From: Candidatus Marinamargulisbacteria bacterium | Lineage (GTDB): Bacteria > Margulisbacteria > Marinamargulisbacteria > UBA817 | Length of the DNA stretch: 64,000 bases | Reading direction: 5' to 3' | Assembly: GCA_023262965.1 (NCBI GenBank) | Contig: JALQXX010000003.1 | Coordinates: forward strand, 3,996 to 67,995 | Part shown: piece by piece, positions 1-64,000 of the stretch | Layout: every line of letters begins with the position of its first letter | Numbering within the stretch: the stretch's first letter is position 1 | Made by a program: the position numbers and the translations under genes | Notes under the pieces: generated by a model | The model's database searches: none | What the model saw: the letters and a program-made list of their open reading frames with translations, nothing else | Told to the model about the DNA's origin: nothing

Positions 1-1
1 T

Positions 2-223
2 GGAGATACTTCTATTGCGAAGCTGTCGATTGTAGGGGTTGGCATGATTTCAAAGCCGGGGGTCGCCGCGACCATGTTTCGTGCGTTAGCCCATGCGGGT
101 ATCAACATTCGATTAATTACCACATCGGATATTAAAATATCGTGTGCCATTGATATGGCTGTGGGGGAGGCTGCCTTAAAAGCTCTTCACGAGGCTTTTG
201 ATTTGGCAGCCGCCAATGCTTAG
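2..223 (+). CDS. Aspartate kinase, C-terminal ACT-domain fragment (gene starts upstream of the window)
   Basis: The frame-2 translation [67 protein letters not shown] ends at TAG 221-223. This pattern is typical of the aspartokinase regulatory C-terminus. Confidence 0.6.
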
Positions 224-791
224 TCAATTCCCCCTATACATACTGTGCTTTGTTTTGGGATGGGTCCCATTGCCCGTGGTCTATCGGTACATTGATCGCC
301 GTTTATCCGCGTCACTAGCCACCCAAATCCCGCAGATATCCCCCGCTCTCTTTGTGTATGTGGGGTACGTCCTCTTGGAGTGTTTTCGGGGCTATGCATT
401 GATGATGGTGGTTCACGAATGGCTCATTTTGGATAGTGACGTCTGGTTGGGGTTGGCTGTTGGTTGGGCAGCCCTATTTTGGCCGCCGGGCATCCCGGCG
501 TCAGACCGATCGCTCCCATTTTGGCCCCATATTGGGGTATTTTTGTATGTATTGCCGGGCTATACGTGGGTATTTCCGCTTACATTTGGGTTGATTTTTG
601 CTATAGGTGGCGGGCCGATACTGTGCTACGGCATGGCCATAATAGCCGTATTGGGCGCCGCTATCTATTCGGGGAGCAACAGTCTATATGTGTTGCTCTA
701 TATCGAATTAATTGTTTTTTTAATTATAAAGTATTTTAACAGCGGTAAAATTCAGTGGAAAAAAAATTGGCCCAAGCGTTATTCGCATTAA
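216..791 (+). CDS. Polytopic integral membrane protein of unknown function
   Basis: ORF 198..791 is highly hydrophobic with several predicted TM segments. The likely start is ATG 216 (MLSQFP...), overlapping the aspartokinase stop. No family is confidently recognised. Confidence 0.4.
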
Positions 792-798
792 TGGGTGC

Positions 799-827
799 TT
801 GACGAACGGTATTTATCGGTTTAATAT
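799..827 (+). promoter_or_regulatory. Candidate sigma70-type promoter for rpsB-tsf
   Basis: TTGACG (799-804), a 17-nt spacer, then TAATAT (822-827), about 25 nt upstream of the RBS AAGGAGG and the GTG start at 853. Confidence 0.35.
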
Positions 828-852
828 ACGATTTTGCAAGGAGGCAATATTA

Positions 853-1653
853 GTGGAAAATGAATTGGTAGAAACTGAAGAAATAAACGATAACAATCCG
901 GTATCAATGCGACAGCTGTTGGAATCAGGGGTGCATTTTGGTCATCAAACGCGCCGGTGGAATCCCAAGATGAATCCGTATATTTTTACAGCCCGAAATG
1001 ACATTCATGTCATTGATTTGCAGCAAACACTTGATCTTATCAAATCGGCGTACATTTTTGTTCGTGATGTTGTGTCAAAAAAAGGCACCGTATTATTTGT
1101 TGGCACTAAAAAGCAAGCTCAGGATGCGATTGCTACAGAAGCCCTTCGGTGTAAAATGCCTTATGTGAACCAACGGTGGTTGGGTGGCACATTAACCAAT
1201 AATTTAACCATCAGTAATAGTGTCAAGAAATTGAAACAGTTTGAAAATGATCAACGAGATGGGGTTTTTGATCAGCTATCCAAAAAAGAATCCGCTCGAA
1301 AGCTCAAGAAATTATCACGACTTCAGCACTACTTAGGGGGCATTAAAGACATGCGATATTTGCCTAAGGCGCTTTTTGTTGTGGATACGACTAAAGAAGA
1401 GTTGGCTATTCGGGAGGCAAAGCGTTTGGGGATTCCGGTGATTGGGTTGGTGGATACCAACGGGGATCCATCGGGATTGGATTTTCCCATACCCGGCAAT
1501 GATGATGCCATTCGATCCATCAAGCTTATTTGCGAGATTTTTGCCAATGCGGTGGTATCGGGAACGAATCGTGGAGTGGAACGGGATGACGCGTACACGG
1601 ATGCGGTTTTGGTTGCAGCGGATCGATACGATTCTCACGGAGACGCTAACTAA
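853..1653 (+). CDS. rpsB: 30S ribosomal protein S2
   Basis: SMRQLLESGVHFGHQTRRWNPKMNPYIF and the VDTNGDP motif. RBS AAGGAGG precedes the GTG at 853, which is in frame within ORF 799..1653. Confidence 0.9.
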   Translation: MENELVETEEINDNNPVSMRQLLESGVHFGHQTRRWNPKMNPYIFTARNDIHVIDLQQTLDLIKSAYIFVRDVVSKKGTVLFVGTKKQAQDAIATEALRCKMPYVNQRWLGGTLTNNLTISNSVKKLKQFENDQRDGVFDQLSKKESARKLKKLSRLQHYLGGIKDMRYLPKALFVVDTTKEELAIREAKRLGIPVIGLVDTNGDPSGLDFPIPGNDDAIRSIKLICEIFANAVVSGTNRGVERDDAYTDAVLVAADRYDSHGDAN

Positions 1654-2459
1654 TGGTAACTGCAAAAGACGTTAAAGAACTGCGTGAAAAGACAGGGGTG
1701 GGGATGATGGATTGCAAGCGTGTGTTGGAGGAAACGGGTGGGGATATGGAGGCAGCCATTAAATCTCTGCGAGAAAAGGGGTTGTCAAAAGCAGCTAAAA
1801 AATCGGATCGCTCTACGCAAGAGGGGCGCATTTTTACAAAGACCGATGCCTCCGGTGGTGTGATTATGGAGCTAAATTGTGAGACCGATTTTGTTGCCAA
1901 TAACACCCTATTTCACGATTTGGGGGTCGCCATTGTTGCTGCCATTGCGGCAAACCATCCCGTAGATGTTGCCGCGGTTTTGGCCCTGCCATGCAAGGGA
2001 TCGTTGGTTAGTGAATGCATATCGGACGCGATTCTTCAGTTGGGTGAAAATATTACCGTTGGTGCTTTCAAACGTGTTCAAGGGGCGTATGTATCCGAAT
2101 ACACGCACAGTAACGGCAAGATTGGTGTGTTGGTGGAATTTTCAGCCGCAATAGATGCCAGTATTGGTCGAGACATTGCGATGCAAGTAGCGGCAATGAA
2201 CCCCAGCTATGTATCGCCCGATCAGGTGCCTACTCAGGAAATCGAACGTGAATCTGACATTTTGCGCAAACAGGCCATTGCGGAAGGGAAGCCTCCTGCA
2301 GTTGTGGATAAAATCATTCAAGGACGTTTGCTTAAGTTTTATGCCGAAAACTGTCTGTTAGAGCAGGCGTTTGTAAAGGATCCGCACATGACGGTTAAGG
2401 GATTATTGCCGAAAGGTGTAACCATTGGTACCGTTACCCGCTTATCCTTAGCTGGCTAA
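1653..2459 (+). CDS. tsf: Elongation factor Ts
   Basis: N-terminal MVTAKDVKELREKTGVGMMDCKRVLEE (UBA-like EF-Ts signature). It follows rpsB as in the conserved rpsB-tsf operon. Confidence 0.9.
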   Translation: MVTAKDVKELREKTGVGMMDCKRVLEETGGDMEAAIKSLREKGLSKAAKKSDRSTQEGRIFTKTDASGGVIMELNCETDFVANNTLFHDLGVAIVAAIAANHPVDVAAVLALPCKGSLVSECISDAILQLGENITVGAFKRVQGAYVSEYTHSNGKIGVLVEFSAAIDASIGRDIAMQVAAMNPSYVSPDQVPTQEIERESDILRKQAIAEGKPPAVVDKIIQGRLLKFYAENCLLEQAFVKDPHMTVKGLLPKGVTIGTVTRLSLAG

Positions 2460-2461
2460 TT

Positions 2462-3583
2462 GTGCGCACGTATTTTGAAGATACCGAATCACAGCTCTTA
2501 TCGCCACTGGCTGTAAAAAGTGTGGCCTCCAAGGGCCGTGTATATCCCGAGCCATTGGATCCCACCCGGACCTGTTTTCAGCGGGACCGAGACCGTATTG
2601 TTCATGCCAAGTCGTTTCGCCGATTAAAGCACAAAACGCAAGTTGTGGTGGCAACAACGGACCATGATCATATTCGATCTCGGTTAACACACAGTATTGA
2701 GGTATCTCAGATTGCCCGCCACATGGCCCGTTTGTTGCGTTTAAATGAGGATTTAACCGAGGCGATTGCGTTGTCCCACGATTTGGGGCATCCGCCATTT
2801 GGTCATGCCGGCGAAACCATTTTGAACGAATGCATGGCGGCGTATGGGGGATTTGAGCACAATCAGCAATCATTGCGGATTGTGGATGTTTTAGAGTCCA
2901 AGTACCCGATGTTTCCGGGATTAAATTTGAGTTACGAGGTTCGAAAGGGGCTCGAAAAGCACCGAACCCCCGATGCCCCGTACTCGGAAAATGACCCCCC
3001 GTTTCAGTCATTAGAGGCACAAATTGTGAATATTGCGGATGCCATTACGTATACGGCCCACGATGTGGATGATGGGTTGCGGGCCGGAATTTTAAGCGAT
3101 GCAACGTTAACGGCGGCGGTGCCATTATGGCGGGAATACAGTATGGCCGTGAATGCGGCTTACACTCAGTTAACGGCGAACCAGTACCGCAATCTCATGC
3201 ATTCGCGATTGATTACCGATCAAATTCATCATGTTATTCAGTCTGCGCAATCAGCGATTCAGAATTGCGATACACTGGCGAACAAGACGCCGCAAGAGAT
3301 TGCTAGCATGATTGCTTTTCCGCCGGATTTTTATCAAAACATTCAGGTATTGCGACAGCATTTAGCAACCCACTATTATGCTCACCACGATATTTATCGG
3401 GCCAACAAAAAGGGGCAGCGGATGATTCAGTCGTTGTTTCAGGCATTTATGGGGGATATGACACTAATGCCGCGGGCGTATTATGCCAATCGGCAGCATG
3501 AGCCGCAGGCACGTATTGTGTGTGATTATATCTCGGGAATGAGCGATTCTTTTGCGGTAACTGAGTATCAAATGCTGTGTTAA
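2462..3583 (+). CDS. dgt: dGTPase-like dNTP triphosphohydrolase (HD domain)
   Basis: HD-domain motifs HSIEVSQIAR and SHDLGHPPFGHAGE, consistent with the Dgt family. Confidence 0.8.
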   Translation: MRTYFEDTESQLLSPLAVKSVASKGRVYPEPLDPTRTCFQRDRDRIVHAKSFRRLKHKTQVVVATTDHDHIRSRLTHSIEVSQIARHMARLLRLNEDLTEAIALSHDLGHPPFGHAGETILNECMAAYGGFEHNQQSLRIVDVLESKYPMFPGLNLSYEVRKGLEKHRTPDAPYSENDPPFQSLEAQIVNIADAITYTAHDVDDGLRAGILSDATLTAAVPLWREYSMAVNAAYTQLTANQYRNLMHSRLITDQIHHVIQSAQSAIQNCDTLANKTPQEIASMIAFPPDFYQNIQVLRQHLATHYYAHHDIYRANKKGQRMIQSLFQAFMGDMTLMPRAYYANRQHEPQARIVCDYISGMSDSFAVTEYQMLC

Positions 3584-3587
3584 TGGG

Positions 3588-3614
3588 TTGATTTTTCAAT
3601 CGTATTCCTATAAT
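3588..3614 (+). promoter_or_regulatory. Candidate promoter for trxA
   Basis: TTGATT (3588-3593), a ~15-nt spacer, then a perfect TATAAT (3609-3614). RBS AAGGAGG precedes ATG 3643. Confidence 0.3.
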
Positions 3615-3642
3615 ATTTTAAGAAAGAGTCAAGGAGGATATT

Positions 3643-3972
3643 ATGACCGTAATTACAGCAACCGATGCCAATTTTTCAAGCGAGGTATTGCAGTCCAAAC
3701 AACCCGTTTTGGTGGATTTTTGGGCCGAATGGTGTGGTCCTTGTCGAATGATGGCGCCTGTCATTGAATCCATTGCTAAAAAATACAGTGGAAAGTTAAA
3801 AGTGTGTAAGTTGGATGCCGACGCCAATCAAAAAAGTGCTGCGGATTACCAAATTACGGGATTACCCTGTTGCATTCTATTTAAATCCGGTCAGGAAGTG
3901 GACCGTATCATTGGATTTCGTGGGGAAGATGATATGGTGGATCAACTTCGCTCCCATATTCCCTTGACATAG
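3643..3972 (+). CDS. trxA: Thioredoxin
   Basis: WCGPC active site (FWAEWCGPCRMMAP); 109 aa. Confidence 0.9.
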   Translation: MTVITATDANFSSEVLQSKQPVLVDFWAEWCGPCRMMAPVIESIAKKYSGKLKVCKLDADANQKSAADYQITGLPCCILFKSGQEVDRIIGFRGEDDMVDQLRSHIPLT

Positions 3973-4001
3973 ATTTCAGGCCCATCGTTATTTTTTGCGC
4001 C

Positions 4002-4379
4002 TTACTTTTTAAACAGTTGGAATAGATTAAAGGTGGCGTTCGCGTACATACCTAATGCCACGGCCCCCAAACACAGGCTGTGCATGGCCCCCACATAGGC
4101 GATTACGCGACCGTAATGGTGCTGGCGTATCAGTTCCCAAACCTCCCATGAAAACGTTGAAAAGGTGGTTAATGATCCGCAAAAACCAATCCCCATCATC
4201 AACCACAGTCGCCCAGATGCGCTACCGTATAGCCCCCCAATTAAAAAACTGCCCAATACATTCACGGCAAGGGTGGCATACCCGCCGCTCCATCCAGACA
4301 ATAACAGCCCGATCCAATAGCGCAGTCCGGCCCCCACAGCCGCACCTACCATAACATAAATCATTCCGGGTATCGGCAT
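4002..4379 (-). CDS. crcB: Fluoride ion channel CrcB/FluC
   Basis: A 125-aa protein with 4 TM segments and the GxxGxxxR / GSLTTFSTFS pattern typical of CrcB. Confidence 0.85.
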   Translation of the reverse strand: MPIPGMIYVMVGAAVGAGLRYWIGLLLSGWSGGYATLAVNVLGSFLIGGLYGSASGRLWLMMGIGFCGSLTTFSTFSWEVWELIRQHHYGRVIAYVGAMHSLCLGAVALGMYANATFNLFQLFKK

Positions 4380-4384
4380 GCGGC

Positions 4385-4987
4385 CTAATTGGATTGCGCT
4401 AAGGTAAAAAACCGATGTAAATACTTGCCCATCATATCAAATTCCACATTCACTCGATCGCCGACCTGGCGATGGTGCAAAGTCGTACTACGGTGCGTGT
4501 GGGGAATAATATGGCAGGAAAACGCCGTTGTGCTAACATCCACCAAGGTTAGCCCGATACCATCCACAGCAATGGAGCCTTTGGGGATCATAAAGGGCGC
4601 GAAAGCCTTGTCAACGCGCACCCGCAATATATGCCAGTCCCCGTCAATGGTGTAGGCAGTAATCGTACCCGTGTCATCCACGTGTCCCGACACAATATGT
4701 CCACCCAATGGGGTGGTGGGGGTTAAGGCCACTTCCAAATTGACTGGGTCGCCAATAGCGCCGTCTAAAACGGTGGTTTTTTTACAGGTTTCGGGCAAAT
4801 AATCCACCCAAAAGTGCTCCGAATCCCGCCGTACAACCGTACTGCACACCCCATTTATACTGATACTATCCCCCAATGCAAGGGGTGGCTTTAGGTCGCT
4901 CGGGTAGGCAATCGCCATACGACACCCATCCCCCACGGCCTGTCGGTCGGCAATGCGGCCCAAATGGGTTACGATTCCGGTAAACAT
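4385..4987 (-). CDS. ribE: Riboflavin synthase alpha chain
   Basis: MFTGIVTHLGRI N-terminus and a duplicated lumazine-binding repeat; 200 aa. Confidence 0.85.
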   Translation of the reverse strand: MFTGIVTHLGRIADRQAVGDGCRMAIAYPSDLKPPLALGDSISINGVCSTVVRRDSEHFWVDYLPETCKKTTVLDGAIGDPVNLEVALTPTTPLGGHIVSGHVDDTGTITAYTIDGDWHILRVRVDKAFAPFMIPKGSIAVDGIGLTLVDVSTTAFSCHIIPHTHRSTTLHHRQVGDRVNVEFDMMGKYLHRFFTLAQSN

Positions 4988-5379
4988 GCCTGTTTAACAT
5001 AGGCATCCAATATGCCATTAATAAAGGTCGTCGACTCTTCGGTGGAATACTGTTTGGATAACTCTAAAATCTCGTTAATCACCACCTGAAACGGGGTGCC
5101 AATATAGTGTATTTCGGCAATGGCCATACGCAGCAATGCTTTATCCACATGATTCAAGCGATCCATGTCCCAATGGTGACTGTGTTCAGCAATGGCTGTG
5201 TCAATAACGTCCAAATGCGTCACGGTTTTTTCTGCCAAATCATAGGCCCATGTAACGGTTTCGGGGGCATAAGGATCGGTGTCCAAATCGGCAAACAATA
5301 CCGTTAGATCCGCATTGCGAATGCCAAACTGGTACACCAATCGCATGGCCAATTTACGGCTATTGCTTCGTTTTGACAT
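4969..5379 (-). CDS. nusB: Transcription antitermination factor NusB
   Basis: RSNSRKLAMRLVYQFGI plus an NusB-like helical core; 136 aa. It overlaps ribE by 19 nt. Confidence 0.85.
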   Translation of the reverse strand: MSKRSNSRKLAMRLVYQFGIRNADLTVLFADLDTDPYAPETVTWAYDLAEKTVTHLDVIDTAIAEHSHHWDMDRLNHVDKALLRMAIAEIHYIGTPFQVVINEILELSKQYSTEESTTFINGILDAYVKQACLPES

Positions 5380-6721
5380 GATTGCTCATATAGTCATCAA
5401 TAAATGTGGTGGTCACGTTTCCTTTTATAAATTCAGGATGGTCCAATACCTTTAAATGAAAGGGAATGGTGGTTTTAATGCCATCAATGACAAATTCGTT
5501 AAGTGCCCGTTTGGCCCGTGCAATACAGGCGGTTCGGTCCGGGGCCCATACAATTAATTTGGCCAGTAACGAATCATAGTTGGGGGGGATTTTATACCCC
5601 GGATAGCCATGTGAATCCACACGAATTCCCGGCCCACCCGGCGGTAAAAATAGGTCAATGGTACCTGGCATGGGCATGAAATCCCGGTCCGGGTCCTCTG
5701 CATTAATCCGAAACTCCATCGTGTGACCGTTACGTCGAATCGCCGATTGCGGCATTTGGCAGCGATCCGTCGCCGCAATTTGGAGCTGCTCTTTAATAAG
5801 ATCAATTCCAGTAAGGCACTCAGTAACCGGATGCTCAACCTGAATACGCGTGTTCATTTCCATAAAATAGTATTCTTGTTTATCGTTCACAATAAATTCC
5901 ACTGTTCCCGCACCGCGGTACTGAATTGATTGGGCCGCTTTGATGGCATCATTGGCCATGGATTCGCGTACCGATGCCGATATAAAAGGCGAGGGACTTT
6001 CTTCCAATAATTTTTGATGACGGCGTTGAATGGAGCAATCGCGTTCGAATAAGTGGATACTGTTGCCATGAGGGTCCGATAGCACTTGAATTTCAATATG
6101 GCGGGGATTGGTCACAAATTTTTCGACATACACGGCACCGTTACCAAAAGCGGCGGCGGCTTCCTGAGTTGCGGTGCGAAAGGCCGGTAGCAATTCGGCT
6201 TCGGTATGCACCACCCGCATCCCTTTTCCCCCGCCCCCTGCCGTTGCTTTAATAATAACCGGGTAGCCAATGCGGTCGATAACCGATTTTAAATCGGCCT
6301 CGTTTTCAATTAATCCGTCCGATCCCGGTACAATCGGAACTCCCGCTTTGGCCATGGTATCCCGCGCTGAATTTTTATCGCCCATCCGCTGAATATTCAG
6401 CGGGGTAGCACCAATAAATACAATATTATGATCCGCGCACATCTGCGAAAACACATGGTTTTCCGCTAAAAACCCATACCCGGGGTGGATGGCTTCGGCA
6501 CCCGTTAATTCCGCTGCCGATATAATCGCTTTAATGTTCAAATAACTGTCCTTAGGTGATGGGGGGCCAATGCAAACGGATTCATCCGCCATTTTGACGT
6601 GCAAACTCATGGCGTCCGCTGATGAAAATACGGCCACCGTTTTAATGGATAATTCCCGGCAAGCCCGAATAACGCGAATGGCAATTTCACCCCGATTGGC
6701 TATTAATACTTTTTTAAACAT
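5360..6721 (-). CDS. accC: Biotin carboxylase (acetyl-CoA carboxylase subunit)
   Basis: KVLIANRGEIAIRVIRACRELSIKTVAVFS N-terminus with an ATP-grasp domain; 453 aa. Confidence 0.9.
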   Translation of the reverse strand: MFKKVLIANRGEIAIRVIRACRELSIKTVAVFSSADAMSLHVKMADESVCIGPPSPKDSYLNIKAIISAAELTGAEAIHPGYGFLAENHVFSQMCADHNIVFIGATPLNIQRMGDKNSARDTMAKAGVPIVPGSDGLIENEADLKSVIDRIGYPVIIKATAGGGGKGMRVVHTEAELLPAFRTATQEAAAAFGNGAVYVEKFVTNPRHIEIQVLSDPHGNSIHLFERDCSIQRRHQKLLEESPSPFISASVRESMANDAIKAAQSIQYRGAGTVEFIVNDKQEYYFMEMNTRIQVEHPVTECLTGIDLIKEQLQIAATDRCQMPQSAIRRNGHTMEFRINAEDPDRDFMPMPGTIDLFLPPGGPGIRVDSHGYPGYKIPPNYDSLLAKLIVWAPDRTACIARAKRALNEFVIDGIKTTIPFHLKVLDHPEFIKGNVTTTFIDDYMSNHVKTKQ

Positions 6722-6735
6722 ATATACACCTCAAA

Positions 6736-9135
6736 TTAGTTTACTACAAAATTGACCAATCGGTCTTTGACAAAAATGGTTTTTCGAATCGTTTTATTGA
6801 TTAAGTGGGGCTGAATAGCTACGGCGTTTCGTGCTAAATCCACAGCCTCTGCTTCGGGTAAATCGGTAGGCACCTGAATATCACCGCGTCGCTTGCCATT
6901 AATTTGAATGACTAACGGATATGAGTCTGCGGTAAGCCATTCATCGCTGTAGGTGGGCCAAGATTGATCGTGAACACTGCCTTCGCCACCCAAATGTGTC
7001 CAACAGGTTTCGGCAATGAAGGGGGCAAAGGGGGCAATCAATCGCGCCATGGTTTGGGCAACCGCAAGGCTACTCCCTATTTTTTGAATCGCATTCACCA
7101 GTTCCATTAAGGCACTGATGGCGGTATTAAACTGAAACCGCTCAATATCGTGTGTCATTTTTTGAATGGTTTTGTGCAAGGCGCGCTGCAAGTCGGCCGC
7201 ATCGGCTGCCTCAACCGGTTTTTGATCCCAATGAACGGTTGCCGTAAAAAAGCGTTTTAAAAATCGAAATGAGCCCTCAACGCCCGTGTCAGACCAATCC
7301 AAATCCCGTTCGACAGGGGCCCCAAATAAAATGAACAGACGGGCTGTATCGGCGCCGTATTCATCAATAATATGCGCCGGATCCACCGTGTTTCCCAGTG
7401 ATTTGGACATTTTTGCCCCCTCATACAGCACCATTCCCTGACAAACCAGCCGTTTAAAGGGTTCGGACACCCGACACAACCCCAAATCCCGAAGCACTTT
7501 GGTAAAAAATCGCGCATACAACAAATGCAAACAGGCGTGTTCAATCCCGCCAATATACACATCCACTGGCAAGCACGCATCCACGATAGTGGGATCAAAG
7601 GGGGCATCCGCATTAGTTGGGTCACTATATCGATAAAAATACCACGATGAATCAAAAAAGGTGTCCATCGTGTCGGTTTCGCGACGGTACCGCCGACCAT
7701 CCCGGATCACATAACCAAAATCTTCGGATTTCTCAAGGGGGTTGCCCACACCATCAAACACACAATCGGTGGGTAATGTCACGGGCAAATCCCCATCGTC
7801 TACTGCCTGAGGGGTACCCTGTTCATCATAGAGTATGGGGATCGGTGTGCCCCAATACCGTTGTCGTGAAATTAGCCAGTCGCGCAATCGATAATACGGT
7901 TTAATGGTTCCCTTCCCCGATGATACCAGGGTCTGACTAATGGCCGTTTTTGCCGCATCCGTGGTCAAGCCATTGAAGGCCCCCGATTGCACCAAAATAC
8001 CCGGTCCGGTATAGGCCGAGGCCGCTGTGTGCGGGGTGTCGGGATCCTGAATCACCGGAATAATAGGTAAATCATACGCTGTGGCAAAGGCGTAATCCCG
8101 ATCATCATGCGCAGGCACTCCCATAACAGCACCCGTTCCGTAATCCATTAATACATAATTCGCAATCCACAAAGGCACCGATTCACCGGTAATGGGATGA
8201 GCCAGGCGCAAACCGGTATCGATACCGGTTTTGGGGGTTGAGGCATCGCCCCGTTCCGATAACGGTTCGGCCAGAACCGACTGAATATAGGCCATGCAGG
8301 CCTCACGGTTGGGGGACTTGGTCAAATAGGTCATCACAAACGGATGCTCGGGGGCCACAGCGACATACGATACCCCCATTAAGGTATCGGGACGGGTGGT
8401 GAATACCGCGGTGGTTTCGGCGTCAGGATCAAACAAGGGCGTAAAATACACGGTTGTTCCCTCGGATTTTCCAATCCATTGCCGTTGCATATTTTTAACC
8501 CGATCGGGCCATTCGGTGAGTGTGTCCAAATCCCGCAGTAGTTCCTCGGCATAATCGGTAATGCGAATATACCACTGATCAATGTATTTTTGCTCGACAG
8601 GAGCGCCTGACCGCCAGCCTTTCCCGTCAATGACCTGCTCATTGGCCAATACGGTTTGATCAACCGGATCCCAATTAACATACCCGCTTTTGCGGTACAC
8701 CAATCCTTTTTCATAGAATTTTTTAAAAAGCCATTGATTCCAGTGGTAGTACGATGGGCGGGATGTGGACACTTCGCGCCACCAATCGTAGCCCAAGCCC
8801 AATCGCTGCAGTTGATTGCGCATGTGGGCGATGTTTTTTTCGGTCCATTCGAGGGGATTGATGCCGTGGGTAATTGCGGCATTTTCAGCGGGAAGACCAA
8901 AGCTATCAAATCCAATGGGGTGAATCACATCAAAGCCGGCCATGCGATAATAACGCGCTTGAACATCCCCAATGGTGTAATTGCGTACATGCCCCATGTG
9001 TAAGTGCCCCGAGGGGTACGGAAACATTTCTAAAATATATTTTTTAGGGGCATTATCCCGAGAAGGCAGGGGTAGTGTCGCCCATTTTTCAAGAATTTTT
9101 GGCTCAGTAGTCAAGGGCGAATACGTCACAGTCAT
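6736..9135 (-). CDS. leuS: Leucyl-tRNA synthetase
   Basis: HMGH motif ([15 protein letters not shown]) and KMSKS (KMSKSLGN); 799 aa. Confidence 0.95.
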
Positions 9136-9277
9136 GATGGGTATAATAACGCAAAATGAGGTGAAACACCATGCATTATTCCGGAATGTCCGTAAGGGTA
9201 TGCGGTGGATTCAAAAAACATCGGTTGGTAAGACGTTGCTCGCTATGGTAATATATAAAAAAAAACAGGAGGATACT

Positions 9278-9571
9278 ATGTCAAACGTATTGCAAGAAGA
9301 AAGTTTGAAAAATAATAAATCAACAATTATTGGTGAATTTAAAATTCATGAAACAGATACGGGCTCATCCCAAGTCCAAATTGCTATTTTAACCAAGCGA
9401 ATTAACGATTTGGTGTCGCATTTGAAGGCGCATAAAAAAGACAATCACTCGCGCCGAGGGCTATTGAATCTGGTCAGTCGTCGTCGTCGGTTATTAACGT
9501 ACTTAAGGCGTCACAATTATGATGAGTATATTCGGGTATCCAAGGAATTGGATTTAAAAATAGCCACATAA
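9278..9571 (+). CDS. rpsO: 30S ribosomal protein S15
   Basis: ATG 9278 lies in frame within ORF 8981..9571 and is preceded by AGGAGG. The C-terminus [20 protein letters not shown] is typical of S15. It lies upstream of pnp as in the conserved rpsO-pnp arrangement. Confidence 0.9.
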
Positions 9572-9595
9572 ATAACGCGTTAAGGAATATTAAGA

Positions 9596-11671
9596 ATGTA
9601 TGAAGTAAAACAAACAATAGCGGGGCGAGACATTATATTGCAAACGGGGGTTATGGCGCGCCAAGCGAATGGGGCGGTTGTATTACGGTGTGGGGAAACC
9701 GTTTTATTAGCAACAGCAACCATGTCCAAAACCCCCCGTCCGGATGCGGACTTTTTTCCATTGACCGTGGAATTTGTTGAGAAATATTATGCGGTTGGCA
9801 AGTTTGCCGGTGGCTACATTAAGCGTGAGGCACGTCCGTCTAAAAACGCAACGCTTATGTCTCGGTTAATTGACCGACCCTTGCGCCCTTGTTTTCCCAA
9901 AGGGTTTTATCATGATGTGCAAATTATTGTGACGTTGTTATCAATGGATGATGGGTTTCCGATTGATCATCTGGCTATTATTGCGGCTTCAGCGGCATTA
10001 GCGGTATCGAATATTCCCTGCAATGCCCTAATTGGCGCGGCCTTGGTGGGTGATGTGGCGGGTTCGTTAACGGTTAATCCAACGGTAGAGGCCATGTCGG
10101 ATTCATCCTTACACATGGTTATTGCGGGTACAAAAGATGCGGTGCTCATGATTGAGTCGGGGGCAAATGAGGTATCGGAAGAGCGTATCATTGATGCAAT
10201 TGAGTGTGGTCATGACGGCATTAAGGCCAGCATTGATTTGCAGCAGGCATTGGTGAATCAGGTGTCTCCAACCAAATACGTGTTGCCTGAACCCGCTGAT
10301 CACGGGGATTTGAATCAAAAAATAACCGATTTTTTGGGCACGCGTATTGCGGATAATCTGAAAAGTGGCAACAAGCATGTTATTGAACAATTTTTGTTGG
10401 ACTGCGAGGAATCGGTTATGGCCGCGTTTTCCATAGCGGACGATGATGACCACAACGCGGTTGTTGCCCAGGTATTTCAGGGTATAAAAAAATCCCAAAT
10501 TCGCCAATCAATTATTGAACAAAAAATTCGTCCGGATGGGCGAAAAACCACCGATATTCGCGACATCACCATTGCCTTGGATGTATTGCCTGCCGTCCAT
10601 GGATCCAGTTTATTTACCCGTGGGGAAACCCAAAGCTTGGGTATTGTGACATTGGGAACCGATGGAGACGAGCAAAACTCCGATGTGTTTGGTGAACAGG
10701 TATCGGAATCCTTTTATTTTCACTACAATTTCCCCCCATTTTCGGTGGGAGAGTGTGGATTTTTGCGAACCGGTCGGCGTGAATTGGGGCATGGTGAGTT
10801 GGCGCAACGGGCGTTGGCCCCAATGATTCCTTCACGGGAGACGTTTCCGTATGTGATTCGATTGGTATCGGAGATACTGGAATCCAACGGCTCCTCCTCA
10901 ATGGCTTCGGTGTGTTCCGGTAGTCTGTGTTTAATGGCCAGTGGTGTCCCCATTAAGGCCCCGGTATCGGGTATTGCAATGGGACTATTAATGGATGATG
11001 CCGGTAATTACACCATTTTGTCCGATATTCAAGGATTGGAAGACCACTACGGGGATATGGACTTCAAAGTGGCGGGTACTGCCGACGGAATTACGGCGTT
11101 GCAGTTGGATATAAAAATTGAAGGATTGTCCCGAGATATTTTGGTGGATGCTTTAGCCCAGGCCAAAGAGGGGCGTCATCATATTTTGAATAAAATGAAT
11201 CAGGTGTTGGCAGCACCGCGTGCGACACTTACGGATCGTGCCCCGAAAGTAGAAACCATTTATATTAAACCCGATAAAGTGGGTATGTTAATTGGCCCGG
11301 GCGGTAAGCAAATTCGAAAAATTGAAGAAGATACCAAGGCGGTTGTGTACGTGGTAGATGGCGACAAAGGCGAGGTGAGTATTGCCGGTAAAAACGGTGA
11401 TATTATTGCTCATGCCCGTCGCATTATTCTGGAATTGCTTAAAGATGTTGAAAAAGGGGAGGTGTACAATGGTCGTGTGGTGAAAATCATGAATTTTGGT
11501 GCCTTTGTGGAATTATTGCCTGGAAAAGAGGCGTTGTTGCACATTTCCAAAATTGCAGAAGAGCGTGTTAATAAAGTCGAAGATTACTTTCGTGTAGGGG
11601 ATCCGGTGAAGGTGAAAGTATTGGAGATTGATCGGCAAGGTCGCGTCAACGTCACTCGCGTACTGGACTAG
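9596..11671 (+). CDS. pnp: Polyribonucleotide nucleotidyltransferase (PNPase)
   Basis: 691 aa with two RNase PH domains, a KH domain (IGPGGKQIRKI) and a C-terminal S1 domain. Confidence 0.95.
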   Translation: MYEVKQTIAGRDIILQTGVMARQANGAVVLRCGETVLLATATMSKTPRPDADFFPLTVEFVEKYYAVGKFAGGYIKREARPSKNATLMSRLIDRPLRPCFPKGFYHDVQIIVTLLSMDDGFPIDHLAIIAASAALAVSNIPCNALIGAALVGDVAGSLTVNPTVEAMSDSSLHMVIAGTKDAVLMIESGANEVSEERIIDAIECGHDGIKASIDLQQALVNQVSPTKYVLPEPADHGDLNQKITDFLGTRIADNLKSGNKHVIEQFLLDCEESVMAAFSIADDDDHNAVVAQVFQGIKKSQIRQSIIEQKIRPDGRKTTDIRDITIALDVLPAVHGSSLFTRGETQSLGIVTLGTDGDEQNSDVFGEQVSESFYFHYNFPPFSVGECGFLRTGRRELGHGELAQRALAPMIPSRETFPYVIRLVSEILESNGSSSMASVCSGSLCLMASGVPIKAPVSGIAMGLLMDDAGNYTILSDIQGLEDHYGDMDFKVAGTADGITALQLDIKIEGLSRDILVDALAQAKEGRHHILNKMNQVLAAPRATLTDRAPKVETIYIKPDKVGMLIGPGGKQIRKIEEDTKAVVYVVDGDKGEVSIAGKNGDIIAHARRIILELLKDVEKGEVYNGRVVKIMNFGAFVELLPGKEALLHISKIAEERVNKVEDYFRVGDPVKVKVLEIDRQGRVNVTRVLD

Positions 11672-11674
11672 GGC

Positions 11675-12928
11675 ATGTCCCCGGTCCAGCCCACCCATTT
11701 TTGCCACGGGGGTATTGATACCCTTGTGGCGCCGTTGCCATCGGCAGCATCGGTAACGGTATCGGTGTTTTTGGATGTGGGGTTGGTAGATGAGCCAACC
11801 CATGTGGGGGGGATCTCCCATTTTTTGGAGCACATGTGTTTTCGGGGGACGCATAAACGATCGGCTTACGAAATTACCAAGGCGGTGGATGATTTGGGGG
11901 GGTATGTGAATGCTTACACCACCAAGGAACTCACGTGCTATTACATTACCGTGTTGCCAGAGTCCCTGCCGGAAGGGGTGGCGATTTTATTCGATGCGGT
12001 ATTTGATTCGGTGCATGATGCCGCGAGTGTGGCCCTAGAAAAAGGTATCATTACCGAAGAAATTCATATGTACGATGATACCCCTGATGAAAAGATTATG
12101 GATGTATTGCAGGCCGATATGTTTCCCGATCATTATTTGGGGCGGCCTATTTTGGGAACCGCAGAGACGGTTGCGGCCTGTACATCGGATGCGATTAAGC
12201 AGCATTATGCCCATTATTTTGTGCCTGGGCGGATTAAATGTGTGGTAGCGGGGGCTTTTCACCAGCCACTGACGCAGGTGATGGATATCATCAAATCCGC
12301 TCAAGATCGTATTTTATCCCGTTGCAGGACAGCCATTGATCCGGTAGTGAGGCTAACCGCGCCAAAAGGCAATTTGCGGCGACATGTTGAAAAAGATTTG
12401 GAACAGATGCATACCGCTTATGGATTTAAGGGCGCCGCGTATCGGGATCCCAATGCCTATGCGGTGACTATGTTGGCCACGTTATTGGGGGGGTCTATGA
12501 GTTCGCGGTTGTTTCAGTCCGTGCGTGAAACCAAGGGCTTAGCCTATGCTATTTATTGTTCTGCAACGCGGTATAAGACAACGGGGTCGGTGATTATTTA
12601 TGCCGGGACCTCGGTGGCCAATGTGGCGCAGGCCGAAGCATGCATTGACCATGAATTGGATCGATTATGCCAACATGGTATCGATGATGATGAATTTAAC
12701 CGCACGTATTGCCAACTAAAAGGCCAAACCATTATTCAAATGGAGGGGTCGTCCGCATGGGCAAATTGGTTGGGACGCCAGTTAATCTATCAAACCAATA
12801 TGCGAACGATGGATGATCTCCAAACCGCTTTGCGGGGCATTCAAAAATCGACTGTGGAGTCATTGGCCCGTGATATGTTCGGTTCATCAGCGGGTATTCG
12901 GGTGTCGCTGGGGCCCTCTCGTCCGTAA
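11675..12928 (+). CDS. M16-family zinc peptidase (insulinase-like)
   Basis: Inverted zinc motif HFLEHMCFRGT (HxxEH); 417 aa. Confidence 0.75.
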   Translation: MSPVQPTHFCHGGIDTLVAPLPSAASVTVSVFLDVGLVDEPTHVGGISHFLEHMCFRGTHKRSAYEITKAVDDLGGYVNAYTTKELTCYYITVLPESLPEGVAILFDAVFDSVHDAASVALEKGIITEEIHMYDDTPDEKIMDVLQADMFPDHYLGRPILGTAETVAACTSDAIKQHYAHYFVPGRIKCVVAGAFHQPLTQVMDIIKSAQDRILSRCRTAIDPVVRLTAPKGNLRRHVEKDLEQMHTAYGFKGAAYRDPNAYAVTMLATLLGGSMSSRLFQSVRETKGLAYAIYCSATRYKTTGSVIIYAGTSVANVAQAEACIDHELDRLCQHGIDDDEFNRTYCQLKGQTIIQMEGSSAWANWLGRQLIYQTNMRTMDDLQTALRGIQKSTVESLARDMFGSSAGIRVSLGPSRP

Positions 12929-12980
12929 AACCGGCAGCGGGGGTTTGTTTTTCACGTGAATTTCGATTATTATTACCCGT

Positions 12981-13232
12981 ATGGAAGCGGATAAACCAAC
13001 ATCGGATGAGCAATTTATTTCAGATATTAAGCAAAGTATTCAGAATACAACCTTTCGGGCATCGGATAAAGTCATCAAGTCGGCCTATGCGTATTTGGTG
13101 AAAAACAAGTGTTTCAATCCCGATAAGGATGACGTTGTTAAAGCATTTTTTCTAAAAAAAATACCCAGTGTATTGGCTGTGGAGGTATCAAAGGAATTGA
13201 ATGGTGTGTTGGGATTGAATTTGGATATTTAA
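12981..13232 (+). CDS. Hypothetical small protein
   Basis: An 83-aa ORF in an otherwise intergenic gap. No recognisable motif. Confidence 0.3.
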   Translation: MEADKPTSDEQFISDIKQSIQNTTFRASDKVIKSAYAYLVKNKCFNPDKDDVVKAFFLKKIPSVLAVEVSKELNGVLGLNLDI

Positions 13233-13355
13233 CCCATATAGGCATCAACAGATTGGCAAAAAAAATCTTGAAATGAAGGCTGTTGCTCGGTATAGTTAGT
13301 GTATGAGTACAGTTCTTGTGGTCGTTTGTGTGTGGGCGTACCATGGGTTTGGATC

Positions 13356-13369
13356 ATAGTGATCACTAT
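13356..13369. promoter_or_regulatory. Perfect 14-bp palindrome ATAGTGATCACTAT just upstream of the nrdB RBS (candidate operator)
   Basis: Seen directly in the sequence. It lies 6 nt upstream of AAGGAG and the ATG at 13391, and contains CACTAT/ATAGTG hexamers reminiscent of NrdR-box half-sites. Confidence 0.3.
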
Positions 13370-13390
13370 AGCGTAAGGAGCGTGGTATAA

Positions 13391-14455
13391 ATGCCAGTCG
13401 GTAATAAAATGTTTCAAGGTGAGTTTAGTGAGGTGGCTGAAATGTCCAATCAGCACATTATCAATAAGCGTCGCATTATTAATGGGTATGATGATGGATT
13501 GCTTCAGGCATCCCCGTTGAAGCACCCCTGGGCCCGGGATATTTTTAAGGGCATGCAAAAAAATAACTGGGTAGCTGAAGAGATATCGTTTCAAAAAGAT
13601 AAAGAGCAATGGGAGGGGAATGCCTTAACAGGACAGGAGCGGGAGTGTTTTTTGCGTGCCCTGGCCTTTGCCTCCAATTTGGATGGCTTATTGGTCAATT
13701 CTTTGTCGGAGGTTATCAAGCCGCACATTACATCGCCGGAAGTGGTATTGGCGATTGCGCGGCAAATTTACGAAGAGTGTTTGCATGTGGATAGTTATTC
13801 ATGCATGGTTGAGGCGGTCGGCTTGGATCCGGAGTTGGTGTATGGCTTATACCGCAAAGACAAGCATTTGTTTTACAAAAATAAGCGTGTGTTGGAGTCC
13901 ATGTATCGGATTAATCGTCCTGATTTTTCCACCAAATCCCTAGAAGGCGCTCAGGAGTTTGTTGAGGCCTGTTCCACCAACTTGATTTTTGAGGGCATCT
14001 TCTTTTTTAGTGCCTTCTTGGTGTTTTACAACTTTGGTCGCCACAACAAAATGCCGGGCAGTAAAGAGATGATTCAATTCATTAATCGAGACGAGGATTT
14101 GCATGTTCGATTGTTTGTGAACATTATCAATACCATTAGACAGGAGCAGCCGGAGGTGTGGACAGCGCCCTTGCAGGCGCAGATTCGCCGCAATATTCTG
14201 GATGCGGTGGATATGGAGATTGAATGGGGTATTTCCTGTATTGGGGATGGCATTTTGGGCATTACACCCGTTATGTTAACCGACTATATTCGCTTTATTG
14301 GGGACATGCGTTTGTCAGCAATTGGGTTGGAGCCGGCGTTTAATGTCAGCAATCCCTTTCCATGGTTGGATGAATTTACTCAGAACAATATGATTGAAAC
14401 GAACTTTTTTGAAGGGACGGTCCGTGAATACCAATCCGGCAGCTTGGAATGGTAA
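13391..14455 (+). CDS. nrdB: Class I ribonucleotide reductase small (beta) subunit
   Basis: Di-iron ligand motifs EECLH...Y (ExxH with the Tyr radical at +4), FEGIFFFSAF and NRDEDLH (ExxH); 354 aa. No alpha subunit lies adjacent. Confidence 0.85.
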   Translation: MPVGNKMFQGEFSEVAEMSNQHIINKRRIINGYDDGLLQASPLKHPWARDIFKGMQKNNWVAEEISFQKDKEQWEGNALTGQERECFLRALAFASNLDGLLVNSLSEVIKPHITSPEVVLAIARQIYEECLHVDSYSCMVEAVGLDPELVYGLYRKDKHLFYKNKRVLESMYRINRPDFSTKSLEGAQEFVEACSTNLIFEGIFFFSAFLVFYNFGRHNKMPGSKEMIQFINRDEDLHVRLFVNIINTIRQEQPEVWTAPLQAQIRRNILDAVDMEIEWGISCIGDGILGITPVMLTDYIRFIGDMRLSAIGLEPAFNVSNPFPWLDEFTQNNMIETNFFEGTVREYQSGSLEW

Positions 14456-14514
14456 AGTGTTGAAACCAACTTTCAAAAGTGGTACCATAAATTCTACAAT
14501 TACTGGAGGTAAAT

Positions 14515-14724
14515 ATGGCAGTCGTATTTTATAATGTGCGAAAGCGAAAGCGCGTATCGATTGATGAATCGGAGCTTAGCAAGTGTACATATCCTCGTGA
14601 AACCAGCAAGGGACTCCAGTTACGCTATGCGTTTAAAGCACACGACAATGATGGAATGAGCTTAACAAAGTTTGTAACCAAAGAACATTACGATAGTGTG
14701 GATGCCCCCATTGTAGATCGGTGA
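14515..14724 (+). CDS. Hypothetical small basic protein
   Basis: A 69-aa ORF with a strong RBS (GGAGGT, 6 nt before the ATG), just downstream of nrdB. Confidence 0.35.
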   Translation: MAVVFYNVRKRKRVSIDESELSKCTYPRETSKGLQLRYAFKAHDNDGMSLTKFVTKEHYDSVDAPIVDR

Positions 14725-14758
14725 TATCTAAGGTGGGGACGATATTCTGTATGCTTGT

Positions 14759-15577
14759 ATGAAAACCATTTCTAAATCCGTTACACTCACTGGCGAGGCC
14801 TTGCATTCGGGGAACTTAGTGGTTATAACGATTGCGCCTTCGTCGAAAGAAGGTATTCGGTTTATTTACAATCACGACGTTGTTGATATAACGGTGGACG
14901 CCTTGGTGGATGGCACTGAGCGGGCTACCCAAGTAACCAACGGTGTGACAACCATTAATACACCGGAGCATTTTTTGTCGGCCTGTTATGCGCTATCGCT
15001 AACCAATATTGATGTTACGCTGAGTCACGACGAATTTCCGATATTGGATGGCAGTTCTCGGGGCTTTATAGCCGCTTTGTTGCCGTTGTGTGTGGACGCT
15101 CCGGAAGAGGATGTGCGTCCGGAGTACTGTGTCAAAGCGGACATGGGCTGGCGGTCGCACCGCTCGGAGTATCACGCCTTTCCCTACGATGGTCTGCGTA
15201 TTGATGCGATTGTGTCCTACCCAAGCCGATGGGTCCAAACGGTTGCGTATCACTACATTCATTCCTTGGATGCGTATCAGCGCGAGATTGCGTCGGCGCG
15301 AACGTATGGCTTTACGGATGAATTGGAGATGTTGCGCGAGAAAGGGTTGGCTCAAGGGGGTAATTTGGGGAATGCCTTGATCATAACGGATACCGGTTAT
15401 ATGAATGAACCGCGATTTCCGGATGAGATGGTGCGCCATAAGATATTGGATTTTATAGGGGATATGGCGGTTGTTTTTGGCTCCATTAAAGGCCATTTTG
15501 TGTTGGTACGCCCCTCCCATCATGGCAATGCTGTTGTGGCAAAATCAATGTGGCAGCATCTGAACCGTCTGTATTAG
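14759..15577 (+). CDS. lpxC: UDP-3-O-acyl-N-acetylglucosamine deacetylase
   Basis: N-terminal TISKSVTLTGEALHSGN and C-terminal HKILDFIGDMAV...RPSHHGN motifs. Confidence 0.9.
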   Translation: MKTISKSVTLTGEALHSGNLVVITIAPSSKEGIRFIYNHDVVDITVDALVDGTERATQVTNGVTTINTPEHFLSACYALSLTNIDVTLSHDEFPILDGSSRGFIAALLPLCVDAPEEDVRPEYCVKADMGWRSHRSEYHAFPYDGLRIDAIVSYPSRWVQTVAYHYIHSLDAYQREIASARTYGFTDELEMLREKGLAQGGNLGNALIITDTGYMNEPRFPDEMVRHKILDFIGDMAVVFGSIKGHFVLVRPSHHGNAVVAKSMWQHLNRLY

Positions 15578-15843
15578 GCGGTTTTGCGTTTCATATTGTG
15601 GATGATGTTCAATGCGGCTTCACGCTGATCATCGTCCTTCATCACCATATCGTGTAGCGCATGCACCAGTTTCAAATCGTCCTCCGATAAGGTTTTTCCT
15701 ACAATCCCCTCCAATTTCAAGGCCAGCAAAATTAAGGTGGAGACGACCTTACGATCATCATCCTCCAAATGGGGCAACACACGCTCAATCGTGGCGACAA
15801 ATCGATCGTATTGCTGTTGTTTTTTTGGAAGTAATCCGGTCAT
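15574..15843 (-). CDS. Hypothetical acidic all-helical small protein, apparently translationally coupled to the ArsR gene
   Basis: 89 aa. Its start overlaps the arsR stop by 4 nt on the minus strand. Confidence 0.4.
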   Translation of the reverse strand: MTGLLPKKQQQYDRFVATIERVLPHLEDDDRKVVSTLILLALKLEGIVGKTLSEDDLKLVHALHDMVMKDDDQREAALNIIHNMKRKTA

Positions 15844-16193
15844 TGCGATACCAGCGTCTTAGCATCCTCAATCAATGCCATAAATGAGTGATAATGAATG
15901 GAATAAAACACGTGACGTCCTTTCTTATAGGCTTTGACAATACCCGCACGACGTAGGGTATTTAAATGATGGGATGTTGTGGATTGTTGTAAGAAAAAAT
16001 GCTTCTCAATATCTTGAGCGCACATTTCATTGTGGGTGTGTAGTAGTTGTACAATTTTTAAGCGATCTTCATTAGCGAGTGCTTTAAAAAAGTGAAGACA
16101 GTTATGATTCATGTGTGATGACCTCCAATTCCATATACCCTTGCAATGCGTTGGGTATGTAGACATTGCCGGATGCATCCTGATAATTCTCAA
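15840..16193 (-). CDS. ArsR/SmtB-family transcriptional regulator
   Basis: Winged-HTH signature NEDRLKIVQLL...QSTTSHHLNTLRRAGIV. The true start is probably internal, near 16112. Confidence 0.75.
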   Translation of the reverse strand: MRIIRMHPAMSTYPTHCKGIWNWRSSHMNHNCLHFFKALANEDRLKIVQLLHTHNEMCAQDIEKHFFLQQSTTSHHLNTLRRAGIVKAYKKGRHVFYSIHYHSFMALIEDAKTLVSQ

Positions 16194-17355
16194 GAATCGC
16201 CGCCATTGTTCGACCCACGGCTAGGCCCGACCCATTCAAGGTATGCAGGTAACGGACCGATCCATCGGCATGTCTATACCGTATTTTCGATCGAATCGCT
16301 TGAAAGTCAAGGAAATTGGAGCAGGATGATATTTCGCGGTACTGATTTTGGGCGGGCAACCAGACTTCCAAGTCAAATGTTTGGGCGGCGGAAAACCCGG
16401 TATCCCCGCTACACAGTGCCACCACCCGGTAGGGCAACTCCAGCCGTTGTAAAATGGTTTCAGCGTGGGATAATAGGGTCATCAAGTGGTCATTGGAGGT
16501 CTCCGGGGTGACCAGTTGGACCAGCTCCACCTTGTTAAATTGATGCAATCGAATCAGGCCTTTCATATCGGTGCCGTAGGATCCCGCCTCTTTGCGAAAG
16601 CAGGGGGTAAACGCGCAGTATTTGAGGGGGAGGTCGGCGGCTGATAGGATTTCATTGGCATGGAAGTTGGTTAATTGCACCTCGGCGGTGGGGCTTAGCC
16701 AGTAATCGTTGTCCACGTGGTATTGATCGTCTTTGAACTTGGGTAGCTGACCGGTGCCTTGTAGGGCCGCGGTATTAATGAGTACGGGGGGGGATAGTTC
16801 GCAGTACCCAAAGTCGTTGACATGGGTATTGAGCATAAAGGTGGCAATAGCACGTTCCAGCCGGGCCCCCAATCCCTTAAAAATGGCGAACCGGGATCCG
16901 GCAATTTTGGCGGCCCGATCAAAGTCAATGATGCCCAAATGCGTGGCCAATTCGTCGTGAGACTTGGGGGGGAAATCCCGTTGTTGCGGGGTTCCAACGG
17001 TACGAATCACGCGATTATGGCGGTCGTCCGGCCCAATGGGTACATCGGGCGTTAGAATATTGGGGATTTGCATGGCCAATGCCCGTCGGGCCTCGTCGAG
17101 GTCATTGACCTGTTGTTGACGGGTTTTAATGGTGGCCGATAGGTTGGCCAAGGCCTCCCGTTGGTGGGGGGTGGGGGCTCCTTTGGGAACCGACTGGTTG
17201 CGTTCGGCTTTTAAGGCGTCTAGGGCCTGATTTTCCCGACGCCAGGTAGCGTCCAGGTCCTGCAGTTGGTGGAGTAACGATACATCGGCGTTTCGGTTCG
17301 TTAATGCGGCTTCAACCACCTCGGGGGTGTCACGGAGTATGCGGGGGTTAATCAT
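16102..17355 (-). CDS. serS: Seryl-tRNA synthetase
   Basis: MINPRILRDTPEVV N-terminal coiled coil and class II aaRS motifs. The start is taken at the internal Met, MINPRIL. Confidence 0.9.
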   Translation of the reverse strand: MINPRILRDTPEVVEAALTNRNADVSLLHQLQDLDATWRRENQALDALKAERNQSVPKGAPTPHQREALANLSATIKTRQQQVNDLDEARRALAMQIPNILTPDVPIGPDDRHNRVIRTVGTPQQRDFPPKSHDELATHLGIIDFDRAAKIAGSRFAIFKGLGARLERAIATFMLNTHVNDFGYCELSPPVLINTAALQGTGQLPKFKDDQYHVDNDYWLSPTAEVQLTNFHANEILSAADLPLKYCAFTPCFRKEAGSYGTDMKGLIRLHQFNKVELVQLVTPETSNDHLMTLLSHAETILQRLELPYRVVALCSGDTGFSAAQTFDLEVWLPAQNQYREISSCSNFLDFQAIRSKIRYRHADGSVRYLHTLNGSGLAVGRTMAAILENYQDASGNVYIPNALQGYMELEVITHES

Positions 17356-18217
17356 GCAGGTGATACCGTCCGTAATGGCCCAAGAATCGAAAAAACAGCG
17401 ATGCGGCTTTAAGCTCACGGCATAGGCCATCGCGATCCGCAATGGTGTGGCCTGCCATCGAAAATTCTACATAAAAAATATACGCCCCGGGCCGATTTTT
17501 GTTGGGACGCGATAATATTTTGGTCATGTTCATATTATAGTTGTGAAACAGTGTTAGTGCACCTACCAAGCTGCCGGGTTGATCGTGGGGCGTTGAAAAC
17601 GCAACCATGGCCCGGACATCCATATCGATGGGGGATGACGGGGGCGCCGTTATTTTTTCAATAAAGCCAAATTCCGTGGCATTGTGATTATGATCGTGAA
17701 TGGCGTCGTGAATAACCACACAATCATGGTAATCGCACAAGCCTTTGTGGCCAATAAGGGCTGTTGTGGCAATCGGTAATTGCAAATCGGTTAATCGGGT
17801 CAATGCGGCGGCGGTGGATGACGAATGATGCACGGTGGCATGGGGAAAATGGCGATGAATAAAGCCATGGCACTGCGCAATGGCGTGGGGCATGGATATG
17901 ATATCGGTGATATCGGTTATCTGAAGCGTGGGGTTACAGCTGATTAAGCTTTGGTGAATGGGCATGGTATACGATGCGGTAATGGCCAAATCCTCGTAAT
18001 CCACCAAGGCATCCAATACGGGATTCACGGGGCCTTCGATGACGTTTTCAATGGGGGAAAAAATACCCGAAACGGTGTCGCTGGCCAAGGCCTCAAACAA
18101 TGTGGGGAAGGTATGAAATAGGTGAACGGGCAGATGGCTACAATCGCGTAATGGGGCGGCTTGCTGATAGGCGTAATCGGTAAAGGTGCCCTTGGGACCA
18201 AAACAGCCAATGGTCAT
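17348..18217 (-). CDS. pheA: Prephenate dehydratase
   Basis: The GPKGTFTDYA N-terminal motif, a PDT domain and a C-terminal ACT domain; 289 aa. Confidence 0.8.
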   Translation of the reverse strand: MTIGCFGPKGTFTDYAYQQAAPLRDCSHLPVHLFHTFPTLFEALASDTVSGIFSPIENVIEGPVNPVLDALVDYEDLAITASYTMPIHQSLISCNPTLQITDITDIISMPHAIAQCHGFIHRHFPHATVHHSSSTAAALTRLTDLQLPIATTALIGHKGLCDYHDCVVIHDAIHDHNHNATEFGFIEKITAPPSSPIDMDVRAMVAFSTPHDQPGSLVGALTLFHNYNMNMTKILSRPNKNRPGAYIFYVEFSMAGHTIADRDGLCRELKAASLFFRFLGHYGRYHLHD

Positions 18218-19485
18218 TAACGGTTGGGGTAAATGGGATGCTTGGTGCAGAGTGTTGTCACCATAGCACGGGCGTTGTCTAATACGGCGGGGTTTTCGGG
18301 GTCCTGCAAGACCATATGAATAATATCCACAACGGTGTCAACATCGCTGGTGGTAAATCCACGGGTTGTAATCGCCGGTGTTCCAAACCGCATTCCCGAT
18401 GTAACAAAGGGGCTTTCGGTATCAAAGGGAACGGCGTTTTTGTTGGCCGTAATGTGGACGCTATCCAATACGGCTTCGGCAAATTTACCGGTTAAGCCTT
18501 GCGGGCGAAAGTCTACTAAATTTAAATGGTTATCGGATCCGTTGGTTAACACTTTAAATCCGTGGGATACAAATCGCTTGGCCATGGCTTGTGAATTGGC
18601 TACAACGTTGCCTTGGTAGGTTTTAAATTCGGGGGTTAGGGCTTCTTTAAACGAAACCGCTTTGGCGGCAATCACATGCATGAGCGGCCCGCCTTGATTG
18701 CCCGGAAACACAGACTTGTTGATTTTTTGAATCATGTCCGGATTGTTGGTTAAAATAATGCCGCCCCGGGGACCACGGAGTGATTTGTGGGTGGTGGATG
18801 TGACAACATCGGCATGGGGAACGGGCGATGGGTGGTGGCCACTGGCGACCAATCCGGCGATGTGCGCCATGTCGACCATAAAATAGGCCCCAACCGATTT
18901 AGCGATGGCGGCCATTGCTTCAAAATCAATGATTCGGGGATAAGCGGATGCGCCACCAATAATGAGTTTGGGGCGATGCGTCTCGGCTAATCGAGCGAAT
19001 TCAGCCATGTCCAATTCCTCGGTATCGCGATTAATCCCATAGGGCACAACGGTATAAAATTTTCCTGAGAAATTTACGGGAGACCCGTGGGTTAAATGCC
19101 CGCCTTGCGATAAATCCATCCCCATAATGGTGTCGCCGGGGTTGAGTAAGGCTGTAAATACCGCTACATTGGCTTGAGCACCGGAATGGGGCTGAACATT
19201 GGCGTAAGTGGCGTTAAATAGGGTGCAAACCCGTTCGATGGCCAGGCGTTCAATACCGTCAACGTGTTCACAGCCCCCGTAGTAGCGTTTGCCGGGTAAT
19301 CCCTCGGCGTATTTGTTGGTTAAGCAGGAGCCTTGAGCGTTCATGACGGCTAAGGAGGTGATGTTTTCGGAGGCGATTAATTCAATACTATGTTGCTGAC
19401 GATCCCATTCTTGTTCAATTAACGTGTGAATTTCGGGGTCTTGGGTGTGTAAATAAGGTAAACGATGGTTTAATTGTGTTGTCAT
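18217..19485 (-). CDS. glyA: Serine hydroxymethyltransferase
   Basis: [18 protein letters not shown] and the PLP lysine region [12 protein letters not shown]. Confidence 0.95.
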
Positions 19486-19687
19486 ATTAGTACTCCAGAC
19501 TATAAGAGTAGCATAATTGACGGGTGGTGTATAGGGAAGGTCTTTTGAGGGATTAAAAAATAAAAAGATATTTTATAAATTAAAAATACATCAATATTAA
19601 TATATTTAATTTTTTTTGTACGCAATGTGCAGCGCTCGCCAAAATGCACATTGTATCAACCCCCATCCACGTGATTAAATAACAATC

Positions 19688-20692
19688 ATGGCAACGCGTG
19701 TGATATTAACAGGCATTAAACCAACCGGCGACCCGCATTTGGGCAATTATTTGGGGGCGATATTACCTGCACGAACGTTAGCGCAGGCTAACCCAGATCA
19801 TCCAAAGCTATTTTTCATAGCCGATGCCCACGCATTAACCACGCTAAACAATCCGCAGCAGCTGCAGCAATTTCGACGAACCATCGCGGCGACATGGTTG
19901 GCTTTTTTCACCGATGTACCGCAGTGTTATTTCTATTTTCAATCCGACATTGCCGCCATTTTTGAATTGTATTGGATACTCAGCTGTGTCTGCCCGAAGG
20001 GGCTTTTAAATCGGGCGCATGCCTACAAATCGCTAGTGGCCGCAAACACGGCATCACATACTGATCCGGATCGGGGCATTAATCACGGATTATTTTCGTA
20101 TCCGGTATTAATGGCGGCCGACATACTGCTGTTTGGGACCACGCATGTACCGGCAGGTGCGGATCAAAAGCAGCATGTAGAAATTGCGGTGGAATTGGCC
20201 AAGCAACTCAATCGACACCTAAAAACCCCCCTGCCCATTCCCCAACCCATTATTCCCGATAAAGCCGAGGTAATTCCCGGAATTGACGGCCAAAAAATGA
20301 GCAAAAATTACAACAATACCCTGCCACTATTTGCGCCGCCCCCGGATCTTAAAAAACGCATTGCCAAAATTAAAACGGCATCCATGCCATTGGGCACCCC
20401 TCTCGATTGGACAACCTGTTTGGTGTATCAATTATTTACCCATGTGGCACCCGAATCCGCTCAGGCCGCATTAAAAGCCGATTACGAATCGGGTCGCATT
20501 GGGTTTGGGCAAGCAAAAGAAGCTCTTTTTACGGCCTACACCACCTATTTTCAATCATACGGTCAGGCATTTGAGAATTACATAAAGGCACCCCATACAT
20601 TGGATCAGATCATGCAATCCCACACCGTGGTAGTACGGGATATGGCGAATCAGCGGCTTCAGGCCATTAAGCAGGATTTGGGACTTCAATGA
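19688..20692 (+). CDS. trpS: Tryptophanyl-tRNA synthetase
   Basis: HIGH-like TGDPHLGNYLGAI and KMSKS-like KMSKN. Confidence 0.9.
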   Translation: MATRVILTGIKPTGDPHLGNYLGAILPARTLAQANPDHPKLFFIADAHALTTLNNPQQLQQFRRTIAATWLAFFTDVPQCYFYFQSDIAAIFELYWILSCVCPKGLLNRAHAYKSLVAANTASHTDPDRGINHGLFSYPVLMAADILLFGTTHVPAGADQKQHVEIAVELAKQLNRHLKTPLPIPQPIIPDKAEVIPGIDGQKMSKNYNNTLPLFAPPPDLKKRIAKIKTASMPLGTPLDWTTCLVYQLFTHVAPESAQAALKADYESGRIGFGQAKEALFTAYTTYFQSYGQAFENYIKAPHTLDQIMQSHTVVVRDMANQRLQAIKQDLGLQ

Positions 20693-21744
20693 CCTATCTT
20701 ATTTTGTGTGTAATGAGTGGTGTGATGACCGTATTTAGTGTGCGTTTTGCCATATGGTTATCGCACAAATACAACTGGTATGATCAGCCTGCCGGTCGAA
20801 ATCAGCATCGGCATCCCGTTCCCGTATTGGGGGGATTGGGGATTATTATGGGGATTATTATCAGCTACAGCGTGGTGGCCGATGCGGGGCTAACCCCATT
20901 AAATGCGGGGTTGCTGGGCGCTATTGCCATGTTTGCTATTGGGGTATGGGACGATAAATTCCCATTAAATCCATACCTTAAATTGAGCCTTCAAATGGTG
21001 GTGGTAACCGTCATGTTTATGTGCGGGATTCGGATTGAGTTTATTAATTGGCCGGGGTCTCTGCCAACCACGTTTTTGAATACGGGTGCCGGTTTTGTGG
21101 CAACACAGGTGTGGATGCTTCTTATTATTAATGTGTTCAATATTATTGATGGGATTGATGGCTTGTCTGCGGGGGTATCGTGTTTAACGGCAATGGCGCT
21201 TTTTGGCGTGTCAATCGGGGTGTCACCCATTGCGATCACGTATTTATTGTGCACGATTATTGGCGCAACAGCGGTGTTTTTGCGTTACAATTTTCATCCC
21301 GCCAAAATATTTTTGGGCGATTCGGGGTCGCTTTTATTGGGGTATTTATTTGGGATGATTTCGATTTTGGGGGTATTGAAATCCACAATTTCTGTTGTGA
21401 TGGTATTATTTATATTTGCGATTCCGCTGATGGATATGGTATTAAGCGTATTGCGGCGATTGCGTCGGGGCAAAAATATTTTTTATCCGGATTTGGAACA
21501 TGTGCATCATCAATTGGTTAAGTGTGGGTTATCGGTGCCCAAAACCGTTATGGTGTTGTATGTGTTAACGATTGGATTTGGGCTATTGGGGATCTTTGGT
21601 GCGCAAACGTCCACCTACGGGCGTCTGATTGTTGGGGGAATTGCTTTTATTGCCTGTGTGAGTTTTTTTTGGTACTTGCAAGAATCCAAATACGATGTCA
21701 CCCGCCATGATTCATCGCAGTCATGGCATTCCGATCATCAATAG
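20689..21744 (+). CDS. Polyprenyl-phosphate N-acetylhexosamine-1-phosphate transferase (MraY/WecA family)
   Basis: NVFNIIDGIDGLSAG motif and ~10 TM segments; 351 aa. Confidence 0.8.
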   Translation: MTYLILCVMSGVMTVFSVRFAIWLSHKYNWYDQPAGRNQHRHPVPVLGGLGIIMGIIISYSVVADAGLTPLNAGLLGAIAMFAIGVWDDKFPLNPYLKLSLQMVVVTVMFMCGIRIEFINWPGSLPTTFLNTGAGFVATQVWMLLIINVFNIIDGIDGLSAGVSCLTAMALFGVSIGVSPIAITYLLCTIIGATAVFLRYNFHPAKIFLGDSGSLLLGYLFGMISILGVLKSTISVVMVLFIFAIPLMDMVLSVLRRLRRGKNIFYPDLEHVHHQLVKCGLSVPKTVMVLYVLTIGFGLLGIFGAQTSTYGRLIVGGIAFIACVSFFWYLQESKYDVTRHDSSQSWHSDHQ

Positions 21745-21775
21745 TTGCTTGTATCATAGGATGATTTAGAAGACC

Positions 21776-22300
21776 TTGTCATCATACCATTCTTTTTATA
21801 CTATTAGGCATATGAATCATATGGTAACGGCTATTTTGCTGTTCTTTGTTTGGTTGGTATGGTCGGGCATGTTTGATTTGTTTCATGTGACACTTGGTGT
21901 TATATCCGTTGGTATCGTATTGCTGTGGATGGGGCCACTCACAACCGTCAAGCGTCCGTCGGTACGCATCTTAATCAAGGAGTGGCTGTGTTTTGAATGG
22001 TACACCGTTTGGTTAATGGGGCAGGTGGTACTGGCCAATATAGATGTGTTTAAATTGGCGTTTCACACCGACCTTTGCGCGGTGCTCAATCCCCAGTACA
22101 TTACCTTTACAACCGGAATTAAAGGCGAGGTGCCGCAATTTGTTTTGGCCCAATCGATTACCTTAACGCCTGGTACCATCACGCGGGATATTGTGGGAAA
22201 TCAATTTACCGTATACGCCATCAACGATGCCGCAGCCGGTGGGTTGCCGGGGCAGATGGAGCAAAAAGTCCGCGCCATTTACCGGGAGTATGAATCATGA
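21776..22300 (+). CDS. mrpE: Mrp-type cation/proton antiporter subunit E
   Basis: A small membrane protein at the head of the Mrp cluster with an MnhE-like hydrophobic N-terminus. The start is uncertain (possibly 21812). Confidence 0.6.
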   Translation: MSSYHSFYTIRHMNHMVTAILLFFVWLVWSGMFDLFHVTLGVISVGIVLLWMGPLTTVKRPSVRILIKEWLCFEWYTVWLMGQVVLANIDVFKLAFHTDLCAVLNPQYITFTTGIKGEVPQFVLAQSITLTPGTITRDIVGNQFTVYAINDAAAGGLPGQMEQKVRAIYREYES

Positions 22301-22605
22301 TGGGGTTGTTTTTAGTTGCTGCCCTAGTGTTACTGGCGTTTATGGGATTACTCCTGTATCGCATTGTGGTGGGGCCAACGGTGATAGATCGGCTATTGGC
22401 CGTTAATGTTATTGGTACCAAGTCCATTGTCATTCTGATTATTATGGGGATTTTATTTGATCGGGTGGCAATGTTTATTGATATTGCACTGGCCTATGGG
22501 CTGTTGAATTTTATTGCATCTTTGGCGGCAGCCAAATATTTTCGCAAGCATAAAAAAATTCATCATGTGTCTACCATGCCTGCGGAGGTGTCCCATGATC
22601 ATTAA
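22297..22605 (+). CDS. mrpF: Mrp antiporter subunit F
   Basis: A 102-aa protein with 3 TM segments. Its ATG overlaps the mrpE stop (ATGA). Confidence 0.6.
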   Translation: MMGLFLVAALVLLAFMGLLLYRIVVGPTVIDRLLAVNVIGTKSIVILIIMGILFDRVAMFIDIALAYGLLNFIASLAAAKYFRKHKKIHHVSTMPAEVSHDH

Positions 22606-23005
22606 TATGGTGTTGGTGGGGTTGGTTGCATTTGGCACAACCGTTACCCACGGAGGTCCCCTCCATAGCGTATTTAACGCCCTTGTTGGCGTGTTGTTGA
22701 TTGCAGGATTGCTGTTTTTTTTATCCACCTGTGTGGGTATTTTGCGATTCCCCGATTTTTATACTCGATTGAACGCAGCTGGAAAAGGCGATACGTTGTC
22801 TACCATTTTAATGTTGGTGGCCTGTGCCCTTATGGTTATTACATCGGCGCATCATGTGGATCGAACGGTTGTTTTGTCCGCAATAAAAATTATTATGATT
22901 GTCAATTTTATTTTTATTGGTAGCCCAACCGCCACACATGCCTTACTAGAGGCGGCGCATTGGTCCGAAATAAAACCCTGGAAGCGGAACGATCCCCCAT
23001 GCTAA
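22598..23005 (+). CDS. mrpG: Mrp antiporter subunit G
   Basis: The LRFPDFYTRLNAAGKGDT motif is characteristic of MnhG/PhaG. ATG 22598 lies in frame within ORF 22514..23005. Confidence 0.7.
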   Translation: MINMVLVGLVAFGTTVTHGGPLHSVFNALVGVLLIAGLLFFLSTCVGILRFPDFYTRLNAAGKGDTLSTILMLVACALMVITSAHHVDRTVVLSAIKIIMIVNFIFIGSPTATHALLEAAHWSEIKPWKRNDPPC

Positions 23006-23991
23006 TAGCTATTGAAGTTGGGTTATTGATTTTGGTGCCATGTGTTGCCTTTGTGGCATTGTGGTTGCGTGACTTAATGAGTGCCGTGATTGTATTGGGG
23101 GCTTACAGTTTTTTAATGTGTTTGGTGTGGACGGGTATGGGGGCCGTGGATGTCGCGTTTACGGAAGCCGCGGTGGGGGCAGGGGTGTCCACGGTGTTTT
23201 TTATTGCGGTGTTGTTTAATACAACCCGAAACATTACCTTCAACCCCTTGGATGTATCCTCCAAATTGGTAGCGCTGGTGGCCTGTTTGGGCTTTGGATA
23301 CGTATTGCTCCAGGGCGTATCGGACTTACCCGATTGGGGGGATCCGTATTCACCGGTTAACGCGGGGGTATCCACCTATTACATTGAAAATGCCTACGCC
23401 GATACACACGTTCCCAACTTGGTAACAACGGTATTGGCGGATTATCGAAGTGTGGATACCATGCTTGAAACCACCGTGGTACTCATTGCATTATTGGGTA
23501 TTTTTATGATATTAAAAAAAGATCGGCCCGCGCAATCCGACTCGTCGGATACACAGGCGCACGATAGCCTGATTATTCGATTGTCGGCGCGGTTTATTGC
23601 GCCCTTCATTCAGCTATTTGGATTGTATGTTGTTGCCCATGGGCATCACAGTCCGGGTGGAGGGTTTCAGGGAGGGGTTATTTTGGGTACCGGCTTGATT
23701 TTAATGGCCATGTCTATGGGAATGGCTTCTGCAAAGCGTTTATTGTCCATTCCACGTATGATCATTTTAGCCGCGGTTGGTGTTCTGATTTATGCAGGTT
23801 GGGGTGCGGTTCCGCTGGTTTATAACGGGTATTTTTTGGATTATTCGGTATGGGAGTCGGTGTTTGGGTCCATGGCCCGTTCGCACAGTATGTTGATTGT
23901 TGAAATTGGTGTGGCGCTTACGGTAATGTGTGGTATGTATGGCATTTACATGAGCTTGGTATCGGATGGCGGCATGCAGGAGGGATTATGA
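22999..23991 (+). CDS. mrpB: MrpA-C-terminal-like (DUF4040) plus MrpB fusion protein
   Basis: The N-terminal half resembles the MrpA C-terminal domain, and the C-terminal half (HGHHSPGGGFQGG) resembles MnhB. It is encoded separately from the NuoL-like part of MrpA. Confidence 0.65.
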   Translation: MLIAIEVGLLILVPCVAFVALWLRDLMSAVIVLGAYSFLMCLVWTGMGAVDVAFTEAAVGAGVSTVFFIAVLFNTTRNITFNPLDVSSKLVALVACLGFGYVLLQGVSDLPDWGDPYSPVNAGVSTYYIENAYADTHVPNLVTTVLADYRSVDTMLETTVVLIALLGIFMILKKDRPAQSDSSDTQAHDSLIIRLSARFIAPFIQLFGLYVVAHGHHSPGGGFQGGVILGTGLILMAMSMGMASAKRLLSIPRMIILAAVGVLIYAGWGAVPLVYNGYFLDYSVWESVFGSMARSHSMLIVEIGVALTVMCGMYGIYMSLVSDGGMQEGL

Positions 23992-24356
23992 CAACACTCA
24001 GTTATAGCGTTGCGATTATTCTAATGACCATGGGACTATGGGCGATGTTATCCAAAAAAAATCTAATAAAAAAATTAATGGGCTTAGCTATATTCCAAAC
24101 CGGGATTATTTTATTTTTTATTTCAATGGGGGCTAAAGAAGGCGCGACAATTCCGATTTTGGATCATCATGGGTATGGCGGGATTTATTCGGATGATTAT
24201 GCGAATCCATTGACTCAGATTTTGATGTTAACAGCCATTGTTGTTGGCGTGGCTACCTTGGGGTTGGGATTGGCCTTAGCCCGAAAAATATACGCGCATT
24301 ATGGCTCCTTTAACGAAGATGATATTTTGGCCAATTTACGGGAGCCCAATGAGTAG
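23988..24356 (+). CDS. mrpC: Mrp antiporter subunit C (NuoK-like)
   Basis: MTTLSYSVAIILMTMGLWAML with 3 TM segments; NuoK/MnhC family. Confidence 0.75.
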   Translation: MTTLSYSVAIILMTMGLWAMLSKKNLIKKLMGLAIFQTGIILFFISMGAKEGATIPILDHHGYGGIYSDDYANPLTQILMLTAIVVGVATLGLGLALARKIYAHYGSFNEDDILANLREPNE

Positions 24357-25821
24357 TCAGTGGGCATTTTTGGCCATGGGAATCCCCTTTTTTACGGCAC
24401 TGATTATGGGGTCGGTGGGGTATGCCGCACCACGATTTATGCGATGGATTGGCGCAACCGGAATAACGCTAGCGGTTTTTGCGTCAATTGGTTTATGGAG
24501 CACCGTATCTACAGACGAATATGTGTCGTATTTTTTTGGAGGGTGGTTGCCGCCTATCGGTATTGCTCTGGAAGTGGATCGTATTAGTGCACTCATGGTG
24601 CTGATGGTCCATGGTGTTGCCGCCCTGGCATACATTTTTTCTTTAAAAGCCTTGCCAAACGAGCTCCCTGCATCCAAACATCCCGTGTATTATACCTTAT
24701 ATTTTCTGCTGATTTCGGGGTTTGTTGCTTTGGCCGTCACCGGGGATGTGTTTAATGTGTATGTCTTGTTTGAAGTGTGTGCTTTAAGTGGGTACGCGCT
24801 GTTGGCGATGGGCGGAAAAAAAGCCTATGTGCCGACCTTTAACTACGTATTGATGGGATCATTGGGGGCCTGTTTCTATTTGATTGGCGTTGGGTATTTG
24901 TTTATTAAGACGGGCACACTCAATATGGCGCATTTAGCGGATGTGTTGCCCACTGTATTTTTTTCGCGGTCTATTTTAACGGCATTTATATTAATAACCG
25001 TGGGATTATTTGTTAAAATGGCGCTATTTCCGTTTCATGGATGGATGCCCAATGTGTATACAAAGGCCCCGGTGTCCACATTATGTTTAATGGCTCCGTT
25101 GGGAACAAAAATATGTGTGTACGTGTTGTTGCGGGTGGTAGGTTACGTGTTTTCGATGGAGTATATGACAAACATACTGGCGGTTCAGCCGATTATGATG
25201 ACGTTGGCGACGCTAGCTATTGTCGTGGGGACACTATACGTGGTGTATCATCGGCATTTGACCCGAATTATTATGTTCATTATTGTTTCTGAGATTGGGT
25301 ATATGGTGGGGGGTATTTTTCTGGGGCAAATGGATTCGGTTATTGGTGCCGTGTATCATATTGCGGCCGATGCGCTAATGACCGTTACCCTGGTCATGGT
25401 AGCGGGTGTTGTTCGGCATTGTTTGGGGGGAGATGCCATAGCAGATGTGGCCATGATGTTTCGACGATTGCCGACAACGGCCATCGCCTTTGTGATTGTG
25501 TGTTTATCGGTTATAGGGGTCCCCCCAATGCCCGGGTTTTTCTCTAAATTTTTGCTCATTAAGGGAGCTTTCATGAGTGGTTATTATGGATTCGCAGTGG
25601 CTTTGCTAATCGCGTCATTAACCGCGGTCTTTTTGTTTTTTCGATTTTTTGAAGGGTACTTCTACATGAAAACCGACAATACAGCACCATCGGTGATTCA
25701 AGAGCCATGGGCGTATCGAATTCCGTTGGTGGTCGCGGCCATTGGGTTGGTGGGGTTTGGATTATCTTTTTCATATTGGTACGGGTTTATTAAGTTGGCA
25801 TTGCCGTTGGGGTTAGCTTAG
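24349..25821 (+). CDS. mrpD: Mrp subunit D-like antiporter (NuoM/N family), copy 1
   Basis: About 490 aa with ~14 TM segments and a complex I antiporter-like fold. The start is taken at MSSQWAF. Confidence 0.8.
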   Translation: MSSQWAFLAMGIPFFTALIMGSVGYAAPRFMRWIGATGITLAVFASIGLWSTVSTDEYVSYFFGGWLPPIGIALEVDRISALMVLMVHGVAALAYIFSLKALPNELPASKHPVYYTLYFLLISGFVALAVTGDVFNVYVLFEVCALSGYALLAMGGKKAYVPTFNYVLMGSLGACFYLIGVGYLFIKTGTLNMAHLADVLPTVFFSRSILTAFILITVGLFVKMALFPFHGWMPNVYTKAPVSTLCLMAPLGTKICVYVLLRVVGYVFSMEYMTNILAVQPIMMTLATLAIVVGTLYVVYHRHLTRIIMFIIVSEIGYMVGGIFLGQMDSVIGAVYHIAADALMTVTLVMVAGVVRHCLGGDAIADVAMMFRRLPTTAIAFVIVCLSVIGVPPMPGFFSKFLLIKGAFMSGYYGFAVALLIASLTAVFLFFRFFEGYFYMKTDNTAPSVIQEPWAYRIPLVVAAIGLVGFGLSFSYWYGFIKLALPLGLA

Positions 25822-27260
25822 TGGGATTTGCAATTGCCTGTAGCATAATTATTCCGATGATTGGGGCCATGGGTATCTACGTCACCCGATCCAAACCAAA
25901 TGGTCCGGCTATTAGCAGTGTGGTGGCCGCAATTGCCTTGGTGGCGTCTGTTATTCATTTAATGGCGTATGGGGCACGCGATGTCGTGGATGTGGTATCG
26001 TTTTTTCCGGGCATATCGGTATCGTTTTTTTGTGATCCATTAAGTCTTATTTTTGCGATGGTTGCATCCAGTTTATGGGGCATTACGGTTTTGTATTCGG
26101 TTGGCTATTTGAATGGTGCGCACGAAAAAAATCAACCGCGATTCTTTGCCTGTGTTGCCATTGCGTTGGGAGCTACCATGGGGGTTGCTTTTTCAGCGAA
26201 TTTGTTGACCCTGTATATTTTCTACGAAATGCTATCGTTATCAACGTATGCACTGGTGGGGCATCACCAAAATGATGAGGCGCGGGTAGGGGCACGAAAA
26301 TATCTGATTTATTTATTTGGTGGCTCGATTGGGTTGGCATTGCCCGCCATGATTGCCGTATATGCCTTAACGGGGACGTTATCATTTTCATATGCAGGTA
26401 TTCTGCCAGAGGTAACCCCCTTCCCTGTTTTGGTTGTATTGATGATTATGTTTTTATATGGGTTTGCTAAAGCGGGGCTGATGCCTTTTCATGCATGGTT
26501 GCCGGGAGCCATGGTGGCGCCTACGCCAGTGAGCTCGTTATTGCATGCGGTAGCGGTTGTTAAAGTGGGGGTTTTTAGTATTGTTCGTGTAATAACCGGT
26601 ATCTTTGGATACGATTTGATTAATCAGGTGAATTTATCGCAGGTTATTGTGTATATTGCGGCATTTACGGTTATTGTGGCGTCACTTATGGCCCTGTATC
26701 AAGATAGCTTAAAACGGCGATTGGCATTTTCCACCATTGGACAGCTGGCTTATATTATTATGGGCGTTGGCTTGGCCACTCCGATGGCATTTGTTGGTGG
26801 GGTTTTACATATTGTCATGCATGCCTTTGGTAAAATCACCCTGTTTTTCTGTGCCGGGGCCATTTATGTTGCGACTAAAAAGAAATACGTATCTCAATTG
26901 GATGGGATTGGCCGGCAAATGCCCTGGACAATGGGCGCTTTTTTTATTGGTTCTTTGAGCGTTATAGGGCTACCGCCTACGGGTGGATTTATTAGCAAAT
27001 GGTTTATGGTAAATGGGGCATTGGAGGCGGGTTTTCCAGTTATTTTTACTGTTTATTTAATAAGTTCTTTTTTAAATGCCTGTTATTTTTTACCTATTGT
27101 GTATCGGGCATTCTTTAAGAATCCCGCGACAATGGATGATGTGGCTGAACGACCTTTATTATGTGTGGTTCCACCGGTGATTACAGCGGCAATGTCGGTG
27201 GTGCTTTTTGTGGGGGCCCCATTCATTATTCGACTCATTCAAGGAATTTATTATGGGTAA
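25821..27260 (+). CDS. Mrp subunit D-like antiporter (NuoM family), copy 2
   Basis: 479 aa. Its GTG start overlaps the preceding stop. It carries the conserved TM7/TM12 Lys-containing region HAWLPGAMVAPTPVSSLLHAVAVVKVG. Confidence 0.8.
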   Translation: MGFAIACSIIIPMIGAMGIYVTRSKPNGPAISSVVAAIALVASVIHLMAYGARDVVDVVSFFPGISVSFFCDPLSLIFAMVASSLWGITVLYSVGYLNGAHEKNQPRFFACVAIALGATMGVAFSANLLTLYIFYEMLSLSTYALVGHHQNDEARVGARKYLIYLFGGSIGLALPAMIAVYALTGTLSFSYAGILPEVTPFPVLVVLMIMFLYGFAKAGLMPFHAWLPGAMVAPTPVSSLLHAVAVVKVGVFSIVRVITGIFGYDLINQVNLSQVIVYIAAFTVIVASLMALYQDSLKRRLAFSTIGQLAYIIMGVGLATPMAFVGGVLHIVMHAFGKITLFFCAGAIYVATKKKYVSQLDGIGRQMPWTMGAFFIGSLSVIGLPPTGGFISKWFMVNGALEAGFPVIFTVYLISSFLNACYFLPIVYRAFFKNPATMDDVAERPLLCVVPPVITAAMSVVLFVGAPFIIRLIQGIYYG

Positions 27261-27489
27261 ATTGTTCAAAAAAATACTGATAATGGTAGCGGTTCTTGTG
27301 TTTAGTTTAGATGGACTCATGGTGCACCGACATTCACATTTTGCCGAATCAGGGGTGTATTCAATGGATGCATTTCCGGTATTTTATGGTGTCTTGGCTA
27401 TCGTTGTATCGTTTGTAACATGGGGCCTGTCTCGGGCCATTGGCCGAGTGATTCGTCAAAAGGAGACATATTATGACCACGATTTTTAA
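27253..27489 (+). CDS. Small 2-TM protein embedded in the Mrp cluster (candidate novel subunit)
   Basis: 78 aa. Its ATG overlaps the D2 stop and its stop overlaps the mrpA-like start by 17 nt. It has two hydrophobic segments. Confidence 0.4.
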   Translation: MGKLFKKILIMVAVLVFSLDGLMVHRHSHFAESGVYSMDAFPVFYGVLAIVVSFVTWGLSRAIGRVIRQKETYYDHDF

Positions 27490-29275
27490 TGTTCCACCAG
27501 GCGTGTGGCTCCTTATTGGGGCAATATTTACGGCAGTGTTTGCCAAAAAACGATGGGCCGGTGTGTTACCTATTATTGCGGCCGCATTGGGTTTGGTGAC
27601 GGTTATGGGGCTTAACGAATCATCACATCTCTCCCTCTCCTTTTTATTGACCCGTATAAATATGATACAGGTTGATGCATTGAGCCAGGTATTTGGGTAT
27701 GTATTATCGGGAATTGTTGTTGTGGCATTTGTGTTTGGTTGTGCACAATTGCGGGAGTATATAACCGCTTTGGTGTATGTGGGGGCGGCGTTGGTGGTTG
27801 TGTACACCGACAGCATGGTTATGATGTATGTTTTTTGGGAAATTATGGCCGTGTCTTCAGCCTTTTTAATTGCATTTAGTGGTGTAAAAAATGCCCATCA
27901 GGCGGCATTGCGATACACCATTGTTCATTTAGTTGGTGGTCTGATTTTATTGGCTGGCATTTTGCTCCACTATCAGGCAACGGGGTCCTTGGCCATGCAG
28001 GCATTATCGCCATCAGGCGTTGCCTTTTATTTGGTTATGGCGGGTGTTTTAGTGAATGCGGCGGCGTTTCCGTTTTCGGCCTGGCTGTCGGATGCGTATC
28101 CCGAATCAACCGCAATGGGTGGGGTGATCTTGAGTTCCGTGACAACCAAAACGGCGTTGTATGTACTCATTCGATTGTTTTTGGGAACCCATGTACTCAT
28201 TACCATTGGGGTGATTACGGCTGTATTGGCGGTATGGTACGGATTTCAAGAAAATAATATGCGGCGCGTATTGGCATTTGGTGTGATTAATCAAATGGGG
28301 TTTAAGTTAGTAGGGGTGGGTTTAGGAACGCCTCTCGCATTAGCTGGGGTATTGGCTCATACGGTATGTGGGGTGATTTATAATGCCATATTATGGATGG
28401 TGGCAGGGCTTATTATTCACCGTACGTCGGTGACGCGATTATCGGATATGCCCACGGTTGTTATTCAATCCAGAGGCCTGTTGATTGCGGCAATTGTAGG
28501 GGGATTATCGATTGCCGCTTTTCCATTTACGGGTGGTTTTGTATCTAAATCGCTTATTTTATTAGCGATTGAAAAACAGCATTTATTTGGCCCATGGATA
28601 CTGTTAGAAATGGCGTCGGTAGGGGCTATTTTTTTTGTTACGTGTCGCTGGTTGTATGGGGTCTTTTTTGCGCCACGTTCACCAGGGGCGTCCGTTATTA
28701 CCATTCCTTTAAAAGCACATGTTCGACCGTATATAGCGATGGGAATTTTGGGAATGCTGAGTATTGGATTGGGAGTGTTTCCATCTGTTATGTACAGTGT
28801 ATTTCCCAACTATGCAGTGTTTGGGCTTTATATTGATCAAACATGGTCAACTATTTATACGAACCTACCCGTGGTTATGGCATCGTTGACAAAAATTTTA
28901 GGGGCTGTAGTGGTGTTTATTATGGTAAAGCCGTCATTTGTTCCGGGGGTCTTGTTGGATACCGCTTGGTTGTATCGGCGCTCTCTCCGCGTAATAACGG
29001 GTGTGTTTATTGTATTTTTAGATGCGGTTTATGCCATGGTTAATCGCATAACGATGGCGGGTATTCAAGGTCTTTGTTACATATATACACACTCGCTGGC
29101 GTTGGGTATGTATCTTTTATCGATACCCTATTTACGTATTAGTGGGGTTTCCATTAATCAGCGTGCCCTATTGGATCGATATTCGGTCATTGCTCGCGTG
29201 AATGGACTCCCTATTATTGCCTCGGCACTGGGGGTTATTTTGATGGTTGTATTTTTGCTTGTAACACAATCATAG
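27473..29275 (+). CDS. mrpA: MrpA/NuoL-like antiporter subunit (lacks the MrpB-like C-terminal extension)
   Basis: 600 aa; NuoL/MnhA family (FWEIMAVSSAFLIAF, a long TM array). Confidence 0.8.
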   Translation: MTTIFNVPPGVWLLIGAIFTAVFAKKRWAGVLPIIAAALGLVTVMGLNESSHLSLSFLLTRINMIQVDALSQVFGYVLSGIVVVAFVFGCAQLREYITALVYVGAALVVVYTDSMVMMYVFWEIMAVSSAFLIAFSGVKNAHQAALRYTIVHLVGGLILLAGILLHYQATGSLAMQALSPSGVAFYLVMAGVLVNAAAFPFSAWLSDAYPESTAMGGVILSSVTTKTALYVLIRLFLGTHVLITIGVITAVLAVWYGFQENNMRRVLAFGVINQMGFKLVGVGLGTPLALAGVLAHTVCGVIYNAILWMVAGLIIHRTSVTRLSDMPTVVIQSRGLLIAAIVGGLSIAAFPFTGGFVSKSLILLAIEKQHLFGPWILLEMASVGAIFFVTCRWLYGVFFAPRSPGASVITIPLKAHVRPYIAMGILGMLSIGLGVFPSVMYSVFPNYAVFGLYIDQTWSTIYTNLPVVMASLTKILGAVVVFIMVKPSFVPGVLLDTAWLYRRSLRVITGVFIVFLDAVYAMVNRITMAGIQGLCYIYTHSLALGMYLLSIPYLRISGVSINQRALLDRYSVIARVNGLPIIASALGVILMVVFLLVTQS

Positions 29276-29369
29276 TCGTCCGTGTGACGCTATGCAATCA
29301 ATAATCTGTAGCATCTTTTATTAATGACGTTATATAAAAACTGGAAAATGAGTTGACTCTATCGAGACG

Positions 29370-29702
29370 TTGTGGCATAGTATAAATATGGAGAAAATAA
29401 TATGTTGCAGTACAAATAAACTATATAGTCATGGGACGTATATTCGTTCATCGGATTTGCAAGTTATTAAACGGTTTAAGTGCCCCACGTGTAAACGAAC
29501 ATTTTCGCGATTGGCATCTCCGATGGAGCTTCCCGGTAAACGGATTAATATGACCCAAAAGATCAATAGTTTGTTGAAGAAGGGCTTAAGTACGCGTGAA
29601 ATTGCAACAATGTTGCACATTACCACAACAATGGTGTCTCGTAAACGCACGTTGTTTAAAAAAATGATGGATCAACAAACAACCCCAGGGGCAGCCAACT
29701 AA
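29370..29702 (+). CDS. Solo InsA-like zinc-ribbon plus HTH protein (IS-derived regulator or transposase remnant)
   Basis: A CCxx...CPxC zinc ribbon (CCSTN...KCPTCKRTF) followed by an HTH (GLSTREIATMLHITTTMVSRK), arranged like IS1 InsA or the IS1595 N-terminus. No catalytic transposase ORF and no terminal inverted repeats were found. Confidence 0.4.
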   Translation: MWHSINMEKIICCSTNKLYSHGTYIRSSDLQVIKRFKCPTCKRTFSRLASPMELPGKRINMTQKINSLLKKGLSTREIATMLHITTTMVSRKRTLFKKMMDQQTTPGAAN

Positions 29703-29758
29703 AATCAATAACTTCATATTTGAATTGTTTTTATACGGCCTATTTTTTGTAAAAATGC

Positions 29759-29782
29759 CCGTTTAGGTATCATTCTAAACGG
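29759..29782 (-). terminator. Hairpin downstream of tatA (candidate terminator)
   Basis: CCGTTTAG-gtatcatt-CTAAACGG, an 8-bp stem immediately 3' of the tatA stop, with a T-rich tract following on the minus strand. Confidence 0.3.
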
Positions 29783-29790
29783 TATAACCA

Positions 29791-29958
29791 TTACTTTTTA
29801 GGGGGGTCGTTTGATTTCGATGAATCCGATTCGTCTAATCCTTTTTGAAACTCTTTTCGCGCTTCACCCAGGGACTTGGCAAATTTGGGGATGGATTTGG
29901 CGCCAAAAAGGACCAAAACAATTAAGCCAATAACAATTAATTCAGTACTACCAATCAT
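29791..29958 (-). CDS. tatA: Twin-arginine translocase subunit TatA/E
   Basis: I translated this myself; it is absent from the ORF track at 55 aa. The product MIGSTELIVIGLIVLVLFGAKSIPKFAKSLGEARKEFQKGLDES is a classic TatA (TM helix, hinge FGxK, amphipathic helix). Confidence 0.8.
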   Translation of the reverse strand: MIGSTELIVIGLIVLVLFGAKSIPKFAKSLGEARKEFQKGLDESDSSKSNDPPKK

Positions 29959-29960
29959 AA

Positions 29961-30323
29961 TTAATGAGGGGCTCCGGATGAATCCATAGGGGTAACAGTA
30001 ACTGGCGATTTATAGTTGTAGGGACGCTCAACTATATCTGTAATGGCGCCACGGCCTTCAATATCAATAAACGTAAACAAGAAGAATAATACAATAGCCA
30101 TGACCGCCCCAAATACAAAAATTAAATTAGCACGCTCCCAACGCAATCCCATAAAAAAAGCGCCGACCAATCCAGCCTTAATTAGGGCGATTAAAATGGC
30201 CACCGGTGTGTGCAAGACGCCTAAATCAATACGCGAAACAGCCACCGTAATAACGGTTAAAATAATCAAGGCTACAAACGTTCCTTGATAATATATTTTG
30301 GGAATAACTACATGATTTGCCAT
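29961..30323 (-). CDS. ctaF: Cytochrome c oxidase subunit IV (prokaryotic caa3-type)
   Basis: 120 aa with 3 TM segments and LIKAGLVGAFFMGLRWE. It lies directly downstream of ctaE. Confidence 0.7.
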   Translation of the reverse strand: MANHVVIPKIYYQGTFVALIILTVITVAVSRIDLGVLHTPVAILIALIKAGLVGAFFMGLRWERANLIFVFGAVMAIVLFFLFTFIDIEGRGAITDIVERPYNYKSPVTVTPMDSSGAPH

Positions 30324-30334
30324 TTAAATATACC

Positions 30335-30961
30335 TCACAATAAATAGAGTAGCGGAAATAAAAAAATCCATACAATGTCGACCAAATGCCAATATAATCC
30401 AACCATTTCAATTGGCGTGAAGTAATCGCTATTAACGGTATTTTTAGCCACACGAGCCATTATCCAAACAATTAATCCAATACCAATCAAAACATGCAAT
30501 GCGTGCAATCCTGTAATTGTAAAATACAATCCAAAAAATATATGCAATGTATCGAAAGGGCCCTCGGCATTAAAGTACATACCTGGGTAGTATCCATGCG
30601 CAAATTTGGCTTGGTATTCAAACGATTTAATAACCAAAAAACAGGTGGCCAGTGCAACCGTTGCCCCCAAATTAATCAGTGTTTTTTTGCGATTACCATG
30701 TTGGGTGTGATACACGCCCATGACCATTGTAAAACTACTAATGATTAAAAAAATGGTATTAATAAATCCCAGCTTCCAATCCAATAGAGAACTGGCGTAA
30801 TGAAACATCTCCGGATTGTAAAAACGATAAACCGCATACGCTACAAAAAGACCACTAAAAAACAATACTTCTTGTGCAATAAATGCCCACATACCAACCT
30901 TGCAGGCATTAAATTCTTGAGCTTCGCTGGCGAAATAATGCGGTAATGCACGTTTACTCAT
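30335..30961 (-). CDS. ctaE: Cytochrome c oxidase subunit III
   Basis: COX3 family ([15 protein letters not shown]). The start is taken at the internal Met, [10 protein letters not shown], which avoids a 68-nt overlap with ctaD. Confidence 0.85.
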
Positions 30962-32537
30962 GAGATGACGCCTTATAATCATAGGGAGGACTTGTAACAA
31001 CCGGGGTTTTTGAGAATGCATGATATTGTGGAGGGGAGTCGGTTAACCATTCAAGTGTCAATGCGCCCCAGGGATTTTTATCGGCTTTTTTACCACTGCG
31101 AAGGGACTTAACCAAATAAATAAGCATCACAATAAAACCAATAGCAATAATCCATGACCCAACGGTTGATATCTGATGATATATCGCAAACTCATCCACG
31201 TAATTATAGTAACGACGTGGCATACCTTTTGATCCCATAATAAACTGAACAAAAAAGGTCATATTAAACCCAATAAATATTAACCAAAACGCCCATTTTG
31301 CTAAGTATTCAGAATACATTTTTCCAAACATTTTTGGCCACCAATAATGCAACCCACCCAAAAAAGCGTATAACGTACCACCAAACATAACATAATGAAA
31401 ATGGGCCACCACAAAATAGGTGTCATGCAAATGAATATTGGTTGACAATGTACCCAAGAAAATACCTGTAAACCCACCAATCACAAATAAAAACAAGAAG
31501 CCTAGAAAATATAAAAAAGGTGTTTCAAACGATATCGACCCTTTATACAAGGTAGCAATCCAATTAAATATTTTAACCCCAGATGGAATGGCAACCAAAA
31601 ACGTTAATATAGAAAATAACGTGGCCGCCAACTCGGATTCGGACGTATACATATGATGTCCCCACACCAAAAACGAAATAACAGCAATAGCAATACTCGA
31701 CATCGCGATAGCTTTGTAACCAAATATATTTTTTCTAGAAAATGTGGTTACCAGCTCACTGATAACACCCATGGCAGGCAGAATCATGATGTAAACTGCT
31801 GGATGGGAATAAAACCAAAAGAAATGTTGAAACAAAACGGGATCGCCACCAATGGCAGGATCAAATATACCAATGCCCCACATACGTTCAAGAATTAATA
31901 AAACCAATGTGATGGCTAAAACAGGGGTTGCTAAAATTTGAATGATCGATGTGGCATATAGTGACCATGCAAATAAAGGCATACGAAACCATGTCATTCC
32001 TGGTGCGCGTAAGTAATGAATGGTTGCAATAAAATTAACCCCTGTTAAAATCGAAGAGAATCCCAAAATAAATGCCCCGACAACCATTGTAACAACAGCG
32101 GTATCGGTTGTTGTTGAGTACGGTGTGTAAAATGTCCAACCCGTATCGATACCCCCCATAAAAATACTGAGAATACACACCAATGCACCCAAAATATATA
32201 CATGAAAACTGGCCAGATTCAGCTTAGGAAACGCGACGTCATTGGCACCAAGCTGTAAGGGCAATATAAAATTACCAAGTGTTGCTGGAATCGATGGAAT
32301 GATAAATAAAAATACCATAATAGCCCCATGCAATGTAAAGGATTGATTATATTGCTTGGCAGTTAGTATTAATTGATCGGGAGTGAATAGCTCCAATCGA
32401 ACCAATAACGCGGCAAACCCACCGACAGCAAACGCGCCAAAAACGGAAAATAAATACATGATACCAATGCGCTTATGGTCTTTTGTAAATAACCAACTCA
32501 GGAGGCCTTTTTTTTCAGTAATGTAATTTTTCATCAA
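30954..32537 (-). CDS. ctaD: Cytochrome c oxidase subunit I
   Basis: 527 aa with [28 protein letters not shown] and the heme a/a3-CuB ligand histidines. Confidence 0.95.
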
Positions 32538-33496
32538 TCAGATAACTCCTTTATGTATTCAATAATAGCTGTAATTTCTTGATCAACCAATAGCCCCTGA
32601 TAAGAGGGCATTACCGGTTGATATCCTGTAACAATATGTGCTTGCGGATAATTAATAGATTCAATTAAATAGGCTTCATCGGCAATACGTTCACTGCCAT
32701 CTGTAAATACGCGGTTGGCGTTGTATAGATTTTTCCATGTCGGGCCCACCATGGGGGATCCATCAATGGAGTGACAGGCGACACATCCTTTTTTTGTGTA
32801 CAATTGCTTTCCTGCCTCACTTAATGGAATCGAGTCATCAAAATCAACCGCTTTCAAAAATGCGTAATAATCATCATTCGACATAACTTTTAGAGTTGCC
32901 AACATGTTGGAATGTTTGTCACCACAATACTCGGTACAAAATATACGGAAGTTGCCAATTTTTGCAGGCTCGATGGTTAAGACAGTATAACGGTTTGGAA
33001 TAACATCGCGTTTAATGCGTAGATTGGGCAAATAAAAACTATGTAAAACATCGGTGCTACTCAATATCAACTTAACGGGTGTGTTGACGGGCACAACCAA
33101 ATCACCAATGGTTTTTTTGCCATTGGGATAAGTAAATTCCCAAAACCATTTTTTCCCGGAAACATAAATGGTGGTTGCATTGGGTGGGATGCTTCGCATT
33201 AACATATACTGCTTAAATCCGAGCCAAAAAATAAAAAGAACCAATAGGGTTGGAACGACTGTCCAAATAATTTCCAAGGGGATGTTATGTGTTATTTGTT
33301 TTTCAGCCAGTTGATCGGATGACTTTCGTTTACTAGTAATTAAAAACCAAGCACTAACACCGATCAATCCCACCATAAAAATTACGGACAGCCATAATAT
33401 AAAATAAAACAGTGTATCAAATTCACCCAATGTAGCTGAAATGTTACTTGGTAAAAAAAACGTTCCTTTTTCTGTTAAATTCTGAATAATCTCCAT
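32534..33496 (-). CDS. ctaC: Cytochrome c oxidase subunit II with fused C-terminal cytochrome c domain (caa3-type)
   Basis: CuA motif H...[12 protein letters not shown] plus a C-terminal CVACH heme-binding site. Confidence 0.9.
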
Positions 33497-33500
33497 AGTA

Positions 33501-34274
33501 CTACCGTTGTCTTTCCTTATAAATAAAAGTCCCTATTATTGTAAATAATATCAACACAGTTATCAAGCTAATAATCCGAAGAATTTTAAAAATAAGCAAT
33601 GAGTAGGTCTGTTTGCTTGGATCAAAATAGTAGCAGTACGTAATAATTTTTTCGCGCAGGGTTTTTTTGTCTTTTAAATTCATAAGTGAATAATCAAAAT
33701 GGGTGGGCTCGTAGGTTACCCCTTCAATGTAATTGCTAATACCGTTTTTGTAGAAAAATAGAACAGACGGATGAGCATAATCATTGGTGCGCTCAATATA
33801 CTCATAATTGTATCCAAAAAAACGTGTTATTTTTTGGATTGTATCGGAATCACCTTTTAAAAATAACCAGCCATTGGGGATATCTAAACTGTCCATGTAT
33901 TTCTTCTTGTAGGTTCGTAAATTGGTGTTACTTTCTTTTGGATCAATGGACACTGTAATAATTAAATAATCGTTTCCAACACGATAGCGAGATTCTTTGG
34001 CAACTTCAGCGAGACCATCCAATGTTAAGTGACATAGCATTGGGCAATTTAGGTATACAAAATTAATAATGGTGGGTTTCTCATGCATTAAATCGGCTAT
34101 GTTGATTAATTTATCATAATCATCGGTGAGAATAATGGGCTCATTTAATACATTTCCTAAAGTGACATCTACCCCAACATTTTGTAGGGGATAAGGGACA
34201 TCTGCAACCGCAATTTTAACGAGTGTAATGACGATATATAAGATAAATGGCATCATCAATTGTGACTTTTTCAT
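33501..34274 (-). CDS. SCO1/SenC copper chaperone
   Basis: Thioredoxin-fold CxxxC motif FVYLNCPMLCHLTLDGL; 257 aa with an N-terminal TM segment. Confidence 0.85.
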   Translation of the reverse strand: MKKSQLMMPFILYIVITLVKIAVADVPYPLQNVGVDVTLGNVLNEPIILTDDYDKLINIADLMHEKPTIINFVYLNCPMLCHLTLDGLAEVAKESRYRVGNDYLIITVSIDPKESNTNLRTYKKKYMDSLDIPNGWLFLKGDSDTIQKITRFFGYNYEYIERTNDYAHPSVLFFYKNGISNYIEGVTYEPTHFDYSLMNLKDKKTLREKIITYCYYFDPSKQTYSLLIFKILRIISLITVLILFTIIGTFIYKERQR

Positions 34275-34497
34275 CGTTTTGTTCGGATAATGTTTTTAGC
34301 TCATATTCGCGAAGATTGTGGAGATCCAATCCGACCCCATAATTCATATTATTGCGGTTTTTTTGATTGCTCACTTCGCTTTTAACCATGTAAATGGTAA
34401 CAATAGAAATAATGAAAATCGCCACAATAGTCAGTGTTATGGATATCACTGTAGGGGCTAACAATGGTTCGGTTTTATCATACTGCATACGGCTCAT
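34216..34497 (-). CDS. Small single-TM protein between actF and SCO1 (candidate ActG-like accessory subunit)
   Basis: 93 aa. Its start overlaps the actF stop by 4 nt. It has one hydrophobic helix and a charged C-terminal tail. Confidence 0.35.
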   Translation of the reverse strand: MSRMQYDKTEPLLAPTVISITLTIVAIFIISIVTIYMVKSEVSNQKNRNNMNYGVGLDLHNLREYELKTLSEQNDEKVTIDDAIYLIYRHYTR

Positions 34498-35657
34498 ATT
34501 GCGTTCTCCACATGTTTAGATTCCTCTAATCGAGGGTCGTTTGTTGGTATAATAGCATATCGACATATTTTATTAATCAATAACGATGTCAGAATAATCA
34601 AGAATGATATCATAATTAAAATCTCCAACCAAGATATGTGGGAGCTAGTCGTAAAATTGGGCCATACAGCGTACCGAATATCTAAATAATGCAATGCAAG
34701 AATAACAATGCTGAAAAATAATCGTCCGACCAGATGGCGTTTCACATGGCGTGACATAAACCCAAAAAGAGGTAACACAAAATGACCAATAGCCAATACA
34801 TAAAAAATAGTCCCCCATTCACCCGTTAATCGGGGATAATACCATTGGGTAAATTCGGGAATATTGGCATACCAGGTTAGAAAATACTGGGAGAATGATA
34901 CGTAGCTCCAAAAAATAATAAACCCATAAAATAGTTTAGACAATTCATGCATGTGCTCGTTGCTGGGTAAGGTAGTGGATTTTGTCATCAAACGATAGAT
35001 ATCGTATCCCAAAATAGTACAGGATAAAGCGGCTACCATGCATCCGGCAAAAAAATTAACCCCCAATATTGTGGAGAACCAATGGGGGTATAGTGACATA
35101 ATCCAATCAAAGGCCATAAATGATGTTGCCAATGATAAAAAAAGAATGGCGACAGGGGATTTTTTTTGTAACGACGCGGTTATTTTCGCTGCCGCATCGG
35201 GATTACTATCCTGCTCCAACGATTTTCGCCAGTAATAATATCCTACGGTCGAAAATACAATGCAGTAAAGTGCATTTCTAATGATAAAAAACGGTAAGTT
35301 TAAATAGGGCGCTTTTTTTTGGAGTAAATAATCACCGGCTACTTCAACAGGATTCAGCCAAATAAATAAATGATCCAATCCAAATAATAATGGAATAAGA
35401 AACAAGGAGAATAACGGTAGGAAACTCATAAAATGTTCGGGAATACGCTTAACAGGGACTCCCCAACCGGCTCGAGTAAGATGCATCAATAGTAATAAAA
35501 AAGCCGCTCCAATACTAATTGATAAACCATACAAAAAAACCACTAAATACGATACATAAAATGCGGTAGTGGTGTAATACAAACTGAACATGATACCTAA
35601 AAGTCCAAGGCCACCCAAAACCAGTAATTTCAATTGTTGCTGTAGCGTTTTAGTCAT
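34494..35657 (-). CDS. actF: Alternative Complex III subunit ActF (NrfD-like membrane subunit)
   Basis: 387 aa with ~10 TM segments, a paralogue of ActC. It is the last of the act genes. Confidence 0.65.
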   Translation of the reverse strand: MTKTLQQQLKLLVLGGLGLLGIMFSLYYTTTAFYVSYLVVFLYGLSISIGAAFLLLLMHLTRAGWGVPVKRIPEHFMSFLPLFSLFLIPLLFGLDHLFIWLNPVEVAGDYLLQKKAPYLNLPFFIIRNALYCIVFSTVGYYYWRKSLEQDSNPDAAAKITASLQKKSPVAILFLSLATSFMAFDWIMSLYPHWFSTILGVNFFAGCMVAALSCTILGYDIYRLMTKSTTLPSNEHMHELSKLFYGFIIFWSYVSFSQYFLTWYANIPEFTQWYYPRLTGEWGTIFYVLAIGHFVLPLFGFMSRHVKRHLVGRLFFSIVILALHYLDIRYAVWPNFTTSSHISWLEILIMISFLIILTSLLINKICRYAIIPTNDPRLEESKHVENAI

Positions 35658-36210
35658 TGTTTTTTCCTTGCTTAATTAATGATACGTCGTGAGGAGTTAT
35701 ACGGGTCATTTTTTGAAGTGATCGAACATATAGCACAACTTGCCAAATGGATACATTGGTTAATTTGTTACCATATCCGGGCATGGTTCGAATACCGTTT
35801 TGAATAATATCATACAATTCCTGATCCGATTTATTTGCAGTGACATCCTCCAGAATATTGCTCACAACCCATCCTTTAGACGAAATAATACTTTTGGTGC
35901 CGTTACCCGTTTTTGTGTGACACGTTGCACAATAAATCGTGTAATTTTTTTGACCTTCTCGAATAAAATCTTCTGTAATGACGAAGTCCGATAAAGGGGC
36001 TTGTGTTGTCGTGTGACCATAAGGAACGGTGTTTGCGGGAATCGGTAACGGATCCCGTTGCGGGCGAATTTTTGGTTGAAAATCAAAATTAATGTTCGGA
36101 TGCACAGGAGGCTTTTCGGTTGTCCAACCGCGACATCCCATGAAACCAATGAGACAAAGCCCGTATATAATAAATCGTTTAATGGTTAATTGCTTCAATG
36201 TTTTTTCCAC
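35650..36210 (-). CDS. actE: ACIII monoheme cytochrome c subunit ActE
   Basis: Single CxxCH (CATCH); 186 aa with a signal/lipobox-like N-terminus. Confidence 0.7.
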   Translation of the reverse strand: MEKTLKQLTIKRFIIYGLCLIGFMGCRGWTTEKPPVHPNINFDFQPKIRPQRDPLPIPANTVPYGHTTTQAPLSDFVITEDFIREGQKNYTIYCATCHTKTGNGTKSIISSKGWVVSNILEDVTANKSDQELYDIIQNGIRTMPGYGNKLTNVSIWQVVLYVRSLQKMTRITPHDVSLIKQGKNND

Positions 36211-36706
36211 CTGATCTCTCTAAAAATAATTTTGTTTTTTCGATATCAAAATTTTTGTCATCTGAAGAAATAGCCAAAAAAAAGCCCGAACACGTCGCTT
36301 TTTTTATAGACTCATTATTAAAAATGGGTTGATTCCATTGAGGCAATTTATTGATTGCGAACATTCCAAACACCGTAAAAAAAGCCGTAAATAGAATGGT
36401 CAATTCGAAGGTTACTGGTACAAATGCTGGTAATGCTACAAATGGTTTTCCTGAGAGGGCAATGGGGTAATCAAATCCATTTGTCCATACTTGTAAAGCA
36501 ATAGCTCCGGTCAATCCAATCAAACACCCTATTAACGATAAATACGGCACACGGCTCAATGGAATACCCATGGCTTTATCAATTCCATGAACAGGAAATG
36601 GTGTATAGGTGTCAAATTTAATATAGCCGGCATGATATACTTTTTTAGATAAATCCAACAAGTCTTTTGGATTATCTACTTCGCATAAATAGCCAAAAAT
36701 GCTCAT
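36179..36706 (-). CDS. actD: ACIII membrane-associated subunit ActD
   Basis: 175 aa with one TM segment, positioned between actC and actE as in canonical ACIII operons. Confidence 0.55.
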
Positions 36707-38097
36707 AGTTGGCCTCCTTTTTTCGTATGCGATTCGTAATGATGTGGATCAGCAATTGCCATCACACCTTTTACTTCAGCAATAGATATAATTGGTAAAA
36801 ACTTTAAGAACAACAAGAACAATGAGAAGAACAATCCAAAGCTACCAACAAAAGTCATGATATCCACCCAGGTCGGTGTGTAATAATCCCAGGATGAGGG
36901 TAAAAAATCACGGTGCAAGGAGGTCACTGTGATAACAAATCGTTCGAACCACATGCCGATGTTTACAAAAATGGATATAATAAACATTACGGGTATGCTG
37001 GTGCGTAATGATCGAAACCAGAAAAATTGAGGGGATATAACATTGCATGAAATCATAATCCAATAAGCCCATGCATAGGGGCCAAAAGCGCGATTAACAA
37101 AAGCAAATGCTTCGTACTGATTTCCAGAATACCATGCCATAAAAAATTCCATTGCATAGGCATATCCCACCATTGTTCCTGTAGCTAAAATAAATTTATT
37201 CATGTTTTCTAAATGGCGTATGGTTACAAGATCTTCTAAATTAAATATTTTTCGAGCAATAATTAATAAGGTTAATACCATGGCAAAGCCTGAAAAAATG
37301 GCTCCAGCAACAAAGTACGGAGGGAATATAGTTGTGTGCCATCCGGGCAAATTGGATGTTGCGAAATCAAAACTAACAATCGAGTGAACCGAAAGAACCA
37401 GTGGTGTTGCAATTGCCGCCAAAATTAAATACGCTTTTTCGTAATTAATCCACTGTCGGCTTGAGCCCGACCAGCCTAACGCAAAAAAACCGTAAGCCAA
37501 GCGTTTTACACGGGTTTTTGCGCGATCACGAAATGTCGCTAAATCAGGAATTAATCCCACATACCAAAACAATAAGGATACTGTAAAATACGTGCTAACC
37601 GCAAAAACGTCCCATAATAACGCGCTTTTAAAATTGGGCCACATGGCCATTGAATTGGGAATAGGGAATAAATAATAGGCCAACCAAATACGGCCAACGT
37701 GAATACCCGGAAAAATACCCGCGCAAATAACGGCAAAAATAGTCATGGCTTCTGCAAATCGATTAATAGACGTGCGCCATTTTTGTTTAAATAGAAATAA
37801 TATGGCGGATATAAGCGTTCCGGCATGTCCGATACCAACCCAAAATACAAAGTTAACAATAGCAAAACCCCATCCAACCGGATTATTAAGACCCCAAACA
37901 CCAACCCCGTCCCAAATAAGATACCCAATCATAGCAAATAAAATACAGGCTACGGATGCTGAAAATAATACGCCAACTACCCACCATTTGGGGGCTTTCG
38001 CCTCAGCTGGTCTGGCTATTGCATCGGTTACATCTTTAAATGATTTGTCCCCCAAAACCAGAGGGACGCGATGAATTTGTTCATTAATGGTGTTCAT
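36703..38097 (-). CDS. actC: ACIII quinol-interacting membrane subunit ActC (NrfD/PsrC family)
   Basis: 464 aa with ~10 TM segments, belonging to the NrfD family. Confidence 0.8.
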
Positions 38098-40972
38098 GTG
38101 GGGTTTCCTTCCAAACAGATCGTTTTATTTTTGCCAAATAAACAGTTCGAGGTTTTGTATTGAGTTCATTTTGTAGTAAATCGTAACGACGTTTGCTGGA
38201 TCGAGCAGCCTGTAATGGATGATTTTTTTGATTGATATCGCCAAATACAATCGCATTGGTAGGACAGCTTTGCTGACAGGCTGTTTGAAGCCCATCAATA
38301 GGCGTGCCGTGCAATTTCTTTTGCAATTTTGCATGACTAATACGCTGAATACAATACGTACATTTTTCCATAACCCCTCGCATACGAATGGTTACTTCTG
38401 GGTTGAATTGTTTTTGTGTTGGTGCCGATGGCTCACGAAAATAATCGAACAAATGAATACGCTTTTTTTCAACCGATTGGGGATTCTTTTGATGCCAATC
38501 AAAAAAATTAAATCGACGCACTTTGTAAGGGCAATTATTGGCACAGTATCGCGTACCAATACAGCGATTGTATGTCATTACATTCAGACCTTCATCATCG
38601 TGAACCGTTGCATTTACCGGACACACCTGTTCGCAGGGGGCATTTTCACAATGAACACAGGCCACTGGCATATAATTAATGGTAACATCATTGTGGTCAT
38701 TTTCTATAAAATACCGATCAATACGTATCCAACTCATTTCACGCCCTTTAATGACCTCATCCTTGCCCACAATAGGAATATTGTTTTCGGCTTGACAAGC
38801 AACCGCGCATGTATGGCAACCGATACAAGCGTTTAAATCAATAGACATGCCCCACTGATGCTCACCTGTATATACTTGTTCTTTAAAGAGGGAATGAATA
38901 TGATGGTCATCATGATGAGCATGATCCAATTCAGCGATTGTTTTAATATGAAGAATATTCTTAATACGATCTTTAATCCCCGATGCCGCCAACGACTCTT
39001 CATCCAATCCATGATTCATTTGGGTATCGGCTAAGGTTACATGCTCATTTGTTTTAGATACCGATTGAATGGGATAATGCCCATACGGATCTAATCCATC
39101 GGTAGAAATACCGTAACCGGAAAACGTGGTCTGGTAAATAGCCCCATACCCATAATTGATGGAAATAGTTGCACGGTTTTGACCTGGCAAAATGATAACG
39201 GGTCCTTTTAATCGTGCATCAGCAACATCAATGGTTACAACATCACCGGTTACAAGATGATTTTTTTTGGCAAAATCCGTATTAATAATAAATGCGTTGC
39301 CCCAGGTTAATTTTGTAATGGGGTCGGGGGTTTCATGCAACCAGGCATTATTGGCATAACGTCCATCAAGCATGTAGTACGATGGCGACACAGTTAGGGT
39401 TAAATCATTGCGTATGGTTTCTGATGCAGAAAAAGCGATGGGGGCTTTATTGATACGTAGGGATGCTAGAGATTTGCCCACAATAAATCCTTTTGATTTT
39501 AGTTGATCAAAAGATTGATTATATGATTTGAGCAACGTCTGCACCTGTTGATAAACGGTGAACGATGACCCCACCAAAGCCGTTAAAACATCGGCATGTG
39601 AGAGCACATCGGGATACAACGGTTCAATGACAGGCTGTTGAATGCATATATGATTATGATCGCTTTTGAGTAATCCCCACTCTTCTAAAAAGTGAGTTCC
39701 AGCAATATGTATGGCAGAAAATGCGCTAAGGGCATTTCGATAATTACACACATTAATAATTAATGCATTGCCAACTACATCCGAAAAATTGGGCATGAAT
39801 CGTGGCAAATCAACTCCAAAAGAAATCACCGTTTTAATACGGTTGGTTTGAAACACGGTGCGAATTGCATCAATGGTATCATTAAATGGTTGGATCGTAG
39901 CCGATGAATCGGAATAGGGTTTAATATGAACTGTGCTGCCGTTGTTTTTTAAGACGGTATTAATAGCCAGGGCCAGTGCGTGATAAACGGATTCAAAGGC
40001 CGCTCCCACCATAACAATTGCCGCTGATTTATGAGACAGTAATGAATCAACTAACGGATTTAATTGATTGGTATCCACCATGGTTGTGTCGACATTAATA
40101 GTCTTTAAGATGGCTTTGTCAATTTCGGTGCCATATTGAGTAATAACACGATGGGCTAATGCTTTAATAAATTCACGTTGATGTGAAGGAGATTGATTTA
40201 TAATACGATCTGCTTTTGAATCCGTCATCGATAAATGACTTGAAACGGATACATGCATTATATCAGATTGATGGGTCATGTACGACTGAAGTGATGCAAT
40301 GTTCTCAGACTCGAGCCCTAAAAAATCGGATTCAAAATTAAGAATGAATTTTGTTTTTTTGAAATTGTAATGTAAAAATCCCCGTTGTCCCGTAAAGTGA
40401 TAAATGGCATTGTTTTGATTTCCATTCATCAATGGATCGACAATAAACACATGGGATTTTTTTACAGATTTTAAAAGTGATTCAATAACCATTGAGTGGT
40501 GATTGGGCAACACTAATAACGTACTGTCATCCAACGATATATTGCCCAGCACATTTTTTATGGTTAATACATTGGCATAGTCACCATTTAATGTATGTGT
40601 TTTAAGGCGATCGGGATCATATAGTTGCTGAATTTCGGCCTGAATATGAGCCGATGAACGACCGTTATTTTCAGGGTAATCGGGATGACCATCTAATTTG
40701 GTTGGACGTCCTTCATAGGTTGTGGCCAATAAACTGTTAACACGATTATTAATAACGGCACTGGTTGCATAATAGTTGGGCAATCCAGGAACGGTTGTTG
40801 TTGATTCATGGGTATACGTTTTAATAATTTGTTTGGGTTTCCGTATGGATACACATCCCGATAACGCCGCCACGGTCATTCCCGTAGATAGGGATTTCAT
40901 AGCCTCGCGACGCGTTTTAGGCGACGAGAACAACGTTGTTTTAAATTCACTTTTATTATCTATCGATGACAT
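38084..40972 (-). CDS. actB: ACIII subunit ActB (molybdopterin-oxidoreductase-like domain fused to a 4Fe-4S ferredoxin domain, with Tat signal)
   Basis: N-terminal twin-arginine motif [11 protein letters not shown]; 962 aa with multiple CxxCxxC...CP cluster motifs in the C-terminal third. Confidence 0.85.
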
Positions 40973-41610
40973 ACACTACAAGCCTCTCCGGGGTTCACAT
41001 TATACGTTTCTTTTAACTGAAGCCCCAATTTTAATTGATTATCTGGTCTAAAATCCAAGTTAGTGACCTGTTCTTTAGGCCATAAATATTTCTCAGGTTC
41101 CCGATGACACTCTAAGCACCACCCCATACTTAATGGTTTCGCTTGATATACAGTGGTCATTTTATTCACATTTCCGTGACATTGAACACACGATACACCG
41201 GAATTAACATGAGCGGCATGGTTAAAATAAACATAATCGGGAAGCATATGGACTTTAACCCAATCAATGGGTTTTTTCTGATTATGATACTCGGTTAATG
41301 TTTTGATTGCGGGGGAGTCAACTTTAATGGTTTTATGGCAATTCATACAGGTCTCGGTTGTAGGAATATTGGAATGACCCGATACCTCGACATTGGAGTG
41401 ACAGTACCGGCAATCCATTCCAACTTGATTGACATGGAGTTCATGAGAAAACGGAATGGGTTGCTTGGGCTGATACCCCACTTCTAAATGTTTGGGAGAA
41501 AACCAAAACCAAAACAAATGAATGGTTATTCCCAAAATAAGTGTAAGACCAACTAAAACAATAATTGGGAGATAATTAAACCATTTTGGGAATAACTGCT
41601 TACTGGTCAT
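40960..41610 (-). CDS. actA: ACIII pentaheme cytochrome c subunit ActA
   Basis: Five CxxCH motifs (CRYCH, CMNCH, CVQCH, CLECH, CSVCH) and an N-terminal TM anchor. Confidence 0.85.
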   Translation of the reverse strand: MTSKQLFPKWFNYLPIIVLVGLTLILGITIHLFWFWFSPKHLEVGYQPKQPIPFSHELHVNQVGMDCRYCHSNVEVSGHSNIPTTETCMNCHKTIKVDSPAIKTLTEYHNQKKPIDWVKVHMLPDYVYFNHAAHVNSGVSCVQCHGNVNKMTTVYQAKPLSMGWCLECHREPEKYLWPKEQVTNLDFRPDNQLKLGLQLKETYNVNPGEACSVCHR

Positions 41611-41611
41611 C

Positions 41612-43936
41612 TTAAAACAATACTACGCCATATTTTAAAATTAGACCAACAAAAACAACGGACACAATGGTCATCAGTTTTAATAAGATATTTAAAGATG
41701 GCCCCGCCGTGTCCTTGAATGGATCGCCAACCGTATCACCAATAACGGCAGCTTTGTGGGCATTGGTACCTTTTCCACCATGCGCACCTTTTTCAATATA
41801 TTTTTTAGCGTTATCCCAAGCCCCTCCCGAATTATTGAGCATAATGGCCAACGAAAAACCGGTTGCAACACCCCCAATTAATAGCCCCAATACACCAGCG
41901 ACACTTAATACAAACCCTGTCACAATCGGGACTAAGATGGCGAGTAGGGATGGTAAGATCATTTCTTTTTGAGCCCCAATGGTGGCAATTTCCACACATT
42001 TTGCATATTCAGGGGTTCCCTTACCGTCCAAAATACCTGGAATCTCACGAAATTGACGACGAACTTCTTCGACCATTTTCCCTGCCGCGCGACCAACCGC
42101 CAATATGGTTAATGCACAAAAAACAAATGCGGTCATGGCACCAATAAAAAGACCAATTAAAAATTTTGGATTAATGGCATTGATATGGAATATGTCAATC
42201 AATTTCAACATATCCAAATGCGGAATATAAAATATGTTTTTGGATTCGTTTACTAATTGCTCAATATTTGTGAACCCAATAGCGCCTATTCGATGAATGC
42301 CATCAAGAGCAATACGACCCAGCCATATTTTAATGGAATCAATATAGGCTGCAATAAGAGCCAATGCGGTTAATGCAGCTGATCCAATCGCAAACCCTTT
42401 CCCGGTAGCGGCGGTTGTATTGCCTAAAGAATCCAAGGCATCGGTACGTTCACGGACGGATGGATCAAGGCCAGACATTTCCGCGTTTCCACCCGCATTA
42501 TCCGCAATGGGCCCAAAAGCGTCTGTAGCCAATGTGATTCCCAAGGTAGAGAGCATTCCAATAGCGGCAAATGCAATACCATAAATACCACTAACAATCG
42601 ACTGGGATCCGCCAGAAAACAAAAAGGCGGCAATAATACCAATGGATATAATAATAACCGTAATTCCGGTAGATAACATTCCCACAGAAATACCTTGAAT
42701 AATGGTTGTTGCGCCGCCCATAACCGAGCTGTCCGCAATGGATCGTGTGGGACCATAGTGGTCAGACGTGTAATATTCGGTGACTTGGCCAATGAGGACC
42801 CCTGAAACAAGTCCCGCAGTTACGGCACCAAATACACCCCAAGAAATAAAGTCAATGTAGGCCAAAAAAGCAATAAACACCAATGTGAGTGCAGCGGATA
42901 TGTTGGTACCACGATGCAATGAACCCAACAAGCTTTTTTGATCAGCGCCCTCATTCGTTTTTACTGTGAAAATTCCGAGGATGGAAAAAATAATTCCGCC
43001 ACCGGCTACAATCATAGGGGATAAAATGGGGCGAATATCCACACCAAATTGATGGGCATTGGCTAGCATTAATGTAGCCCCAAGCGATGCGCAGGCCAAA
43101 ATAGACCCACAATACGATTCGTATAAATCGGCGCCCATACCGGCTACATCCCCAACATTGTCACCAACATTATCCGCAATGGTTGCCGGATTTCGAGGGT
43201 CATCTTCAGGAATGCCCGCTTCAACTTTTCCCACCAAATCGGCCCCCACGTCGGCGGCTTTGGTGAATATACCGCCACCAACACGGGAAAACAACGCCAT
43301 AATAGACGCTCCCATACCATAAGGTAAGAGAGATGTGGTTAACTCATTAAATTTATATGCTTGAAAGGCATCTAGGGATATCAAACTAGAGGACCAGTAG
43401 GTGGCCCCAATACTCTTCAAAAATCCATTTGAAATACCCAGTATATTGTGATCAAAAAATACATTTAAAAGAAAAAACCATACGGAGATATCCAGAAGAC
43501 CAAATCCAACAACAACCAACCCCATAATGGCACCGGCACGAAATGATACACGCAATCCGCTATTTAGGGATGTTTGACAGGCATTCGCTGTACGGGCACT
43601 GGCATTGGTAGCCGTTTTCATGCCTAAATAACCACATACCCCAGACCACAATCCACCACTCAAAAATATGAAGGGCACAAATGCATTTTGAATGCCAAGA
43701 GCGGCCATTCCCAATAGCAAAACAAAAATGACGCCAAACACATAAATTATAATTTTGTATTGGCGGTTTAGGTAGGCCATGGCGCCTTCTCTAACATATT
43801 GGGCAATCTCTTTCATACGCGGGGTCCCCTCACTTTCGCGGGATACACCAATGTAAAATAACCGGGCGGTAATTAAAGCAACCACAGCAGCGAGTGGCGC
43901 AAGATACCAAAGTAATGGGATAATGTTCATTTTCAA
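41612..43936 (-). CDS. hppA: Membrane-bound proton-translocating pyrophosphatase
   Basis: GDNVGDNVGDVAGMGADL and DNAGG motifs; 774 aa with ~16 TM segments. Confidence 0.95.
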   Translation of the reverse strand: MKMNIIPLLWYLAPLAAVVALITARLFYIGVSRESEGTPRMKEIAQYVREGAMAYLNRQYKIIIYVFGVIFVLLLGMAALGIQNAFVPFIFLSGGLWSGVCGYLGMKTATNASARTANACQTSLNSGLRVSFRAGAIMGLVVVGFGLLDISVWFFLLNVFFDHNILGISNGFLKSIGATYWSSSLISLDAFQAYKFNELTTSLLPYGMGASIMALFSRVGGGIFTKAADVGADLVGKVEAGIPEDDPRNPATIADNVGDNVGDVAGMGADLYESYCGSILACASLGATLMLANAHQFGVDIRPILSPMIVAGGGIIFSILGIFTVKTNEGADQKSLLGSLHRGTNISAALTLVFIAFLAYIDFISWGVFGAVTAGLVSGVLIGQVTEYYTSDHYGPTRSIADSSVMGGATTIIQGISVGMLSTGITVIIISIGIIAAFLFSGGSQSIVSGIYGIAFAAIGMLSTLGITLATDAFGPIADNAGGNAEMSGLDPSVRERTDALDSLGNTTAATGKGFAIGSAALTALALIAAYIDSIKIWLGRIALDGIHRIGAIGFTNIEQLVNESKNIFYIPHLDMLKLIDIFHINAINPKFLIGLFIGAMTAFVFCALTILAVGRAAGKMVEEVRRQFREIPGILDGKGTPEYAKCVEIATIGAQKEMILPSLLAILVPIVTGFVLSVAGVLGLLIGGVATGFSLAIMLNNSGGAWDNAKKYIEKGAHGGKGTNAHKAAVIGDTVGDPFKDTAGPSLNILLKLMTIVSVVFVGLILKYGVVLF

Positions 43937-43991
43937 GTCCTTTCAAAATTTAATAATCAGTCTCATGTATTATCACTAGAACTGTAAAAAA

Positions 43992-44876
43992 TTGTCAATG
44001 GGGATTAGACTATATTCTATGATTAAAAAATTGCGGTACTATTGGTCCTTCACAAAACCGGGCATCAGTCGTGCTCAAATTCTAACGGTTTCGATTGGGT
44101 ATTTTTTGGCCACCCAGGCGATTCATATTACCCCCATATATGGCTATTTAGTGGTGTCTACCTATTTATTTTCAGCCGCGGCTTGCGGTTTAAATAATAT
44201 TTTAGAGGTAAACTTTGATCGTGCAATGAAACGAACGCAGCAGCGTGAATTGGTTGTTCAGTGCATGACAAAAAAAGAAGCGTGGGCGGTTGTGATGGTT
44301 ACATTTGTGGTGGCATCCGTACTGTCGCTTAAGATCAATGTGCTAACATTTTGGATTTCAATTCTGACGGTGGGGATATATGTTGGTATATACACGCCTT
44401 TGAAGCGTGTGTCTTGGATGAATACCTATGTGGGGGCTCTTCCGGGTGCCTTGCCGTTGATCGGGGGATGGTGTGCGGCCGGAACCCCTATTCATATGGC
44501 GGTTATAGCACTCTTTTTGGCGTTGTACTGTTGGCAAATTCCGCATTTTTATGCGTTAGCGATTGTTTATTTGGACGATTATCGTGCAGCCGGATTTAAG
44601 ATGCTGCCATTGGCTATAGGGGGTATTCCGGCAACAAAGCGGCAGATGGTTATTTTTTCAGTGTTGATGGTTATTGTGTCGATGTACCCCGTTTTGGCGG
44701 GCTTTTTGGGTACGGTGTATTGGATCGGTACCGTTGCTAGTGGCGGTATTTTTTTGTATTATGTTAGTGTTAGTGTTGGTCAACTGGAACGCCATGCAAG
44801 AAAGGTATTTATTATATCGATACTTTATTTGCCTTTATGGTTTTTAATCATTGTGGCCGACATTATATTGAAATAA
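43992..44876 (+). CDS. ctaB: Protoheme IX farnesyltransferase (heme O synthase)
   Basis: UbiA prenyltransferase family with 8-9 TM segments. The start may be the internal MIKKLRYYW (44019). Confidence 0.85.
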   Translation: MSMGIRLYSMIKKLRYYWSFTKPGISRAQILTVSIGYFLATQAIHITPIYGYLVVSTYLFSAAACGLNNILEVNFDRAMKRTQQRELVVQCMTKKEAWAVVMVTFVVASVLSLKINVLTFWISILTVGIYVGIYTPLKRVSWMNTYVGALPGALPLIGGWCAAGTPIHMAVIALFLALYCWQIPHFYALAIVYLDDYRAAGFKMLPLAIGGIPATKRQMVIFSVLMVIVSMYPVLAGFLGTVYWIGTVASGGIFLYYVSVSVGQLERHARKVFIISILYLPLWFLIIVADIILK

Positions 44877-44885
44877 GGAGATCAT

Positions 44886-46136
44886 TTGGGCGGTATAGCA
44901 TCAGGAAATTTATCAGGGGGCAGGTTACCAATATGGCCCAGCGGTAAAAACCCGGCCAATACGTCATCATTGAAAGGGGTTGATGAGGCGTTTTCACTGA
45001 ACCGAAATGTATCAAACGATGCGATTTCGGGCAAAAATGTTGGCAAGGCAGCCTCAGTGGATTCCCCCAATGCAGAGCCCGCGTCGGCGGTTGCGCCCAA
45101 GATTTCCACACAAATAAAACAATTAACCCCCAAAGATATTATTCAGCAACTTGCAAAAATGAATATTCCTGTCACAGATCACAACCATGACATTGCGTTA
45201 TTAATGGCAGCTTATGGGGTTGAAATTTCGGAGGATAGTTTTGACCTAGTGAATAAATTATTAAAAGGCGATAAAAGTGCTTTGGGTAAAAAAAATGCGG
45301 TGTTATTGGTGTCCAAGGGGTTGGGCAATGCGGTGGATAGTGCGGGGATTTTGAATGCATTTTTTGAATCCAATAAAGCCGTATCGGAACAGTTGAAAGG
45401 GCTTTTGAGTCGGCATTCGCAAATGGCAAGCCTCTTGCAACAATCGCTGGCGGATTTTCCGGAGTTGAGCTCGTTTTTGACTATATTTGATGATTTTAAT
45501 CAGCAATTAAAACGAATGAATACGGCGGATAAAACAAACCCGTTGCTGGTGGATCGAGATGGGTTTTTAACAGATATTCAAGCCATGTCTGGGTTTTTAA
45601 AGGGGCTTATTCAAAACAACACATTGTCATCATCCGAATGGCGTGCGTATTTGAACGGATTGGATATCATTGCCAATTATGTTGCGTCCCAAAAAATATT
45701 GAGCCAGCCGTCGGTAAAGCAACCCTTGGGCTTATTAGAATCATATGATTATTTTCAAATTCCAAACCCATTGGCGGCGTCGGTGATGATTGATATTTTG
45801 CGCCGTAAACAAACAACAAAAGATATTAAGGATGCGAAATCCAACAACCCATCCGCGCAAGAAAAAATTATTGTTAGTATGGATTCAGACGTGTTGGGGC
45901 GTGTGACGGTTATTGTAACCATTATGGGAATTAATATATGGTGTTTGGTGTATGCGGATAATGATCATACGGTATATCATTCCAATGCGTTTCGGCAGGA
46001 ATTGATAAAAAAATTGGCGGAGCACGATTATCGATTAAGTGAATTTAAAACGGTGCGAAAAAAAGTGGATATTCAAAAGTTTATTGCGCCATCTCAAAAT
46101 TTATCGGATGTTAAACGGATTCAGACGGAAATATGA
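44886..46136 (+). CDS. fliK: FliK-like flagellar hook-length control protein (divergent)
   Basis: The C-terminal region LGRVTVIVTIMGINIWCLVYADNDHTVYHSNAFRQELIKKLAEH fits the Flg_hook (FliK C-terminal) pattern. It is followed by an flhB C-terminal-domain gene, as in many FliK-YlqH pairs. Confidence 0.5.
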   Translation: MGGIASGNLSGGRLPIWPSGKNPANTSSLKGVDEAFSLNRNVSNDAISGKNVGKAASVDSPNAEPASAVAPKISTQIKQLTPKDIIQQLAKMNIPVTDHNHDIALLMAAYGVEISEDSFDLVNKLLKGDKSALGKKNAVLLVSKGLGNAVDSAGILNAFFESNKAVSEQLKGLLSRHSQMASLLQQSLADFPELSSFLTIFDDFNQQLKRMNTADKTNPLLVDRDGFLTDIQAMSGFLKGLIQNNTLSSSEWRAYLNGLDIIANYVASQKILSQPSVKQPLGLLESYDYFQIPNPLAASVMIDILRRKQTTKDIKDAKSNNPSAQEKIIVSMDSDVLGRVTVIVTIMGINIWCLVYADNDHTVYHSNAFRQELIKKLAEHDYRLSEFKTVRKKVDIQKFIAPSQNLSDVKRIQTEI

Positions 46137-46528
46137 GTCTTAGTCGCAAAAAAAAGATTTTAGAAAAGCGTGCATCTCTAGAAAAAAAAATTAAGCGGCG
46201 CATACACGATTTGTCTCATGATGATCAAAGCAGTTTGCAAGCTGTTGCGATTAAATACGATAAATCATCATCAAAAGCCCCCACCATTGTGGCAAGTGGC
46301 CGTGGTAAAATCGCCACTCAAATTCTAGAATTGGCCGAAGAAAATAATGTGCCAATGGTGGAAGATCCGGCCTTGTCAAAATTGCTTTCATCTCTTAAAA
46401 TTAAAAGCGAGGTGCCACCGAACCTATTTAAAGTAATCGCTGAAATTTTGGCGTTTATTTTTTATCTGGATCGAATGGCAAAGGCAAAAAAAGGTATTCG
46501 CTCAACCTTTAAGCGGTTAAAAAAATGA
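46133..46528 (+). CDS. FlhB C-terminal-domain protein (YlqH/EscU-like)
   Basis: EENNVPMVEDPALSKLLSSLKIKSEVPPNLFKVIAEILAFIF matches the FlhB/YscU cytoplasmic-domain consensus (VP.VE...LAR.L...IP.ELY.AVAEIL). Confidence 0.75.
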   Translation: MSLSRKKKILEKRASLEKKIKRRIHDLSHDDQSSLQAVAIKYDKSSSKAPTIVASGRGKIATQILELAEENNVPMVEDPALSKLLSSLKIKSEVPPNLFKVIAEILAFIFYLDRMAKAKKGIRSTFKRLKK

Positions 46529-47325
46529 TGAAGCATGTATTTTTATGGATGATGGTAATAGCGCAATGGGGGCTTGGAGCAGAGCAGAATCCAATGTCTT
46601 TTGAGGAATATGATGATATTGTGAATCCTGTAATGAAATTAAATGCAACATCGATGGGTGGGTTTATGGATGCCATGAAATCCTACATTGTGTATACCGC
46701 CATACAGCATTTGCCAGGAGCTAAGGAATCGGGGGTGGGGTATTACTATGACAATCAGACACGGGGTATGAAACGGGTTCTATTTTATCGGTTATCGGAA
46801 GGGTACCCGCGTGAAACCAATAAGCCCCTTGATTTTTACATCGAAGGCAAAGGTTTTTTTGTTATTGAGTTGCCCGGCGGGTGGCCAGCCTACACACAAG
46901 ATGGCCGGTTTGAACGGGATGAGATGGGGCGGTTGGTGACCTTTGAAGAGCATTTTCCTGTCTTGGGTGAAAATGGGCCTATTTACGTGGCGAATGGTGG
47001 CATTAATGTGTCAAAAGATGGTGTTATTTATCAGAATGATCAGGTTGTGGATGTGTTTCGGGTTGAATGGCCACGGCGGAAGCATGATTTAAAGTCGTTC
47101 AACCATAAAATATTTTATTTTTCAAAAGAAGACTGGGAAAACCCCGATAAAATTATGCCGGCAGACGTCAAAATCTTGCAGGGGTATGTTGCTGATTCGT
47201 CGATTACCAAAGGGTATATTGGATTGGTGCCTGAGTGGAAAAATGGGCACGAAGCCAATGTTAAAGTGGTGAAGGCGTATTTGAAGAATATGTCGTTGGC
47301 GGTTCAGGCGGCAAATCCGCAATAA
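46525..47325 (+). CDS. Atypical FlgF-like rod-family protein with signal-peptide-like N-terminus
   Basis: The core DGRFERDEMGRLVTFEEHFPVLGENGPIYVANGGINVSKDGVIY resembles the FlgF/FlgG central region. The canonical N-terminal ANNLAN motif is absent. The N-terminus MMKHVFLWMMVIAQWGLGA is hydrophobic. Confidence 0.4.
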   Translation: MMKHVFLWMMVIAQWGLGAEQNPMSFEEYDDIVNPVMKLNATSMGGFMDAMKSYIVYTAIQHLPGAKESGVGYYYDNQTRGMKRVLFYRLSEGYPRETNKPLDFYIEGKGFFVIELPGGWPAYTQDGRFERDEMGRLVTFEEHFPVLGENGPIYVANGGINVSKDGVIYQNDQVVDVFRVEWPRRKHDLKSFNHKIFYFSKEDWENPDKIMPADVKILQGYVADSSITKGYIGLVPEWKNGHEANVKVVKAYLKNMSLAVQAANPQ

Positions 47326-47343
47326 AAATACTAAGGAGGAAAC

Positions 47344-48150
47344 ATGTTTCAACAATTTAATATTTCACGATCAGGGTTTGGTACGTATCAGAAAATGATG
47401 TTTAACATTACCAATAATATTGCCAACGCTCAGACCCCTGGGTATAAACAAACTCGGGTGGAATTGGCGACCTTATTTCCCATTATTCTTCAAGAAGCGG
47501 AGATGGATTATGCGGAAGACGACAATATGAATCCGTACATTAAAAAGAAGCGTGGCATTGAATTGGGAACAGGGGTTCGTATTGAATCCATTTCTACCGA
47601 TTTTTCCGAAGGGAATTTACAGGTAACGAATAATGAGTTGGACTGGGCTATTCGTGGGAATGGATTCTTTCAGTTGCGGCGTCCGGATGGTGATATCGTA
47701 TATTCTCGTTCGGGAAATTTTACGCGTGATGTATACGGTAATATTGTCACTCAGTCCGGGTATTCGCTGGATCCGCCCATTCGGTTGCCCGATAACACAA
47801 CCCAGTTAACGGTTGATGCGGAAGGTCGTGTTTTTGCGTCCGTTAATAACGATGCCGTCCCCCGAGAAATTGGGCAATTATTATTGTCACGATTTTCAAA
47901 TCCAGGGGGATTAAAAAATATTGGTAATAATTTTTATAAAGAAACAACGGCTTCTGGGGAGCCCATTGTGGAAATTCCTGGTCGAAATGCAACGGGGCAA
48001 GTTGTGCAGTTTTCCATTGAGAATTCCAATGTGGATATTATTAAAGAAATGATGGAAATGATTATGACGCAAAAAGGGTTGGAGTTGCTGGGTAAGGCAA
48101 TGCAAGCTGGTGAGCAAATGCTGAAAGCGGGTATGGGGATGACCTCATAA
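47344..48150 (+). CDS. flgG: Flagellar basal-body rod protein FlgG
   Basis: N-terminal NITNNIANAQTPGYK and C-terminal SNVDIIKEMMEMIMTQKGLE...AGEQML rod signatures; 268 aa. Confidence 0.85.
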   Translation: MFQQFNISRSGFGTYQKMMFNITNNIANAQTPGYKQTRVELATLFPIILQEAEMDYAEDDNMNPYIKKKRGIELGTGVRIESISTDFSEGNLQVTNNELDWAIRGNGFFQLRRPDGDIVYSRSGNFTRDVYGNIVTQSGYSLDPPIRLPDNTTQLTVDAEGRVFASVNNDAVPREIGQLLLSRFSNPGGLKNIGNNFYKETTASGEPIVEIPGRNATGQVVQFSIENSNVDIIKEMMEMIMTQKGLELLGKAMQAGEQMLKAGMGMTS

Positions 48151-48188
48151 TTGCGTGGTTTTTCTGCGCTTGGATACTGCTTGCTCCG

Positions 48189-48836
48189 ATGGTTTTGGCG
48201 GAAACCATGCCCTGTGATGGGATTGATGATGTCATGACAGAGGCCTTGGCCAATCACATTCGGGAAAATTATCCGAAGGTTGAGATCGCGGGATTAACCG
48301 TGAATCGCCGTGATTCCAGCGCCTTACCTGCGTGTACGCAGGTGTCTGTGACCATGCCAATGCGCGTCCGGTTTGCCGTGGATACGGTTGTGAAGTTGGA
48401 TGCCTACAACGGGGATCATTTTGTTGGACGGTCAACCCGGTTGTATTATTTTTCTGGATCCGCAAAAGGGATTGCCCTGACGCATGCCATGTCGCGTGGC
48501 GATGTTATTGATGAATCGGATATGGATGCGGTGTTGATTCCATTGGATCAGGTGAATACGGCAACCATTAGTCATATTGATCCGGGTATGTTTCAGTTAC
48601 GAAGCAATGGGTTGAAGGGGCGTGTTTTGGATGACTGGTCAATTGAACCCCGATTTGATGTTGCAAAAGGGCAGTCGGTGCGTGTTATTGTCCATAAACA
48701 GCCGGTGACCTTGACGGTAAAGGGGTCTGTTTTAGACAATGGTCGTATTGGCCGTACCATTCGGGTGGCATTAAATGATAAAATACTGGTAGGAACACTG
48801 CATGATAAAAATACTGTTTACATTGATCATTTATAG
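48189..48836 (+). CDS. flgA: Flagellar P-ring assembly chaperone FlgA
   Basis: C-terminal SAF-domain pattern KGQSVRVIVHKQPVTLTVKGSVLDNGRIGRTIRV. The start is uncertain, because an in-frame upstream extension would supply a signal peptide. Confidence 0.7.
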   Translation: MVLAETMPCDGIDDVMTEALANHIRENYPKVEIAGLTVNRRDSSALPACTQVSVTMPMRVRFAVDTVVKLDAYNGDHFVGRSTRLYYFSGSAKGIALTHAMSRGDVIDESDMDAVLIPLDQVNTATISHIDPGMFQLRSNGLKGRVLDDWSIEPRFDVAKGQSVRVIVHKQPVTLTVKGSVLDNGRIGRTIRVALNDKILVGTLHDKNTVYIDHL

Positions 48837-49410
48837 TTTTGTATTTCATGGAATGATGGCGGATTCCTTATGGACAAAATCTCAAACGCGTTCTGTTTTT
48901 GATAATCAGCGGTCATTTTCTGTGGGGGATTTGGTGACGGTTCGAATATCGGCGGAGTCTACAGCGGTTCAAGAGGCTGGAACAACGACGCGAAAATCCT
49001 CAAATATTAATGCCAATTTCTTTGATACCTTTGATCAATATTCATTAAATGCCAACGCGAATGATTCGCTTAGAAAGATGCAAAATTATCGTCTGGGTGG
49101 AAATGACAGTTATTCAGGCGTGGGGCAAACCACACGAAAAAGTAAAGTAGAGGCCATTGTTTCGTGTACCGTTACCCGTGTGCTACCAAATGGTCATTTG
49201 GTTATTAATGGTGAGCGATTGGTGGATGTCAACAATGATTCAGAAATTATACAGATTTCAGGGATTGTTCGGCCGAATGATATTTCAGCCGCCAATTCGG
49301 TCGAATCGCATCAAATTGCACAGTTTGCGATCTCTTTGCGTGGCAAAGGGGTGGTTCATTCGAAACAAACACCTGGATTTTTGTCGAATTTTTTTAATTG
49401 GGTTTTTTGA
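48802..49410 (+). CDS. flgH: Flagellar L-ring protein FlgH
   Basis: Signal peptide plus LVTVRISAESTAVQEAG...NGHLVINGERLVDVNNDSEIIQISGIVRPNDI. Confidence 0.85.
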   Translation: MIKILFTLIIYSFVFHGMMADSLWTKSQTRSVFDNQRSFSVGDLVTVRISAESTAVQEAGTTTRKSSNINANFFDTFDQYSLNANANDSLRKMQNYRLGGNDSYSGVGQTTRKSKVEAIVSCTVTRVLPNGHLVINGERLVDVNNDSEIIQISGIVRPNDISAANSVESHQIAQFAISLRGKGVVHSKQTPGFLSNFFNWVF

Positions 49411-50486
49411 TGAAGCGAATTATTTTAGGATTAATTATGGGGATAAGTCTAGTGGGGTATGGTGCGACTACCGTAAAAATTCGCGATATTTCCCGGGTGG
49501 TGGAATCCAGAGACAATCAATTGTTTGGGTATGGGCTGGTGGTTGGGTTACGCAATACAGGGGATACTCAGCGATCGGTTTTTACCGAAAAAGCCCTCAC
49601 GAATTTACTGAAGAAAATGGGGATTAGTCCGGATCAACGAGACTTTAAATCGCGTAATGTGGCGTCGGTTATGGTAACGATGAATTTGCCACCGTATGCC
49701 CGGCCTGGTCAAAAGATTGATGTGAACGTATCGTCTTTAGGGGATGCAACAAGTTTGGCGGGGGGGACCTTGCTAATGACGCCATTGCAGGGGCCCGATT
49801 TTGAAACATATGCGGTGGCTCAAGGCCAAGTTATTGTAGGGGGGATATCAGAGAAATCCAGTAAAGTGAGCTACTATATGAATCAAACAACGTCCGGTCG
49901 TGTACCCAATGGGGCTATTGTTGAAAAAGAGGTGGCGGTGACGCGTGATGATCAATTAAATATTATACTGGTATTAAATGATCCCAATTTCACCATGTCG
50001 TCTAAAGTTGTTAAAGCACTTAAGGCCAATGGATTTAAGCAGGTTATGGCGTTGGATGCCGCATCGATTCAAATTCCACTAAACAACATACCCGATATGG
50101 CATATGTGGATATTATTCATAAAATTGAATCCATTGAAGTAGCACCTGAGTCCAGCTCTAGAGTGGTTATTAATGCGAAATCGGGGGTCGTTGTTATTGG
50201 GGAAAATGTGCGGTTGCTTCCGGTTGCGATTACGCATGGGGGCGTCTCGATTAAAATTACGGATAGTTCTAGCACTACGGATTATGGCGGTAGTTCCGGA
50301 ATAGGGGGGCAGGATATTGAGGTATCTGAAGATAAAACAACGGTTCATTTTGTAAATCCGGATAATTCATTATCCAGCTTGGTGGATGCATTGAATAAAA
50401 TAGGGGTCAAAACGAAGGATCTTATTTCTATTTTACAAGCCATGGAAGAGGCGGGTGCATTGGTGGCCACCATTGATGTTATTTAA
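49398..50486 (+). CDS. flgI: Flagellar P-ring protein FlgI
   Basis: Signal peptide, then RIRDISRV...NQLFGYGLVVGLRNTGD. Confidence 0.9.
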   Translation: MGFLMKRIILGLIMGISLVGYGATTVKIRDISRVVESRDNQLFGYGLVVGLRNTGDTQRSVFTEKALTNLLKKMGISPDQRDFKSRNVASVMVTMNLPPYARPGQKIDVNVSSLGDATSLAGGTLLMTPLQGPDFETYAVAQGQVIVGGISEKSSKVSYYMNQTTSGRVPNGAIVEKEVAVTRDDQLNIILVLNDPNFTMSSKVVKALKANGFKQVMALDAASIQIPLNNIPDMAYVDIIHKIESIEVAPESSSRVVINAKSGVVVIGENVRLLPVAITHGGVSIKITDSSSTTDYGGSSGIGGQDIEVSEDKTTVHFVNPDNSLSSLVDALNKIGVKTKDLISILQAMEEAGALVATIDVI

Positions 50487-50554
50487 TTGTTTTTGGAATT
50501 TACGAGCAGCTCGTTAAAAGGGAGCGTGCTAAAATAGGCAATTTGTGATATTAT

Positions 50555-50887
50555 TTGATAGGCATGACGTGGGTTATTATATTTGGTATTTTGTTGGGCA
50601 ATATGGTTTTTTCCCAAGTGGAAATGAACTATGATATGTTGAATTATATTGCCACCCAAGAGAAAAGTCCGGATAAAGACGATCGCGAAGGGATTAAGCG
50701 TCAATTTCAAACCTATTTTATTAAGACCGTTTTTTTGAATAATGTTTTTAAATCCGACCAGTTGTTTTACGGCGAAACAGACACGAATTATGAAATTATA
50801 AATCAGCTTATGATTAATCAATTTGCTAATAATTTGGCCGACACAAATTTTTTGGACTTGTCGCTGGTGAATTTAGATGACAGATAA
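50555..50887 (+). CDS. Rod-binding (FlgJ N-terminal-like) protein with hydrophobic N-terminus
   Basis: The segment QFQTYFIKTVFLNNVFKSD resembles the FlgJ rod-binding motif (FEAMFLQMMLKSMR). 110 aa. Confidence 0.45.
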   Translation: MIGMTWVIIFGILLGNMVFSQVEMNYDMLNYIATQEKSPDKDDREGIKRQFQTYFIKTVFLNNVFKSDQLFYGETDTNYEIINQLMINQFANNLADTNFLDLSLVNLDDR

Positions 50888-51647
50888 TAACGCAGTTCCT
50901 GAAGGGCAGTCGGTTGATATGCCCAATTATCTTTCGCGAGAACTCTATGTGTCTTCTAAAAATAATTATCATGTTACAGATGAGGAAAAACGTATAGCTG
51001 ATGAACACTTGTATGTTATTGAAGCCATTTCCGCTGTTTTATTTTCAAAAAAAAAGATGCCCCCAACTGTGGATTATAATGATCTGATTAGTGTGGGGTT
51101 TTCGGGTCTTTTAAAAGCAATTCGCGGGTATGACAAATCCAAAAATGTGTTGTTTAAAACGTATGCCAGTATTCGGATTCGAGGTGAAATGCTGGATTTT
51201 ATCCGAAAAGAATGGAAGTCCAAAGCCGCTCACCAGCATCAAACAATGATGAACGGGTTAAAAGAGCGTGTTGCGCATGTGTTTCAAATGCAATTTGATG
51301 GGTCTGAGGCACCGTCTTCCTACAATGTTTTATCTCAACTAACCACATCATACGTCTTGTCTTTGGATGCTGTTATGGACAGTGGCGGCAGTGATCAGGT
51401 GATTGATGGTGCCAATTCTTTTGAAAATACCGTAAACACCGCTGATGAATATCGGTGTTTGAACAATGTTGTGAAGGCATTGGGTCCCAATGAACAGCAA
51501 TTTTTGGATATGTTTTATTGGCAGGGCCTGTCGCAGAAAGAGATTTCAGATCAGTTGCAAATATCCCCAGCAACCGTGAGTCGGATGCATCGTCGGATTA
51601 TTGACCTACTGAAAGAAAAAATGAGCGCGGAGAGTACGAATAAATAA
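50877..51647 (+). CDS. fliA: Flagellar sigma factor (sigma-28, FliA/WhiG family)
   Basis: Sigma-70 region 2 plus the region 4 HTH LSQKEISDQLQISPATVSRMHRRII. It sits within the flagellar cluster. Confidence 0.8.
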   Translation: MTDNNAVPEGQSVDMPNYLSRELYVSSKNNYHVTDEEKRIADEHLYVIEAISAVLFSKKKMPPTVDYNDLISVGFSGLLKAIRGYDKSKNVLFKTYASIRIRGEMLDFIRKEWKSKAAHQHQTMMNGLKERVAHVFQMQFDGSEAPSSYNVLSQLTTSYVLSLDAVMDSGGSDQVIDGANSFENTVNTADEYRCLNNVVKALGPNEQQFLDMFYWQGLSQKEISDQLQISPATVSRMHRRIIDLLKEKMSAESTNK

Positions 51648-51672
51648 TGTCGGGTATGAATAGGAGATTAAT

Positions 51673-52143
51673 GTGAGATATCTAATCATTATGGTTATGG
51701 CCTCTTTTTTGTGTGTCGCTCAGGATGCAAATGCGCCGGCTACTCGTGGCAATACGGCTACCTATGGCAATGCCGCCACCTACGGTGATGCCGCCACCTA
51801 CGGTGATGCCACCACCTACGGTGATGCCACATCATCACTTCTTTACGATCAGACCGCCCTTAATCTTGAAGCCGCAATCTATGATATGAATCGGCGTCAT
51901 AATGCCGTTGCTTATAATATCGCAAATGCCTCTACCCCAGGCTTTCGACCCATTCGCTATGATGATGAAATCGCAGAAGCTATTCGACTCTATGGTACCA
52001 CTGAAATGCTCAATGATGTGAATGTGGATGATGAGATGGTTAAGTCTACTAAAATTCGTTTGAAACATAGTGCCTATATTCGGCTACTGACCACCAAAAT
52101 AGGGATTACCAAAAAGGTGGTGACGTTAGGCAAGGGTGCCTAA
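51673..52143 (+). CDS. flgB: Flagellar basal-body rod protein FlgB with ~50-aa N-terminal extension (hydrophobic segment plus 6-aa tandem repeats)
   Basis: The core LLYDQTALNLEAAIYDMNRRHNAVAYNIANASTPGF matches FlgB. The GTG start 51673 is supported by RBS TAGGAG with a 6-nt spacer. No alternative in-frame start lies downstream of the repeats. Confidence 0.75.
   Translation: MRYLIIMVMASFLCVAQDANAPATRGNTATYGNAATYGDAATYGDATTYGDATSSLLYDQTALNLEAAIYDMNRRHNAVAYNIANASTPGFRPIRYDDEIAEAIRLYGTTEMLNDVNVDDEMVKSTKIRLKHSAYIRLLTTKIGITKKVVTLGKGA
51744..51815 (+). repeat. 4 x 18-nt in-frame tandem repeat (gccgccacctacggtgat-like) encoding (A/T)ATYG(N/D) inside flgB
   Basis: Seen directly in the sequence. The four units differ by 1-3 nt. 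Confidence 0.7.
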
Positions 52144-52267
52144 CCTAGCGGGTGGGATTTTTCGAATATCTGCGTTAAGTGTGGTCCTCCGATCCTCATT
52201 TACTAAAGTAAACTCCGGTTCTCACACCACACTGTGCCTTGATCTTCAAAAAATCCCACCCGCTAGG
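52144..52267. repeat. 124-bp nested palindrome immediately after the flgB stop
   Basis: A perfect 19-bp inverted repeat: CCTAGCGGGTGGGATTTTT (52144-52162) and AAAAATCCCACCCGCTAGG (52249-52267). An inner 7-bp inverted repeat: AGTGTGG (52178-52184) and CCACACT (52227-52233). A central TTTAC-taaa-GTAAA hairpin at ~52200-52214. Confidence 0.7.
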
Positions 52268-52285
52268 GACTTGCACTCGTATACC

Positions 52286-52500
52286 TCCTCGTTTACTAAC
52301 GTAAACTCGGAGCCCCTTCTACAGTCGCTTTCCTCGTTTACTAGCGTAAACTTGGCGTCCTTCCTACAGTCGCTTTCCTCGTTTACTAGCGTAAACTTGG
52401 CGTCCTTTCTACAGTCGCTTTCCTCGTTTACTAACGTAAACTTGGAGTCCTTTCTACAGTCGCTTTCCTCGTTTACTAGCGTAAACTTGGCGTCCTTTTT
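52286..52500. repeat. Tandem array of 4.7 x 45-bp direct repeats, each containing the GTTTAC-TARC-GTAAAC hairpin
   Basis: Units begin at 52286, 52331, 52376, 52421 and 52466 (partial). The consensus is TCCTCGTTTACTARCGTAAACTTGGMGTCCTTYCTACAGTCGCTTT, with 1-4 mismatches per unit. There are no spacers between units. Confidence 0.8.
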
Positions 52501-52766
52501 GCACCCATTTGCCGCGTTTAATCCCCCAAACGTTGCTTTATTTTTCTGCTTCGGACTGATTGCGTTTTTTTTGGTGGATTTGAGTTTTATTCAAAATGAA
52601 CCTTTTCAAACCTTGGTTTATTTTGTACAATCAAATGGTATGATGAGCGGATTTCTTCAATGGTTTCAAACTGTTGTCACATCGTGTAGCCCTGTTGCAA
52701 AAAAAATTAAAACCTATTTATTGGATTGCTTTAGCCCACCCCTATCCCACTTTGGATCCCTAGCCT

Positions 52767-53213
52767 ATGATTTTTAAAATTAGTGTTTTGCTTCTTGCTC
52801 TTTTTGTATACGCTTTCCCCCAAAAAAGTGGCGCTATCGATGCCCTTAATCTATCCGGTAATGGTATGCTCGTTCAAAAATACCGCCTTCGTATTATTGC
52901 CGAAAATATCGCCAATGTCTCCACTCATATGACCGATCGCGGTGAACCCTATCGTAAAAAATACGTTATGGTTGTCCCCGATAAACACGGCGTTCGCGCC
53001 GCTGGTATCATGGAATCCAATGCCCCCTTCGGCCAAATATTGGACCCAGGTCATGTCTTCGCCGATCAACATGGGATTCTCCGTACACCAAATTTTGAAC
53101 TTAATGACGAAATGGTTAATCTCTCTTACTCAAACCTACTCTATGAAGCCAATACCACCGCATTTAAATCGTCACGACAAATGTTTCAAAATACCCTCGA
53201 GCTCCTTAAATGA
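52767..53213 (+). CDS. flgC: Flagellar basal-body rod protein FlgC with hydrophobic N-terminal extension
   Basis: IDALNLSGNGMLVQKYRLRIIAENIANVST matches the FlgC N-terminal motif. The C-terminus LYEANTTAFKSSRQMFQNTLELLK is typical. It is preceded by (M)IFKISVLLLALFVYAFPQKSGA. The only in-frame alternative start (TTG 52788) still leaves the hydrophobic segment. Confidence 0.8.
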   Translation: MIFKISVLLLALFVYAFPQKSGAIDALNLSGNGMLVQKYRLRIIAENIANVSTHMTDRGEPYRKKYVMVVPDKHGVRAAGIMESNAPFGQILDPGHVFADQHGILRTPNFELNDEMVNLSYSNLLYEANTTAFKSSRQMFQNTLELLK

Positions 53214-53713
53214 TCCAGAACCTACCCATACACTCCCCTGTAAATGCCCTCCAAAAAATAAACCCCGCTCACGCCCTTAATCCCGAACTCGTCAATGAAT
53301 TTAATGCCGTCTTTAAAGAAGCCGCTGCCGCTATTGTCCATACATCTGAAAATAATGATAAAAAACAGGGCAAAATACCCCACGATACCATCTCCCTCCA
53401 TAATGTCGATCGCCATTACCTCGCCCAACAAGTGAATGCCGGTGTCGTTAATGCCGCCACACAGGCCGATCCCAAATCGCTGAATATTGTCCCCCTTCAA
53501 ATATTCCTCGATAATGCTATTCGATCCCTCGAACGCGTCAGCCAACAAGAAATTCGTGCCAATACGCTCATGAATGAATTTATTAAAGGCAATGTCTCCG
53601 AGGATGAAGTCGTACTCGAAACAGCCAAATTGAATCTCGCCATCTCCATGGTCACCACCATTGTCCAATCAACCGTTCAAACGTTTAAAGAAATACAACA
53701 GATCCCAGTTTAG
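53210..53713 (+). CDS. fliE: Flagellar hook-basal body protein FliE (long form)
   Basis: The C-terminal region EDEVVLETAKLNLAISMVTTIVQSTVQTFKEIQQIPV matches the FliE consensus. 167 aa is longer than typical. Confidence 0.7.
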   Translation: MIQNLPIHSPVNALQKINPAHALNPELVNEFNAVFKEAAAAIVHTSENNDKKQGKIPHDTISLHNVDRHYLAQQVNAGVVNAATQADPKSLNIVPLQIFLDNAIRSLERVSQQEIRANTLMNEFIKGNVSEDEVVLETAKLNLAISMVTTIVQSTVQTFKEIQQIPV

Positions 53714-53728
53714 GTGTAATATAAAAAA

Positions 53729-55459
53729 ATGGCAGAAGATAATCCCATAGATACCGATTTCGATGACTTAAACCTGGATGATACCATAGCCGATGATCTC
53801 ATGGACCCAATCAATGGGCTGGATGATCTGGACCCTCAGGTAAATCCCTCCCCCAACCAACCCTCCCGCCTTCAACGCACCCTTACCGCCATTCGTACCA
53901 ATCGACGCTATCACGTGATGGCTATTATTCTGATCGGTGTTGCCGTTCTTGCATACGGCGCCTATGGCCTATTTAAAAAAACGCCACCCACACCCCCCAC
54001 CACCAATCAATCCGCTCCCCCAACCTTCGATAGCGCCGCTATTGTCAGTAAAAAAGAGCCCCAAAAGAAAAAACGAAAAATTAAATATGTTGACTTGTAT
54101 CGGCAGCTCGAAAACCGTCAAATAAGCCCTATTTTGCGTGAATTAAGCTACAGAAATATCGCCTACAATATTGTTCAAAATGGAAAGCAATTCGACCTTC
54201 AAGTCGATGAAGATGACCTTGATGAAGCCAAACGAATGCTCGCTATTAAGGGCATGCCTTCCGGCACAACAAAAGGCTATGAAATTTTCGATGAAGCGTC
54301 TAACTTGGGTGTTACCGAATTCGATAAACGGATTCGTCTTATACGCGCCCTGTCCGGTGAAATGGAAAAATCCATTATGGAATTTGATGTGGTTGATTAT
54401 GCCTATGTTGAAATCGTTATACCCGAAACCAAATTGTTCGCCGTCACTCAACCCCCGGTGACCGCTTCCATTCTTATTAAGCGCCGCAACGGGGCCGATA
54501 TCAACGACGAAACCGTCTATGCCATTGTTCAGCTTGTGTCCAATTCGGTCGAAAACCTCCTTCCCGAAAATATTTCTGTTGTGGATACAGAAGGCCGCGT
54601 TCTCTCCATTGGGGTTCTCGATCGTATGCGCCAAAAACAACTCGCCAATGAAAAAAAAGGGCTCGTTACAACCAATACTGCTGGAAACGGACAAGTTATT
54701 ATTCCCGCAATTGAAGACGTTGTGGATTGGTTTCAATTGAAGTTTAATTATGAAACGGTTCTAGAAAAAAAAGCCATTAATCAATTGAATGGGGTATTGC
54801 CAGAGGGGTCCTATAAAGTAGCGGTTACGATTGATTTGAACGCTGTCTCACGTACCGGTGTTCCGGATATTAAAAAAATTGTTACCAGTGTTGTGGTTGA
54901 TGAGCAATTCGATGATGTCGAATTGACAGACGCAATGGCGGAACAAATTACCGATGCGGTTGCGGGCGCCGTTGGCTTTGTTGCTGATCGCGACACCATC
55001 CATATTTCAAAAGCCGCTTTTTTGCAGAAACGCGTGGAGGAGTCCCCAACGGGCGTGGATGCCGTTACTCAAATTAATATTCCCCAATCACATTATAGCG
55101 ATACAATCCAGCGACTATTGGAATTTTGGCCCATTTTTGCCATCGGTGCCGTTATAACAACCATGTTTATTATTGTCGGAAAAATACTAATGCAAATTGG
55201 CCGATATACCGCTCGAATGTATGCTCGTGTACGCGATAAATGGTCGAAGCCCCGCCTGACAAACGCTCCCAGTGAGGAAGGCGGGCCTGATGATGCGAAT
55301 GCCACAGATGCTGGGTCAAATCGTGTGAGCGTGGATGTTATTAATGAATTAAAGGCGAAGGCCAATTTTTCACGCGTTATTCAGTTGAAGGCGATTGCCG
55401 CCCAAGAATTGGAGATATCGGTGAGTGCATTAAAAGAAATGGTGCGAAATAATGGATAA
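53729..55459 (+). CDS. fliF: Flagellar MS-ring protein FliF
   Basis: 576 aa with an N-terminal TM segment, then SGTTKGYEIFDEASNLGVTEFDKRIRLIRALSGEMEKSI (FliF ring-building motif region) and a C-terminal TM segment. Confidence 0.85.
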   Translation: MAEDNPIDTDFDDLNLDDTIADDLMDPINGLDDLDPQVNPSPNQPSRLQRTLTAIRTNRRYHVMAIILIGVAVLAYGAYGLFKKTPPTPPTTNQSAPPTFDSAAIVSKKEPQKKKRKIKYVDLYRQLENRQISPILRELSYRNIAYNIVQNGKQFDLQVDEDDLDEAKRMLAIKGMPSGTTKGYEIFDEASNLGVTEFDKRIRLIRALSGEMEKSIMEFDVVDYAYVEIVIPETKLFAVTQPPVTASILIKRRNGADINDETVYAIVQLVSNSVENLLPENISVVDTEGRVLSIGVLDRMRQKQLANEKKGLVTTNTAGNGQVIIPAIEDVVDWFQLKFNYETVLEKKAINQLNGVLPEGSYKVAVTIDLNAVSRTGVPDIKKIVTSVVVDEQFDDVELTDAMAEQITDAVAGAVGFVADRDTIHISKAAFLQKRVEESPTGVDAVTQINIPQSHYSDTIQRLLEFWPIFAIGAVITTMFIIVGKILMQIGRYTARMYARVRDKWSKPRLTNAPSEEGGPDDANATDAGSNRVSVDVINELKAKANFSRVIQLKAIAAQELEISVSALKEMVRNNG

Positions 55460-55952
55460 TTTGATCCGAGCTAAAATTATTATTGAGCTGTTAGATGATC
55501 GAAAATATACGGTTTTGTCATCGTTTACCGATGTTGAGTTGGAACAGTTAAATGCGATTGATGTAAGCCGTTTGGCCGATCTCTCATCGGTGGATATTGA
55601 TGCGGTTGTGAATGATTTTTTGATGACGGTTAATACCAAGGTGAATCAAAAAAATGCAGAGAATGAGGCCATCACGCACGATACCGATTCGGTAGAGGAG
55701 GTGCCCGATACATTATTTTCTGAACCAGATCCCGTTTTGGGTATTTCCCCCGAGGCTATCGAAGCACTCAGGAATCAACCCATTCAACTACTGGCCTGTG
55801 TGTTGCAGCAATTGCCCAATGATAGGCGCCAGTATGTTGAGGCACAGTTGGGAGACGAAACCCATCGTGCTCTATCGACGGTGGATGTTGTTGAAACGCC
55901 GATGTCGTCACGCGTTGCTCGTATTTTAATGGATCAATTGAACTTGGTATAA
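55452..55952 (+). CDS. fliG: FliG-like protein comprising only N-terminal and partial middle domains
   Basis: RAKIIIELLDDRKYTVLSSFTDVELEQLNAIDVSRLADLSSVDIDAVVNDFL aligns with the FliG N-terminal domain (KAAVLLVALGPEKAAQVMKHLDEETVEQL...VLEEFL). PIQLLACVLQQLPNDRRQYVEAQL aligns with the middle ARM region. The stop comes after 166 aa, whereas full FliG is ~330 aa. Confidence 0.5.
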   Translation: MDNLIRAKIIIELLDDRKYTVLSSFTDVELEQLNAIDVSRLADLSSVDIDAVVNDFLMTVNTKVNQKNAENEAITHDTDSVEEVPDTLFSEPDPVLGISPEAIEALRNQPIQLLACVLQQLPNDRRQYVEAQLGDETHRALSTVDVVETPMSSRVARILMDQLNLV

Positions 55953-55993
55953 CGGGCATGGTATAAAAAGAAGGGGTAAATAAGGAGAATAAT

Positions 55994-57115
55994 ATGGCAA
56001 CTGAGCAAAAAAATAGTGTTCCATTATTGGATTTACAGGCACAATACGAGCCCATTAAAGATGTGGTATTGGCCGCAATAACCGATGTGTTTGAATCCAA
56101 ACAATTTATTCAAGGACCAAAAGTTCTGGAGTTGGAACGTATGATGGTCGACTATTGTCAGGTGAATCATGCTATTGGCGTATCATCTGGAACGGATGCC
56201 CTAGTGTTGGCGTTGATGGGATTGGGTATCGGATCGGGGGATGAGGTTATTACAACCCCCTTTACGTTTTTTGCAACGGCCGGGGCTATTCATCGCGTGG
56301 GTGCAACACCTGTATTTGTGGATATTGATCCCAATACGTACATTATCGATGTCACCAAAATTGAAGATGCGATATCGCCACATACCAAAGCGATCATGCC
56401 CGTGCATTTATTTGGTCAAATGGCCGATATGACCACCATTATGGCGATTGCTAAAGCGCATCAGCTATATGTTATTGAGGATGCCGCTCAGGCCATTGGT
56501 GCTACGCAACACTATGAGGGCGTCGCCCGTCCGGCAGGTAGTATAGGGGATGTTGGATGCTTTTCATTTTTTCCGAGTAAAAATTTGGGGTGTTGTGGAG
56601 ACGGTGGTTTGGTAACGGCTCAGGATGCGGTATTAGCGGACAAAATACGATTGCTACGCACCCATGGGGCTCAGCAAAAATATTATCATGATTATGTTGG
56701 CGGGAATTTTCGATTGGATCCGATTCAAGCCGCTGTGTTAGCTGTTAAACTGCCGTATTTGAATGATCAACACGAAGGACGTCGTCGCAACGCTCAGGTG
56801 TATAACGCCCGCATTCAAACAGCTCAATGTCCCATAGAAAAACACGGGAATTATATGATCTATAATCAGTACACCATTCGAACCGATCGTCGGGATGACC
56901 TAATCGCTCATTTAATCCAACGCGATATCGGTCACGCCATCTATTACCCACTATCCCTGCATTTGCAAAAATGCTTTGCCCATTTGGGGTATCAACCCGG
57001 TGATTTTCCGGAATCAGAACGGGCGTCCCACGCCGTATTGTCATTGCCCATTTACGCTGAATTAACCCCACATCAGCTGGATGCCGTTGTGGATGCGGTG
57101 AATAGCTTCGTGTAA
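55994..57115 (+). CDS. DegT/DnrJ/EryC1/StrS-family PLP-dependent sugar aminotransferase
   Basis: PLLDLQAQYEPIKDVVLAAITDVFESKQFIQGPKV and the fold-type I aminotransferase core; 373 aa. Confidence 0.85.
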   Translation: MATEQKNSVPLLDLQAQYEPIKDVVLAAITDVFESKQFIQGPKVLELERMMVDYCQVNHAIGVSSGTDALVLALMGLGIGSGDEVITTPFTFFATAGAIHRVGATPVFVDIDPNTYIIDVTKIEDAISPHTKAIMPVHLFGQMADMTTIMAIAKAHQLYVIEDAAQAIGATQHYEGVARPAGSIGDVGCFSFFPSKNLGCCGDGGLVTAQDAVLADKIRLLRTHGAQQKYYHDYVGGNFRLDPIQAAVLAVKLPYLNDQHEGRRRNAQVYNARIQTAQCPIEKHGNYMIYNQYTIRTDRRDDLIAHLIQRDIGHAIYYPLSLHLQKCFAHLGYQPGDFPESERASHAVLSLPIYAELTPHQLDAVVDAVNSFV

Positions 57116-57151
57116 CGTTAGCGCAACAGCCACGGCTAACGATACCGGATC

Positions 57152-57173
57152 GAGCGTTGTATGATCAACGCTC
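57152..57173. terminator. Hairpin between convergent degT-like and galE-like genes (candidate bidirectional terminator)
   Basis: GAGCGTTG-tatgat-CAACGCTC, an 8-bp perfect stem. There is no strong U-tract. Confidence 0.35.
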
Positions 57174-57205
57174 CCATATCATACGGCTATTCCCCTTTGA
57201 GGGCG

Positions 57206-58189
57206 TTACAATAACGACTTTTCAAATTCCACCGCCGATTGGATGATACGGGACAATCCATCATAGCGTGGCGTCCAGTTCAAGGTTGATCGAATGCGAT
57301 CCGCATTCGCAATGAGCTGCGGGGGGTCCCCCGGACGACGGTCAGCAGCCGTTACGGGAAACGGCCCGTATAGGTCTTCGGCCGTTTTGATAACCTCGTT
57401 TACCGAAAATCCGCGGGAATAGCCGCAGTTTAATGTCAGAGATTTTCCGCCCGATAATAGCCAATCCAATGCGCGAACATGGGCATCCGCCAAATCACAG
57501 ACATGAATATAATCGCGAATGCAGGTACCATCGGGTGTCGGGTAATCTGTCCCAAACACCGATAAGGAGGCACGTTTTTGGGTAATGACCTGGGCAATAA
57601 TTTTGATTAAGTGGGTAGCATCGGGCATTCGCTGGCCCAGTTGTAACGATGGATGCGCCCCAGCGACGTTAAAATACCGTAACGCCACGTAACGAAGCGA
57701 GCTGGCCTCCGCGGTATCCGCCAACATCCGCTCGGTCATGGCCTTGGTGTGACCATACGGATTAATGGGGCATAGGGGCGCCGATTCGGCACATATGCCC
57801 TCCGGGGGAATGCCATAAACGGCTGCGGTAGAAGAAAAAAGAAAATGCCCGATTCGGTTGTTTAGGCAAGCATCAATCACATTCAGGCTGTTCATGGTGT
57901 TGTTGTAATAATACGTGATCGGATCACGAACGCTTTCGGGCACAACAATACTGCCGGCAATGTGCAAAACAGCATCGGGTTTAAAATCGTGAAAGCAGCG
58001 ATTCAAGCGGTCCCGATCCGCCAAATCCAGCACCACACAATCGCCGTAATGAAGATTTTCACGAAATCCCGTGGATAAATTGTCCACAACCAACACGGAG
58101 GCCCCGGTGTCTTTTAATGCCATTACAATATGCGATCCAATATAACCAGCCCCACCCGTAATGAGTAATCGGTGCGTTTTTTGTATCAT
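57206..58189 (-). CDS. NAD-dependent nucleotide-sugar epimerase (GalE family)
   Basis: Rossmann motif LITGGAGYIGSH and the YxxxK catalytic region; 327 aa. Confidence 0.85.
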   Translation of the reverse strand: MIQKTHRLLITGGAGYIGSHIVMALKDTGASVLVVDNLSTGFRENLHYGDCVVLDLADRDRLNRCFHDFKPDAVLHIAGSIVVPESVRDPITYYYNNTMNSLNVIDACLNNRIGHFLFSSTAAVYGIPPEGICAESAPLCPINPYGHTKAMTERMLADTAEASSLRYVALRYFNVAGAHPSLQLGQRMPDATHLIKIIAQVITQKRASLSVFGTDYPTPDGTCIRDYIHVCDLADAHVRALDWLLSGGKSLTLNCGYSRGFSVNEVIKTAEDLYGPFPVTAADRRPGDPPQLIANADRIRSTLNWTPRYDGLSRIIQSAVEFEKSLL

Positions 58190-58277
58190 AGTGTATGTAT
58201 AATACCAAATGAGTCGGGTTTGTGTATTGTTAGGCCACTATAACTTTTGTAGAATGCCAACAATATGATGTATTGTA

Positions 58278-58934
58278 TTGCAACACGGTACCCGCTTGCC
58301 AACGCTTGGTACCATCAGACGGTATTCTCTCATGTCGGATGACTGGTATGGTCGTGGGGGAAAGCGATTGATGGATACCATAGTAGCCATTATAGCGCTT
58401 GTTTTCCTAAGCCCCCTGATGGTGATTATTACGGTTGGCATCAAATGCACGTCGAAAGGGCCGATTTTTTACAAACAACAGCGAATCGGGCAAAAATCCA
58501 CGCCTTTTACGGTCTATAAATTTCGGTCCATGCGTGTCAACAATCCAGCCAAACATCCCGATGTTACTACAGTGAGTGACCCGCGTATTACGGCTTACGG
58601 TCGATTTATTCGACGTCATCAATTGGATAAATTGCCGCAGCTATGGAATGTGATTAAAGGGGACATGAGTCTTGTCGGTCCCAAACCTGAACTGGAAAAA
58701 TACATTCAGCACCACGAACGTTTGTACCGTTCCATTTTACAAGTACGGCCCGGAATGACCGATATGGCCGCCATTCTGTTTAAAAATGAATCCCGTATGT
58801 TGGCCACATATCCGGATCCGGAATGGGCCTACACCACCGTCATGTTGCCCAAAAAAATAGCCCTATATAACGCTTATATAACCAACATTTCCTTTTTAAA
58901 GGATATGCACATTATTTTTAAGACTATAGTTTAA
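58278..58934 (+). CDS. Polyprenyl-phosphate sugar phosphotransferase (PglC/WbaP C-terminal-type bacterial sugar transferase)
   Basis: LMDTIVAIIALVFLSPLMVIITVGIKCTSKGPIFYKQQRIGQ and the catalytic region PGMTD; 218 aa. Confidence 0.8.
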   Translation: MQHGTRLPTLGTIRRYSLMSDDWYGRGGKRLMDTIVAIIALVFLSPLMVIITVGIKCTSKGPIFYKQQRIGQKSTPFTVYKFRSMRVNNPAKHPDVTTVSDPRITAYGRFIRRHQLDKLPQLWNVIKGDMSLVGPKPELEKYIQHHERLYRSILQVRPGMTDMAAILFKNESRMLATYPDPEWAYTTVMLPKKIALYNAYITNISFLKDMHIIFKTIV

Positions 58935-60234
58935 AAATAGTGGGGGAGGATAGCCCCTTTGTAGCGTTTCGCGTGTCCACAATAATGGACGCGTTTTTGA
59001 CAATCTCAGAAATACGATAGTAATGGTGATTGGTGACAATACACACCGCATCATAATTCGACCAAACAAGCGTATCCATGGGAATGGACTGGTAGGATGT
59101 ATCCCATTCCAAACAGGGAATATAATCATCGTTATAAGCCAACAACGCACCCAAATTGGCCAGCTCAGTCATAATGTCGTGGGCCGGCGATTCACGACCG
59201 TCATTGATGTTTGGCTTGTAGGCTACCCCTAGTATCAAAATACGAGATCCATTCAGGGATTTCTTTACCGAATTTAATGCATGGGCAATGCGCTGCACTA
59301 CATGATGGGGCATGCTGGTGTTGATTTGCTCGGCCAATCCAATAAAACGGGCGCTGTAATTTAAGGACTTCATTTTCCACGATAAGTAGCTGGGATCAAC
59401 GGGAATGCAATGCCCCCCCAGTCCCGGTCCGGGGTAAAATGGCATAAACCCAAAGGGCTTTGTAGTCGCTGCATCAATTACTTCCCAGATATCAATCCCA
59501 AGCTTGTGGGCCATTAGGGCCATTTCATTGGCCATAGCAATATTAATTGACCGAAACGTGTTCTCATACAATTTGGTGAGCTCTGCTGTGCGGGCAGACG
59601 ATACCGGCACGGTGGTATCAACCGCATGGTGGTAGGTATTGCAGGCCAATTCGGTGCAATGAGGGGTAATGCCACCCACAATTTTGGGGGTGTTTCGGAT
59701 TGTGTACCGGGTGTTGCCCGGGTCCACGCGTTCGGGTGAAAAGGCTAAAAAAATGGTATTGCCAATCACAAATCCTTTTTTTTCAATAATGGGCTGGATG
59801 AGTTCATCGGTGGTGCCGGGATACGTTGTGCTTTCTAAAATAATCAACTGGCCGTTTCGCAAATGGTCCGCTAATCCGTTAATCGCGGATAGTATAAACC
59901 GCATATCCGGGTCTTTGGTTTTTTGAAGGGGGGTAGGCACACAGATACTGATAACGTCTACATTCGATAACGCAGCGACATCGGTGGTAACCTGAAAACG
60001 GGAGGTTGCCAAACAGGTTTGAATACGATCATTGGTAATATCGTGAATGTACGACACCCCCTTTGATAATGACGCAATTTTTGATTCCGACACATCCACG
60101 CCAATAACAGACACCCCGCCCTCAACAAATTCACAGGCCAAAGGAAGGCCTACGTATCCCAAACCAACAATACCTACGGTAAAGTTATTGGATAAAATTT
60201 TTTGATTTAGGGTATTAAATAGGCTTGCGGTCAT
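58924..60234 (-). CDS. UDP-sugar 6-dehydrogenase (UDP-glucose/GDP-mannose dehydrogenase family; WbpA/TviB/WecC-like)
   Basis: N-terminal Rossmann motif IVGLGYVGLPLA and the catalytic Cys region; 436 aa. Confidence 0.85.
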   Translation of the reverse strand: MTASLFNTLNQKILSNNFTVGIVGLGYVGLPLACEFVEGGVSVIGVDVSESKIASLSKGVSYIHDITNDRIQTCLATSRFQVTTDVAALSNVDVISICVPTPLQKTKDPDMRFILSAINGLADHLRNGQLIILESTTYPGTTDELIQPIIEKKGFVIGNTIFLAFSPERVDPGNTRYTIRNTPKIVGGITPHCTELACNTYHHAVDTTVPVSSARTAELTKLYENTFRSINIAMANEMALMAHKLGIDIWEVIDAATTKPFGFMPFYPGPGLGGHCIPVDPSYLSWKMKSLNYSARFIGLAEQINTSMPHHVVQRIAHALNSVKKSLNGSRILILGVAYKPNINDGRESPAHDIMTELANLGALLAYNDDYIPCLEWDTSYQSIPMDTLVWSNYDAVCIVTNHHYYRISEIVKNASIIVDTRNATKGLSSPTIFKL

Positions 60235-60314
60235 GACTTGATCGTTATTATAGGGGATGGCAGGTCATTTGAATATGACTTTTTTGGATTATTCGGTATA
60301 CTGGAAGGGCTTGT

Positions 60315-60842
60315 ATGATTGAAAAAACACTATCATCACATGTTGTGTATCAAGGTCCGGTGTTTACCGTTCGGCAGGACGTGGTTGCGGGACGTAGTGG
60401 ATCCGCTATTCGGGATATTGTTGTTCATGCGCCTGCGGTAACGGTCTTGCCCGTCGCCTCCCGAGACGCTATTTATATGATTCATCAATACCGAAAAGCT
60501 GTAGAATCGGTATTAATTGAGGCCCCAGCGGGGTGTATTGAACCGAATGAATCCCCCTTGGATGCGGCCCACCGGGAGCTGAAGGAAGAAACGGGCATTG
60601 TGGCCAAACAGATGATTCCTGTGGGGGAAATGTATATGGCTCCGGGATTTTGCAATGAGTACATGACCATTTTTTTGGCAATGGATTTGACCATGGGGGC
60701 CGCCGAGCACGAGCCGGATGAATCCATGACCCTGCATCGGTATACCTGGGATGATCTTATGAATAAGGTGGCCGAGGGGCAGATTAAGGATGCCAAAACC
60801 ATCCTGGCTCTGCAGTACCTACGACCGTATATAGGGGGATGA
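60315..60842 (+). CDS. NUDIX hydrolase
   Basis: Nudix box LDAAHRELKEETGIVA (GX5EX7REUXEEXGU). Confidence 0.75.
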   Translation: MIEKTLSSHVVYQGPVFTVRQDVVAGRSGSAIRDIVVHAPAVTVLPVASRDAIYMIHQYRKAVESVLIEAPAGCIEPNESPLDAAHRELKEETGIVAKQMIPVGEMYMAPGFCNEYMTIFLAMDLTMGAAEHEPDESMTLHRYTWDDLMNKVAEGQIKDAKTILALQYLRPYIGG

Positions 60843-61678
60843 CCTTTCGCAGGTTTTTGACGTCGTCTTGCCATTTGGCGCGATTAACGGTGGACGCGTA
60901 TTGCAGTGATATTCGGCATTTTCAAACCGTTGTCGGGCATACCAACCTACCGACTCGGGATGCGATTATTCACTTTATGACCACGTTGCATCATAACGGT
61001 TTTACAACCGCATCGACGCGACGCAAATTATCGGCAGTCAAATTGTACTGCCACTATCGTGCCACCCAGTCCCAGCAACCCATGCCGGAATGGGACCGAT
61101 TGTTCACCCCAAGACGCGCGTTACAGTTGCCGCGGTTAATGACCACAGATGCCTTGCAAAATGCATTGGACTATACCTTTCCAAATCACCCCAAAGCCGC
61201 CCGAAATCGATTGATTGTTGGGCTGTTATTCTATGCGGGATGCCGGGTATCTGAGGTGGTGCATTTGCGCGTCCAACAAGGATCGGATGATTATGTGACA
61301 ATTGATGGTAAGGGGCAGCGGCAACGCATGGTACCCCTTGCGGCGCCGTTGCAGCAGCGTTTTAGGGATTACGAGGCTAGCAGAACCCGTGGTACCAGCC
61401 CATGGATGTTTCCGTCCGGGTCCGGGGCTCGCCCCATATCGCGTCAAACGGTCACGCATATGATTCAGCATCTGACCAAAGCATGTGGGATTCAGGAACG
61501 CATCACACCGCACATGTTCCGGCATATGTTTGCCACCAATTTGATGGAAAAAGGGTTGGATATACGGGATATTCAATGGCTTTTGGGCCATGCATCGATT
61601 CAAACGACACAAATGTACACCCATTTGGACACACGGGCATTAAAACGTACCTTTAATCGGTATCATCCGCTATCATAA
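60839..61678 (+). CDS. xerD: Tyrosine site-specific recombinase (XerC/XerD-like)
   Basis: C-terminal catalytic HMFRHMFATNLMEKGLDIRDIQWLLGHASIQTTQMYTHL (H-x-x-R ... Y); 279 aa. Confidence 0.8.
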   Translation: MTFRRFLTSSCHLARLTVDAYCSDIRHFQTVVGHTNLPTRDAIIHFMTTLHHNGFTTASTRRKLSAVKLYCHYRATQSQQPMPEWDRLFTPRRALQLPRLMTTDALQNALDYTFPNHPKAARNRLIVGLLFYAGCRVSEVVHLRVQQGSDDYVTIDGKGQRQRMVPLAAPLQQRFRDYEASRTRGTSPWMFPSGSGARPISRQTVTHMIQHLTKACGIQERITPHMFRHMFATNLMEKGLDIRDIQWLLGHASIQTTQMYTHLDTRALKRTFNRYHPLS

Positions 61679-61683
61679 TAGGT

Positions 61684-62367
61684 ATGACATGGCAGCAACA
61701 ATGGCGGAACTATACATGGGTACAATGGGGTATTGTTGGGGTTTTGGTGTATTTTTTTGGTGTGATGGCTCCCCAATTAACGGGGCAGTTGGTGATTTTA
61801 ATCGGGTCGGTGGTGATTCATGAGATGGCACATGGGTACATGGCGACTTGGTGTGGGGACCCAACACCGGGGCAGTATGGGCGACTGACCCCAAACCCCA
61901 TTGCGCATATGGATCTTTTGGGCAGTGTACTGTTGCCAGTGATTCTCACCATGAGTGGCAGTCCATTTTTATTTGGCTGGGCAAAACCGGTTCCCGTGGC
62001 CTACCATCGCTTACAGGATCCCCCTAATGATGCGGTGAAAGTGGCGTTGGCGGGCCCATTATCCAACCTAATGATTGCCGGGCTATTGAGTGGGCTGGGG
62101 CGCTACGGTTTGTGGGATACGATGCTGGGGCCATGGCTTCAATATGGCATTATCATCAACACAATACTCGCCGTATTCAACATGATTCCCATACCCCCGA
62201 TGGACGGATCCCGCGTGTTGTATCGGGTATTGCCGGCCGAAGGGCGTCGGATGATGGATGCGATTGAGCCGTATGGCATGTGGATTATTGTGGGCATTGC
62301 CATTCTGAACGGGTTTGATCCCATTTTACGCTATATTGGGCGCCCGATTATTCGGTTTTTTTTATGA
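61684..62367 (+). CDS. Site-2 protease-family (M50) membrane zinc metalloprotease
   Basis: HExxH in a TM helix (VVIHEMAHGY) plus downstream polytopic TM segments; 227 aa. Confidence 0.7.
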   Translation: MTWQQQWRNYTWVQWGIVGVLVYFFGVMAPQLTGQLVILIGSVVIHEMAHGYMATWCGDPTPGQYGRLTPNPIAHMDLLGSVLLPVILTMSGSPFLFGWAKPVPVAYHRLQDPPNDAVKVALAGPLSNLMIAGLLSGLGRYGLWDTMLGPWLQYGIIINTILAVFNMIPIPPMDGSRVLYRVLPAEGRRMMDAIEPYGMWIIVGIAILNGFDPILRYIGRPIIRFFL

Positions 62368-62822
62368 AGTTTTTTTTGGATGCGTATAATATCATTGGGG
62401 AATTGCATGATATTCAATTGGGTGATTCGCGTAATGTGACGCAATTTGTGCATTGGTTAGAGCGAAATCGGTGTCAAAACGATCATTTTACAGCTGTATT
62501 TGATGGTCAGATTGATGTGGGGTTTCCGCGCTCGGAAAAGCGGCCTGGTTTGACCATTGTCCATACACCTGGCAATCAAACGGCGGATACGTATATTAAA
62601 AACGCCTTATCCAAAAAAACCGATACATCAGCGATTACCGTTGTGACATCCGATCGTGACATTCTGAATTTTGCCAAAAAAATACGGGTAAAAACGTGGT
62701 CCTCGCGATTGTTTATTCAGTATATCAATGCGGCGCCATCCACCGACATGTCGCGTAAACAATCCCCGCCAATAACCACGGCGCATGTGGCCTTTTGGCT
62801 GAAGGAATTTGGTGGGCAATAA
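62364..62822 (+). CDS. NYN/YacP-like predicted RNase domain protein
   Basis: MKFFLDAYNIIG...VVTSDRDI follows the NYN (PIN-like) pattern; 152 aa. Confidence 0.6.
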   Translation: MKFFLDAYNIIGELHDIQLGDSRNVTQFVHWLERNRCQNDHFTAVFDGQIDVGFPRSEKRPGLTIVHTPGNQTADTYIKNALSKKTDTSAITVVTSDRDILNFAKKIRVKTWSSRLFIQYINAAPSTDMSRKQSPPITTAHVAFWLKEFGGQ

Positions 62823-62837
62823 TCCAATGATCGATGA

Positions 62838-64000
62838 TCAGGGGCGTTTTTTGGAATTCGTTGCGGATCGGTTTTTTCGTGATCCGTGCTTGATGTAGAT
62901 GCGTTGGGCTTCGTCTGTAAAGCCGGCGGTTTTTCGAATAGCATATAAGCGTGAACTGGCGTTCTTTCGGGCTATTTTTTCATCCACAAGGGGCTTGGCA
63001 TGACCATAATACCAGGGTTCATGAATGCCACTATTGGGTACGGAGGCCAGCTCGGGTAGCCAACGGCGGATAAAGGTGCCGTCCGGGTCCTGGTCATACC
63101 CTTGCTTGATGGGATTATAAATGCGAATGGTATTGATGCCCGTACGGCCGGCCTGCATTTGACACTGACTGTAGTGAATACCAGGCTCGTAATCGGTAAA
63201 TAGGCGCGCTAAGTGGTGCGCACACTGTGTCCAGGCCAATTGCAAATGATGCACCCCCACACTCACCATCATGGCGCGCATGCGAAAATTGAGCCAACCA
63301 TGGTGAATCAAAAATCGCATGCACGCATCCACAAATGGAAATCCCGTACATCCTGTTGCCCATGCCGCAAACCAATCGGGGTCGTGCTCCATGTCATCCA
63401 AATGGCGGTAGGCCGAATGCAACGATTGATATTCAATGCGGGGATCATCTTCGTATTTTTGAATGAAGTGACAGTGCCATTGTAACCGACTCATAAAGGC
63501 TCGAATGGATCGTTTGTGGGCGGTGATTGCGGGTGATGGCGGCGCATTGTTTAGGGTATGCACCTGCAGTAGGGTCCGTTGATACACCTGGCGAAGGGAC
63601 AGGGTGCCGATGGCCAAATACGGGGATAATCGCGAACACGCGGTTTCACCGGTGATGGGTGAGGACATATCGGTTGAATAGGATTGGCTACGGGTGCCCA
63701 GAAATGATTCCAGATATTGCATGGCTATGGCGTGTCCAGCTGGCTGCATGGCTTGTATGCGGGTTTGAGCTGTTTGAATGGTTGGGGGTGGGGTATGATC
63801 GGTAATGAGTAGGCCTTGGGGATGTGGGGGAATGATGGTTGGAGCGGGTGGTTGCGTCATGTAATCCTGCCAGGCCCTGGCCCAACCATCCCGATTTCGT
63901 AGCCGGCGAATCACGCCGTTTTGAGGAGGTTGGTGCCAGGTTATGCCATGAATCGATGCCCATAGCGCGATTTCATTATCGCGACGGTATGTCCATAAAT
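62838..64000 (-). CDS. Photolyase/cryptochrome-family protein (FAD-binding domain); N-terminus lies beyond the window end
   Basis: FAD-binding domain motifs TGFPFVDACMRFL...GWLNFRMRAMMVS...NPIKQGYDQDPDGTFIRRWLPEL. The reading frame stays open upstream of the listed Met through to position 64000. Confidence 0.75.
   Translation of the reverse strand, partial: LWTYRRDNEIALWASIHGITWHQPPQNGVIRRLRNRDGWARAWQDYMTQPPAPTIIPPHPQGLLITDHTPPPTIQTAQTRIQAMQPAGHAIAMQYLESFLGTRSQSYSTDMSSPITGETACSRLSPYLAIGTLSLRQVYQRTLLQVHTLNNAPPSPAITAHKRSIRAFMSRLQWHCHFIQKYEDDPRIEYQSLHSAYRHLDDMEHDPDWFAAWATGCTGFPFVDACMRFLIHHGWLNFRMRAMMVSVGVHHLQLAWTQCAHHLARLFTDYEPGIHYSQCQMQAGRTGINTIRIYNPIKQGYDQDPDGTFIRRWLPELASVPNSGIHEPWYYGHAKPLVDEKIARKNASSRLYAIRKTAGFTDEAQRIYIKHGSRKNRSATNSKKRP

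Follow-up and report, generated by a model that had tools for sequence, protein, structure and literature searches.

Flagellar genes are already on record for ocean Margulisbacteria. In the ocean genome AA1A, FlhA, FlhB, FliO/P/Q/R, FliN and FlgE were graded 'reliable', FliI, FliH, FliJ and FliM were not detected, and K02410 FliG was marked 'check_length', as it was in AG3B (Carnevali et al. 2019, Supplementary Data 2). FlgK, FlgL, FliD, FlgD, FlgM and FlgN are N/A in AA1A, AG2A and AG3B but present in the sediment Margulisbacteria of the same table (Carnevali et al. 2019). For FliC and FliS the table gives N/A throughout its 46 genomes (Carnevali et al. 2019, Supplementary Data 2), which leaves these two rows uninformative. 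The table lists FliE, FlgB and FliK as absent from AA1A, though the cluster described here has homologues. The earlier conclusion, 'motile by polar flagella', was drawn from KO presence and absence (Carnevali et al. 2019). In a second member of the class, 'Ruthmannia eludens' ('R. eludens'), FliM, FliN, FliP, FliQ, FliR, FlhB and FlhA are annotated at peg.1251-1260, FliG-MotA-MotB at peg.420-422, FliI at peg.232 and FlgE at peg.763; no flagellin, FlgK, FlgL, FliD, FliS or FlgD is annotated in its RAST table (Gruber-Vodicka et al. 2019).

The stretch analysed here (the window) is 64,000 nucleotides of a contig from a Candidatus Marinamargulisbacteria bacterium. At 44886-55952 it carries 14 co-oriented flagellar genes, flanked by housekeeping genes including an adjacent H+-PPase gene. 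This cluster is an intact, strongly conserved ring-and-rod core operon of a very divergent flagellum from uncultured marine bacteria. Our preferred reading, to which we give a probability of roughly 0.75, is that this conserved operon encodes the structural core of a highly divergent flagellar-type machine whose genes lie at several loci.

Gene content of the operon

The gene order is FliK-like, FlhB-C, FlgF-like, FlgG, FlgA, FlgH, FlgI and orf110, followed by a FliA-type sigma factor, FlgB, FlgC, FliE, FliF and a FliG-like ORF of 166 aa, all on the + strand. The gene content and bounds given in a preliminary description were correct: the FliK-like ORF starts at 44886 and the FliG-like ORF stops at 55952, and family membership, apart from that of orf110, was established with Pfam and NCBIfam profiles or, for these two proteins, through orthologues. 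The FliK-like hook-length control protein (416 aa, 44886-46136) has a polar N-terminus like that of type III secretion (T3S) substrates. It gave no significant match to Pfam, but PF02120 Flg_hook was found in its orthologues at L007 (E = 7e-6) and L008 (E = 5e-4), and the homologues at L010 and L014 carry precomputed Flg_hook labels. It is followed by a stand-alone FlhB C-terminal domain of 131 aa (46133-46528; PF01312, positions 262-335 of 335, E = 7e-21; TIGR00789 flhB_rel, E = 6e-24, under the family cut-off), with neither a membrane domain nor the NPTH autocleavage motif. All 48 homologues found are also about 130 aa or less.

The FlgF-like rod protein (266 aa, 46525-47325) begins with a Sec-type signal peptide, its terminal rod motifs are degenerate, and it matches the PF22692 D1 domain (E = 1e-10) and, partially, TIGR02490 FlgF (E = 2e-19). 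The distal rod protein FlgG (268 aa, 47344-48150) has a canonical N-terminus without a signal peptide, and its residues 1-26 are identical across five genomes (TIGR02488, E = 6e-73, 245.6 bits, under the cut-off of 252.75). The P-ring chaperone FlgA (48150-48836; PF13144, E = 4e-14; TIGR03170, E = 6e-17) was listed as an ORF beginning at ATG 48189. Its true start is probably ATT 48150, since the upstream frame is open, reading IIAWFFCAWILLAPMVLAETMPC, and encodes a hydrophobic leader; the FlgA orthologues have signal peptides. Signal peptides are also present on the L-ring protein FlgH (202 aa, 48802-49410; PF02107, E = 4e-48), which lacks a lipobox cysteine, and on the P-ring protein FlgI (362 aa, 49398-50486; PF02119, E = 2e-106; NF003676, 362 bits, over the cut-off of 300). 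The small secreted protein orf110 (50555-50887) occupies the flgJ position and is conserved with its signal peptide in L006-L009, L013 and L010. It had been put forward as a rod-binding protein, a proposal favoured only by its position after flgI: no family match was found in Pfam or NCBIfam, and comparison with an approximate FlgJ N-terminal sequence gave an hhalign probability of 0.6%.

The 3' part of the operon begins with a FliA/WhiG-family sigma factor (256 aa, 50877-51647; TIGR02479, E = 3e-33, under the cut-off; Sigma70 regions 2 and 4). The proximal rod protein FlgB (156 aa, 51673-52143; TIGR01396, E = 8e-9) consists of a Sec-type signal peptide, a lineage-specific low-complexity (A/T)TYG(D/N)A repeat and then the canonical FlgB N-terminus, with 18-nt tandem repeats in the gene at 51747-51830. 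A non-coding insert of 623 bp (52144-52766) separates flgB from flgC. It contains an inverted repeat (52144-52161 / 52250-52267) and a 45-bp tandem repeat in 4.7 copies (52286-52498); the contigs L001 and L002, which are from the same species, share the insert, and L006-L009 lack it. A 213-aa ORF at 52136-52777 is spurious; it sits on this lineage-specific repeat-bearing insert. FlgC, the other proximal rod protein (148 aa, 52767-53213; TIGR01395, E = 2e-27), has a Sec-type signal peptide at about residues 1-23 followed by canonical FlgC sequence. FliE (167 aa, 53210-53713; PF02049, E = 7e-6; TIGR00205, E = 2e-4) is extended at its N-terminus by a long polar stretch and has no signal peptide. 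In the MS-ring protein FliF (576 aa, 53729-55459; PF01514, E = 9e-48; TIGR00206, 133.2 bits, over the cut-off of 129.75), an acidic stretch of about 60 aa precedes the first membrane helix. Many family scores in the cluster lie under the curated cut-offs.

Flagellin, hook, motAB, fliMN, fliHIJ, flhA and fliPQR genes had been described as missing, and none was found among the window ORFs searched with Pfam. That search covered ORFs by direct scan at 19.7-60.2 kb, minus 29.3-30.3 kb, and by precomputed labels on identical contigs at about 0.8-12.9 kb and from 60.3 kb to the window end.

Conservation and the short FliG

Four Marinamargulisbacteria or Margulisiibacteriota MAGs carry the same cluster with matching gene order and endpoints, the short FliG again being its last gene, and its order and endpoints are also found on a 1.94-Mb contig. 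In divergent genomes with other flanks it is whole in L010, L014 and L015 and present as partial, contig-limited runs in L013 and L016; identity to these clusters is 38-43% for FlgC and 46-47% for FlgG. Cross-genus identities are 83% for FlgG, 82-86% for FlgC, 73-76% for FlgH and 69-79% for FlgI, on a par with the 80-82% of the neighbouring H+-PPase, which argues for purifying selection. In R. eludens the two halves of the cluster are at peg.304-309 and peg.514-520 (Gruber-Vodicka et al. 2019).

The last gene (55452-55952), whose start overlaps the fliF stop, encodes a FliG of 166 aa comprising FliG_N, a disordered acidic linker and a FliG_M-type ARM domain. It had been described as an N-terminal and partial middle domain lacking the torque-generating domain, and profiles, hhalign, AF2 and Foldseek all agree. 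The window protein matches FliG_N at E = 0.09 and its L009 orthologue matches FliG_M at E = 1e-5. When 23 members of the short-FliG family were aligned with an E. coli FliG sequence, hhalign gave a probability of 92% (E = 7e-7) over residues 7-158 of 331. The AF2 model has a pLDDT of 85.5, and the top-ranking Foldseek matches are full-length FliG chains, with target-normalised TM-scores of 0.70 for 5tdy_D (FliFc:FliGn) and 0.66 for 4qrm_B (FliG_M). The family comprises 41 profile matches (about 40 clusters), almost all of 160-270 aa; its distant members have Pfam FliG_N and FliG_M, and the longer forms merely gain acidic tails. No significant FliG_C match was found in these 41 proteins, and none of them is a full-length FliG in place of the 166-aa ORF.

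The short protein is an intact, conserved FliG variant with an N-plus-M architecture and not a truncation artefact. A sequencing or assembly error at the stop (55950-55952), or a recent nonsense mutation in a degenerating cluster, might have been suspected from the sub-threshold family scores and from the repeat insert that splits flgB and flgC. This explanation is refuted, and we regard its probability as negligible: an identical ORF is present on five contigs from five different samples, the clusters of relatives end at the same short FliG (164-175 aa in four MAGs), the family has 41 members, and every gene of the cluster is intact and highly conserved.

FliG might alternatively be split, the 166-aa FliG_N plus ARM_M protein being joined through ARM_M-ARM_C stacking to a separate FliG_C protein encoded beside motAB. 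The short form stops where helix_MC would start, the FliG recognised by RAST in R. eludens adjoins MotA/MotB apart from fliF, and K02410 FliG carries its 'check_length' mark in AA1A and AG3B. However, the motAB-linked FliG is known from annotation rather than sequence and may be full length, the 'check_length' match might be the short FliG itself, and no FliG_C-only protein was recovered in the profile search for the short-FliG family. We consider such a split unlikely.

Export of the rod proteins

The N-termini of the rod proteins had been called atypical, and those of FlgB, FlgC and FlgF-like do bear leaders resembling Sec-type signal peptides. Orf110 has one too, but FlgG, FliE and FliK-like have none, and this pattern was seen in nine of the nine loci compared. 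FlgH, FlgI and FlgA, which are known Sec substrates, served as internal positive controls for the leader calls, and FlgG, FliE and FliK-like as negative controls. The FlgB signal peptide is present in all nine loci, the FlgF-like hydrophobic N-terminus wherever the gene is present, and a signal-peptide-like N-terminus in 61 of 63 FlgC family members. In pairwise comparison the FlgC leaders are 23% identical and the mature parts 79%. The distribution of leaders suggests that rod export is split, part by Sec and part by type III secretion. We know of no precedent for a rod assembled partly from periplasmic subunits; the Sec-type leaders on rod proteins are a new and unexplained result.

These leaders on four normally type-III-exported proteins would suit a stand-alone, repurposed apparatus, in which the 14 genes alone build an envelope-spanning ring-and-rod structure with a Sec-delivered rod and without gate, motor or filament. 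So would the missing stator-contacting domain of FliG and the sharp bounds of the cluster, a conserved unit across differing genomic contexts. But FlgG, FliE and FliK-like carry no Sec leader, the canonical N-terminus of FlgG is invariant, an exported FlgG rod is required for the P and L rings, and a FliK-like ruler with an FlhB-C domain is sensible only given a type III gate. Moreover, the annotation of AA1A and R. eludens includes gate genes. We think this explanation very improbable. The proposal that the locus is degenerate or repurposed is likewise contradicted by the cross-genus conservation and by the annotated gate and motor genes; the alternative offered with it, that this is one locus among several dispersed ones, is to be preferred.

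Relation to other flagellar loci

The operon is probably one flagellar locus among several and not a stand-alone relic. It would supply the MS ring (FliF), the short FliG, FliE, the rod (FlgB, FlgC, FlgF-like and FlgG), the P and L rings (FlgI and FlgH) with the chaperone FlgA, the secreted protein at the flgJ position, the FliK-like ruler with the free FlhB-C domain, and the FliA-type sigma factor. It is not self-sufficient: FliE, FlgG and FliK-like retain polar N-termini like those of T3S substrates and so need a flagellar export gate. Extrapolating to this lineage from two other class members, AA1A and R. eludens, the gate would come from other loci, with fliOPQR-flhBA and fliN (plus fliM in R. 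eludens); these may also supply flgE and, as in R. eludens, fliI and fliG-motAB. FliG_N of the short FliG is predicted to dock on the C-terminal tail of FliF, with ARM_M touching neighbouring rotor parts, but the protein itself cannot touch the stator; torque, if any, would come from the second FliG encoded beside motAB. FlgB, FlgC, FlgF-like and orf110 would reach the periplasm via Sec and join the rod from outside, and FliE and FlgG would pass through the type III channel.

Such a machine could still lack a filament, because FlgK, FlgL and FliD are unannotated in AA1A and R. eludens, as is flagellin in R. eludens. It would then consist of gate, basal body and hook, and have a secretion or envelope role rather than one in swimming. 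The N/A entries of the three ocean genomes, set against the sediment Margulisbacteria, and the missing FliS in the R. eludens table point the same way, and Buchnera is a precedent (PMC8109811). However, absences in such tables are weak evidence, because KO and RAST models miss divergent proteins of this lineage, as happened with FliE, FlgB and FliK of AA1A; the FliC and FliS rows say nothing, and the R. eludens annotation includes MotA and MotB. We hold the loss of the filament to be possible, with the odds somewhat against it.

Comparison with known systems

Buchnera aphidicola has basal bodies without filaments (PMC8109811). There, as here, a basal body and a type III export apparatus occur with no annotated flagellin, and a non-motility role is conceivable. 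Buchnera is a reduced endosymbiont with otherwise canonical proteins, whereas the present organisms are mostly free-living plankton, MotAB is annotated in one class member, and a filament may still be present. The gene sets of Carnevali et al. (2019) for Margulisbacteria and Saganbacteria concern the same organisms and genes, but the operon, the short FliG and the signal peptides are not described there.

Second FliG paralogues are known, such as FliG1 and FliG2 of Borrelia burgdorferi. As in the present case, the genome then has several genes of the FliG family, and one is linked to fliF. The known paralogues are full length, whereas the family described here consistently lacks FliG_C. The stand-alone FlhB-C protein is of the FlhX/YlqH type (H. 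pylori FlhX, B. subtilis YlqH). Like the TIGR00789 flhB_rel / KEGG K04061 homologues, which are soluble proteins of about 100-130 aa with the FlhB_CC subdomain only, it would coexist with a full-length FlhB (FlhB is entered twice for R. eludens, and AA1A has K02401 and K04061). It differs from them by an added basic stretch of about 35 aa at the N-terminus and by its fixed place beside fliK at the operon head.

With the canonical hook-basal-body genes (Salmonella/E. coli flgA-flgJ and fliE-fliK) the cluster shares the families FliF, FliE, FlgB/C/F/G, FlgA/H/I, FliK and FliA. It retains the ancestral run flgB-flgC-fliE-fliF-fliG of the Bacillus-type order, and its FlgG, FliE and FliK have N-termini of the T3S kind as in canonical flagella. 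In contrast to those systems, the majority of its proteins score under the curated family cut-offs, FliG ends after the middle domain, fliG is not followed by fliH, fliI and fliJ, and FlgB, FlgC, FlgF-like and the protein at the FlgJ position have Sec-type signal peptides.

Gene content and surroundings

The cluster occupies window 44886-55952 as a tight run of co-oriented open reading frames, with overlaps or gaps of no more than 68 nt except at one insert. Pfam and NCBIfam identified an FlhB C-terminal domain protein (131 aa), an FlgF-like protein, FlgG, FlgA, FlgH, FlgI, a sigma factor of the FliA/WhiG family, FlgB, FlgC, FliE and the MS-ring protein FliF, the last with an E-value of 9e-48 for PF01514 and a score of 133.2 bits for TIGR00206, above the cut-off of 129.75. 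Each member of the axial rod set (FliE, FlgB, FlgC, FlgF, FlgG) was recognised, most with scores below the equivalog cut-offs (for FlgG, 245.6 bits against 252.75). The FlhB-like protein, FlhB-C, matched TIGR00789 (flhB_rel; E 6e-24, 84.1 bits, below the cut-off of 117.35); the match is to the C-terminal subdomain of FlhB only, and there are no membrane segments. The product of the first gene (416 aa) has no family match itself, and its orthologues match the FliK C-terminal domain; it is referred to as FliK-like.

The P- and L-ring proteins and their chaperone (FlgI, FlgH and FlgA) are all present, each with a predicted Sec signal, although for FlgA the leader requires a non-canonical start. 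The listed flgA open reading frame begins at an internal ATG, which is why the FlgA of the window seems leaderless; the frame upstream is open and encodes a leader. The gene apparently starts, within 48147-48189, at ATT (48150) or ATA (48147), overlapping the flgG stop codon, and ATT is probably the one used. Initiation at the first ATG would drop the signal peptide found in all orthologues. FliF carries an acidic N-terminal cytoplasmic extension of about 60 aa ahead of its first membrane helix (53729-53910), as do the orthologues of the Marinamargulisbacteria group, and in the FliF of more divergent loci the first membrane helix begins near residue 37.

The 110-aa open reading frame after flgI (orf110), which lies where flgJ would be expected, had been named a rod-binding protein in the preliminary description. 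That name is not supported. There was no family match, and no match of three orthologues to the FlgJ N-terminal rod-binding domain (PF10135) at E-values up to 10; hhalign against a FlgJ N-terminal sequence entered by hand gave a probability of 0.6%. Gene position is thus all that the name had to go on.

A sigma-28-type promoter pattern was matched eight times, against 2.6 expected, and none of the matches was upstream of a cluster gene on the plus strand. Generic promoter and terminator scans showed no enrichment.

A 623-bp non-coding insert (52144-52766) separates flgB from flgC. Its repeats are a perfect inverted repeat with 18-bp arms at 52144-52161 and 52250-52267 and, at 52286-52498, a 45-bp tandem repeat in 4.7 copies, every copy of which has the palindrome GTTTAC-TARC-GTAAAC. 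A scan of the whole window gave no Rfam match for the insert, so it is not a known RNA, and there is no second copy in the window. The insert is responsible for a spurious 213-aa open reading frame and a local reversal of GC skew. It is present in two contigs of the same species, both of which begin within it, and is absent from related MAGs. The flgB gene itself contains 18-nt tandem repeats (51747-51830), translated as a low-complexity stretch of (A/T)TYG(D/N)A that separates the signal peptide from the canonical FlgB start and is absent from the FlgB orthologues of the four related MAG loci (L006-L009).

Upstream of the cluster lie genes for an Mrp antiporter, an alternative complex III with caa3 oxidase, an H+-pyrophosphatase and UbiA, and downstream are sugar-nucleotide and glycosyltransferase genes, XerC/D, a photolyase and shikimate genes. 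The Mrp-type Na+/H+ antiporter operon (21776-29275; MnhE, G, B, C and three Proton_antipo_M subunits) has a strongly negative AT skew. The minus strand at 30335-43936 encodes the alternative complex III (an ActA-like multihaem cytochrome, an Fe-S subunit, an NrfD-like subunit, ActD and cytochrome c), SCO1, a caa3-type oxidase (COX2-COX1-COX3) and the membrane H+-pyrophosphatase. GC content is 0.37-0.41 over about 30-42 kb, compared with 0.44-0.51 in the first 28 kb and 0.41-0.50 past 42 kb. No further flagellar gene was found in the scanned parts of the 64-kb window: 19.7-60.2 kb (except 29.3-30.3 kb) by Pfam scan, and about 0.8-12.9 kb and 60.3 kb to the end through Pfam labels of identical contigs. 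The cluster and its coordinates were therefore correctly described at the outset.

Conservation and spread

A search with FliF retrieved four MAGs titled Candidatus Marinamargulisbacteria or Margulisiibacteriota. All four have the same genes in the same order, the last being a FliG-like open reading frame of 164-174 aa. Upstream, where the contig extends, are H+-pyrophosphatase and UbiA, and downstream are polysaccharide export genes. Identities to the window are 83-84% for FlgG, 82-86% for FlgC, 73-76% for FlgH, 69-79% for FlgI and 57-60% for FliF; the adjacent H+-pyrophosphatase is 80-82% identical. With identities like these, the cluster genes are strongly constrained rather than in decay.

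Searches with distant short FliG proteins retrieved the same cluster from far more divergent genomes (FlgC 38-43%, FlgG 46-47% and FliF 41-44% identity). There it has other neighbours, being preceded by an aminotransferase and followed by Lnt, a TPR protein, holB, an SLH protein and TonB-ExbBD. The cluster was also seen on the 0.71-Mb contig JAYNIM010000001.1 and the 1.94-Mb ENA contig ERZ28548058 21580_2__contig_25713_pilon. The genes persist together and move as one set.

Two of the database labels, among entries P0119 and P0122 and locus L013, are unexpected. One short FliG comes from the EukProt Picozoa single-cell assembly COSAG01, and probably belongs to a bacterium that was associated with the cell or contaminated the assembly. 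NCBI labels another short FliG 'Thermoproteota archaeon'; its contig holds P/L-ring genes, Lnt, SLH and TonB-ExbBD and is therefore bacterial, probably misbinned or mislabelled.

In relatives, Wza-like and Wzz-like polysaccharide export genes follow the short fliG directly (L007, 12316-20280; L009, 12171-17580; L021, 19138-20393). L007 adds a PseB-like dehydratase, a DegT aminotransferase, a CMP-sugar cytidylyltransferase and a formyltransferase, a set that looks like a nonulosonic-acid pathway. The same position in the window (55994-60234) is occupied by DegT, an epimerase, a sugar transferase and UDP-glucose dehydrogenase. Such sugar genes often accompany flagellin glycosylation, and equally serve capsule or LPS synthesis.

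A short FliG

The last gene of the cluster, whose start codon overlaps the fliF stop, encodes 166 aa. Five contigs, each from a different sample, carry an identical open reading frame with the same aminotransferase gene behind it, and the stop codon is therefore real. Its identity was less easily established. Direct Pfam and NCBIfam scans of the 166-aa sequence gave nothing significant, a six-sequence profile against PDB sequences gave only a chance match to eIF5, hhalign of that shallow profile against FliG gave a probability of 0.3%, and the first AF2 model (pLDDT 65) had Foldseek E-values above 1. The assignment was settled only with a 23-sequence alignment. With this profile, hhalign aligned the protein colinearly with residues 7-158 of an E. 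coli FliG sequence entered by hand, at a probability of 92% and an E-value of 7e-7. The AlphaFold model from the same alignment (pLDDT 85.5) has two helical domains with a disordered acidic linker between them. Full-length FliG chains of C-ring cryo-EM structures were the top Foldseek matches, with E-values of 0.04-0.17 and none below 0.001. In Foldseek superpositions, the N-domain fits the T. maritima FliFc:FliGn co-fold 5tdy_D with a target-normalised TM-score of 0.70 and an rmsd of 2.2 Å, and the C-domain fits FliG middle domains with target-normalised TM-scores of 0.59-0.66 (0.66 for 4qrm_B).

Family searches agree with this. FliG_N matches the window protein at E 0.09 and relatives at values down to 2e-9, and FliG_M (PF14841) matches the L009 orthologue at 1e-5 and two other members of the family, P0115 and P0127, at 1e-8; distant members match both Pfam domains. 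The EHPQ motif of FliG_M is partly kept, as QPIQ. In the 338-position FliG model, the alignment of P0115 covers positions 10-181, and the short FliG ends at the equivalent of E. coli residue ~158-180. Thus an N-terminal domain and part of a middle domain, with no torque domain, were rightly recognised from the first. The protein is not a truncation as had been supposed. It is a conserved type, present on the five contigs, in the four MAGs and among the 41 proteins, almost all of 160-270 aa, that an exhaustive profile search of 1.84 billion representatives returned; a word-indexed search returned only homologues of 147-175 aa. None of the scanned family members has a significant match to the FliG_C torque domain, and two longer forms (270 and 363 aa) add only acidic low-complexity tails.

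Sec-type leaders on rod proteins

The preliminary description had remarked on atypical rod N-termini. By heuristic scoring these appear to be Sec-type signal peptides. The features scored were a basic n-region, a hydrophobic h-region of 10-15 residues, small residues at -3/-1 and a leader that evolves faster than the rest of the protein. In FlgB, FlgC, the FlgF-like protein and orf110, the N-terminus starts with one or two basic residues, continues with 10-15 hydrophobic residues and ends in a small-residue motif. The canonical mature start follows directly, as in FlgC, where ...KSGA precedes IDALNLSGNGM..., and the leaders score as Sec (SPase I) signal peptides with junctions of this KSGA-IDAL kind, at which they would be cleaved.

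Leaders were found in the window, in the four related MAG loci and in the divergent loci; for FlgB, FlgC and the FlgF-like protein, an n-h-c leader is present in all nine loci compared. In the FlgC family, 61 of the 63 full-length members have one, and the ordinary FlgCs from the same search begin straight at the rod motif. Mean pairwise identity in this family is 23% in the leader against 79% in the mature part. A fast-evolving leader ahead of a conserved mature part is the usual signature of a working signal peptide. The maximum 9-residue hydropathy of FlgB, FlgC, the FlgF-like protein and orf110 is 2.1-3.8, much like the values of about 1.9-3.8 for FlgH, FlgI and FlgA, which are established Sec substrates and come from the same operons; for FlgG, FliE, the FliK-like protein, FlhB-C, FliG and the sigma factor it is about 2.0 or lower. 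We also considered, and rejected, that FlgC is processed as a lipoprotein: its leaders often contain a cysteine, without a proper lipobox, and the FlgC of the window has no cysteine.

With these apparent leaders, FlgB, FlgC and the FlgF-like protein do not fit the canonical picture of rod subunits as type III substrates without a Sec signal peptide; FlgG and FliE, having no Sec leader, do. A literature search of incomplete coverage found no report of rod proteins bearing Sec leaders.

Flagellar genes elsewhere in the class

No gene for the export gate (FlhA, FlhB, FliPQR) was found in the scanned parts of the window, and a search seeded with FlhB-C returned no full-length FlhB, only orthologues of about 130 aa or shorter. 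Such a locus might be a stand-alone or degenerate apparatus, or one of several dispersed flagellar loci. Two published annotations bear on this choice. Codes AA1A, AG2A and AG3B in the table of Carnevali et al. (2019; PMC6349859, Supplementary Data 2, which gives codes only) were read as three ocean genomes. In AA1A, FlhA, FlhB, FliO, FliP, FliQ, FliR, FliN, FlgE, FliF, FlgC, FlgF, FlgH, FlgI, FlgA and K04061 are scored 'reliable' and FliG is flagged 'check_length' (PMC6349859). FliH, FliI, FliJ, FliM, FlgD, FlgK, FlgL, FliD, FlgM, FlgN, FlhF, FlhG and FliL are N/A in all three (PMC6349859). FliE, FlgB and FliK are also N/A there, though the cluster shows that the lineage has them, so divergent members escape the table's pipeline; the rows for FliC and FliS, N/A for every one of the 46 genomes, are uninformative (PMC6349859).

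The columns HO1A-RX8C, taken from their codes as Saganbacteria, have a reduced pattern like that of the ocean Margulisbacteria, with gate, rod, P/L rings, hook and K04061 present and FliG, FliM, FlgK, FlgL, FliD and FliK undetected (PMC6349859). The divergent copies of the operon (L010, L013, L014, L016) might belong to Saganbacteria or a neighbouring group.

The second source is the RAST-annotated table for 'Ruthmannia eludens', a 1.51-Mb high-quality Marinamargulisbacteria MAG, in which the cluster is in two halves, peg.304-309 and peg.514-520 (Gruber-Vodicka et al. 2019). FliM, FliN, FliP, FliQ, FliR, FlhB and FlhA are at peg.1251-1260, FliG, MotA and MotB at peg.420-422, FliI at peg.232 and FlgE at peg.763; flagellin, FlgK, FlgL, FliD, FliS, FlgD, FliH and FliL are not in the table (Gruber-Vodicka et al. 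2019). Neither AA1A nor R. eludens has FliC, FlgK, FlgL or FliD, for filament, junction and cap, in its annotation (PMC6349859; Gruber-Vodicka et al. 2019); the sensitivity of both pipelines for this lineage is doubtful. Torque, if any, must come from another protein bearing FliG_C, for which the motAB-linked FliG of R. eludens is the candidate. This second FliG could be either a complete paralogue or the remaining part of a split FliG.

The cluster itself points the same way as these annotations. The N-termini of FlgG, FliE and the FliK-like protein are polar and leaderless, and the first 26 residues of FlgG are invariant. P and L rings need an exported FlgG rod. Leaderless FlgG, FliE and FliK-like proteins, conserved P/L rings, and a FliK-like ruler with FlhB-C, a pair that is sensible only with a type III gate, argue that this is one of several flagellar loci. 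We favour that reading, with the gate and motor genes taken from two other members of the class. A stand-alone or degenerate apparatus is not supported, given the gate genes annotated in AA1A and R. eludens, the leaderless proteins and the strong conservation. The preliminary description therefore had the architecture right, and its fallback, several dispersed loci, is preferred to its leading suggestion.

A possible assembly route and its significance

The most likely course of assembly would be as follows. FliF would insert in the membrane and bind the short FliG through FliG_N, and a gate encoded elsewhere (FliOPQR, FlhA, FlhB) would sit within the MS ring. FliE would be exported through the gate and cap it. 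Sec would bring FlgB, FlgC and the FlgF-like protein to the periplasm, where they would join FliE within the open collar of the MS ring, perhaps assisted by the secreted orf110 protein. FlgG, exported via the channel, would then form the distal rod, and FlgI and FlgH, assisted by FlgA, the P and L rings. Finally the FliK-like protein and FlhB-C would set the export switch, and FlgE from another locus would form the hook. The FliE step and the Sec step are proposed here in this form; the other five follow established flagellar biology.

The boldest reading, to which we give a probability of roughly 0.3, is that Marinamargulisbacteria and the sister lineages with this operon use two routes to build the rod. 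Sec would carry FlgB, FlgC, the FlgF-like protein and the small protein at the cap position, which would lose their signal peptides and assemble from the periplasmic side onto FliE; FliE, then FlgG, would travel by the type III route. The rotor FliG would have no torque domain and would possibly be half of a split FliG, and a filament may be absent.

The flagellar genes of ocean Margulisbacteria were already tabulated in 2019. As far as we can tell, three features are undescribed: the conserved 14-gene operon, the FliG family without FliG_C and, most notably, the Sec-type leaders of orf110 and three of the rod proteins. The importance of the locus depends on the leaders being functional; if they are not, it is a divergent but ordinary flagellar operon, of genes listed in that earlier table. 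The conserved FliG without a stator-binding domain offers a natural test of how work in the rotor is shared among the N, M and C domains. These uncultured bacteria, a sister group of Cyanobacteria, are abundant in the ocean. Whether and by what means they swim also matters for reconstructing ancestral motility in that region of the tree.

To our knowledge, all axial flagellar proteins are thought to pass through the type III channel and to add at the growing tip under a cap, a rule that underlies models of rod assembly and of flagellum and injectisome evolution. Lineage-wide Sec leaders on proximal rod proteins would mean either that the rule is broken or that rod-family proteins have found a new use. 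If the two-route reading is true, this would be the first flagellar-type machine in which the axial proteins are not all type III substrates.

Follow-up and report, generated by a model that had tools for sequence, protein, structure and literature searches.

In bacteria elsewhere, the flagellum has a type III channel of its own by which the rod proteins are exported; axial proteins pass along this channel and then polymerize at the growing tip. The periplasmic flagella of spirochaetes use both routes for one substructure within the periplasm, with the FlaA sheath exported by Sec and the FlaB core by type III; FlaA, however, is not a member of the axial family and coats a filament that is already assembled, rather than forming part of its channel-containing core. 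The L-ring protein FlgH, the P-ring protein FlgI and the P-ring chaperone FlgA are basal-body precursors with cleavable Sec signals, assembled periplasmically around the rod, but as ring proteins or a chaperone they lie outside the axial D0-helix family. To our knowledge no rod, hook or filament protein is Sec-exported, and no precedent for one was found in the literature searched. Canonical rod proteins undergo type III export, for which they use an FxxxPhi motif and a short, hydrophobic signal at the N-terminus (PMC8983047, PMC9307174). Peptidoglycan hydrolases exported by Sec, such as SltF and Borrelia BB0259, partner single-domain FlgJ (PMC8517470); these are Sec-delivered helpers of rod assembly in systems where the rod itself is built by type III export.

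The stretch of DNA analysed here (the window, 64,000 nucleotides) derives from a Candidatus Marinamargulisbacteria genome and carries flgB, flgC and an FlgF-like gene with their flg and fli neighbors, all on the forward strand. It has the gene orders flgB-flgC-fliE-fliF and flgF-flgG-flgA-flgH-flgI in common with canonical systems, together with the core sequences and predicted folds of FlgB, FlgC and FlgF (Salmonella 7bin, 7cg0 and 7cgo); the canonical proteins differ in that they begin directly with the D0 helix and have no n-h-c signal peptide. The sequence-only reading had described hydrophobic, signal-like N-termini on FlgB, FlgC and the FlgF-like protein, and both the open reading frames and the N-termini are as it described them, each with a charged, a hydrophobic and a small-residue (n-h-c) part. 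Comparative evidence puts it at slightly better than even that these three proteins, and probably the rod cap, bear cleavable Sec signal peptides in marine Margulisbacteria.

FlgB (156 aa, 51673..52143) was identified by TIGR01396 (E=8e-9, below cutoff), its AlphaFold model, Foldseek and its orthologues. Its gene starts with GTG, with a Shine-Dalgarno sequence (AGGAG) 6 nt upstream, and codons 1-16 (51673-51720) encode the signal-like segment MRYLIIMVMASFLCVA|QD, where the bar marks the predicted cleavage. In alignments with TIGR01396 and Salmonella FlgB, the first residue of the canonical protein falls at about 55-58, in line with the roughly 50 extra residues first reported, and the conserved core begins at about residue 55. 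These comprise the segment of about 16 aa and then about 35 aa of (A/T)TYG(D/N)A repeats, which begin right after the predicted cleavage site and are encoded by an in-frame tandem repeat of four 18-bp units (51747..51830; Tandem Repeats Finder). The repeats were not found in 120 orthologues and are unique to this genome, and AlphaFold models them at a pLDDT below 50, within a disordered stretch (residues 19-51) that separates a helix at 2-18 from the rod helices. The top 12 Foldseek matches of the model are all proximal-rod chains. The family profile aligns with Salmonella FlgB at E 0.008, including the residue equivalent to F45, where an F/Y-x-x-x-I/V motif is retained. No database protein identical to the window FlgB was found. 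Between flgB and flgC lies a repeat-rich spacer (52144..52766), which occurs in this genome only and contains an inverted repeat of 42 nt and 4.7 tandem copies of a 45-bp unit. Contigs from the same species break at this spacer.

FlgC (148 aa, 52767..53213) matches TIGR01395 with 96 bits (residues 26-148 to profile positions 3-137) and a solved FlgC in the PDB at 8.6e-18 (residues 22-147 to 2-150), and its assignment is supported by orthologues. The start of canonical FlgC lines up with about residue 21-24 of the window protein, and the alignments leave about 20-23 extra residues, close to the figure of 20 given originally. The signal-like segment spans codons 1-16 to 1-23, MIFKISVLLLALFVYA|FPQKSGA|IDALN. 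The cleavage pattern among aligned orthologues is less sharp in FlgC, a point against the Sec reading.

The FlgF-like protein (266 aa, 46525..47325) contains a PF22692 D1 domain (E=1e-10) and scores 70 bits against TIGR02490 flgF, below cutoff; its family profile matches FlgG (2e-36) and FlgF (2e-25) in the PDB. The AlphaFold model (pLDDT 84) comprises a helix at 2-20, a disordered stretch at 21-30 and then the D0 and D1 parts, including both N- and C-terminal D0 helices, with Foldseek TM scores of 0.69-0.76 to rod chains and about 0.7 to FlgG/FlgF. Codons 1-18/19 (46525-46581) encode the signal-like segment MMKHVFLWMMVIAQWGLG|A|EQNP. The conserved rod motif had been thought to be replaced by this hydrophobic sequence; the hydrophobic N-terminus is present, but a degenerate motif survives downstream of it, where VMKLNATSMGGF (residues 36-47) lines up with ANNLANVSTNGF in FlgG and the ANNLAN motif reads KLNATSMGGF. 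By synteny, sequence and predicted fold, the analyses shown here identify FlgB, FlgC and the FlgF-like protein as single-copy rod proteins.

A fourth protein with the same kind of N-terminal segment, missed in the sequence-only reading, is encoded by orf110 (50555..50887), in the FlgJ position after flgI. Its N-terminus, MIGMTWVIIFGILLGNMVFS|QVEMNY, is signal-like, and it contains the motif FQTYFIKTVFLNNVFKS; the segment is found at 11 related loci. The orf110 family itself has no match in Pfam or the PDB, a homologue in locus L014 that has no segment matches PF10135 Rod-binding (E=0.005), and comparison with Salmonella FlgJ gives an hhalign E of 0.016. We tentatively assign orf110 as a rod-binding or rod-cap protein. 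In the SltF and BB0259 systems the rod-binding FlgJ cap is a type III substrate, whereas here the putative rod-binding protein itself has a predicted signal peptide.

The neighboring genes provide internal controls. FlgA, FlgH and FlgI (48144..50486; Pfam matches, signal-like N-termini) are established Sec substrates and were used as positive controls; the flgA frame stays open upstream of its listed start, and the gene probably starts at a non-canonical codon near 48144-48152. The distal-rod protein FlgG (47344..48150; TIGR02488, 245.6 bits) has the canonical N-terminus MFQQFNISRSGFG, alike in all loci, with no signal-like segment, and is the negative control. Signal-like segments are also absent from FliE (53210..53713; PF02049, E=7e-6; maximum hydropathy 1.22) and from two type III-related proteins, one FliK-like (44886-46136), with PF02120 found in its L003 and L012 orthologues, and one an FlhB C-terminal domain standing alone (46133-46528; TIGR00789, E=6e-24), both with a hydropathy of 0.5. 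The cluster also encodes a FliA-type sigma factor between orf110 and flgB (50877..51647; TIGR02479, E=3e-33, below cutoff), FliF (53729-55459; PF01514, E=8e-48) and a short FliG of 166 aa with N and M domains only (55452-55952), whose family profile matches residues 16-186 of the 329 of Aquifex FliG (E=3e-6).

The n-h-c segments resemble the N-termini of Sec-exported FlgH, FlgI and FlgA at the same loci, and are not present on FlgG, FliE or FliK there. The maximum 9-aa Kyte-Doolittle hydropathy had a median of 3.0-3.1 in FlgB, FlgC and the FlgF-like protein; medians were 2.7-3.2 in the Sec controls (FlgA, FlgH and FlgI) and 0.5-1.4 in FliK, the FlhB C-domain protein, FliE and the short FliG. 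In hydropathy, length of the hydrophobic region (13-15.5 aa) and positive n-region, the three rod proteins are equal to FlgH, FlgI and FlgA and clearly unlike FliK, the FlhB C-domain protein and FliE; in the window, the N-termini of the rod proteins and of FlgH, FlgI and FlgA are statistically alike. Aligned orthologues fit a signal-peptidase-I pattern, a cleavage signature inside otherwise fast-evolving segments: in FlgB, Pro at -6 (48/75), I/L/V at -3, a bulky residue at -2, C/A/S/G at -1 (81%), E/Q at +1 and D/N at +2; in the FlgF-like protein, A/S/G at -1 (93%) followed by conserved AEHNP, giving a likely cleavage of [SAG]|AEHNP. Neither a twin-arginine motif nor a lipobox was found in these aligned segments. 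The predicted mature FlgB start, EDIVSNVLFD, matches the start of relatives that have no signal peptide (MPSIENMIFD in L013). The segment is an add-on: the predicted mature ends fall at the canonical N-termini found in relatives that lack it.

The segment was present in 109/115 FlgB, 70/74 FlgC and 46/50 FlgF-like orthologues, and the feature, which is more than a chance occurrence, recurs in about 95% of >230 of them; the few that lack it seem to be gene calls cut short. Among 135 anchored FlgB representatives (from the best 150, clustered at 50% identity), 34 have the segment and 101 do not. At loci L014 and L019 it is absent on the proteins present, these being short contigs that cover FlgB, FlgC and FlgJ-like (L014) or FlgB and FlgJ-like (L019); in L013 and L018 it occurs on FlgC alone, and in L011, L012 and Marinamargulisbacteria on all four proteins. 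The loci form a series in which the gain was stepwise and selectable, from none to FlgC only to all four. The affected set is coherent, consisting of proximal-rod subunits and the putative cap, and FlgG and FliE never carry the segment. The comparisons shown here indicate that the segments are real and translated, that a deep clade conserves them and that they display all sequence hallmarks of cleavable Sec signals, and that the trait is a property of the whole clade, beyond this single genome.

Could the extensions be wrong starts, frameshifts or assembly errors, or the cluster a decaying flagellar relic? Frameshifted genes in L001, the repeat insertions inside and after the window flgB, its want of an identical database protein and the many flagellar genes undetected in published tables all point that way. 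Against this, the same architecture occurs in >230 orthologues that were assembled independently (SAGs, MAGs and metagenomes), every ORF of the cluster is intact in the window, and the cores are strongly conserved, as are the cleavage-site residues. The earlier statement that no in-frame start would remove the hydrophobic part of FlgB or FlgC was borne out: flgB has no ATG, GTG or TTG between codon 13, within the hydrophobic segment, and codon 72, in the conserved core, and flgC has no canonical start codon between codons 8 and 34, codon 24 being ATC. The FlgF-like gene has an in-frame ATG at codon 24, and the Met there is not conserved in orthologues. Wrong start codons were ruled out by the strong flgB Shine-Dalgarno sequence, the lack of alternative starts, the long-form flgC start, which adjoins or overlaps the flgB stop in all orthologues, and the loss of the canonical FlgC Met, swapped for I, N or V in most of them. 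We regard this explanation as effectively refuted.

Of the three readings originally offered for the segments (Sec and signal peptidase, membrane anchor, lineage-specific export signal), comparative sequence evidence favors Sec, through the n-h-c organization, the 12-17 aa hydrophobic region, the -3/-1 residues with Pro at -6, and the mature ends. The AlphaFold models, which set the N-terminal helix apart from the rod fold, also speak for it. Uncleaved signal anchors, tethering the proteins to the inner membrane as a scaffold or checkpoint rather than as free rod subunits, would accord with the AlphaFold helices of 17-19 residues, which in FlgB and the FlgF-like protein are separated from the rod fold by a low-confidence, flexible linker, and with a minority of orthologues that have longer uncharged stretches (19-22 aa). 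A typical hydrophobic region of 12-17 aa would nevertheless make a short membrane span, cleavage is favored by Pro at -6 and the small -3/-1 residues, and N-terminal D0 tethering of five or six subunits is hard to fit to the canonical rod fold, so that anchoring seems improbable. Somewhat less improbable, though still unlikely, is an exaggerated lineage-specific early type III export signal, or membrane targeting to the export gate, with passage still via FliPQR/FlhAB. Early type III substrates bear a short hydrophobic N-terminal signal (PMC8983047), the spacing here is as required, and an export gate is encoded in the lineage along with a FliK-like ruler and an FlhB C-domain protein; according to published gene tables the lineage keeps FlhA, FlhB and FliOPQR (PMC6349859 Supplementary Data 2), so the proteins may still be exported by type III. 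F45 of Salmonella FlgB docks it on FlhB (PMC9307174), and a type III role of FlgB is possible since the equivalent F/Y is kept; this evidence is ambiguous, however, because the equivalent FlgC residue is required for assembly rather than secretion. A gate-opening signal, on the other hand, needs no positive n-region, Pro at -6 or small -3/-1 residues, all conserved here; segments indistinguishable from those of FlgH, FlgI and FlgA would be expected to be captured by Sec/SRP; FlgG, FliE and FliK, which belong to this system, have no need of them; and the linker from segment to core ranges from 0 to about 35 residues.

We therefore favor, with a probability of roughly 0.55, export of FlgB, FlgC, the FlgF-like protein and orf110 by Sec, cleavage by signal peptidase I and joining to the rod from the periplasm; routing, cleavage and assembly are all inferred from computational evidence. 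The precursors would pass the inner membrane through SecYEG and then be cleaved, leaving mature FlgB and FlgC with almost exactly the canonical N-terminus and the mature FlgF-like protein about 6-10 residues shorter ahead of its degenerate rod motif. The mature proteins would join the nascent proximal rod from its periplasmic side, on the FliE/FliPQR base within the MS ring, while FliE, FlgG, FliK and presumably the hook would still travel via the flagellar type III channel. An objection to Sec export is that periplasmic subunits would need some way of inserting between type III-delivered FliE and FlgG. If the Sec routing is true, a portion of the rod may be assembled from the periplasmic side.

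The flagellar genes form a compact basal-body cluster on the plus strand of the window (44.9-56.0 kb), in the order FliK-FlhBc-FlgF-like-FlgG-FlgA-FlgH-FlgI-orf110-sigma-FlgB-FlgC-FliE-FliF-FliG(short), with a sigma factor of the FliA type, also on the plus strand, between orf110 and FlgB. A scan of genome contigs with FlgI alone returned no relatives, and another in which the FlgB alignment was the query yielded six loci. Among the related flagellar loci from other contigs and genomes that were compared with the window (L001-L019), this gene order is kept in L001-L012 and L018. The homologues, from marine metagenomes and single-cell genomes, bear the names Candidatus Marinamargulisbacteria or Margulisiibacteriota; proteins identical to the FlgC and FlgF-like protein of the window occur in NCBI and JGI data. 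The stand-alone FlhBc (46133-46528; TIGR00789, E=6e-24) is the counterpart of the C-terminal domain that follows the NPTH cleavage site in FlhB; its gene adjoins that of the FliK-like protein in all loci and is linked to the FlgF-like gene by ATGA translational coupling. Elsewhere in the window, the region 30000-42000 has a GC content of 0.37-0.40, against 0.44-0.51 in its flanks, and contains a minus-strand cluster. Among its ORFs are one resembling cytochrome oxidase subunit I (30954-32537) and an ActB-like one of 962 aa (38084-40972), in agreement with the alternative complex III and oxidase that Marinamargulisbacteria have been described as acquiring laterally (PMC6349859).

FlgB (51673-52143), FlgC (52767-53213) and the FlgF-like protein (46525-47325), all on the plus strand, have the motif, fold and synteny of the rod family, and depart from it in lacking a signal-less N-terminus. 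FlgB carries an ANNLAN-type motif, AYNIANASTPGF, and matches TIGR01396 (E=8e-9) and PF00460 (E=0.0012, just below cutoff), while FlgC has the motif AENIANVST and scores 96 bits against TIGR01395, for which the cutoff is 102. The sequence-only reading held that the FlgF-like protein had lost its rod motif, which was not borne out: a degenerate KLNATSMGGF aligns on the NLANVSTNGF of FlgG, and the profile of the family matches FlgG (2e-36) and FlgF (2e-25) over the full length. In its AlphaFold model (pLDDT 84), residues 2-20 form a helix and 21-30 are disordered, after which come an N-terminal helix (35-60), a D1 domain rich in beta structure and a C-terminal helix (229-263); the model superposes on the rod FlgG and FlgF chains of Salmonella with TM scores of 0.69-0.76 (E=7e-16). 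The top 12 structural matches of the FlgB model (pLDDT 81) are proximal-rod chains, at weak E-values of 0.016-0.9.

The hydrophobic N-termini first noticed on these three proteins are indeed present and recur throughout the family, in that a segment of 16-23 aa with n-, h- and c-regions precedes the canonical start in ~95% of orthologues. Scoring the segment as present where at least 12 aa preceded the core and hydropathy was at least 2.0, we found the extensions kept in 109 of 115 FlgB, 70 of 74 FlgC and 46 of 50 FlgF-like sequences; the orthologues without it seem to be fragments or genes whose start was called within the segment. The flgB start is a GTG with AGGAG 6 nt upstream, and the earlier observation that flgB and flgC offer no alternative start holds, with no ATG, GTG or TTG between codons 13 and 72 of flgB and no canonical start codon between codons 8 and 34 of flgC, where codon 24 is ATC. 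In every orthologous locus the start of the long form of flgC abuts or overlaps the flgB stop, so that the long form shows the packing usual in operons. Dual FlgC isoforms were considered and rejected, as a Met at the canonical start is found in only 13 of 67 unique orthologues.

The extra residues can be counted from the canonical starts, whose positions are set by curated profiles and by solved structures. FlgC residues 26-148 align with TIGR01395 positions 3-137, and residues 22-147 with residues 2-150 of FlgC in the PDB, which gives ~20-23 extra residues for this protein. FlgB residue 65 falls on TIGR01396 position 8, and position 36 of the FlgB family profile falls on residue 13 of Salmonella FlgB. 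The long extension claimed for FlgB therefore stands, at about 55 residues, of which only the first ~16 are hydrophobic; ~35 aa of repeats follow. These (A/T)TYG(D/N)A units, encoded by an in-frame 18-bp x4 tandem repeat (51747-51830), sit directly behind the predicted signal-peptide cleavage site, are disordered in the model and occur in none of 120 FlgB orthologues.

In the window genome only, flgB and flgC are separated by a non-coding, repeat-rich spacer of 623 bp (52144-52766); in every other locus flgC adjoins flgB directly. The spacer contains a 42-nt inverted repeat (52144-52185 and 52226-52267) and a 45-bp x4.7 tandem repeat (52286-52498) with the palindrome GTTTAC-TAGC-GTAAAC in each unit, and contigs of the same species in three other assemblies start within it. 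Scans of the spacer for promoters and terminators gave background levels, and a 213-aa mechanical ORF across it (52136-52777) is probably no gene.

The segments have the composition of Sec signal peptides. With N-termini from the window and nine related loci as controls, the median maximum hydropathy over 9 aa was 3.0-3.1 for FlgB, FlgC and the FlgF-like protein, with a median h-region of 13-15.5 aa and an n-region net charge of +1 to +2. The known Sec substrates FlgA, FlgH and FlgI gave 2.7-3.2, with h-regions of 16-17 aa, and FliK, FlhBc, FliE and the short FliG gave 0.5-1.4 and have no hydrophobic segment; the sole hydrophobic stretch of FlgG is internal. A simple (-3,-1) rule failed to separate the test proteins from the cytoplasmic controls, and for this reason position-specific tables were used, in which orthologues were aligned on the conserved core and residues tabulated by position. 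Among 75 unique FlgB N-termini, Pro occupies -6 in 48 and C, A, S or G occupies -1 in 81%, with I/L/V at -3, F/H/Y/N at -2, E/Q at +1 and D/N at +2. The FlgF-like proteins show L/I/V/S/A at -3, F/Y/H at -2 and A/S/G at -1 (93%), behind which lies a conserved mature start, AEHNP; FlgC follows the same tendency less sharply (G or A at -1 in ~50%). The von Heijne (-3,-1) pattern marks signal peptidase I sites, and the tabulated residues read as this pattern, held within segments that otherwise drift freely in sequence. The predicted mature ends after cleavage would include AEHNP... and EDIVSNVLFDDTSVR...; in the window proteins, the predicted sites are CVA|QD in FlgB, LG|AEQNP in the FlgF-like protein and VYA|FP or SGA|ID in FlgC.

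Twin-arginine (RR) motifs are absent from the n-regions, as is a lipobox, so that Tat and lipoprotein signals were rejected; the Cys at -1 of FlgB, replaced by A, S or G elsewhere, lies behind F, H or Y, unlike in a lipobox. The predicted mature start of FlgB, EDIVSNVLFD, resembles the starts of relatives that lack a signal peptide, MPSIENMIFD in L013 and ...VNEVNVFD in L014, and the segment has therefore been added precisely in front of a canonical protein of full length.

The L-ring protein FlgH is a lipoprotein in enteric bacteria; the lipobox cysteine is absent from FlgH in every locus (window, 48802-49410, and L001-L012), and a signal of the signal-peptidase-I type, with predicted cleavage between ..FHGMMA and DSLW, is found. 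The listed flgA start, an ATG at 48189, yields a protein without the signal peptide seen in orthologues. The frame is open upstream (48144-48189) and codes for LIIAWFFCAWILLAPMVLA, followed across the predicted cleavage site by ETMPC, with no ATG, GTG or TTG; the true start is probably a non-canonical codon (CTC, ATA or ATT) overlapping the flgG stop.

A fourth protein with such a segment is encoded by orf110 (50555-50887, plus strand) in the usual place of flgJ. Its N-terminus is of the segment type in 11 related loci, and homologues without signal peptide occur in L014, L018 and L019. The conserved motif FQTYFIK.VFL..VFKS...NQLMINQFA resembles the rod-binding domain, and the L014 homologue matches PF10135 at E=0.005. 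For orf110 itself there is no match in Pfam, NCBIfam or the PDB, and hhalign against an approximate sequence of the N-terminal domain of Salmonella FlgJ gave an insignificant E=0.016. We tentatively assign orf110 as a FlgJ-type rod-binding protein.

When 1.84 billion representative proteins were searched with a profile, 445 FlgB relatives were returned. Of the best 150, 34 have the segment and a median of 57 residues ahead of the motif, 101 lack it and have a median of 30 there, and 15 are fragments. Loci L011 and L012, which share the gene order of the window, carry the segment on FlgB, FlgC, the FlgF-like and the FlgJ-like protein and not on FlgG or FliE. In L013 and L018 it is found on FlgC only; FlgB lacks it in both, as does the FlgJ-like protein, present in L018 only. 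None of the proteins present on the short contigs of L014 and L019 has it. L018 shares a downstream NUDIX-integrase-M50 synteny with the window. L013 and L018 appear to represent an intermediate stage of evolution, with a changed route for one rod subunit, and the series from none, through FlgC only, to all four has the look of a gain in steps, an argument for the segment being functional.

Export-gate genes are absent from the 64-kb window. In the 82% complete Marinamargulisbacteria genome AA1A, Supplementary Data 2 of Matheus Carnevali et al. (2019) lists FlhA, FlhB, FliO/P/Q/R, FliN, FliF, FlgC, FlgF, FlgE, FlgA/H/I and an FlhB-like protein (K04061) as present, flags FliG as 'check_length' and does not detect FliM, FliH, FliJ, FlgD, FlgK, FlgL, FliD, FlgM or FlgN (PMC6349859). 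Absences in this table are unreliable for divergent proteins, because FlgB, FliE and FliK were missed there and are plainly present here; standard KO and Pfam models overlook these three in the group. The FliG of the window (55452-55952) has 166 aa, in a family of 164-197 aa with N and M domains only, whose profile corresponds to residues 16-186 of the 329 of Aquifex FliG (E=3e-6). In the window, L001, L005-L008, L011, L012 and L018 this FliG lacks the C-terminal domain that generates torque. Given the short FliG and the non-detection of FliM, FlgK, FlgL and FliD in AA1A, the structure may be no conventional rotary motor, and the short FliG hints at a function of the apparatus other than swimming.

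Taken together, the features of the N-termini and their conservation favor a reading, to which we assign a probability of roughly 55%, in which FlgB, FlgC, the FlgF-like protein and orf110 are Sec substrates that join the proximal rod from the periplasm. Their precursors would be exported by Sec and cleaved by signal peptidase I, and the mature proteins would enter the proximal rod on its periplasmic side; FliE, FlgG, FliK and the hook would remain cargo of the type III channel. Routing, cleavage and mode of assembly are here inferred from sequence. [quoted passage not shown] FlgB also retains an F/Y aligned with F45 of Salmonella FlgB, which docks on FlhB (PMC9307174); in the FlgB profile alignment this is the conserved F/Y of PIR[FY]xDE[IV]. 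Its retention may just as well reflect a need in assembly, as with F49 of FlgC (PMC9307174). However, a gate signal requires neither a charged n-region, nor Pro at -6, nor small residues at -3 and -1, and FlgG, FliE and FliK of the same type III system work without segments.

That the segments are uncleaved membrane anchors is less likely, as the h-regions are short, mostly 12-17 aa where ~18-20 or more would be expected of an anchor, and the conserved (-3,-1) cleavage motif is present. Artefacts of annotation or assembly are effectively excluded as the source of the extensions, with wrong start codons and internal initiation ruled out by the Shine-Dalgarno sequence, the operon packing and the absent alternative starts. 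Beyond the Sec route of the four proteins, a more doubtful extension of it, which we regard as unlikely, is that Marinamargulisbacteria and their relatives make, by a hybrid route, a flagellum-derived, possibly non-rotating, envelope-spanning machine whose Sec-delivered proximal rod (FlgB, FlgC, FlgF-like) and cap would polymerise from the periplasm, with FliE, FlgG, FliK and hook exported by type III.

To our knowledge, it is a central rule of flagella and injectisomes that every axial component is delivered via the type III channel and joins the structure at its distal tip. The closest analogues of the arrangement proposed here are the FlgH and FlgI rings and the chaperone FlgA, which are Sec-exported but do not belong to the axial family. 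The same distinction applies to spirochaete flagella, in which a sheath of Sec-exported FlaA surrounds a core of type III-exported FlaB, FlaA not being of the axial family, and to the Sec-exported hydrolases that partner some single-domain FlgJ proteins (PMC8517470). Our literature search turned up neither Sec-type signals on rod proteins nor Sec export of such proteins, and on Marinamargulisbacteria flagella only one supplementary note and one KO table.

Predicted Sec signals of textbook type on proximal-rod subunits across a whole bacterial clade would constitute a natural exception, and together with the truncated FliG they suggest that a widespread marine lineage has an unusual apparatus of flagellar origin. 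If the hybrid route is true, these would be the first axial-family proteins to assemble without passage through the axial channel. Confirmation would break a general rule of flagellar assembly in a group where natural intermediate lineages are available, those with the segment on FlgC only forming a ready-made evolutionary series. It would also provide a natural experiment on whether rod assembly mechanistically requires channel passage, and would reveal how subunit order holds without ordered secretion.

Follow-up and report, generated by a model that had tools for sequence, protein, structure and literature searches.

A 623-bp insertion separates flgB from flgC in one species

In the window, a 64,000-nucleotide stretch of Margulisbacteria DNA, the flagellar genes flgB and flgC are separated by 623 bp, which run from the flgB stop codon (52141-52143) to the flgC ATG (52767). 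A first-pass annotation of the sequence had estimated the separation at ~620 bp and had remarked that the two genes normally adjoin or overlap. What, then, is the intervening DNA, and does it act in the flagellar operon? Both genes have only sub-threshold Pfam matches and are identified here from the gene order flgH-flgI-sigma-flgB-flgC-fliE-fliF and from the names that the sources of their homologues supply. In all 12 loci from relatives (5 FlgC clusters, 70-90% identity) the flgB stop codon either overlaps the flgC start, as TAATG or TGATG, or directly abuts the ATG. The 623-bp gap is a lineage-specific insertion in a single Margulisbacteria species, and is present in all contigs of that species (six samples).

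The insert is built from a palindrome, a minisatellite of 45-bp units next to it and a unique tail of 268 bp (Table 1). The palindrome follows the flgB TAA with 0 nt between them. Both it and the 4.7 tandem units that had been described after it were found at the expected places (52144-52267 and 52286-52498), and the 18 bp that separate them are possibly a part-unit that has decayed. Every one of the six short-read contigs from the species ends inside the array, so its true copy number is uncertain. The tail has no homologue outside the same-species contigs and, with no relatives anywhere, its origin is a matter of inference.

Table 1. Features of the flgB-flgC region, numbered as in the window
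Feature	Position	Strand	Basis
flgB (rod protein)	51673..52143	+	ORF; sub-threshold Flg_bb_rod Pfam match; orthologues, gene order
Formal 213-codon ORF, spanning the entire insert from flgB into flgC	52136..52777	+	ORF list
ERIC-type palindromic element, 124 bp	52144..52267	-	Covariance models R1 and R2; fold
Outer arm P1	52144..52162		Perfect complement of 52249-52267
Conserved internal box CTGCGTTA (TAACGCAG on structured strand)	52170..52177		Family alignments
Conserved apex module TCCTCATTTACTAAAGTAAACTCCGG (hairpin TTTAC-TAAA-GTAAA)	52193..52218		Motif search, family alignments
Conserved internal box GCCTTG (CAAGGC on structured strand)	52236..52241		Family alignments
Second outer arm P1	52249..52267		Inverted-repeat match to first arm
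Spacer between palindrome and array, 18 bp	52268..52285		Read from sequence
Minisatellite, 4.7 x 45 bp	52286..52498		Tandem Repeats Finder; decay into ~52516
Unique T-rich tail, 268 bp	52499..52766		100% conserved in same-species contigs
flgC	52767..53213	+	ORF; 82 homologues, several of which their sources call FlgC

The palindrome belongs to a dispersed family of hairpins

The outer arms of the palindrome form a perfect 19-bp inverted repeat, CCTAGCGGGTGGGATTTTT, on the plus strand at 52144-52162 and on the minus strand at 52249-52267 (2 matches against 0.01 expected), as the initial reading of the sequence had it; the inner inverted repeat, given there as 7 bp, is present with a length of 8 bp (AGTGTGGT/ACCACACT in the fold). 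Each strand of the 124-nt sequence folds into one strong hairpin, of -57 kcal/mol (z -9.7) for the plus strand and -65.3 kcal/mol (z -11.5) for the minus strand. The structured strand of the element, meaning the carrier of G:U pairs, is the minus strand of the window. This strand is antisense to flgBC, and the mRNA accordingly has the weaker version of the hairpin.

The exact 22-nt centre of the palindrome occurs at 48 loci of unrelated genomes, where ~1 would be expected by chance. The hosts are Bacteroidota, Gammaproteobacteria, Melainabacteria and Bdellovibrionota, and the family's hosts include the cultured Legionella adelaidensis NCTC12735 and Litchfieldella rifensis CECT 7698 as well as E. 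coli. Most of these loci are intergenic hairpins of 100-150 nt that are topped by the 22-nt centre and have covarying arms and two conserved internal boxes; the identity of the apex among them follows by construction, since the loci were chosen by the exact centre. The family core can be written as a box CAAGGC, an apex CCGGAG-TTTAC-NNTA-GTAAA-TGAGGA and a box TAACGCAG, set in stems that vary in sequence and covary. Copies outside the window are chromosomal and intergenic, many to a genome and several to an 8-kb locus, and lie beside unrelated housekeeping genes such as efp, dnaE, purL and tRNA genes. Clustering of the neighbouring proteins brought out only orthologous housekeeping genes, with no recurrent transposase, RAYT or other mobility gene beside the family copies.

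Covariance models were built on gapless seeds, as RNAalifold on a plain MAFFT alignment gave the apex only. Model R1 was made from 7 foreign copies, and both R1 and R2 exclude the window copy and ERIC (enterobacterial repeat elements considered below). R1 found 56 copies in the family loci, 8 of which had not been seeded by the motif. Across the family, 89% of cells pair, where shuffles give 64.5% and slid controls 37-47%; compensatory cells number 361 against 120 expected, and among wobble combinations G:U outnumbers A:C by 96 to 10. The window palindrome (52154-52257, minus strand) scores 67.3 bits with R1 (E 1.8e-14) and 76.9 bits with R2 (E 3e-16), where the E-values are rough and noise under the models reaches at most 13.4 bits. 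The palindrome is therefore a member of a dispersed, multi-genome family that is related to ERIC. Of the roles first proposed for the insert, a non-autonomous mobile element of MITE or REP type is the one that holds, for the palindrome, with a dispersed family on one side and relatives that lack the insert on the other. It is the single family copy within the 64 kb, and the covariance models found no further copies in ~55 kb of the relatives' loci.

The family alignments revealed no sequence conservation outside the hairpin. A known structured RNA, another early candidate, received no support, as no Rfam family was found at gathering or E-value thresholds: there were no matches in the window and only tRNAs in 14 family loci, the best sub-threshold match being raiA-hairpin (E = 9.8). 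A literature search with the apex sequence returned one irrelevant match, viral sequences returned 0 matches, and BLAST against phages and plasmids returned the Legionella copy only, with no rolling-circle plasmid or phage.

Relationship to ERIC and to other repeat elements

ERIC elements have been typing targets for 30 years. To our knowledge, neither the enzyme that mobilises them nor the reason for their conserved centre is known. In the literature, ERIC is a MITE of 127 bp that has TA at its termini, duplicates its target site, is co-transcribed and affects the upstream mRNA in an orientation-dependent manner, via RNase E. Reviews likewise place ERIC at the 3' ends of genes with an orientation-dependent effect on mRNA; a placement rule as such does not appear in them.

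The models made from foreign copies recognise two E. coli ERIC elements over their full length, at ybhJ-ybhI (36.1 bits) and pgk-fbaA (34.1 bits), scores that are moderate, and the ERIC-primer 44-mer is present in 5426 of 5426 E. coli genomes. The E. coli elements carry AACGCAG and GAAGGC where the family has TAACGCAG and CAAGGC, at the same spacing. In a plain global alignment the window copy and ERIC reach z = 2.2 only. The two resemble each other in size (124 bp here, 127 bp for ERIC), in being imperfect palindromes that form a single long hairpin, in the order and spacing of their boxes (AAGGC, GGAG-YTTAC-N4-GTAAR-TGA, AACGCAG), in lying between genes within operons, for which the pgk-fbaA copy is comparable, and in adjoining stop codons in a preferred orientation; the covariance models recognise both. 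They differ in that the arms of the window element have no sequence in common with ERIC, in that the apex is unlike at 5 of ~24 positions, and in their hosts, as ERIC (IRU) has been described from Enterobacteriaceae and Vibrionaceae and the present host belongs to the Margulisbacteria. Because this host lies outside the described range of ERIC, we speak of a superfamily, the shared architecture aside. We know of no ERIC that is accompanied by a tandem array of its apex alone.

Comparison with REP/REPIN sequences gives a looser likeness. These too are short palindromic intergenic repeats that keep structure over sequence, have been implicated as single strands and occur in tandem clusters. In contrast to the family described here, REPs are 20-40 nt long, GC-rich and species-specific, with a GTAG-type motif, and no IS200-like RAYT or recurrent gene lies near the family copies examined. 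An attC-like reading was rejected, as the centre is conserved here rather than the ends.

Placement at stop codons and the target site

Yersinia ERICs reportedly adjoin stop codons in a preferred orientation. In the family, orientation splits 17:3 among copies with a facing stop codon no more than 20 nt from the core, and 3:10 among copies at a greater distance (Fisher p = 0.0007), and 17 of the 17 such stops are TAA or TAG (p = 0.016). The same rule holds for the copy in the window and for both E. coli copies.

The ends of the palindrome can be read as CC-TA-[GCGGG...CCCGC]-TA-GG, which would fit a TA target duplication. Such a duplication is ambiguous here: no TA pair flanks the 124-bp palindrome unless 4 bp of its arms are taken as target. 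A crude scan for TA termini, which used naive stem extension, found TA..TA in 2 of 42 copies. For the insert as a whole, GCCTA is repeated at both ends, and the left end aligned with the reverse complement of the right end gives no significant match (score 15, reached by 14% of shuffles). A classical MITE with terminal inverted repeats spanning the entire insert was rejected on this account, as the ends do not pair significantly.

The minisatellite repeats the apex of the same element family

Tandem Repeats Finder describes the array as 4.7 copies of period 45 with 93% matches and no indels. Each unit comprises the ERIC apex module (TCCTCGTTTACTARCGTAAACTYGG) and a 19-20-nt linker. The window holds 6 copies of the motif TCCTCRTTTACTARMGTAAACT, where 0 are expected: one at the centre of the palindrome, and one per unit. 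The proposal that a shared hairpin joins palindrome and array is thus upheld, and what they share is the apex module of the family. A search of 185,579 species genomes gave no second locus for the unit itself, and a metagenome collection that evidently lacks the samples that carry it gave 0 matches. It had been suggested that a 45-bp unit present at many loci would indicate a MITE; here it is the palindrome that is dispersed, and the unit that is confined to this place. Judged from its sequence, the array appears to be a minisatellite derived from the element family of the palindrome, the unit having no relatives anywhere. Unit variants are not the same in different samples. A CRISPR array was rejected, the units being head-to-tail without spacers, and so was a type III toxin-antitoxin RNA array (ToxI/CptI-like), the downstream gene being flgC and there being no toxin gene.

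The literature offers a precedent for a MITE that contains a minisatellite in BrickBuilt, a Porphyromonas gingivalis element with a leader, a spacer-less 23-nt minisatellite and a tail. Like the present insert, BrickBuilt is an intergenic composite of unique flanks and an array, with ORFs predicted across it by gene callers; it is non-coding, so that these ORFs are spurious, and its array copy number varies between strains, as is probably the case here too. The sequences are unrelated, however, and the terminal inverted repeats of BrickBuilt are shared with IS elements, whereas the window insert has no significant inverted repeat joining its ends; moreover, the repeat unit in the window stems from the apex of a hairpin that belongs to a different element family.

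Coding and regulatory readings of the insert

We consider it likely that the palindrome is a copy of an ERIC-type MITE, accompanied by a minisatellite from the same element family, and that insertion of the 623 bp split flgB from flgC. Several other readings were weighed against this one.

The best placed of these, which we nonetheless regard as unlikely, is that the bridging ORF (Table 1) is translated, either as a new repeat-containing small membrane protein or as a means of coupling flgB to flgC and of protecting 623 nt from Rho polarity. The ORF starts among the final codons of flgB and ends 8 nt beyond the flgC ATG. One plus-strand frame of the insert is free of stops (0, against 13 in each of the other two), and the chance of any open plus-strand frame over the non-redundant 455 nt is p ~0.002. 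The stop-free frame across the whole insert is an unexplained oddity. ORFs have been reported within ERICs in the literature, and the codon usage of the tail is gene-like (0.236, with a gene mean of 0.33), but the +1 frame of the tail scores equally if stops are ignored, and both the palindrome (-0.22) and the array (-0.13) have negative codon-usage scores. Among 5.8 billion proteins the ORF has no homologue except itself, and a Pfam search gave no match. Variants between samples in the array units are ~8 non-synonymous to 2 synonymous, and the only purine-rich stretch immediately adjoins the GTG start, which leaves poor spacing for any Shine-Dalgarno-like sequence. The bridging ORF is probably not a conserved protein gene. 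The view that the repeats are non-coding thus agrees with the homology, Pfam and codon-usage results, while the fully open frame fits it less comfortably.

It is improbable that the insert is a dedicated flagellar cis-regulatory RNA, a multi-hairpin attenuator, terminator or processing platform that sets the flgB:flgC ratio. Such a role would suit the very stable hairpin directly after the flgB stop, the five smaller hairpins downstream and the fixation of the insert in six samples of the species. However, no related genome examined has the insert, and the same family occurs between genes as unrelated as efp, dnaE, purL and tRNA genes. The hairpins lack a U-tract, no terminator-like site is found in 52144-52766, and the regional counts of such sites equal the shuffle expectation; the unit hairpins are weak (z -1 to -2.8), and an Rfam family is lacking. 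The attenuator or decoupler that had been put forward is disfavoured by the unrelated housekeeping neighbours and by the missing U-tract and terminator signal.

Less probable again is that the minus strand encodes an independent small RNA, or an antisense RNA, that acts on the flgB/flgC mRNA or elsewhere. The excess of G:U over A:C does place the selected structure on the minus strand of the window, where the fold is also the more stable, and a promoter-like site at 52669-52640 (minus strand) is directed into the array. Yet promoter-like sites are as frequent in shuffles, the orientation of family members follows the neighbouring stop codon rather than a conserved promoter, and conservation ends with the hairpin. 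The promoter-like stretch previously marked before flgC fares similarly: the tail is indeed T-rich, but its promoter-like sites are not above chance, and inspection by eye alone gave no convincing match to sigma-54 or sigma-28 motifs in the tail.

An ssoA-like single-strand origin or iteron-type site, in which a hairpin with a CS-6 (TAGCGT) loop primes the lagging strand and the repeats bind a replication protein, we consider largely refuted and give almost no credence: long imperfect hairpins and TAGCGT in the loops of the array units (GTTTAC-TAGCGT-AAAC) recall the ssoA origins, which are hairpins of ~130-160 nt that have a conserved RSB box and whose terminal loop contains TAGCGT or TAGCGA, but the RSB lies 5' of CS-6 in ssoA and a GCCTYGAAAA-like box lies 3' of it here, the family loop varies (TAAAGT, TAGAGT, TAACGT) so that TAGCGT is not conserved, and the copies are chromosomal, intergenic and numerous, with no nearby rep gene and no match to a rolling-circle plasmid or phage. 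The iteron array suggested earlier is likewise unsupported: the repeats have no replicon context, and neither plasmids nor phages matched.

A model for the insert and its significance

Returning to the ERIC-type element, the insert is best read as selfish DNA whose regulatory effect, if any, is secondary, rather than as a purpose-built flagellar regulator. The element would have inserted at a TA, possibly that of the TAA stop codon or of a CCTAGG site, and the array could have grown by replication slippage or unequal recombination, which would leave it variable between strains. If the insert is co-transcribed with the operon, the -57 kcal/mol hairpin would form in the mRNA from the flgB stop codon onwards. 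By analogy with Yersinia ERICs, terminating ribosomes might unpair the 5' arm, leaving the 3' arm exposed and sensitive to RNase E. The flgB segment of the mRNA upstream and the flgC-fliE-fliF segment downstream would then differ in stability, and direct translational coupling would be lost. Any effect of the insert would thus probably fall on the stability of mRNA segments and on the coupling of flgB to flgC.

A broader reading is possible, though we hold it only tentatively. ERIC may be one branch of a cross-phylum superfamily that spans Bacteroidota, many Gammaproteobacteria (Legionella, Halomonas, Berkiella), Melainabacteria, Bdellovibrionota and Margulisbacteria. Its ~85-nt core, made up of the two boxes and a 26-nt apex, would be conserved over covarying stems and under selection in single-stranded form, on one particular strand, and would land at the TA of TAA or TAG stops in a fixed orientation, which together would imply a widely conserved partner that reads the apex. 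Were this so, candidates for the partner would be a nuclease or an RNA-binding protein of the host, or else a mobilising enzyme that acts in trans, and the apex-only 45-bp array would be a natural multimer of the recognition module.

For the flagellar operon, the likely consequence is that the odd gap between flgB and flgC is accounted for by mobile DNA and not by flagellar regulation, and that a 213-aa 'gene' called across the insert should be viewed with suspicion. For the family, an ERIC type of element that had been described mainly in enteric bacteria is now found in at least five bacterial phyla. The presence of the core in at least five phyla, the strand bias of the wobble pairs and the orientation rule tied to stop codons provide comparative leverage on ERIC; the covariance model can now be used to scan all genomes, and correlation of the hits with gene content could seek the missing partner.

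A lineage-specific insertion separates flgB from flgC

The flgB and flgC genes of this operon are divergent, with Pfam scores that are sub-threshold only, and we identify them by the order flgH-flgI-orf-sigma-flgB-flgC-fliE-fliF and by the source names of their homologues, which also place the host in Candidatus Margulisbacteria / Marinamargulisbacteria. The first-pass annotation described the two genes as usually adjacent or overlapping but here about 620 bp apart. The measured distance agrees with this, and in all 12 loci of relatives compared (FlgC 70-90% identical) the stop codon of flgB overlaps the flgC ATG or lies immediately before it (…GGCGGCTAATG… or …TGATG…). Since no relative examined has a spacer, the intervening DNA is a lineage-specific insertion. 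It is carried by 7/7 same-species contigs, from 6 samples. Every short-read contig of the species terminates within the array, and unit variants differ by sample; the array is therefore polymorphic, or at least not assemblable from short reads, and its copy number should not be taken as exact.

Positions of features in the window and, for L-handles, within loci from other genomes
Feature	Position	Description
Low-G+C stretch	30001-42000	~12 kb
FlgB N-terminus	51673-51740	hydrophobic, signal-peptide-like
flgB tandem repeat	51747-51830	in-frame, 18 bp, ~4 copies, encoding ATYGNAATYGDAATYGDATTYGD
Bridging ORF	52136-52777	
flgB end	52143	
Palindrome	52144-52267	124 nt
Outer arms	52144-52162 / 52249-52267	CCTAGCGGGTGGGATTTTT, 19 nt, perfectly complementary
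Tandem array	52286-52498	period 45, 4.7 copies (not exact), 93% matches, no indels (Tandem Repeats Finder)
Tail	52499-52766	268 bp
Tail end	52730-52762	CCCACCCCTA + TCCCAC…CCCTAG
flgC start	52767	623-bp gap from flgB end
FlgC N-terminus	52767-52835	hydrophobic, signal-peptide-like
Legionella adelaidensis copy (L073)	1467-1571	62.3 bits
Tandem whole elements, Chromatiales MAG (L048)	4074-4365	period 116 x 2.5, contig end
Tandem whole elements, Berkiella MAG (L055)	2786-3068	period 124 x 2.3, between tRNA genes

The repeats noticed in the first pass, namely the inverted repeat, the array and their shared hairpin, are all borne out. The outer arms (2 matches against 0.01 expected) can be extended in a repeat search to 42 nt at 81% complementarity, and the motif TCCTCRTTTACTARMGTAAACT occurs six times in 64 kb, once in the centre of the palindrome and once in each unit, with no other occurrences. 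Folding of both strands, as the annotation had proposed, predicts a very stable single hairpin for the palindrome, at -57 kcal/mol on the plus strand (z -9.7) and -65.3 kcal/mol on the minus strand (z -11.5). The hairpins predicted for the array units are weak (z -1 to -2.8). The reading of the insert as an ssoA-like or iteron-type DNA site has no more than modest support.

The gene pair has further peculiarities. The 18-bp repeat within flgB, another minisatellite of this gene pair, adds ~28 residues missing from FlgB of all relatives (156 aa here vs 124-130 aa). The signal-peptide-like start of FlgB and FlgC is found across this whole lineage of Margulisbacteria (also in loci L057-L061) and is odd for rod proteins that the flagellar type III system exports. 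Elsewhere in the window, the low-G+C stretch (0.37-0.41 vs 0.42-0.51 in the remainder) shows a shift in GC and AT skew and may be an island.

The palindrome belongs to a dispersed hairpin family

A scan of 185,579 species, one genome apiece, with the palindrome centre of 22 nt, for which ~1 chance match is expected, returned 48 loci, among which identity of the apex is given by construction of the search. The hosts, some phyla being represented by single MAGs, are Bacteroidota (Flavobacteriia, Crocinitomicaceae, Bacteroidaceae, Chitinophagales, Amoebophilus), Gammaproteobacteria (Litchfieldella and Halomonas isolates, Cellvibrio, Chromatiales, Berkiella), one Melainabacteria MAG (three contigs) and one Bdellovibrionota MAG. 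The motif is intergenic in 46 of the 48 loci and in nearly all of these tops a 100-150-nt hairpin whose arm sequences vary between copies while remaining complementary. Two further conserved boxes, CTGCGTTA on one arm and GCCTTG on the other, are both present in the window palindrome. Neighboring genes are unrelated housekeeping genes (efp, Pol III alpha subunit, purL, an Fe-S assembly protein, tRNA genes), and no recurrent mobility gene was found among the neighbors compared. This dispersal, together with the absence of the insert from all 12 relatives' loci, favors, for the palindrome, the MITE/REP-like mobile element listed among the annotation's candidates.

Several members are of interest in themselves. 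The copy in cultured Legionella adelaidensis NCTC12735 (NZ_LR134418.1), which is ERIC-like, begins at the final bases of tRNA-Leu, the last gene of a Gly-Cys-Leu tRNA cluster, and Berkiella copies likewise lie between tRNA genes. Whole ERIC-like elements occur in tandem in a Chromatiales and a Berkiella MAG. In a sub-family from Flavobacteriia / Chryseobacterium-like MAGs (L026, L028, L030, L033, L050) the apex and one arm are kept, a different sequence with a small extra hairpin (GAAAGCTTTGCTTTC) takes the place of the other half, and the covariance model matches the apex only.

From 8 gapless seeds, RNAalifold derived 31 pairs, of which 23 show compensatory changes. A covariance model built from 7 copies, excluding the window (R1), matched the window palindrome over its full length (67.3 bits; E 1.8e-14, model E-values being rough) and found 56 copies in the 48 loci, 8 of them lacking the exact seed motif. 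In the R1 alignment 89% of cells are paired, a figure somewhat inflated by fitting to the model, vs 64.5% in shuffles and 37-47% with slid partners, and compensatory cells number 361 vs ~120 expected. Outside the invariant apex, G:U and U:G pairs number 96 vs 10 for A:C and C:A, and the structure is therefore selected single-stranded, on the strand reading …CAAGGC…CCGGAGTTTACTTTAGTAAATGAGGA…TAACGCAG…. Plain RNAfold energies favor the same strand in most loci. For the window copy that strand is the minus one, which lies antisense to flgBC. A minus-strand small RNA attracts at most modest support.

Relationship to ERIC

A likeness between the family consensus and the ERIC/IRU element prompted a comparison of the two. 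All 5426 complete E. coli genomes contain, at 100% identity, the 44-mer that the standard ERIC primers make up, at a median of 9 places per genome. The E. coli ybhJ-ybhI ERIC reads …GGAAGGCGACAAGTGAGTGAATCCCCAGGAGCTTACATAAGTAAGTGACTGGGGTGAGCGAACGCAAACGCAG… and has the three family boxes in like order and spacing. R1 was built without ERIC sequence and matches this copy over its full length at 34.1 bits. A rebuild from 56 copies, again without the window sequence (R2), scores 36.1 bits on this ERIC, 34.1 bits on the pgk-fbaA ERIC and 76.9 bits on the window copy, the best background match being 13.4 bits in 65 kb. Since their arms have nothing in common, the window copy and ERIC give a weak global alignment (z = 2.2); the relationship predicted by the models rests on the core and the structure.

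According to reviews, ERIC is a 127-bp MITE found in Enterobacteriaceae and Vibrionaceae, with repeats at its ends, TA termini and a duplicated target. Transcribed together with its neighboring genes, it has an orientation-dependent effect on upstream mRNA stability, via an RNase E site that ribosomes unmask.

Orientation relative to stop codons

Each of 37 copies (L008-L056, L070 and the window) was compared with the closest gene that points its 3' end at the element, on the basis of mechanical ORF calls. Where the model match lies <=20 nt from the facing stop, 17 copies have the G:U strand antisense to the gene and 3 have it sense; where it lies >20 nt away, 3 are antisense and 10 sense (Fisher p = 0.0007, near vs far). 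The abutting stops are TAA or TAG in 17/17 (baseline 22% TGA, p = 0.016) and often fall within the terminal stem of the element, which suggests that stop-adjacent copies inserted into the TA of stop codons. De Gregorio et al. are said to have reported in 2005 that stop-adjacent Yersinia ERICs take one orientation and distant copies the other. Two E. coli copies and the window copy, 0 nt after the flgB TAA, obey the rule.

Array, tail and bridging frame

Each 45-bp unit consists of the family apex module TCCTCGTTTACTARCGTAAACTYGG followed by a 19-20-nt linker that resembles nothing found. The module matches the palindrome apex at 21-23 of 26 positions, upholding the first-pass view that the shared hairpin links palindrome and array. 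The dispersed-repeat idea held for the palindrome and failed for the 45-bp unit: its TCCTCG variant, permitted in the 185,579-species scan, is in 0/48 loci, and the unit has 0 matches in a metagenome collection from which the known source samples of the array are clearly missing. No apex-only array was found in other hosts, where tandem copies are whole elements. The array edges are more degenerate than the middle, as expected of a minisatellite growing and homogenising by slippage or unequal exchange. BrickBuilt provides a precedent, as a MITE enclosing a spacer-less, strain-variable minisatellite that attracts spurious gene calls.

The tail is 100% conserved within the species, and no relatives were found outside it. 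The sequences at its end resemble the palindrome right arm ATCCCACCCGCTAGG and, on this sequence likeness (shuffle test not significant), may be what is left of an arm of an older element. Neither promoter-like nor terminator-like sites exceed their shuffle frequency in this region; a dedicated attenuator commands modest support at best.

The bridging ORF begins in the final flgB codons and stops 8 nt past the flgC ATG. A search of 5.8 billion proteins gave no homologue of it and Pfam no match, its codon usage is non-coding-like over palindrome and array, and unit variants between samples are mostly non-synonymous in its frame. It thus looks non-coding on most tests, as the annotation had judged the repeats; against this, its frame has 0 stops across the whole insert vs 13 in each other plus-strand frame (chance ~0.002). 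The frame might have been maintained without stops to let ribosomes cross the insert; such a bridge has modest support at most.

Proposed history and significance

The DNA between flgB and flgC is an insertion, and its palindrome is a hairpin-forming member of an ERIC-type family, stop-adjacent in the family's usual orientation. The element may have inserted at a TA, as CC-TA-[…]-TA-GG around the palindrome or with a GCCTA repeat around the whole insert, GCCTA being repeated at both ends of the latter, and the array would have grown afterwards. If the insert is co-transcribed with the operon, a very stable hairpin would start where ribosomes finish flgB. By analogy with Yersinia ERICs, this could change how stable the upstream mRNA segment is relative to the downstream one, and direct flgB-flgC translational coupling would be removed. 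The element is best seen as selfish DNA tolerated by the operon.

According to a 2024 census, MITEs are largely confined to single genera, and available reviews still call ERIC enterobacterial and vibrionaceal. The wider family may have been described elsewhere. The local element is unusual, and the wider family holds the greater interest, with an ERIC core present in at least five phyla, a strand-specific wobble bias and a stop-codon orientation rule.
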